24,245 bases of DNA from an uncultured Oscillospiraceae bacterium (GTDB taxonomy: Bacteria > Bacillota > Clostridia > Peptostreptococcales > Anaerovoracaceae): assembly GCA_964530755.1 (NCBI GenBank), contig CAZHBR010000003.1, positions 1,664 through 25,908 on the forward strand. The letters are read 5' to 3'. The stretch's first letter is position 1; each line of letters starts with the position of its first letter. Made by a program: the position numbers and the translations under genes. Shown piece after piece: positions 1 through 24,245 of this stretch. The notes under the pieces are model-generated. The model had not been told where the DNA came from, did no database searches, and worked only from the letters and a program-made list of their open reading frames with translations.

Positions 1-77
1 GCATTTACATTCGCATAAAAGAAGGGTTTTATATTAAATAAGTCAATTTGAATTATTGGAATACTCTTAAATCAGAC

Positions 78-132
78 AATTCAGCCCCACCCGATAAGTT
101 AAAAAAACTTATCGGGTGGGGCTGAATTTTTA
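78..132 (+). terminator. Perfect 23-bp inverted repeat, probable intrinsic terminator of an upstream unit
   Basis: AATTCAGCCCCACCCGATAAGTT (78-100), loop AAAAA, AACTTATCGGGTGGGGCTGAATT (106-128), running into a short T tract. Confidence 0.6.
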
Positions 133-162
133 ATAAACAGCTAATTTTAAGCGTTCCTATCA

Positions 163-178
163 TGGCATACTTATTGCT
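163..178 (+). promoter_or_regulatory. Sigma54 (RpoN/SigL) -24/-12 promoter
   Basis: TGGCATACTTATTGCT has the exact GG-N10-GC spacing of the TGGCAY-N5-TTGC consensus, about 110 bp upstream of the amidohydrolase start. Confidence 0.75.
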
Positions 179-286
179 AAATCATAATATTAAAGGATGC
201 TGTCTGAATGAAACGAACTAAAATCTTGGGCGGTTATCGAAAATACGGTGCTGTAAAATTTAATCAATTGGAAAGGATAAAAGCTT

Positions 287-1921
287 ATGTTTCAAGTAGA
301 TACAGTTTATAAAAACGGAACAATATATACAATGAATCCGAAACAACCTAGAGCGCAGGCTTTAGCTATTACCGGTAATCTCGTTGTCGGCGTTGGTAAT
401 AACGACGATATGGAGAGTGTTATTGGCCCTGATACGAAGGTTTACGATATTGGTGGGAAAACCATGATACCCGGGTTTAATGATAGCCACAATCATATGA
501 TTGTTTTAGGGTTCAAGTTAACAGGTGTACCAGTTACGCCGGAGCAATGTCCTGATATCGAGGCTATAAAACAGGCAGTTGCAAAAAGGGTGTCAAATCT
601 TAAACCAGGGGAATGGGTTCGTGGTTTTGGTTTTGACGAAAGCCGTATGATGGACGGAAGAATGATTAATGCATACGATTTGGATGAGGTAGCGCCGAAT
701 AATCCTGTACAGTTATCCCGGACCTGCGGTCATATGTCAATTGTAAATAACTTAGCTATAAAACTGGCGAAAATTGACAATAATACACCGGATCCTAACG
801 GAGGGAAAATCATAAGGGATGAACATGGTAAAGCTACCGGTCTCTTGCAGGATGCGGCACAACATCTCGTTTTGGACATTATGCCGCCGTTTACGAAAAA
901 AGAAATTGTAAGTGCTTTGGATCATTCATGTAAAGCATATAATGCTTGCGGCATAACAAGCAGTACGGATAGCGGTGTCATACCTGCGATTGCAGAGGAA
1001 GTTGAAGGGTGGGCAGAGGCTAGTAACGAAAGCATTTTTACAGTACGTACGAGCAATTACATGTATCTGAATAGTGCTGATAAGCCGACAGGTTTTAATC
1101 GACTTATTGAAGCCGGACTGTTGAATGCGAGTTATGGCAATGCTGTTCATCGCTTTGCGGGAGCAAAATTTCTTCTTGATGGAAGCGTAGGAGGTGCTAC
1201 AGCAGCTACTTATGAACCTTATTTAACACCTCCGAAGCAGACTGGTGTTTTGTATATGGAGCAAGAGGAATTAGATTCTCATGTAAGAAGATTACATGAT
1301 GCGGGTGTTCAATTAAGCATTCATGCTATCGGAGAACGGGCTCTTGATCAAGCTTTGCTTGCATGTAAAAAAGCTATAAATGCGAATCCCCGTATGAATC
1401 ATAGACACAGGATAGAACATGCTTCTTTAGCAACCAAGGATCATTTGCAATGTATAAAGGATTTGAATATATACGTTGGAATGCAGCCAGGGTTTTTTTA
1501 TTTTCTAGGCGATAGCCATCTGAAAAATATTGGTTCAAAAAGAGTCGAAAAGGAATTTCCGATCAGGAGTGCCATGGATTTGGGGATAATTACCGCTTTG
1601 GGTACTGATTGCCCCGTAATAGATATTAATCCTAAGTATACGCTGTATTCCACTGTTTTTAGAAAAACAATCAGTGGCCAAAGCTGCGGGACAGCTGAAG
1701 GAATATCTATGGAAACGGCGATTTGGGCATATACCCAAGCTGGCGCATATCTTACTTTTGAAGAAAACATTAAAGGATCGCTTGCAGTTGGTAAACTGGC
1801 GGATTTTACAATTTTGTCAATGGATCCGATGAAAGTTGATATGGAGCACGCACAGGATATTTTGAACATGTCAGTCATAGCCACTGTTATGGACGGCAAA
1901 TTAGTTTATGGCGGGTTTTAG
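287..1921 (+). CDS. Amidohydrolase family 3, YtcJ/NfdA-like metal-dependent hydrolase (544 aa)
   Basis: N-terminal 'YKNGTIYTM' beta-strand; PGFNDSHNH (HxH metal site); KFLLDGS, HAIGERA, RIEHA and GTDCP motifs; C-terminal GSLAVGKLADF; RBS GAAAGGA upstream. Confidence 0.9.
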   Translation: MFQVDTVYKNGTIYTMNPKQPRAQALAITGNLVVGVGNNDDMESVIGPDTKVYDIGGKTMIPGFNDSHNHMIVLGFKLTGVPVTPEQCPDIEAIKQAVAKRVSNLKPGEWVRGFGFDESRMMDGRMINAYDLDEVAPNNPVQLSRTCGHMSIVNNLAIKLAKIDNNTPDPNGGKIIRDEHGKATGLLQDAAQHLVLDIMPPFTKKEIVSALDHSCKAYNACGITSSTDSGVIPAIAEEVEGWAEASNESIFTVRTSNYMYLNSADKPTGFNRLIEAGLLNASYGNAVHRFAGAKFLLDGSVGGATAATYEPYLTPPKQTGVLYMEQEELDSHVRRLHDAGVQLSIHAIGERALDQALLACKKAINANPRMNHRHRIEHASLATKDHLQCIKDLNIYVGMQPGFFYFLGDSHLKNIGSKRVEKEFPIRSAMDLGIITALGTDCPVIDINPKYTLYSTVFRKTISGQSCGTAEGISMETAIWAYTQAGAYLTFEENIKGSLAVGKLADFTILSMDPMKVDMEHAQDILNMSVIATVMDGKLVYGGF

Positions 1922-2008
1922 TTGCTGCTTAGGTTCGTTTCAATGGTAACAGTGCTAGCATTTTCAAGAAAAACCAAATCTGTATGATAAAAAAGAAAGG
2001 AGAACGTT

Positions 2009-3781
2009 ATGGGAGTAATAGGATGGAGTGTTATCTTTTTAATCGTTTGTATTGTAGGTTTTGTACTCCTTGGGATTTATTTTGTCAGAAGAATGGCAAA
2101 TACATCCGATGAGTTCCTAATGGCCGGAAGACGGGCCCCGTTTTGGTTATTAGCTGCTGCCTATATGGGGGGATTAATTGGGGGCTCAAGTGTTTCCGGT
2201 TGGGCGGGATATGGCTATGCTGCCGGTATGAGTTCAGTTTGGTCGGCCATTTTGCCGGCAGCCGGCGGGACTTTCTTTATTTTAATTTTTGCACGCAGAC
2301 TAAATACTTTCGGAAGAAAAACAGGGGCTTTAACAATAAGCGATTTTATCTGCGCAAGGTACGGGGAACAGCTGAGGCTGCCGTCTGCGATTATTGCCTT
2401 TTTTAGACCGGGTTTTATTAGCGGTATGCAGTATCTTGCAATTGCAGTAGTTTTAAACGTAGCATTTGGAATGCCATTAAAATGGGGTATAATCGCCTCC
2501 GCTGTTGCAATTTTAGGATATCTCATAACAGCCGGTCAAGTCTCGGCCCTTGTAACACAGTGGTTACAGGCAACCTTGCAATCCTTAGGGGTTGTAGTAT
2601 TTGCATTAGTATGTTTTAAAATTGCCGGAGGTGCCAGCTTCACATTTGACCAATTTTACGCCATTCTGCCATCCAATTTTGTTGATGGATTGCAAGTATC
2701 TTTATCAAACTTTAGTGTATGGTTTCTTACCCTTGGTTTGTTTTATCTTGTTGATCCTTGGGTTTATATGTGGGCTTATATGGGTGAAACTCCTAGAATC
2801 AGTCAAAATGCACAGTTGGCATCATGTTGTGCACATTATTTTGGCATTTTAATCTTTGGGGCAGGTATGGCTGTTGCCGTTGCTGTTGCTAATAATATGC
2901 TTTTCCTTCCGGAGGGGATGTCTAACGATGCTATTTATTCATTTATAGCACTAAATAAGACTTCTGTCCCAATTGGGACTATACTTATTGTCGGTTTACT
3001 TATGACAATCATTTCTTGCGGTTCATCTTTTGCAATGAATGGAGCAACAATTATTAGTCATGATATATATAGCAAATGCATTAATAAAAATGCAACGGAA
3101 AAACAAAAGTTATTTGCTAGCAGAGTAGCTGTGATAATTACTTCCGCTTTCGGCGTTTGCGGTGCACTTTGGCTACCGAGTCTTATTCCGCTTTGGGTTC
3201 TTGCTCAGGCAATTGCTACTTCCGGATTACTGTGCCCTGTTCTTGGTGCTTGGTTTTGGAAAAGGGGAACTAAAGCGGGAGCACTTGCGTCATGCGTGCT
3301 AGGTGGCGCTGCTGCAATTGGCTGGGCAATGTACGCATGGAATACAACGGGAAGCCCGGGGGGGTTGGTAAATGGGTTGCATGCTGCACACGTTGGGCTT
3401 GTGGTTGAAGTTGTAGTATTTATTGTAATAAGCCTTGTTACTAAAGCCGATTATACGACTGCAGAGAATACTAGTTACAAGCAACTGGGTGATAATGTCA
3501 GACAAGCGGCTATTGATGCGGGAACGCCGGAGAAGCCGGGTATTTGGGGTATTCTCGGAGCTGAAAAGATATCAATTAGGCTCGTTTGGATCGGTGTGGG
3601 TCTTTTGTTCATAGGTCATTATGTTTTAGTATCTATATTTAAATATAAGAGTGTTGGGATCTTTACAATGTGGGTTGCTATTTTATCAAGTATAGCAATT
3701 CTGGTTATCTTCTTCATTATGGGTGGGGTAGATGCATTCAAGTTCAGTCGCGCCACGAAAAGGGGACGAGAAATAGCTTAA
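2009..3781 (+). CDS. Sodium:solute symporter (SSS) family transporter (590 aa)
   Basis: 'DEFLMAGRRAPFW', 'GWAGYGYAAGMS', 'TISDFICARYG' and 'IISHDIY' are typical SSS motifs; many hydrophobic segments; RBS AAGGAG. Confidence 0.9.
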   Translation: MGVIGWSVIFLIVCIVGFVLLGIYFVRRMANTSDEFLMAGRRAPFWLLAAAYMGGLIGGSSVSGWAGYGYAAGMSSVWSAILPAAGGTFFILIFARRLNTFGRKTGALTISDFICARYGEQLRLPSAIIAFFRPGFISGMQYLAIAVVLNVAFGMPLKWGIIASAVAILGYLITAGQVSALVTQWLQATLQSLGVVVFALVCFKIAGGASFTFDQFYAILPSNFVDGLQVSLSNFSVWFLTLGLFYLVDPWVYMWAYMGETPRISQNAQLASCCAHYFGILIFGAGMAVAVAVANNMLFLPEGMSNDAIYSFIALNKTSVPIGTILIVGLLMTIISCGSSFAMNGATIISHDIYSKCINKNATEKQKLFASRVAVIITSAFGVCGALWLPSLIPLWVLAQAIATSGLLCPVLGAWFWKRGTKAGALASCVLGGAAAIGWAMYAWNTTGSPGGLVNGLHAAHVGLVVEVVVFIVISLVTKADYTTAENTSYKQLGDNVRQAAIDAGTPEKPGIWGILGAEKISIRLVWIGVGLLFIGHYVLVSIFKYKSVGIFTMWVAILSSIAILVIFFIMGGVDAFKFSRATKRGREIA

Positions 3782-3789
3782 ATATATTG

Positions 3790-3831
3790 TCTAACAATCC
3801 GCGGTGGTAAATTCAGCGGCGGATTGTTAGA
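3790..3831. terminator. Stem-loop right after the SSS stop codon
   Basis: TCTAACAATCCGC (3790-3802) pairs with GCGGATTGTTAGA (3819-3831); no clear U tract. Confidence 0.5.
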
Positions 3832-3931
3832 TATGGAACATCAACGGTATATTTAATATGTTAATATGAAAATTAATACAATTAGATTGGACTTTCAAGA
3901 AAGTAAGTAGAGGGCAACAAACTTGCATATG

Positions 3932-3958
3932 AAAACTGCCAGGGGATGGCAGTTTTTT
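3932..3958 (+). terminator. Rho-independent terminator
   Basis: AAAACTGCCA-GGGGA-TGGCAGTTTT with T6 (3953-3958). Confidence 0.7.
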
Positions 3959-4027
3959 CGTGCAGTCGGCTGGGAGATTTAATTCCATAAACACGAAGGA
4001 TAAGAAATAACTTGCTTAATGTTTGTA

Positions 4028-4056
4028 TTCCACAAACGGTAAATCTGTGCTAAAAT
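4028..4056 (+). promoter_or_regulatory. Possible sigmaA extended -10 promoter of the pgm operon
   Basis: TG-c-TAAAAT (4048-4056) with a weak -35 TTCCAC 17 bp upstream. Confidence 0.4.
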
Positions 4057-4106
4057 TATTAGTATCGATGTCGGAATAAATATATCAATTTGAGGGGCGG
4101 GTCTTA

Positions 4107-5924
4107 ATGGATACACAAAAACTGGGAGAAGCGTACGGCAAAATGAATCTGTGGCTTTCACAACCGGATTTACCTTCCAAGATCTATCGTGAGTTGAAAG
4201 CGCTTGAGGAACGGCTTGAGGCCGACTCTGGCGATAAAGAAGCGAGAGAGGAGATTTACGATCGGTTTTATCGGGATCTGGATTTTGGGACCGGAGGACT
4301 CAGAGGAATACTCGGTGCGGGCACAAACCGCATGAATATTTACACTGTCCGTAAGTTGACTCAGGGGTTGGCGGACTATCTGAGGGACAGATATGAAAAC
4401 GGAGAAGAGGAAATTTCTGTTGCAATAGCCTATGATAGCAGAATTCAGTCTGAAAGCTTTGCTATGGAAGCGGGAAGGGTGCTTGCGGCAAACGATATCA
4501 AGGTACATATTTATCCGGAACTTATGCCTACTCCTGCCTTATCATTTGCCGTCCGACACCATAAATGCTGCGGGGGCATAATGATTACCGCAAGCCATAA
4601 TCCGTCAAATTACAACGGTTATAAGGTGTACAACAAGGAGGGCTGCCAGGTGGTCCCCGAGGAAGCGGAGGAAATAACCTCCTTTATAGAGAAAGTGGAC
4701 CCGTTTGAAGATATAAAGGGGGGTAGCATTGAAGAGAAATGCAACCTGAGCATTCATGAGCAAGAAGAGCTGAAAGAATGTCCCTTGCATTTCATTTCGC
4801 AGGAAACAGTTGATGCCTATATAGAGGCGGTAAAAAGCAGCCGTACGGGTGTGGATTGCAGAGGCATCGAAGTTGTATATACACCTTTAAATGGTGCCGG
4901 CAATAAAATGGTTCAAAGGATACTTGCCGAAATCGGAACGGGGAAGGTCCATGTAGTGCCAGAGCAGGAGCAACCTGATGGAAATTTCCCAACCTGCCCA
5001 TACCCGAACCCCGAAAAGGAGGAAGCTTTAAGAAGAGGCCTGGCACTTTGCGCCTCGCTTAAAACGCCTGATTTATTACTGGCTACCGATCCTGATTGTG
5101 ATCGTTTGGGAATTGCCGTACGCAAAGAGGATTGTGACGGGATAAACTACGAAAGGCTTACGGGGAATGAAGTCGGCGTTTTACTTTTAGATTTCCTTTG
5201 CAGAAAGAAGAAGCTGCAGGCACATCCCCTTGCTATGAGAACGATAGTATCTTCTAAAATGGCTGATGCAGTTGCAAAAGAGCATGGGGTTTTAATGGTC
5301 TGCCTTTTAACGGGGTTTAAGTTTATAGGAGAAAGGATCGGACAGTTGGAATCCGTTGGTGAAGAAAGCCGTTTCATTTTCGGCTTTGAGGAAAGCTATG
5401 GTTATCTCGCAGGGAGCTATGTGAGGGATAAGGATGCGGTGGCCGCGGCCATGCTTGTCACTGAAGCTGCCGCATATTACAAAAAAGAGGGTAAAACCTT
5501 GATAGATCGCATGGAGGAATTATACAAGAAGCATGGATATTTTATCGATGAATTGATGTATTTTGCTTTTGATGAGGTTGGGGGCATGGAACGCATGGCA
5601 GGGATAATGAGCAGACTCAGATCATCCCCTCCCATCGGAATCATCGGTAAAAAGGTTGTAGAAATATCTGATTACCTGCTTTCAAAAAGAAGAGCTCCAG
5701 AAGAGGCGGCAGGCGATGCGGCTTTTGAGATTAAACCGATCAGCCTTCCCAAATCCGACGTCCTGGAATATGTATTAGAAGACGGCAGCAGCGTAATAGT
5801 GAGGCCTTCAGGCACGGAGCCTAATTTGAAGGTGTATCTGTCAGCGAAAGGCGATACGAAGGAGACTGCCATGGAGATAATCAACAATATGAAAGACACT
5901 ATAAAAGAATGGCTGCCCGTATGA
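4107..5924 (+). CDS. pgm: Phosphoglucomutase/phosphomannomutase (alpha-D-phosphohexomutase, 605 aa)
   Basis: FGTGGLRG, catalytic TASHNP, metal loop DPDCDR, sugar loop FEESYG, phosphate loop RPSGTEP. Confidence 0.95.
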   Translation: MDTQKLGEAYGKMNLWLSQPDLPSKIYRELKALEERLEADSGDKEAREEIYDRFYRDLDFGTGGLRGILGAGTNRMNIYTVRKLTQGLADYLRDRYENGEEEISVAIAYDSRIQSESFAMEAGRVLAANDIKVHIYPELMPTPALSFAVRHHKCCGGIMITASHNPSNYNGYKVYNKEGCQVVPEEAEEITSFIEKVDPFEDIKGGSIEEKCNLSIHEQEELKECPLHFISQETVDAYIEAVKSSRTGVDCRGIEVVYTPLNGAGNKMVQRILAEIGTGKVHVVPEQEQPDGNFPTCPYPNPEKEEALRRGLALCASLKTPDLLLATDPDCDRLGIAVRKEDCDGINYERLTGNEVGVLLLDFLCRKKKLQAHPLAMRTIVSSKMADAVAKEHGVLMVCLLTGFKFIGERIGQLESVGEESRFIFGFEESYGYLAGSYVRDKDAVAAAMLVTEAAAYYKKEGKTLIDRMEELYKKHGYFIDELMYFAFDEVGGMERMAGIMSRLRSSPPIGIIGKKVVEISDYLLSKRRAPEEAAGDAAFEIKPISLPKSDVLEYVLEDGSSVIVRPSGTEPNLKVYLSAKGDTKETAMEIINNMKDTIKEWLPV

Positions 5925-6889
5925 ACACCTTAATAGCCGTGGATAAAAGCTCCTCCTTTCGAATTTATCTTGCCGTAACGACAAAGATGGCAGAGAATGC
6001 AAGAAAGGTGCATGATACGTCCCCCTTGGCATCAGCAGCTTTAGGACGCGTCCTGACCAGCGCCGGACTTATGGGGATAATGCTTTTAAAGGATAAAAAG
6101 GATAAGTTAACAGTGCAGTTTAAAGGTGACGGCCCTGCAGGGGAGATACTTGCTACGGCAGGCTCAACGGGTAAGGTTAAAGGTTATATTTCGAATCCTA
6201 TTGTGGATTTGCCTTTAAAACCGGATGGGAAGCTCGATGTCGGAACAGCCTTAGGCAAAGGTACAGTCACCGTCATTCGGGATAGCGGGCTTAAGGAACC
6301 TTATATGGGGCGAATAGATATGGTCAGCGGGGAGATAGCCGAGGATTTGACCGCCTATTTCTTTTTGTCTGAGCAACAGTCGACTTCGGTGGCGCTGGGT
6401 GTAAAAATTGGAAGAGATTGCAGCGTGATAGCGGCCGGCGGTATGATAATACAGATGCTGCCCGATAATGACCCTTTATCTGTAGGTGCGCTTGAACATC
6501 TTCTTGCAAATCTTCCTCCTCTTACGGATCTAATAGAAGAAGAATCGAAAAAGGAAACACCTTTGGCCATTCTGTCAGGTCTGGCGGACAGAATATTTCT
6601 GGAGCTGCCAAAAGAATATAGGCCCGAGATTCTTGAATATAAAAATATGGAGTGGGATTGCGATTGTTCTTTTGAAAGGTTGGAGCGTGTATTGCTTTCT
6701 CTGGGGGAAAAGGAGCTAAGAACCATTTTGGAGGAGGATGGTCAGGCGGAATTAGTCTGTCAGTTTTGCAGAGGCAAATACCATTTTGATAAGGAGCATC
6801 TTGCGATGCTTTTACGGGTGGCGGTTAAATCAAAGGAAATCATGGAAGGGAAAAGAAAATGCTCAAGGAATTCAAGGAATTCGCCCTAA
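5921..6889 (+). CDS. hslO: Hsp33 redox-regulated chaperone (about 322 aa)
   Basis: 'HDTSPLASAALGRVLT', 'GDGPAG', 'SGEIAEDLTAYFFLSEQ', zinc motif CDC...CQFC. Start moved from 5909 to ATG 5921, which overlaps the pgm stop (ATGA). Confidence 0.95.
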   Translation: MNTLIAVDKSSSFRIYLAVTTKMAENARKVHDTSPLASAALGRVLTSAGLMGIMLLKDKKDKLTVQFKGDGPAGEILATAGSTGKVKGYISNPIVDLPLKPDGKLDVGTALGKGTVTVIRDSGLKEPYMGRIDMVSGEIAEDLTAYFFLSEQQSTSVALGVKIGRDCSVIAAGGMIIQMLPDNDPLSVGALEHLLANLPPLTDLIEEESKKETPLAILSGLADRIFLELPKEYRPEILEYKNMEWDCDCSFERLERVLLSLGEKELRTILEEDGQAELVCQFCRGKYHFDKEHLAMLLRVAVKSKEIMEGKRKCSRNSRNSP

Positions 6890-7278
6890 AGGGTAATGTG
6901 ATCGATCTGGCAGTGGGCATAATCATAGGGGGAGCTTTCGGCAAAATAGTTTCCTCGCTGGTTAACGACTTGATAATGCCTTTAATGGGCTATATTACGG
7001 CCGGAACGGATTTTACGAGTCTGAAGATAGTTCTGTCGAAGGCTGTTATAGAAGGGACCGAGGTTATAAAGCCGGAGGCTTCTATCATGTACGGCAACTT
7101 CCTGCAGACCCTGCTGGACTTTTTAATAATTGCATTTTCTATTTTCATCGCCATTCGCATGATCAATAAAGTAAGAAGGAAGCAATCGGATTCTTCCGAA
7201 GAACCCGTAACAGAGCCTCCGGCGCCGACAGAGGCGGAACTTCTTGTTGAGATCAGGGATATATTAAAGAACAGATAG
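6859..7278 (+). CDS. mscL: Large-conductance mechanosensitive channel (139 aa)
   Basis: MLKEFKEFALKGNVIDLAVGIIIGGAFGKIVSSLVNDLIMP, YGNFLQ and ELLVEIRDIL. Confidence 0.97.
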   Translation: MLKEFKEFALKGNVIDLAVGIIIGGAFGKIVSSLVNDLIMPLMGYITAGTDFTSLKIVLSKAVIEGTEVIKPEASIMYGNFLQTLLDFLIIAFSIFIAIRMINKVRRKQSDSSEEPVTEPPAPTEAELLVEIRDILKNR

Positions 7279-7309
7279 CAGTGTGTGACAGAAAGTTGAG
7301 AAATATTGA

Positions 7310-8367
7310 ATGATCAAATTGGGCATCTTATTCGGAGGAAGATCGGGTGAGCATGAAATTTCCCTCATGTCCGCCGCCTCGGTTATAAAGGCGGCAGCTA
7401 AGGATAAGTACAGGGTTGTTCCAATCGGGATAACAAAAAAAGGTGACTGGCTGATCTATGAGGGACCGGTAGAGAACATAGAGGATGGAAGCTGGCAGCA
7501 GATGGCGGAAGCGGCTCTTGCCGCGGATCCTGAAAAATATGAACTGGCGGTTATAGGAAACGGCAGAAGCTCCTTGAAGGGGCGCATAGATTTTGCATTG
7601 CCCATACTGCATGGACCCTACGGGGAGGACGGAACAATACAGGGGCTTTTTGAAATGCTCGATATCCCTTACGGGGGATGCGGTGTTACAGGTTCAGCCT
7701 TGGCTATGGATAAGATATTGGCAAAAACAGTTTTTGCTAAAGAAGGTCTGCCTCAGGGTCCTTATATCTTTGTCCTTTCAGAAGAAATCTTAGAGGATTA
7801 TGAGGGGGCAGCGGCATCTATTGAACAGGCTTTTCCTTATCCGGTATTCGTTAAACCCGCTAACATGGGGTCAAGCGTAGGCATTTCCAAGGTCAAGGAT
7901 AAAAAGGGTTTAAGATCGGCTCTCACAGAAGAATAATTGTGGAAAAATCTATTGATTGCAGAGAGTTAGAAGTTGCAATTCTGGGTAACTATTATGCAGA
8001 GGCCAGCGGAGTGGGTGAGATAATTCCCTCCGAGGAATTCTATAATTATCACGCTAAATATTTTGACGGCGGAAAATCCAGGCTGTGCATACCCGCCGAC
8101 ATAACTTCAAATGAGGAGCGCCAGATTAAAGACATAGCGTTAAAGGCTTACCGCCTTCTGGATTTGAGCGGTTTTGCCAGAGCAGATTTCTTCCTAGAAA
8201 AGGAAAGCGGGAAAATATACATCAACGAGATAAATACTATCCCCGGGTTTACAAGGTTCAGCATGTTTCCGATGCTTTGGGAGCATTCGGGGCTTTTATA
8301 CCCGGAATTAATAGAAAGGATTGTAGCATTGGGATATGAAAGATATAATGCTAAAAATCGTGGGTAA
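7310..8367 (+). pseudogene. ddl: D-alanine--D-alanine ligase split by a frameshift near 7925-7936 (ORFs 7310-7936 and 7939-8367)
   Basis: N half: GGRSGEHEISL, LHGPYGEDGTIQG, MDK, FVKPANMGSSVGISKV. C half in the -1 frame: IIVEKSIDCRELEVAILGN, FYNYHAKY, RADFF, NEINTIPGFT. In-frame TAA at 7934-7936. Confidence 0.9.
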
Positions 8368-8806
8368 GCAACTGTACGGGTTTTCAGATGAAGAAAACCA
8401 GCTGGAATTTGTAACTGAGGGTAAATTTTACGAAAAAGAGGACTCAGTCTATTTGCTTTACGATGAAAGCAAGGTTTCAGGCATGGAAGGCTGCACCACC
8501 AGACTTAAAATCACAGGAGACAAAGTGCAAATGCAGCGAAAAGGAGATCTGGTTCCCCTTGATACAGAGATTGAATTTGAAAAGGGGAAGCGATTTACCG
8601 GCTATTACAACACCGTTTTTGGAGCGGTGGAAATGGAGGTCCTTACAAACGATGTGGTAAATAAAATCGATAAAGCGGAGGGGAAAGGAACCCTGGACAT
8701 CGATTACCACATAAGCCTTAGGGGTCTTTCAGAGGGAAGGAGCCGCCTTGCCATAGAGGTTTTGGACCAACAGCATTTGCAGGAGGGGCTTTCCAAGAAT
8801 GAGTAG
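8336..8806 (+). CDS. DUF1934 (YwiB-like) family protein (156 aa)
   Basis: 'EFVTEGKFYEKEDSVYLLYDES..SGMEGCTTRLKI' and 'YNTVFG..EMEV' pattern of the beta-rich DUF1934 family. Confidence 0.75.
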   Translation: MKDIMLKIVGKQLYGFSDEENQLEFVTEGKFYEKEDSVYLLYDESKVSGMEGCTTRLKITGDKVQMQRKGDLVPLDTEIEFEKGKRFTGYYNTVFGAVEMEVLTNDVVNKIDKAEGKGTLDIDYHISLRGLSEGRSRLAIEVLDQQHLQEGLSKNE

Positions 8807-10247
8807 AAACATGGTGAGGAAGATAGCCAAGATCATAGCTTGGACCTTGGCAGTTGCTTTAGTGGTCACATCGTTTACCTTCATGTTCTCCTTTGGGGGA
8901 GAAGCTGTATACGGTGCTGTTTCAGACGGCACCATTAATAGTGGTTTGATGGAGGAAATCGCCAGCGAGATAGAGGAGCACTATAAGGATGAAGCAGATA
9001 TAAAAAGGATTCTTGATGGAGCATATAAAGGGATGATTGAAGCTTTGGATGACCCCTACAGCGTTTATTATTCATCGTCTGAAGAAAGGGGCAGCTTCGA
9101 GGAATCCGTAAGCGGAGAATATTCGGGGGTGGGGCTTCACCTGGAGAGCTTTTTTGGCGCATGCCGGGTTGCAGCCCCTTTGCCGGGCTCACCCGCGAAA
9201 AAGGCGGGTATATCCGCAAAGGATATAATCGTGGATGTTGACGGAATCAACGTATCAAATGTGTCGCTTGATGCTGTTTCTTCTATGCTAAGAGGCAAAG
9301 AAGGAACAAAGGTAACTGTAACGGTATTAAGAGACAACGTAAGCATATCCTTTGATCTTGTAAGGGAAAAAATTAATACTGTATCGGTTCATTTTGAAAT
9401 GCTTCCGCACGATATAGGTTATATAAGAATTGACAGCTTCGATGGGGATTCCCATATAGAATTTAAAAATGCAAAACTGCAGCTCATAGCAAAAGGGGCA
9501 AAAGGCTTTATAGTGGATGTGAGGGATAATCCCGGCGGTTACGTGGATGTGGCCTGCGCAATTGCAGAGCAGATGATGCCGAAAGGACCCATAGTACATT
9601 TTGAAAGAAGAGGTGCTGTAACCGGAACTGTAGAGGCCGATGGCAAAGGAGATCTGAATATTCCCCTGGTGTTGCTTGTTAATGGCGGCTCTGCCAGCGC
9701 ATCGGAGATATTGGCTGCGGCCTGGCAGGACAGCGGTACGGCCGCGCTTGTTGGAACTGTTACCTACGGCAAGGGCGTGGCCCAGCAGATTATCCCTTTA
9801 AAAAATGGCGGTTCAATAAAGCTTTCCACCCTCTATTTTTTAACGCCCGATAAAAGATCCATTAACGGTAAAGGGTTAAACCCGGATTATCACATTGATT
9901 TCAAAATCGAAGACAGTGCAAAAGAACTGCTTGCACGCTATAAATCCTTTGCGCCCATGTCGGAGAAGGTAAAACCGTCTTTGGGCTCTGTGGGTCTGAA
10001 CGTTTACGGGGCAAAGCAGCGCCTTTCGATGCTTGGCTATCCTGTGGCTGTAAACGGCAACATGGATGAGAGCACTGCAGCGGCTGTAAAGGCATTTCAA
10101 AAAACATGCGGGCTTTATCCTTACGGTGTGCTAGATTATTCAACCATGTATGCGTTAGATGAGGCGGTCTTGTCTTTTATAAGCGCCGACAGCCGGGATG
10201 TTCAGCTTGATAAAGCGGTAGAAGTATTGATGTTTCAAACTGAATAA
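8799..10247 (+). CDS. ctpA: S41A carboxyl-terminal processing protease with N-terminal membrane anchor, PDZ domain and C-terminal peptidoglycan-binding domain (482 aa)
   Basis: [11 protein letters not shown] '[14 protein letters not shown]', DVRDNPGG, catalytic SASASE and TYGKG; PG_binding_1-like '[21 protein letters not shown]'. Confidence 0.88.
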
Positions 10248-11743
10248 AGGTTGTTTGTCTGATATTCCGGATCGCTTGTGGCATCTATGCCAAGATCTTT
10301 CAGTGTCTGGGCGTCCCTGTCGCTTAGAATGGCCGTGCAGTGGGCCTTGCATCCCACAAGAAGCAGAAGCTTTTCAACAGCGACTTGGGCGGAGGGGTTG
10401 GTCGTAGCCGATATTGTCAGTGCAGTCAATATTTCCTCGCAGTTAAGCGAGGATTTTTCATGATTAAGTATGTCCGTTTTTAGATGCTGTATCGTCTGGA
10501 GCACAGCAGGAGAGATGAGGTGGATTTCATCGGCTATTCCAGATAGAATTTTTATTGCGTTCAAAACTGCCGCGGCGGCTGCCACCATCCTCCTTGAACT
10601 TCTTCCGGTTATGATTGACCCGTCAGGAAGCTCTAAAGCCATGACGACTACATTTTCGTATTTCGGATTCGACGAACGTTTTATCTCCAGATAATCCCTT
10701 GCGGGCATAACCACCAAGCGGTCTTCTATCCGCAGATCCAGCTCATCCATCAGGATTTTGCTTTTAGCTACAGCATCCTCGTCGATTATGCCTTTTTTAT
10801 AATCGCAAAGGGCGATCAGATATCTGCGAATGATTTCTTGGCAGGCCGCCTCTTTGCATATCTCATCGTTGATTATGCTGAATCCTGCCCTGTTTACCCC
10901 CATGTCCGTAGGCGAAAGATATTCTGAGGGCTTCCTGGTTATTTTCTCTATTATCCTTTTGACAACCGGAAATACTTCCATATCCCTGTTGTAGTTTATC
11001 GCTGTTTGCCCATGGGCCTCCAAATAAAAGAAATCGATCATATTTACATCTTTAAGATCTACTGTGGCAGCTTCATATGCCATGTTCACCGGGTGCTTAA
11101 GGGGCAGGTTCCAGATGGGAAAGGTCTCATATTTTGCATAGCGCACCTTGCGACCCAACAAGTTTTCATGGTATAGCTGTGAAAGACAGGTGGCTAATTT
11201 ACCGCTGCCCGGCCCAGGGCCGTTTACGACTACAAGGGGCTTTGTTACCTCTACAAAGGGATTTCTTCCATAGCCCTCTTCACTTACTATAGTATCAACG
11301 TCCGTGGGATAACCTTTAGTGACGTAGTGCTTATATGTTTTAATTCCTCTCCGGTTGAGTTTATTGATGAAAATATTTACCGCGGGATGATCCTGGTATC
11401 TTGTTATTACGACGCTGTTTATCGGCAGTTCATATTTTCTGAATGTGTCTATCAGTCTGAGCACTTCCAGATCATATGTGATTCCGAAGTCGGCGCGGGT
11501 CTTCGTAGTTGTTATGTCTCCGGCATATATGCAGATGATAACCTCCGCTTCGTCTTTAAGTTTATTAAGTACTTTTATTTTTGCGTTTTCATCGAAGCCG
11601 GGGAGAATTCTCATTGCGTGCTTATCGTGGACGAGCTTTCCTCCGAACTCCAGGTAAAGACGTTCGCTTTCGTCGCAATTAATTCGCTCTAAAATGTATT
11701 TTGACTGCTCTTCTATATATTTTTCAGTATCAAACCCAATCAT
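10235..11743 (-). CDS. DUF1846 (UPF0371) family P-loop protein (about 502 aa)
   Basis: '[28 protein letters not shown]', P-loop [38 protein letters not shown]. Start placed at ATG 11743 (AAGGA upstream) rather than 11809. Confidence 0.88.
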
Positions 11744-11814
11744 CACAAAATCGTATCCTTTCCAAAGATTCCGCATTATATCCGAACTATTGAATGGTCT
11801 GTTCAACATTCCCT

Positions 11815-11843
11815 ATTTTAGCAGGTTTTTAAACCGCGAACAA
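11815..11843 (-). promoter_or_regulatory. SigmaA-type promoter of the DUF1846 gene
   Basis: Minus strand TTGTTC-N17-TAAAAT with extended -10 TG. Confidence 0.5.
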
Positions 11844-11888
11844 GGCAAAGACTAAGAATTAACAGATTACATATTTTGTAAATAACTG

Positions 11889-11916
11889 TTGACAAAGCCC
11901 TGCCCGCTGTTAGAAT
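11889..11916 (+). promoter_or_regulatory. SigmaA-type promoter of the SLH/giant-protein operon
   Basis: TTGACA-N16-TAGAAT with extended -10 TG. Confidence 0.65.
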
Positions 11917-11957
11917 GTAATTATATGGATTTATTGTATGTAAATAGGGAGGCAGGT

Positions 11958-12941
11958 ATGTTAAATGTTAAAAAGATATCGGTGATCCTTTGCCTTATTG
12001 TTCTTTCATCGAGTGTTTCAGCGTCCGCACTGGCAAGGAATTTTTTAGATGTGGGAGTTAGCCATTGGGCACATCAGGAGATCGAAAAAATGTCCGGTCA
12101 GGGCATAATTTCAGGTTATCCGGATGGAAGCTTCAGGCCTGATCTGCAGGTGACCTGCGGGGAGTTCATAAAAATGGCGGTAGGTCTTTTGCCTAAAACC
12201 GTGGATCCTGAGCCCGGATCTCACTGGGCGATGCCATATTATAACGCCGGAATAGAAATGTCCTTATATAGCAGCTACGATATAAGTCCTAAAGCCCTTG
12301 ACAGACCTATTAAAAGATCTCTTATGGCGTTGATAGGCGGAAGCATGTTGGAGGCGGGGAGTTTTCGCCTGTCTTCGACCGAATACAGCAAATGCCTTGA
12401 CAGCATTAGGGATGTTAACAGCAAAACTCCTTATGAATCCTTCATCGTCAAATCATATGCAAAAGGCATACTGGCAGGATACCCTGACGGGACATTCCGC
12501 CCAAATGCGATGCTTAACAGGGCGGAGGCTGCACTCGTTATACATCGGCTCAAAGAAAACCTTTCTTTTTCGAATGATGCGGTAAATGAGAGGGATTCCT
12601 GCATCGCAATCGAGAAGGAAAGCGATATATTTCCTTCAGGGACCATCACATTAACGGTTATAGATTACGAAAAGGATAAGGATACAAAGCATAAAGAGAT
12701 TAGGCAGTTGCTTCTTCAGCACAGTCCTCTTATCGGAGAGGAAATATACTCTGCTTTGCTGGACTTTGGAACAAAGCCCCTTGGATTGGGCAGGCAGGGT
12801 ATGCGGAAGCAATGCTTCGGCGATGTTCCCGTATTGATGGAAAGGCTCGATACCACTCTTCGCATATTCATTTTACCTAAGGGATATGAAAACCCCTTTT
12901 GGGAGACAGGTCCCGATGAAATTAATGAAGAATTTTTCTAA
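11958..12941 (+). CDS. Secreted S-layer homology (SLH) domain protein with an unknown C-terminal domain (about 327 aa)
   Basis: Signal peptide ending ASA-LA; SLH repeats 'FLDVGVSHWAHQEIEKM..GIISGYPDGSFRPD' and 'GILAGYPDGTFRPNAMLNRAEAAL'. Start set at ATG 11958 after RBS GGGAGG. Confidence 0.88.
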   Translation: MLNVKKISVILCLIVLSSSVSASALARNFLDVGVSHWAHQEIEKMSGQGIISGYPDGSFRPDLQVTCGEFIKMAVGLLPKTVDPEPGSHWAMPYYNAGIEMSLYSSYDISPKALDRPIKRSLMALIGGSMLEAGSFRLSSTEYSKCLDSIRDVNSKTPYESFIVKSYAKGILAGYPDGTFRPNAMLNRAEAALVIHRLKENLSFSNDAVNERDSCIAIEKESDIFPSGTITLTVIDYEKDKDTKHKEIRQLLLQHSPLIGEEIYSALLDFGTKPLGLGRQGMRKQCFGDVPVLMERLDTTLRIFILPKGYENPFWETGPDEINEEFF

Positions 12942-12956
12942 ATGAAAGGAAAGGCA

Positions 12957-15900
12957 ATGAATAGGAATGTTAATATCTGTGTTTCGGTATTTATATTTGC
13001 GGTGCTTTTGTCAGTCTGTACTTGTGTTGCCTTTGGCGATCAGGCGGTTTACAAGACCTTCGATCAGATGAGCCGGGATGAGAAGCAAAGGGCCCTTTGC
13101 CATTTGATAGAGGAAGGCACCGTTTTATCCTTTATTCGTGCAGGCGGCGGCACCTATCAATTAAACGAAGGCCTATGGTATGAAAAGGGCATAATCGTCT
13201 ACGGCGATACGGCCGCCATCAACGCTTTTGTCCAGACGACAGCTTCTTCGAACTTCAAGGATGGTAGGTACCGGTATTGGGGCTATGATATAAATGGAGG
13301 TTTGTATGGAAACGATGATTTTCCAAGAGACAGCGATTCAGGCATCCCCTCTTGGCAAAAGAACTGGCTTGCCATAGAGGAAATACGCCTAAACAGCACG
13401 GCGAGAGGATATGTAGGGCAATTTGCGATGAATTCCGGATTTTCCGAAAGCCTTAAATGGGATACGGCAAAGGCTTTTCTTGACAGCAATCCTCAATTCA
13501 GGCAGGGGGGCATGGATGAACAGTTTATTCTTGATCATTTCTATTTTAATGCTGTCATAAGCGAGGAGGGCTTAACAAACGGCCAGTTCATCGGCGTGCA
13601 TATTTCACGCTTTGATAATCGCCTGTATTATCAGACCTTTTCCGTGTCGGTAGCGACGAGGCTATTTGTGGTCCCGCCGCCCGAGGAACCTTCAAATGAC
13701 GGGGAGCAGCCGGTTATTCCCGAAGAGGATTTGCCTTGTGAAACAATGTGTTCTTTATCACTTCCTGCCTTCACGTATGAAGGGCATCCTGTCCTTGCTT
13801 TAGATGCTTCGCTTTTTACGTTCGACGGCGAGATTTGGTCGGCTTCGCGCACCTATGAAAATAATTTGGCCAGCAATCGCTTTTCTGCTGTATCCGGGGG
13901 CCGTGTATCTCGCATCTCTCCAATCAGAGCCGAAGCAGTTTTTAATGACTGCGGGAGCTATCAGGTGAGGCTTACCGTTTGTCCCAACGGCGGCGGAGAG
14001 CTTCATGACATCAAAGAGATATCAGTTTTGCCGACCCCTGCTATAACGCACAGTCTGACAGGTACAAGAAAACAAAACAGAAAGCAGGTTCTGAATGTGG
14101 ATGTGGCTGCCCACCCGAATTATCCCATAGAAGAGGTACAAATAAAGCTCATGTGTCCTTCCACGGGAGAAACAGTTACCCTTTACAGGGAGCATAGTGA
14201 AAATGGGGATACGATTAAGACAAGACCTGTAGAATTTCTTTCGTCTGATGAATATTCCGAATCCTTGAGATTGGAGTTTCTTACTAAGAATTCGGAACCC
14301 AGGGATTACTGCTATTATGTATATGTTAAGGACAGCCGGGGCCACGAGGACAGCATCAGCGTGGATTTTTCGGTCGTTCCGGATCTGCCCCCCTTTCCAG
14401 CTATAAACATGGAATCCTTTTTTATCAGAGAAGAGGGCTCTGATAAGGCTAATATAATTGTCGAGGATGGAACTGTTACTGACGGCGATCAGATTAACAG
14501 AGGATGGTATTATCTGGCAGATGCAGAGGAAAGCGAAACGCCTTGCAGTTTTTCCGATTGGGAGGATTTATCCCAAATGGAAGGATACAAGGACCTTTCT
14601 TTCGGCACAGGGAAAAAAGTCCAATTCAACAGGGAAGGTGTGGGTCCTTTTCTGATAGGCCTTCGGGCAGAGGATGTTTGGACAGAGGGGACGCTGAAAG
14701 AATACATTACGGAGGGTGATTATCTTGCAGCAGAGGCCGTAGGCGGAGGCGATGTTATAAATATAGCTCCAAGGGTAAGCCTGTCTCCCGTAAGGAGGCA
14801 GCCGATGGATATCACCGTTTTAACCGGCGGCAGCACAGAATACGATCATGCGATTGAAAATCGGGGATTGCTGGAACAAAATCTTCTCGCCTTTGGAATT
14901 GACCCCAAAATCCGTATAGAAAAAATGAGCCCCGCTTCGTTGGAGCCGCAAGGCACCGCGGCAGAATTTTTAATGGAGGCGGATACCCCCTTCGGTTATG
15001 AGGGAGGCTGGACATTTTACGAGAATCGCAACTTCATAGTCGATGACGAAAAGCTCTATAAGATAGATGCTGCATGGGAGGGTGCAGGATCCGGCATTTA
15101 TCCGGGTTCCCCTTACACCATATCCTGTTTTGAGGCAAGAACAGGAGGGCAGGTATTCAGCACTGCTTTTGACGACGATTTTTTTGCTGTGCCAGATAAC
15201 GGTCCTTACCTTGCCCAGGATGAGCAGGGACGGTATTTGTTTTTCATTTCCGCAGGGCGAACCTTGATCATCTCAAAGGACAATGGTTCTATTCTCACAG
15301 CCTTGGATTTTGAAACCGGAAATAATATCACAGTTGGAAAGGAAAGCATCTACTGTATAAAAAATGACGGGATCTACAGGGTTAATATGCAAACGGGGGG
15401 GATTGATAAGATTTACAATGGCAAAAGCAGCGGAGTGATCAGAACGATAGAGGGCAGGGTACACTTTCTGGGAATCGGCGGTACAACCTTGTACAGGGGG
15501 ATATTCGATCCGGATAAAGAGCTGGTCACGCTGGAACGCCTTTTAGATGAAAAAGCAAACAGCGGTCAATCCTCATTCAAGGCGCTGGGCATCGATACTA
15601 CGGGTAAACTGATAGTTAACGTATTTACTCCGCAAGGAACATCATATATAAGTGAAACAAGGATTTACGGGCGGGATAATAAAATGATCCGTTCGGTATC
15701 TATGCAGGACTCCTCCTCCTATACCTATACTGTCACCCCCGTTTACAGCGCAAGCGGTATTTGCAGCTATGTAGCCTATACTTACGATTCAAGAAGCGGT
15801 TCCTATTATTATGGAAACGCCAGGCTTTTTGCTGTTGACAGCGACTGCTTTGCGACATTATCCGTAAGCGATAAGGAGGGATATCCTACGAACACCGATC

Positions 15901-18900
15901 AGGTGATATTTGCCAGGGAATTAGACGGGAAAGTCTATCTGGCTACAGGCGCCGAGTGGTGCTACATACTTTACACAGGCAGCTACAATAACGGTCCCGC
16001 CCACGGATTGCCTGAGAGGACAAAAGTTTTCGTATTTGATCCCTCTAATGACAGCGGTAGCATGGGAACCGTCGATCAGCTTGGAATGAACATCGTTACA
16101 AGGGAATACGGGTTGAGCTCAGATTCTTTATCGGCTATCCAGACCGGAAATAATCATATCGGATTGACCTATGGAAATGAAACAATAGTGACAACCTGGG
16201 CCCAGGATATTTACGATGTTTTGGAAAGATGTGTGAACAGATACCTTCACGATGAAAAGGGCCGGGGCGCCTTAATTATTTACGATGAGACAAACCCCCG
16301 GCACATTTACTCCGAAGATCTTTTGGGCTTCATCGGTGAAAGGGCTGAGAGTAAAAATTGCAGGCTCATCATGGCCGATCGTTTTTTAATAGAGGACAGT
16401 TTAGCTCTTGCAAATGAAATAACGGCTGCAGCTGAGGAAGGAGCGAATGTTTTGGGGATTTATGCAGAAACAGATGGGGGTTCAATAAGCAGGGCATTAG
16501 ATCTTCTTGCCGATACCACATATTATTACGAGTATGAGGTTAAACGGGCGGACGGAGAAATTTCAGATTCATTCAGCTTTATTCCGAGCATAAACGGATC
16601 ATCCGTAAAACCTTCAGGTTTTCAGGTCATATCTTCACATTTTGAAAGCTTTGACGGGGGGGATATAAATACGTTTTTCACGCTTGATTCTCCAAGGATA
16701 CATGAGGGCGTGTATAAAGGCGGGAATGTCTGCAATCGCCAGGGGAGCAATTGGAGCAACCGTTATTTCTCGGACAGCAGCGTCATCACATTCGATATTC
16801 CAAGGGGGCACAAGGCTGTTTTGTCATTTGACTGGGAGACATATATGGACAGCCAGGCGCTTTGGACGGCAAGCTTCGCGGAGATCAACGGGGAAATGTG
16901 GCATGAATTTACCCCTGATTATAAAGGGGAAGGTTCATATTGCCATCCATTTCTGCTTTCGGAAGGTAAAAATGCGCTTAAATTCTATGCCAGGGCCTAC
17001 GGAGGAAAAGAGACTGTTGCAAAGATGTGGATAGATAACCTGAGGCTCGATATCCTGGCGCCAGGCGCAGCGGAGGATCTGCCTTTGCCGGAGACTTTAA
17101 GCATTGAACCTCTGTCCTTGGGCTTTAATCTAATAAAGGGCAGCTTTCGCACACCTATGCCTTCGGGGGCATATAGGGAAATAAATGAAGCGGAAATAAT
17201 TGAAGGATCCCTTGGCGCGGCTCCTTATACATCTGCATCCCGCTGGGACCCCGGAGATAAGGAAGCTAAATACGCAATCCCCTTAGATAAAACAGCGGTA
17301 ATGACGCTCCTTTCGACATCCTCAAGGCCTGTTGTCTATAACGACAGGGGCTATAATGTTACATACAGCTGGGGCGGTTATTCGTGGTATTGTTGTCCGA
17401 GAAACGATTACCCTGAAAGCGCAAGAAACAACATCCCCTCCGATTATCGGATACCTTTGCCGGCCATGGCGGGGACCCAGACTTTTAAGATGAAATCGTC
17501 GGATTACAGGGGTGCGACGGGAAGCATAACCGGCATAGAATCGATTTTAGTTGGTACCTCCATGGATTCTATAAAGGACATGAGATTCTTTATTTCCGAT
17601 CAGGGAATGGGGAAAAGGGCCTATCTTGAAACGGATATCTTCGGCAATCGAGGCGACGTTGGATTAGCGCTCCCCAGGGGGGAGAGCTTTTTGAAGAACC
17701 TAAATATTTATACATATCAAAACGGATCAAAAGTATATGCCGTAAAGGAAGCATTTTCCGACCCCGCCGCTATACTTAAATGGCAGGCGGTGGAGGCCGA
17801 TGCAGCGATCATAAAGGGTACGGGGATTGAGGATTGTAATGGGGAGAGCCTAATCTACAAAAAAGGTGAAACGGTGGATTTCAACATATCATACTATGAT
17901 TATGAAGGAGATCCTTCAAAAAAACAGTACTGGAAATATACGCACACTCCGGGAAACGACGGACCTCATCCGGAGGCTTCGGTCGTATTGGACGAGCAGG
18001 ATAATCCGGTGTCAATTACGGATAATGTGCTGTCGGAGCCGATTAAAACATTCTATATAGACGGTAAATACACTGTGGAGCATTGGCAGGAGGACAACAC
18101 GAAAAGACCCCCTACGCCTTACGGAAATCCCGATTACGATAAGTGTTCAAACGTAGAAATTATTACTTTTTATATAGAAGGAGGGGGCACGGGTCCCTGG
18201 ATTGAATCCATCAGGACCGTTCCTTCTGCTGTGATCGAGGGAAGCGATTACGAAATAGAAGTCAGAGTCAATGATGCCGAAAAGGATGTGCTGGACCTTA
18301 AGGTCGAAGTTTATAAAGAACGCAGGCTTTTGTTCAGTTACAATAAACAGGGCATTGCTGCAGACAGCGGCGGCTTCTATGCGCCTGTTCTGATACCCTC
18401 TTCTTTTCCTGCCCTGCCTGGAAGCTATGAAATCATATGCACTGTTAAAGATGAAGACGGTACGGGAATGGGCTCAATGAGATTTGCTGTGCTGTCTGCC
18501 GGGAAAATTACCGGCTCAGTTTCCCACACTGATTTATGGGATGATAATCGGAAGAAATATAACCTCTTCTATTTCCTGGAGGAATATAATCAGGAATCTG
18601 ATGCTTCATACATAAAGACGCCTGTTCCAAGAAAAAGAGGGGTAAATGTATTTTGGCCAGGGGAGCGTTTCCTATTGTGCGCCTGCGCAGCAGGGGATCC
18701 GGAATCGGTCACTGTTACCATAGCAGACCGCGGAGATTACAAGGCAGTTCTTGAAAAGACAGGGGAAAAGAATCAAAAAGGGGAATCGCTTTACAAAGGT
18801 GTGCTATGGGATCCCTCCATGCGTTACCTGTGGGGTGTTAAAGACCCGAAGGCTATAACATTTAATTTTGTCGCGAACTACGGTGCTTTTGAAAAATCTG

Positions 18901-18962
18901 ACGATGTCTTTGTCATAATGGATGGAACTGATGAATACTGGCAGCTTCACCGCCTGTTTTAG
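12957..18962 (+). CDS. Giant secreted multi-domain surface protein, putative adhesin (about 2001 aa; ORF open from 12942)
   Basis: Uninterrupted 6-kb ORF; signal peptide 'MNRNVNICVSVFIFAVLLSVCTCVAFG'; Pro-rich linker PPPEEP; beta-rich PKD/Ig-like segments; no SLH, LPxTG or C-terminal TM. The N-terminal 'YRYWGYDINGGLYGNDDFP' resembles the Athe_2463-type domain (recalled, unverified). Confidence 0.8.
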   Translation: MNRNVNICVSVFIFAVLLSVCTCVAFGDQAVYKTFDQMSRDEKQRALCHLIEEGTVLSFIRAGGGTYQLNEGLWYEKGIIVYGDTAAINAFVQTTASSNFKDGRYRYWGYDINGGLYGNDDFPRDSDSGIPSWQKNWLAIEEIRLNSTARGYVGQFAMNSGFSESLKWDTAKAFLDSNPQFRQGGMDEQFILDHFYFNAVISEEGLTNGQFIGVHISRFDNRLYYQTFSVSVATRLFVVPPPEEPSNDGEQPVIPEEDLPCETMCSLSLPAFTYEGHPVLALDASLFTFDGEIWSASRTYENNLASNRFSAVSGGRVSRISPIRAEAVFNDCGSYQVRLTVCPNGGGELHDIKEISVLPTPAITHSLTGTRKQNRKQVLNVDVAAHPNYPIEEVQIKLMCPSTGETVTLYREHSENGDTIKTRPVEFLSSDEYSESLRLEFLTKNSEPRDYCYYVYVKDSRGHEDSISVDFSVVPDLPPFPAINMESFFIREEGSDKANIIVEDGTVTDGDQINRGWYYLADAEESETPCSFSDWEDLSQMEGYKDLSFGTGKKVQFNREGVGPFLIGLRAEDVWTEGTLKEYITEGDYLAAEAVGGGDVINIAPRVSLSPVRRQPMDITVLTGGSTEYDHAIENRGLLEQNLLAFGIDPKIRIEKMSPASLEPQGTAAEFLMEADTPFGYEGGWTFYENRNFIVDDEKLYKIDAAWEGAGSGIYPGSPYTISCFEARTGGQVFSTAFDDDFFAVPDNGPYLAQDEQGRYLFFISAGRTLIISKDNGSILTALDFETGNNITVGKESIYCIKNDGIYRVNMQTGGIDKIYNGKSSGVIRTIEGRVHFLGIGGTTLYRGIFDPDKELVTLERLLDEKANSGQSSFKALGIDTTGKLIVNVFTPQGTSYISETRIYGRDNKMIRSVSMQDSSSYTYTVTPVYSASGICSYVAYTYDSRSGSYYYGNARLFAVDSDCFATLSVSDKEGYPTNTDQVIFARELDGKVYLATGAEWCYILYTGSYNNGPAHGLPERTKVFVFDPSNDSGSMGTVDQLGMNIVTREYGLSSDSLSAIQTGNNHIGLTYGNETIVTTWAQDIYDVLERCVNRYLHDEKGRGALIIYDETNPRHIYSEDLLGFIGERAESKNCRLIMADRFLIEDSLALANEITAAAEEGANVLGIYAETDGGSISRALDLLADTTYYYEYEVKRADGEISDSFSFIPSINGSSVKPSGFQVISSHFESFDGGDINTFFTLDSPRIHEGVYKGGNVCNRQGSNWSNRYFSDSSVITFDIPRGHKAVLSFDWETYMDSQALWTASFAEINGEMWHEFTPDYKGEGSYCHPFLLSEGKNALKFYARAYGGKETVAKMWIDNLRLDILAPGAAEDLPLPETLSIEPLSLGFNLIKGSFRTPMPSGAYREINEAEIIEGSLGAAPYTSASRWDPGDKEAKYAIPLDKTAVMTLLSTSSRPVVYNDRGYNVTYSWGGYSWYCCPRNDYPESARNNIPSDYRIPLPAMAGTQTFKMKSSDYRGATGSITGIESILVGTSMDSIKDMRFFISDQGMGKRAYLETDIFGNRGDVGLALPRGESFLKNLNIYTYQNGSKVYAVKEAFSDPAAILKWQAVEADAAIIKGTGIEDCNGESLIYKKGETVDFNISYYDYEGDPSKKQYWKYTHTPGNDGPHPEASVVLDEQDNPVSITDNVLSEPIKTFYIDGKYTVEHWQEDNTKRPPTPYGNPDYDKCSNVEIITFYIEGGGTGPWIESIRTVPSAVIEGSDYEIEVRVNDAEKDVLDLKVEVYKERRLLFSYNKQGIAADSGGFYAPVLIPSSFPALPGSYEIICTVKDEDGTGMGSMRFAVLSAGKITGSVSHTDLWDDNRKKYNLFYFLEEYNQESDASYIKTPVPRKRGVNVFWPGERFLLCACAAGDPESVTVTIADRGDYKAVLEKTGEKNQKGESLYKGVLWDPSMRYLWGVKDPKAITFNFVANYGAFEKSDDVFVIMDGTDEYWQLHRLF

Positions 18963-18990
18963 GGCGCCGCGGAAATAAATTTTCAATTAC

Positions 18991-19020
18991 AGGGCATGAA
19001 TCGATTATGATTCGTGCTCT
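18991..19020 (+). terminator. Stem-loop after the giant gene, probable terminator
   Basis: AGGGCATGAATC-GATTAT-GATTCGTGCTCT forms a 12-bp stem with two G-U pairs, followed by GTTCTT. Confidence 0.55.
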
Positions 19021-19146
19021 GTTCTTACATGCGATATTGTGTCTGGAAATTGCATATCACTAAAATTATTTTTTCTCCCATATGGTTTGTTCTTGGTCGA
19101 TTAAGTGCTATAGTATACTAAAAAGACGCAATAATATTGGTGGGCT

Positions 19147-20085
19147 ATGGAAAATCTAATCATATCGTTTAATGCTGTTTCGCCCATGTTTATCATCATG
19201 CTTTTAGGGGCGCTGATCAAATGGAGGAAGATGATAAGCCGCAAGACCGGGACACAGCTCAATAATTTGGCATTTAGGATTTTCATTCCTGTTTTATTGG
19301 TATACAGTATATACAGTACCGATTTAAGGGAAATATTGCAGGTTAAGCTGATCGTGTTTACCGTTTTATCTGTGACCTTGATGTGGCTTGTGTCTGCATT
19401 GCTGATTATGAAGATTGAAAAAACAAATACTGCAAGGGGTGCGATGATCCAGGGGATGTGTCGGAGCAACTACGTTCTTTTTGGATTGTCGCTTTTAATT
19501 AATTTATACGGGGTTGACAATATAGGCATACCCAGTCTGATTGCAGCCGTAGTCCTGTTGCTTTTTAACGTATTGTCTGTAATAACTCTTGAGGTTTTTC
19601 GTGACAGCAAGGTTGAAATAAAAGAAATAGCGTTGGAGGTTTTAAAAAATCCCCTGATTATTGCAGTGGCAGCAGGTATCATGATATCGCTGCTGCATAT
19701 ACGCCTTCCGCTGTTTATTGAAAACACCGTAGCAAGCTTATCTGGGATGGCTATGCCGATCGCGCTTGTGGCGATGGGGGCGTCGCTTAGTTTTGACAAG
19801 GCGTTTATTAATTTGAAAAACATTGTGACAGTTATCGTGGGAAAGCTGATCGTAATACCCCTTATTTTCGTTCCTGCTGCTATATTCCTCGGATTTCGCG
19901 GCATTGAACTGACATCGCTTATGGTTATGTTTGCCTCACCGACAGCCGTAACGACGTATACTATGGCTGATCAAATGGAAAGCGATGCGAATCTGGCATC
20001 ATCCATAGTGATTTTGTCAACGGTTTTGTCCTGCTTTACTATGTTCTTTTGGATATTTTCTATAAAGCAGATCGGTATGATTTAA
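19147..20085 (+). CDS. AEC (auxin efflux carrier / malate permease-like) family transporter (312 aa)
   Basis: 'AFRIFIPVLL', 'RSNYVLFGLSL', 'LKNPLIIA', 'PIALVAMGASL', 'SPTAVTTYTMA' and 'LASSIVILST'; about 10 hydrophobic segments. Confidence 0.9.
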   Translation: MENLIISFNAVSPMFIIMLLGALIKWRKMISRKTGTQLNNLAFRIFIPVLLVYSIYSTDLREILQVKLIVFTVLSVTLMWLVSALLIMKIEKTNTARGAMIQGMCRSNYVLFGLSLLINLYGVDNIGIPSLIAAVVLLLFNVLSVITLEVFRDSKVEIKEIALEVLKNPLIIAVAAGIMISLLHIRLPLFIENTVASLSGMAMPIALVAMGASLSFDKAFINLKNIVTVIVGKLIVIPLIFVPAAIFLGFRGIELTSLMVMFASPTAVTTYTMADQMESDANLASSIVILSTVLSCFTMFFWIFSIKQIGMI

Positions 20086-20089
20086 TTCA

Positions 20090-21094
20090 TTAACCGCTAT
20101 CCGACTGTGTAGGATTTAAAAGGCCCCTTGGGTGCTTCATCGCAAGTATTTTCTTTTTTTGCTCATCTGATGTGTGCAGATAAATTTGAGTTGTCGATAT
20201 GGAGCTGTGTCCCAGAAAATCCTGAATGTATTTAATGTCTACTCCGGATTCTAGCAGCAAGGTTGCAAATGTATGCCGAAAGACGTGGGGCGTAATATTC
20301 TTTTTTATGCCGGAAAGCCTTGTGTATTTTGCTATAATATTTCTGACACCCTGTGAACTCATGGGCTTTAAATGGCGCGTGATAAAAATATGGGATATGT
20401 CGCAGCCTGCAGCACTTCTCATCAGAATGTAATTGTCGAATGCTGCAATTGCCTCGGGAGTTGCTATAAACAGGGTTCTTTCTTTATTGCCCTTTCCGAT
20501 GATCCGAAGCGATCGGTTTTCGTGTTCGTAATCTGAAAAAAGCAGATTGCATAGCTCCGACACCCTTATTCCTGTTGCAAACAGCAGTTCAATAATTGCC
20601 AGATCCCTGCACCAGAAAAATTCACCCGAAGTAACAGATATCTTATCCGTTTCCTTATTTCGCAGCGTTTTTAAAAGGATATTGGCGGATTTTGAAAAAG
20701 GATCGAGGTAGACCACCTGCAAAAAGGTGTTCATATCCTTTAATGTCATGCTCCGTGGTATCCTGCGTCCCTCTTTCATGTTGACCCGAAATTCTTCAAA
20801 AGGACTGTTTGATACGATTCCTGCATATTTTAAATATGTAAAAAATGAATTTAGCGATGCCATTTTACGTTTAACCGTTTTAGCTTTATGAATTTTAGCC
20901 ATATGTCCAAGATATTCACTCAAAATATTCTTTGTAATTTGATCTGGGTAAGCAAGTGAAGGATGATGCCGTTTAAGATATGTTAGAAAAAAGGACATAT
21001 CAAAGCGATAGCTTGTAACTGTATTTTCAGACAACCGCCGCTGATACATGCAGTATTCTAAAAAGGGATCAGCTAATTCCTTAATCTGTTTCAT
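20090..21094 (-). CDS. XerC/XerD-like tyrosine recombinase (about 334 aa)
   Basis: N-terminal SAM-like 'FLEYC..QRRLSENTVTSYRFD'; complete catalytic set R (TGIRVSEL), K (GKGNKER), HxxR (HVFRH), H (LGH), Y (TTQIY). Start set at ATG 21094 after a perfect RBS GGAGGTGG. Confidence 0.92.
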   Translation of the reverse strand: MKQIKELADPFLEYCMYQRRLSENTVTSYRFDMSFFLTYLKRHHPSLAYPDQITKNILSEYLGHMAKIHKAKTVKRKMASLNSFFTYLKYAGIVSNSPFEEFRVNMKEGRRIPRSMTLKDMNTFLQVVYLDPFSKSANILLKTLRNKETDKISVTSGEFFWCRDLAIIELLFATGIRVSELCNLLFSDYEHENRSLRIIGKGNKERTLFIATPEAIAAFDNYILMRSAAGCDISHIFITRHLKPMSSQGVRNIIAKYTRLSGIKKNITPHVFRHTFATLLLESGVDIKYIQDFLGHSSISTTQIYLHTSDEQKKKILAMKHPRGLLNPTQSDSG

Positions 21095-21122
21095 AAATAC
21101 CACCTCCGGGCGCAATATACAT

Positions 21123-21151
21123 ATTATACCATAACAGGTCACATCTGTAAA
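21123..21151 (-). promoter_or_regulatory. SigmaA promoter of the recombinase gene
   Basis: Minus strand TTTACA-N17-TATAAT with extended -10 TG, 29 bp upstream of the ATG. Confidence 0.7.
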
Positions 21152-21364
21152 CAGCAGGACATTTTCAGTTAAAAAGGGTGTTATGAAGCCTGTGAATCTG
21201 AATATATAATAGAATACGGCCTTGCTGTTTAGGGTGAGGGCTGCAACCATCTTATTATATATTTCGATGATGAAAAGCGGAGGCTGAATTCCGCAATGAT
21301 GAGCTGCCGATTTATACTCCTGCAATTAATTATTCAGATTTCTGACTTATAACGATAACCATAC

Positions 21365-21381
21365 TGTAATACCCTTGTAAT
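21365..21381 (+). promoter_or_regulatory. WalR(YycF)-type tandem direct-repeat box
   Basis: TGTAAT-ACCCT-TGTAAT matches TGTWAH-N5-TGTWAH exactly and abuts the -35 of P1. Confidence 0.6.
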
Positions 21382-21408
21382 GGACAATTGGCGTGCTACT
21401 GCTATAAT
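21381..21408 (+). promoter_or_regulatory. S-layer gene distal promoter P1
   Basis: TGGACA-N16-TATAAT with extended -10 TG. Confidence 0.55.
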
Positions 21409-21462
21409 GGGCACATAGAGAAAACCCAGAGAAATACAGGTAAAAATACCCGCGAGATCATT

Positions 21463-21479
21463 ATTACAGGATTATTACA
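21463..21479 (-). promoter_or_regulatory. Second WalR-type box, reverse orientation
   Basis: Plus strand ATTACA-GGATT-ATTACA reads TGTAAT-AATCC-TGTAAT on the minus strand, 14 bp upstream of the -35 of P2. Confidence 0.6.
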
Positions 21480-21493
21480 ATTCCTGCATATTA

Positions 21494-21523
21494 TTGACTC
21501 TCAAGTCGAGAAAGGGGTATAAT
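21494..21523 (+). promoter_or_regulatory. S-layer gene proximal promoter P2
   Basis: TTGACT-N18-TATAAT. Confidence 0.6.
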
Positions 21524-21529
21524 CCTATG

Positions 21530-21669
21530 AGATAGATTTTGCAGTGGGGTATCTGTCTGCATGTCTATACATAATGTCAAATTATCTTCAGAAGGGGAGG
21601 ATAATTTGCAGAACCAACACGTATAATCTCCCCTTCGAAGAAGACAAAACCTTAAAGGAGGAATTCTAA
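21530..21669 (+). other. Structured 5' leader of the S-layer mRNA
   Basis: Hairpins ATAGA..TGCAG/CTGCA..TCTAT (21532-21568), CAAATTATCTTC/GAGGATAATTTG (21578-21608) and GAAGGGGAG/CTCCCCTTC (21591-21636); RBS AAAGGAGG at 21654-21661. Confidence 0.45.
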
Positions 21670-24057
21670 ATGAGAAAAGTACTATCATTCGTATTGGTAC
21701 TGTCTCTCGTACTCGGAAGCTTCGGTATGGCTTTCGCAGCACCTCTGTCTGATATTGCAGGCGAGGAATGTGAAGATGCTGTTAACGTGCTTACCGATCT
21801 GGAAGTTGTGACCGGCTATCCCGATGGGGATTACAGACCGGATAACATCGTTACCAGAGCCGAGATGGCAGTCATTGTTGTAAGAGCCCTTGGCCTTGCT
21901 GACTATGCGGTAGGCACATCGAGCTTCAAGGACATGGCAGGACACTGGTCCAATGCTTATGTTGCTTATGCTACAGGCCTTGGGATCATTGACGGCTATC
22001 CCGACGGGACATTTAAGCCTGACAAGACAGTATCCTATGACGAAGCGGCAAAGATGCTTGTCGCGGCATTGGGTTACACCCCTGACAGCCTTGTAGGAAC
22101 CTGGCCCGCAAACTATGTGGTAAAGGCTAAGGCCCTCGGAATCCTTGATGGGATCAAAGCCGGTGTGGCGGGAGCCAATAGAGGCGACATCGCTATTATG
22201 GCTTTCCAGACGCTGGATACCAAAATCGGAAGCACCGATAAGGATGGCAAATGGACAGCAAATGATCCGGAAGACACAATGCTTGACAGGCTCGGAGCAG
22301 AGCTGTACAACGATGGTGATGCCTTTGTCGTAACAAATGACATTGCATTAGACGAATCCGTTATTAACCTGACTCCTTATCTTGGAGCATTCATTAAAGC
22401 CTATCAGAATTCCGATAAGGATATTATCGCAGTTAAGGAAGTTAAATCCGCATTCCTAACAGGTAGTGTAAAAGATAATGGTAAGTTTAAATCAGACGGT
22501 GTAGAGTATAATATTGCAGGTGCAGATTTCCATGATGGAACCACAGAAGGAGCCATTGAATTTGTAAACGGCGAAAACACAAGCACAGTTGCTGCAATTA
22601 CCACCAGTAGTGGAATCGTTACACTTGCTGCGAATGTATCCGGAAAAACGATTAAGGATGTATATTCTGTCAGTAAATGGACGGTCTCTGAGTCTGATTT
22701 CTTCAGTGCAGATGATGCTGCCGATATCAAGGCCGATAAGAAATTATTCGGACTTAAATTTGTAAAAGATGACAATGATGATATCGACTTGAATTCCTTT
22801 GCATTGTTTGGAGCAGCCTCGCTTGCAGATATTGAAAAAGATAGCGTGGTTTATGTTTATAAGAACGGGGCTAGTGAAATCACCAGAATCGAAGTGGGAA
22901 CCGAGGTTGTAACCGGGGAAAATACAAGAATTTCAGGTGATGACTTCACAATAAATGGTAAGGTATATGCATTTGCGGATAGTCAGAGTAGTAGCAGTAG
23001 CCATTATGTGCCAGCTAAGGCGGGTGACACGGTAAAGATTTCCCTTGACTATGCAGGCGATATTTATGAATGCGTCAAGGAAAAAGGTGGAGCCTCCAAC
23101 TATGCAGTTGTTCTTGATGTGAAAGACGGCAGCGAGGGATTTGCAGGAAGTGACGCAAAGATCAACCTGTTCTTAGCAGATGGAACTGAAAAGGCTTTCT
23201 CCGTTGATGAAGAAGAAGTGGCTTCAGTTAACGATACAAGTAAAAAATGGACTACCGAAGCTGCTTTCGACATTGGTGTAATTATTAAATGTGGCGTGGA
23301 TAAAAACGGGGTAATCGATGAGATTGTGACAATGAGTGCTATTACTGGAGATGATAAAATTTCTGCCAAAGGTCTTTATGAAACCCTTTATATTGCTAAC
23401 GATGCGGTAATATTTACCGCCACAACTATACCTGCGATATCAAAGAAGGCCGATGACTATGGTACTACTTCGTTAAATAAAATCTTGGATACTAAAAATG
23501 TTGTATCACAGTATATTGTAAAAGACGGAAAAATAGTCGCAATGATTCTGTATGACGATGTTGTTTCGACTGATGGTGTGTATGGTGTAGCTATAGATAG
23601 AGCATTGAACAATTCTTCTGAAGGTTACGAGATTACAATGCTACTTGGTAAAAACGAAACAACTAAAGATGCAAAAACAGCTGCTCATAGCGAGGCTGCA
23701 ACAACTAGTGCTCTGTATAAAGTGAACTTTACTACATCAGGTGATGTCATAAGCGGATTGGATGCCCAAGTCAGTGATATTACTGCAACGACGGTAGCTG
23801 GGTTAACAGTATCCTCTAATACAGTCAAAATTGCATCTATGTCTGGTATCACGACAGGCAGTAGTATAATAAAGAACGATACTATAAGCCTAGACAGTGA
23901 TGTTGTAGTATATGTATGGAGTACAAATGACACCTGTTATAAGATTGGGTCCGTCAGAGATATTGCAAACGCTAAAAATTCAGTAGAATTCTTTGATGTC
24001 TTAGGTGATGATGATGGGGCCTATGATTTCGTATTGGTTGATAACCCAGATGCTTAA
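21670..24057 (+). CDS. S-layer protein with N-terminal SLH domains (795 aa)
   Basis: Signal peptide ending AFA-A; SLH repeats 'VVTGYPDGDYRPDNIVTRAEMA' and 'GHWSNAYV..GIIDGYPDGTFKPD' plus a degenerate third; the remainder is a low-complexity D/T/S/V/A/K-rich beta-type region; strong RBS and tandem promoters. Confidence 0.88.
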   Translation: MRKVLSFVLVLSLVLGSFGMAFAAPLSDIAGEECEDAVNVLTDLEVVTGYPDGDYRPDNIVTRAEMAVIVVRALGLADYAVGTSSFKDMAGHWSNAYVAYATGLGIIDGYPDGTFKPDKTVSYDEAAKMLVAALGYTPDSLVGTWPANYVVKAKALGILDGIKAGVAGANRGDIAIMAFQTLDTKIGSTDKDGKWTANDPEDTMLDRLGAELYNDGDAFVVTNDIALDESVINLTPYLGAFIKAYQNSDKDIIAVKEVKSAFLTGSVKDNGKFKSDGVEYNIAGADFHDGTTEGAIEFVNGENTSTVAAITTSSGIVTLAANVSGKTIKDVYSVSKWTVSESDFFSADDAADIKADKKLFGLKFVKDDNDDIDLNSFALFGAASLADIEKDSVVYVYKNGASEITRIEVGTEVVTGENTRISGDDFTINGKVYAFADSQSSSSSHYVPAKAGDTVKISLDYAGDIYECVKEKGGASNYAVVLDVKDGSEGFAGSDAKINLFLADGTEKAFSVDEEEVASVNDTSKKWTTEAAFDIGVIIKCGVDKNGVIDEIVTMSAITGDDKISAKGLYETLYIANDAVIFTATTIPAISKKADDYGTTSLNKILDTKNVVSQYIVKDGKIVAMILYDDVVSTDGVYGVAIDRALNNSSEGYEITMLLGKNETTKDAKTAAHSEAATTSALYKVNFTTSGDVISGLDAQVSDITATTVAGLTVSSNTVKIASMSGITTGSSIIKNDTISLDSDVVVYVWSTNDTCYKIGSVRDIANAKNSVEFFDVLGDDDGAYDFVLVDNPDA

Positions 24058-24069
24058 ATAAATATAATG

Positions 24070-24245
24070 ACGGTGTCAGACACCAAACGCAACGACCTTG
24101 CTAAAAAGCGAGTAATTGCAACGGTTTGAAGTTACGCTGTTGCGAAAGGTGCCAGTCACCAGACGCAACGAACTAACGGTGTCAGACACCAAACTAACGG
24201 TGTCAGACACCAAACGCAACGACCTTGCTAAAAAGCGAGTGATTG
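24070..24245. repeat. Cluster of palindromic REP-like repeats, truncated by the window end
   Basis: GGTGTCAGACACC at 24072, 24178 and 24199; variant GGTGCCAGTCACC at 24148; a 49-bp direct repeat at 24070-24118 and 24197-24245 with one mismatch. Confidence 0.85.

Follow-up and report, generated by a model that had tools for sequence, protein, structure and literature searches.

Genes A and B in the window, by which we mean the whole 24,245-nt stretch of DNA that was analysed, make up a two-gene unit that has been conserved in a family of anaerobic Firmicutes. They probably (at a rough probability of 0.6) form one operon for a non-covalent anchor–cargo pair, in which a hitherto undescribed docking would connect the C-terminal tail of A, a small protein with S-layer homology (SLH) repeats, to the N-terminal head of B, a giant protein. 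From the sequences we infer a scheme in which A and B would both be exported via Sec signal peptides, the SLH region of A would bind the cell wall, the A tail (aa 199–327) would bind the B head (aa 29–262), and this contact would hold the 2000-residue B at the surface. Such an arrangement would suit B, in which no anchor is recognised. The strands that support the scheme are the anatomy of the two proteins, the adjacency of their genes, the co-variation of tail and head types, cassette exchange, joint loss, and reuse of a head on another cargo. A literature search for this A–B pair found no description of it.

The positions of the features are listed in Table 1. The sequence-only reading had placed one promoter ahead of both genes, a signal peptide on each protein, a hairpin behind the second gene, and an S-layer gene in the same locus, and all four are borne out in the window, the promoter and the S-layer gene as candidates. 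The promoter-like site ahead of A matches the consensus at 11 of 12 positions and has the top score within 11700–19300. An N-terminal hydrophobic segment is found in both A and B. The hairpin is followed by a weak U tract. The candidate S-layer protein is the 795-aa SLH protein, the non-SLH part of which has homologues downstream of the giant gene in about 10 related loci. A tyrosine recombinase gene is also located near A/B and the S-layer gene, at 20090–21325; a search for inverted repeats through which it might switch A/B or the S-layer gene found no convincing pair.

The ATG of A lies behind AGGGAGG, and an independent gene call on an identical public contig likewise yields 327 aa. The position of the B start should be noted, since the stop of A was earlier read as directly abutting the B open reading frame. 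The TAAATG at 12939–12944 is real, and its ATG is in frame with the stop of A. However, the start of B is probably ATG 12957, 15 nt further on, which is preceded by the ribosome-binding site GGAAAGG and was chosen by the gene caller. The gap between A and B is thus 0 or 15 nt, depending on which of the two candidate starts is used.

Table 1. Features of the A/B locus (positions in the window; parts and functions as predicted or proposed)
Feature	Position	Strand	Remarks
Promoter-like site	11889..11916	+	TTGACA, 16-nt spacer with TG extension, TAGAAT; sigma-70-like
Gene A	11958..12941	+	327-aa secreted SLH protein; Pfam SLH and gene call
SLH wall-binding region of A (predicted)	12039..12551	+	Two Pfam repeats around a degenerate middle repeat
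Tail of A, type t2	12552..12938	+	Proposed receptor module for the B head
Gene B	12957..18962	+	2001-aa secreted giant; alternative in-frame ATG 12942
Head of B, type h2	13041..13742	+	Proposed docking module, B aa 29–262
Core of B	13755..18959	+	Conserved cargo; conserved alignment columns
Hairpin 3' of B	18989..19022	+	14-bp stem, 6-nt loop, dG −21.2 kcal/mol
795-aa SLH protein, candidate S-layer protein	21670..24057	+	SLH E=4.6e-25

Protein A consists of a signal peptide (about aa 1–26), an SLH region (about aa 28–198), and the tail. It had been described as SLH repeats followed by a C-terminal domain of about 115 aa; the repeats and the Pfam-free domain hold, and the length of the latter is corrected to 129 aa. 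Pfam SLH (PF00395) matches A in two stretches with E=3.8e-23 and 81.6 bits against a cut-off of 20.8. Proteins of this kind bind pyruvylated secondary cell wall polymer through a pseudo-trimer built from three SLH repeats in tandem. In A, Pfam itself calls two repeats; a degenerate middle repeat with an HWA..YY motif is kept in relatives, and the SLH region as a whole is conserved family-wide. SLH is the sole Pfam family in A, with no cohesin (PF00963), and no lipobox ([LVI][ASTVI][GAS]C) is present in the first 60 residues. A Pfam search of the tail alone gave nothing at E up to 10. AlphaFold2 predicts a compact alpha/beta fold for the tail with confidence (pLDDT 86.5, pTM 0.79), and Foldseek found no match of this model in the PDB at E<0.001 (TM about 0.1–0.25). 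Neither Pfam nor the PDB fold search revealed a protease, isomerase, or chaperone signature in the tail.

In protein B, motif, Pfam, and hydrophobicity scans agree with the earlier observation that the giant lacks SLH, LPxTG, lipobox, and a C-terminal transmembrane segment. No LPxTG-like motif was found (the C-terminus reads ...EYWQLHRLF), no hydrophobic window occurs beyond residues 1–31, and the first 60 residues contain no lipobox of the above pattern. Pfam searches of B, whole and in three segments, gave no family above threshold, and neither B nor a 24-sequence profile retrieved anything meaningful in sequence searches of the PDB. The absence of cohesin and dockerin motifs, as first read from the sequence, was confirmed by Pfam on A and B; dockerin (PF00404) was found neither in B nor in 24 relatives. 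Homologues of B with about 2000 aa number 48, and conservation is highest in the C-terminal third. The core may serve as an adhesin, a binding protein, or a coat component. In the cores of some relatives, Pfam gives weak matches of the PKD/Ig-like and PQQ-like beta-propeller kinds (PKD_4 in 7 and PQQ_2 in 3 of 24); the B protein in the window has a PQQ_2 match below threshold only.

The head of B is likewise predicted by AlphaFold2 to be a compact, confident alpha/beta domain of about 230 aa (pLDDT 88.3, pTM 0.78), and its model had no Foldseek match at E<0.001 among the PDB and viral structures (TM about 0.1–0.25). It contains the NCBIfam Athe_2463 domain (NF047340; about 13161–13643, aa 74–234 in the 2006-aa numbering) with E=1.3e-21 and 77.9 bits against a cut-off of 36, covering profile positions 1–177 of 177. 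With the head alone as query, a word-indexed homologue search yielded six fragments only, and an exhaustive profile search returned just 97 representatives among 1.84 billion proteins.

We compared the gene order in related loci. Of 58 informative loci, 54 carry an A-type SLH open reading frame immediately upstream of the giant and in the same orientation, a count that overstates the number of independent events because the loci are phylogenetically related (two of the exceptions, L036 and L057, are close relatives). Sampling from the side of A homologues gave the same synteny, with a giant directly downstream in 5/5 loci, and one further locus with a different cargo. The A–B pairing is far from chance, and the giants usually have the SLH neighbour, contrary to the outcome that the sequence-only reading had named as refuting. 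The cores of B among the sampled loci are diverged down to 28–30% identity.

By blastp, the tails fall into four clusters and one singleton, and the heads into three clusters. Type t2 tails occur with h2 heads, t4 with h3, and both t1 and t3 with h1. The A tail in the window clusters with 13 other t2 tails, every one of which is paired with an h2 head. The possibility that all tails, or all heads, belong to one diverged family was dropped, since hhalign detected no homology between tail types or between head types (probability 35% or less). The NF047340 model matches neither h1 nor h3. In a partial Mantel test controlling for core and SLH region, tail similarity correlates with head similarity (r=0.52, p<=0.0005), whereas tail versus core gives r=0.05, which is not significant. 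Together with the exchange, joint loss, and head reuse described below, this co-variation places the coupling in the C-terminal tail of A and the N-terminal head of B.

The tail and head also move together. In L043, the SLH region and the core are closest to the h1 lineage, yet the locus carries a t4 tail and an h3 head. In L045, the core is t2h2-like, but the A gene and the head are of the t4/h3 type. Two loci in one MAG (L040 and L053) share 92–95% DNA identity in the SLH part and 84–100% in the core, with only about 50% identity over one uninterrupted tract of about 1.45 kb comprising the tail, the intergenic region, and the head. Similarly, Anaerovorax sp. IOR16 has two pairs on the same contig (L021 and L034), with an identity of 91% in the SLH region that falls to 30% for the tails and 31% for the heads. 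The stretch of about 1.45 kb is thus exchanged as a cassette, while the SLH and core blocks on either side are conserved. The tail and head behave as a matched and exchangeable pair, and their co-inheritance and co-swapping are as would be expected if they dock. Locus L044 contains tandem, partial cassette copies.

The four exceptions among the 58 loci fit the pairing pattern. Three giants (L032, L036, and L057) have no N-terminal head, and no partner gene either, and a tail-bearing partner stands next to 55/55 head-carrying giants. In the fourth exception, L029, the partner keeps a t1 tail, lacks the SLH region, and resembles a cleaved secreted protein; wall anchoring therefore cannot be the role of the partner in every lineage. 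The SLH region is kept in the other 54 of the 55 partners, an argument for a central role of wall attachment. Locus L087 encodes an unrelated 462-aa protein that bears an h1 head (E=1.7e-26), and its gene directly follows that of an SLH partner. The tail of this partner matches none of the four tail profiles, which speaks against the docking scheme, as does an orphan A-type gene in L023.

Tail and head are encoded side by side, so that one recombination tract, or diversifying selection on linked sequences, could yield their co-variation without contact. The two modules might then form one linked hypervariable region, being the parts that are most exposed or under the strongest selection, for example as phage-receptor or antigenic surfaces, with no docking, and B might be held otherwise, for example on the wall or S-layer through its conserved C-terminal region, which could bind there by itself. 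The contiguity of the L040/L053 block, intergenic region included, agrees with this explanation, as do the tandem copies in L044, which resemble those in surface-variation systems, and the strong conservation of the C-terminal third of B. However, it leaves unexplained why headless giants lack the entire A gene, why a head with an SLH partner occurs on unrelated cargo in L087, and why the tail in L029 is retained beside the giant despite the loss of SLH. The types are moreover discrete, with no detectable homology between them, instead of forming a continuum of drifted variants. We consider this explanation, including the alternative mode of holding B, unlikely.

An explanation that we judge about as improbable is that the A tail is a helper for the B head, namely a chaperone, maturation factor, or inhibitor, the activity of which is merely localised by the SLH region. 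Co-variation and joint loss are expected of any specific protein–protein pair, and the SLH-free partner in L029 indicates that the function of the tail is separable from wall binding. On the other hand, the SLH region is conserved in all but one of the partners and is nearly identical (91–95%) between paralogous pairs that differ in the tail. B also has no other recognisable anchor, and the tail shows none of the protease, isomerase, or chaperone signatures looked for.

It is very improbable that A and B are envelope genes without any mutual relation, which just happen to lie in one operon or neighbourhood of an SLH-rich locus. The related loci are indeed rich in SLH genes, with up to about 6 per 20 kb, but the arrangement is specific in position and strand, and the upstream A-type proteins form a family of their own (phmmer E against A of 1e-28 to 1e-141, versus 1e-4 to 1e-23 for the other SLH open reading frames in the same loci). 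The co-variation at the level of single modules also argues against mere neighbourhood. The reading of A and B as a single gene split by a stop, giving an SLH–giant fusion or read-through product, for which the TAA at 12939–12941 followed by the in-frame ATG 12942 might speak, is refuted by the relatives, in which the two genes may overlap by as much as 52 nt or lie up to 336 nt apart, no frame is conserved between them, and two proteins are always encoded with an N-terminal signal sequence on each. In the window, too, B comes with a separate ribosome-binding site and signal peptide.

The proposed docking pair resembles the anchoring scaffoldins of cellulosomes (SdbA, OlpB, and Orf2p of Acetivibrio/Clostridium thermocellum), in that a small SLH protein would display an anchorless giant. 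In those scaffoldins, the SLH module is combined with a type II cohesin, which binds the type II dockerin of CipA. As in the cohesin–dockerin system, a dedicated and type-specific pair of modules with several orthogonal specificity types is proposed here. In contrast, the A tail is predicted to be alpha/beta and not a beta-sandwich, the B head is predicted to be an alpha/beta domain of 230 aa at the N-terminus of the cargo and not a 70-aa calcium-binding repeat, and the anchor and cargo genes are always adjacent in one operon, unlike in cellulosomes. Anaerovoracaceae are not known to be cellulolytic. The suggestion that A and B are a different and possibly undescribed adaptor–cargo pair is supported by the adjacency and by the tail/head co-variation, and it stands because cohesin and dockerin are absent and neither predicted fold has a counterpart among solved structures.

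Other two-subunit systems show partial likeness. In SlpA of Clostridioides difficile (LMW/HMW), which belongs to the same order, Peptostreptococcales, a wall-anchored subunit holds an exposed variable subunit non-covalently, as proposed here, and the variable parts are cassette-exchanged between strains. Interaction domains join LMW and HMW, and CWB2 repeats anchor the HMW part. SlpA is made as one cleaved precursor with a CWB2 anchor, whereas A and B are two genes with two signal peptides and an SLH anchor; Pfam found no CWB2 in A or B, and PDB searches found no similarity to SlpA in sequence or fold. SlaA/SlaB of Sulfolobales are encoded in a two-gene operon for a small anchoring subunit and a large anchorless subunit, as we propose for A/B. 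SlaB, from archaea, is held in the membrane by a transmembrane segment, A bears SLH repeats, and no homology between the two systems is known. Two-partner secretion (TpsA/TpsB) is a poor match, since Pfam detected neither a TPS domain nor an Omp85/POTRA transporter and the partner is an SLH protein; the term "two-partner" in the heading of the sequence-only reading is purely descriptive.

The B head shares its domain with Athe_2463 of Caldicellulosiruptor bescii, which is extracellular together with its operon neighbour Athe_2464, both being co-induced on xylan and xylose (PMC5865380). Unlike A, this neighbour is not an SLH protein but a 627-aa predicted lipoprotein (PMC5865380 supplement), and Athe_2464 could be a membrane-anchored neighbour of Athe_2463. 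The docking proposed for the B head would make the Athe_2463 domain a candidate docking module, a first functional lead for it.

A wider reading, which we offer tentatively, is that the family contains several mutually orthogonal docking pairs that have new folds and comprise four or more tail types and three or more head types. These pairs would be moved as cassettes and, in some genomes such as that of L044, stored as copies, with the heads serving as portable tags as in L087. Such pairs would be a functional counterpart of cohesin–dockerin, and the tandem partial copies in L044 could let the cell change or re-target its wall display by homologous recombination.

Non-covalent display of an anchorless protein on an SLH scaffold has so far been documented mainly for cellulosomes, through cohesin–dockerin. 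The same logic of display may operate here with unrelated modules that have no fold match in the PDB, in Anaerovoracaceae/Family XIII, which are poorly studied anaerobes of gut, sediment, and digester. If the tail binds the head, the contact would account for the retention of a conserved class of 2000-residue surface proteins, provide new and apparently orthogonal docking pairs usable in surface display, and serve as a specific example of cassette exchange at a protein–protein interface. The docking idea is directly testable, since the pair is present in several cultured strains, namely Anaerovorax odorimutans DSM 5092, Clostridium aminobutyricum DSM 2634, Sinanaerobacter chloroacetimidivorans BAD-6, and Bacilliculturomica massiliensis Marseille-P3303.

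Genes A and B, encoding a small secreted SLH protein and a giant secreted protein, respectively, are co-directional and flanked by a divergent DUF1846 gene and a Mem_trans gene, judging from the ORF listing and the reading of the sequence.

Features of the A/B locus and its downstream surroundings (window positions)
Feature	Position	Strand	Details
DUF1846 gene	10235-11809	minus	divergent; upstream flank of A
Sigma-70-like site	11889-11916		TTGACA, 16-nt spacer with TG extension, TAGAAT
Gene A	ATG 11958 to TAA 12939-12941	plus	327 aa; AGGGAGG upstream of start
Gene B	12957 (probable start) to 18962	plus	2001 aa; GGAAAGG ribosome-binding site before ATG
Hairpin 3' of B	18989-19022		14-bp; dG -21.2 kcal/mol; U tract weak
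Mem_trans transporter gene	19147-20085		downstream flank of B
Tyrosine recombinase	20090-21325	minus	Phage_integrase and SAM-like N-terminal domain
Candidate S-layer protein	21670-24057		795 aa, SLH; looks like an S-layer protein

The sigma-70-like site scores 11/12 against the consensus and is the top match over the 7.6 kb scanned. A longer ORF for A from TTG 11889 is not the gene; this TTG coincides with the -35 hexamer. The gene call on the identical public contig likewise gives A 327 aa. Each protein has one N-terminal hydrophobic signal-type segment, and no lipobox, LPxTG-like motif or further hydrophobic segment is found in A or B. The SLH repeats of A are matched by Pfam (E=3.8e-23), while no Pfam family matches the 129 residues that follow them or any part of B. 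B matches a single domain, NCBIfam Athe_2463_dom, toward its N-terminus (77.9 bits against a cut-off of 36; E=1.3e-21). The sequence-only reading had described one promoter, a pair of signal-peptide proteins with abutting ORFs, a hairpin, SLH repeats in A and an anchorless B, all of which are confirmed in the window, the promoter as a consensus match. The sole refinement concerns the start of B: the in-frame ATG at 12942, abutting the stop of A in TAAATG, is present, but the probable start is the one called on the public contig.

Homologues of B number 48; they measure about 2000 aa, share 30-52% identity with it and almost all lack a name. Scanning one genome per species yielded 80 homologous loci, mostly from Anaerovoracaceae/Eubacteriales Family XIII, with cultured carriers including Anaerovorax odorimutans, Clostridium aminobutyricum, Sinanaerobacter chloroacetimidivorans and Bacilliculturomica massiliensis. 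ORFs were called in every locus and searched with A, B and parts of both. A same-strand SLH ORF (278-481 aa) lies immediately 5' of the giant gene in 54 of the 58 loci with enough upstream sequence. Reverse sampling from A homologues found a giant gene directly 3' in all five look-ups. The sequence-only reading had named giants mostly without an SLH neighbour as what would refute the proposed pair; from both counts, therefore, giants do not usually lack this neighbour. The upstream partners are a separate protein family: they match A by phmmer at 1e-28 to 1e-141, against 1e-4 to 1e-23 for the numerous further SLH ORFs of these loci. The A-homologue loci share the synteny of the window (phosphoglucomutase, Hsp33, MscL, Ddl, DUF1934, CtpB-like peptidase, DUF1846, A, B). 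The pair occupies this conserved chromosomal neighbourhood in the window (4107-11809) and in the related loci L082-L086, with DUF1846 as the constant divergent neighbour of A. The CtpB-like peptidase is an S41 enzyme with a peptidoglycan-binding domain.

An alignment of the 55 partner proteins shows an SLH region (residues ~28-198) that is conserved in all of them and a C-terminal tail (aa 199-327 in A) that is variable. Similarly, most tblastn matches to B start near residue 267; its N-terminal head (aa 29-262) is variable, and conservation is found in the remaining core. Clustering by all-against-all blastp (E<1e-4) gave tail clusters t1 (29 members), t2 (14, including the window), t3 (6) and t4 (5) with one singleton, and head clusters h1 (35), h2 (15, including the window) and h3 (5). 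The types correspond: t2 goes with h2, t4 with h3, and both t1 and t3 with h1. Profile-profile comparison detected no homology among the tail types or among the head types, the scores not exceeding those of tail-versus-head controls, and the Athe_2463 model matches no h1 or h3 head.

Informative exceptions are the four loci in which no SLH gene lies upstream (L029, L032, L036 and L057). In L029, the upstream ORF encodes a 207-aa protein that has a t1 tail (hmmsearch E=6.5e-12) as well as a signal peptide but lacks the SLH region. In the other three, the conserved core of the giant begins 55-115 residues past the initiator, the head is absent and no partner gene is found; L032 otherwise retains the synteny of its flanks. 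A tail-bearing partner is thus present for 55/55 headed giants and 0/3 headless ones, the latter representing about two independent losses, since L036 and L057 are closely related. In another locus, an orphan A-type gene (L023:8500-9495; SLH region and t2 tail) is found 3' of the giant gene; what comes next is not a second giant but a predicted multi-pass membrane protein of 400 aa.

The tail-head correspondence is not merely shared descent. The t4/h3 type is polyphyletic in the tree of B cores, and per-module nearest-neighbour analysis gave two informative cases. In L045, the core is nearest to t2/h2 loci (46% identity), and the A gene and head are nearest to t4/h3 loci. In L043, the SLH region and core are nearest to the h1 lineage and the tail and head are of t4/h3 type, a block foreign to both flanks. 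The clearest exchange is seen between L040 and L053, two loci within one Anaerovoracaceae MAG. Their SLH regions are 95% identical in protein (DNA 92-95%) and their cores 94% (DNA 84-100%), whereas the tails and heads share 43% and 45%, respectively; the low-identity DNA (about 50%) is a single ~1.45-kb tract comprising tail, intergenic region and head. The final ~130 codons of the giant gene (L040:12625-13010) are also divergent, DNA identity falling from ~99% to 34-72%. A single contig of Anaerovorax sp. IOR16 carries two pairs (L021 and L034) whose SLH regions are 91% identical, against only 30% for their tails and 31% for their heads. Across 53 pairs, tail and head similarities correlate once core and SLH are accounted for (partial Mantel r=0.52, p<=0.0005); tail versus core is not significant (r=0.05).

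In L087:8001-10466 (ENA ERZ28597154 scaffold_33), the gene next to that of an A-like SLH protein encodes 462 aa instead of a giant. The first 225 residues of this product are an h1 head (E=1.7e-26), and the remainder matches no giant core; the head is a portable module, reused here on different cargo. Topoisomerase, RadC, ParA-like and ParB-like genes nearby suggest that the surroundings are a mobile element. An uncultured Anaerovorax sp. MAG (L044:698-16226, CAUQTI010000003.1) carries four tandem A-type SLH genes: two precede truncated ORFs of 399 and 411 aa (head and first Ig-like domain), a third precedes a remnant of 114 aa, and the last is followed by a giant of full length (2050 aa). Among the copies, DNA identity is 86-96% in the SLH and Ig blocks, and the sequence in between differs. 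Such a layout would be expected for recombinational cassette exchange and resembles a silent-cassette surface-variation system.

The simplest account of the A/B pair is a docking model, to which we assign a probability of roughly 60%. A would sit on the wall as an adaptor and hold the head of B through its tail, and this binding would tether the giant, which has no anchor of its own. The anchoring logic is that of an SLH anchoring scaffoldin with cohesin-dockerin, but the A/B modules are unrelated to that system. Docking would explain the operon and the absent anchor in B, the discrete matched types with exchange confined to tail and head, and the fact that paralogous pairs differing in the tail have almost the same SLH region (one wall ligand for different cargo). 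It would also explain the joint loss of head and partner and the reuse of the head on other cargo. Since tail and head adjoin in the DNA, linkage contributes to their co-inheritance; the same proximity favors a linked hypervariable region without tail-head contact, which we nevertheless consider unlikely. It is also improbable that the tail is a helper or chaperone. Wall anchoring is not obligatory for the role of the tail, as the L029 partner, which has a tail without SLH, shows. Our literature search found no description of the A/B pair. An SLH adaptor with docked cargo is a known principle; the A/B modules, their diversity and their cassette behavior appear to be new.

AlphaFold2 models built with family alignments confidently predict compact folds for the tail (strand-strand-helix-helix-four strands; pLDDT 86.5, pTM 0.79) and the head (mixed alpha/beta; pLDDT 88.3, pTM 0.78). 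With Foldseek, neither has a match at E<0.001 in the PDB, nor does the head in a viral library. The head family is rare: a search of 1.84 billion proteins gave only 97 representatives (E<=0.001), and some of these form the N-terminus of proteins differing widely in length (343-2661 aa). Relatives of B show weak PKD and PQQ-propeller signals, and the C-terminal third of B is its best-conserved part. The sole experimental lead on the activity of B comes from C. bescii, which secretes both Athe_2463, the namesake of the domain in the head of B, and its lipoprotein neighbor Athe_2464; xylan and xylose induce the two together (PMC5865380).

Elsewhere in the window, the D-Ala-D-Ala ligase gene (7310-8367) is split near a AAAAAGGG run at 7901-7908 into two ORFs (7310-7936 and 7939-8367) that do not share a frame. 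Relatives have one gene of 343-390 aa, and the split reflects either misassembly or a frameshift in the gene. The tyrosine recombinase and Mem_trans genes separate the giant gene from the S-layer gene, an interval in which some relatives have far less sequence; no inverted repeats suggestive of an invertible switch were found. Just 3' of the S-layer gene, a palindromic 19-nt unit, ACGGTGTCAGACACCAAAC, occurs four times (24070-24245) inside a 49-nt unit repeated 127 nt apart, and the repeats continue to the window end.
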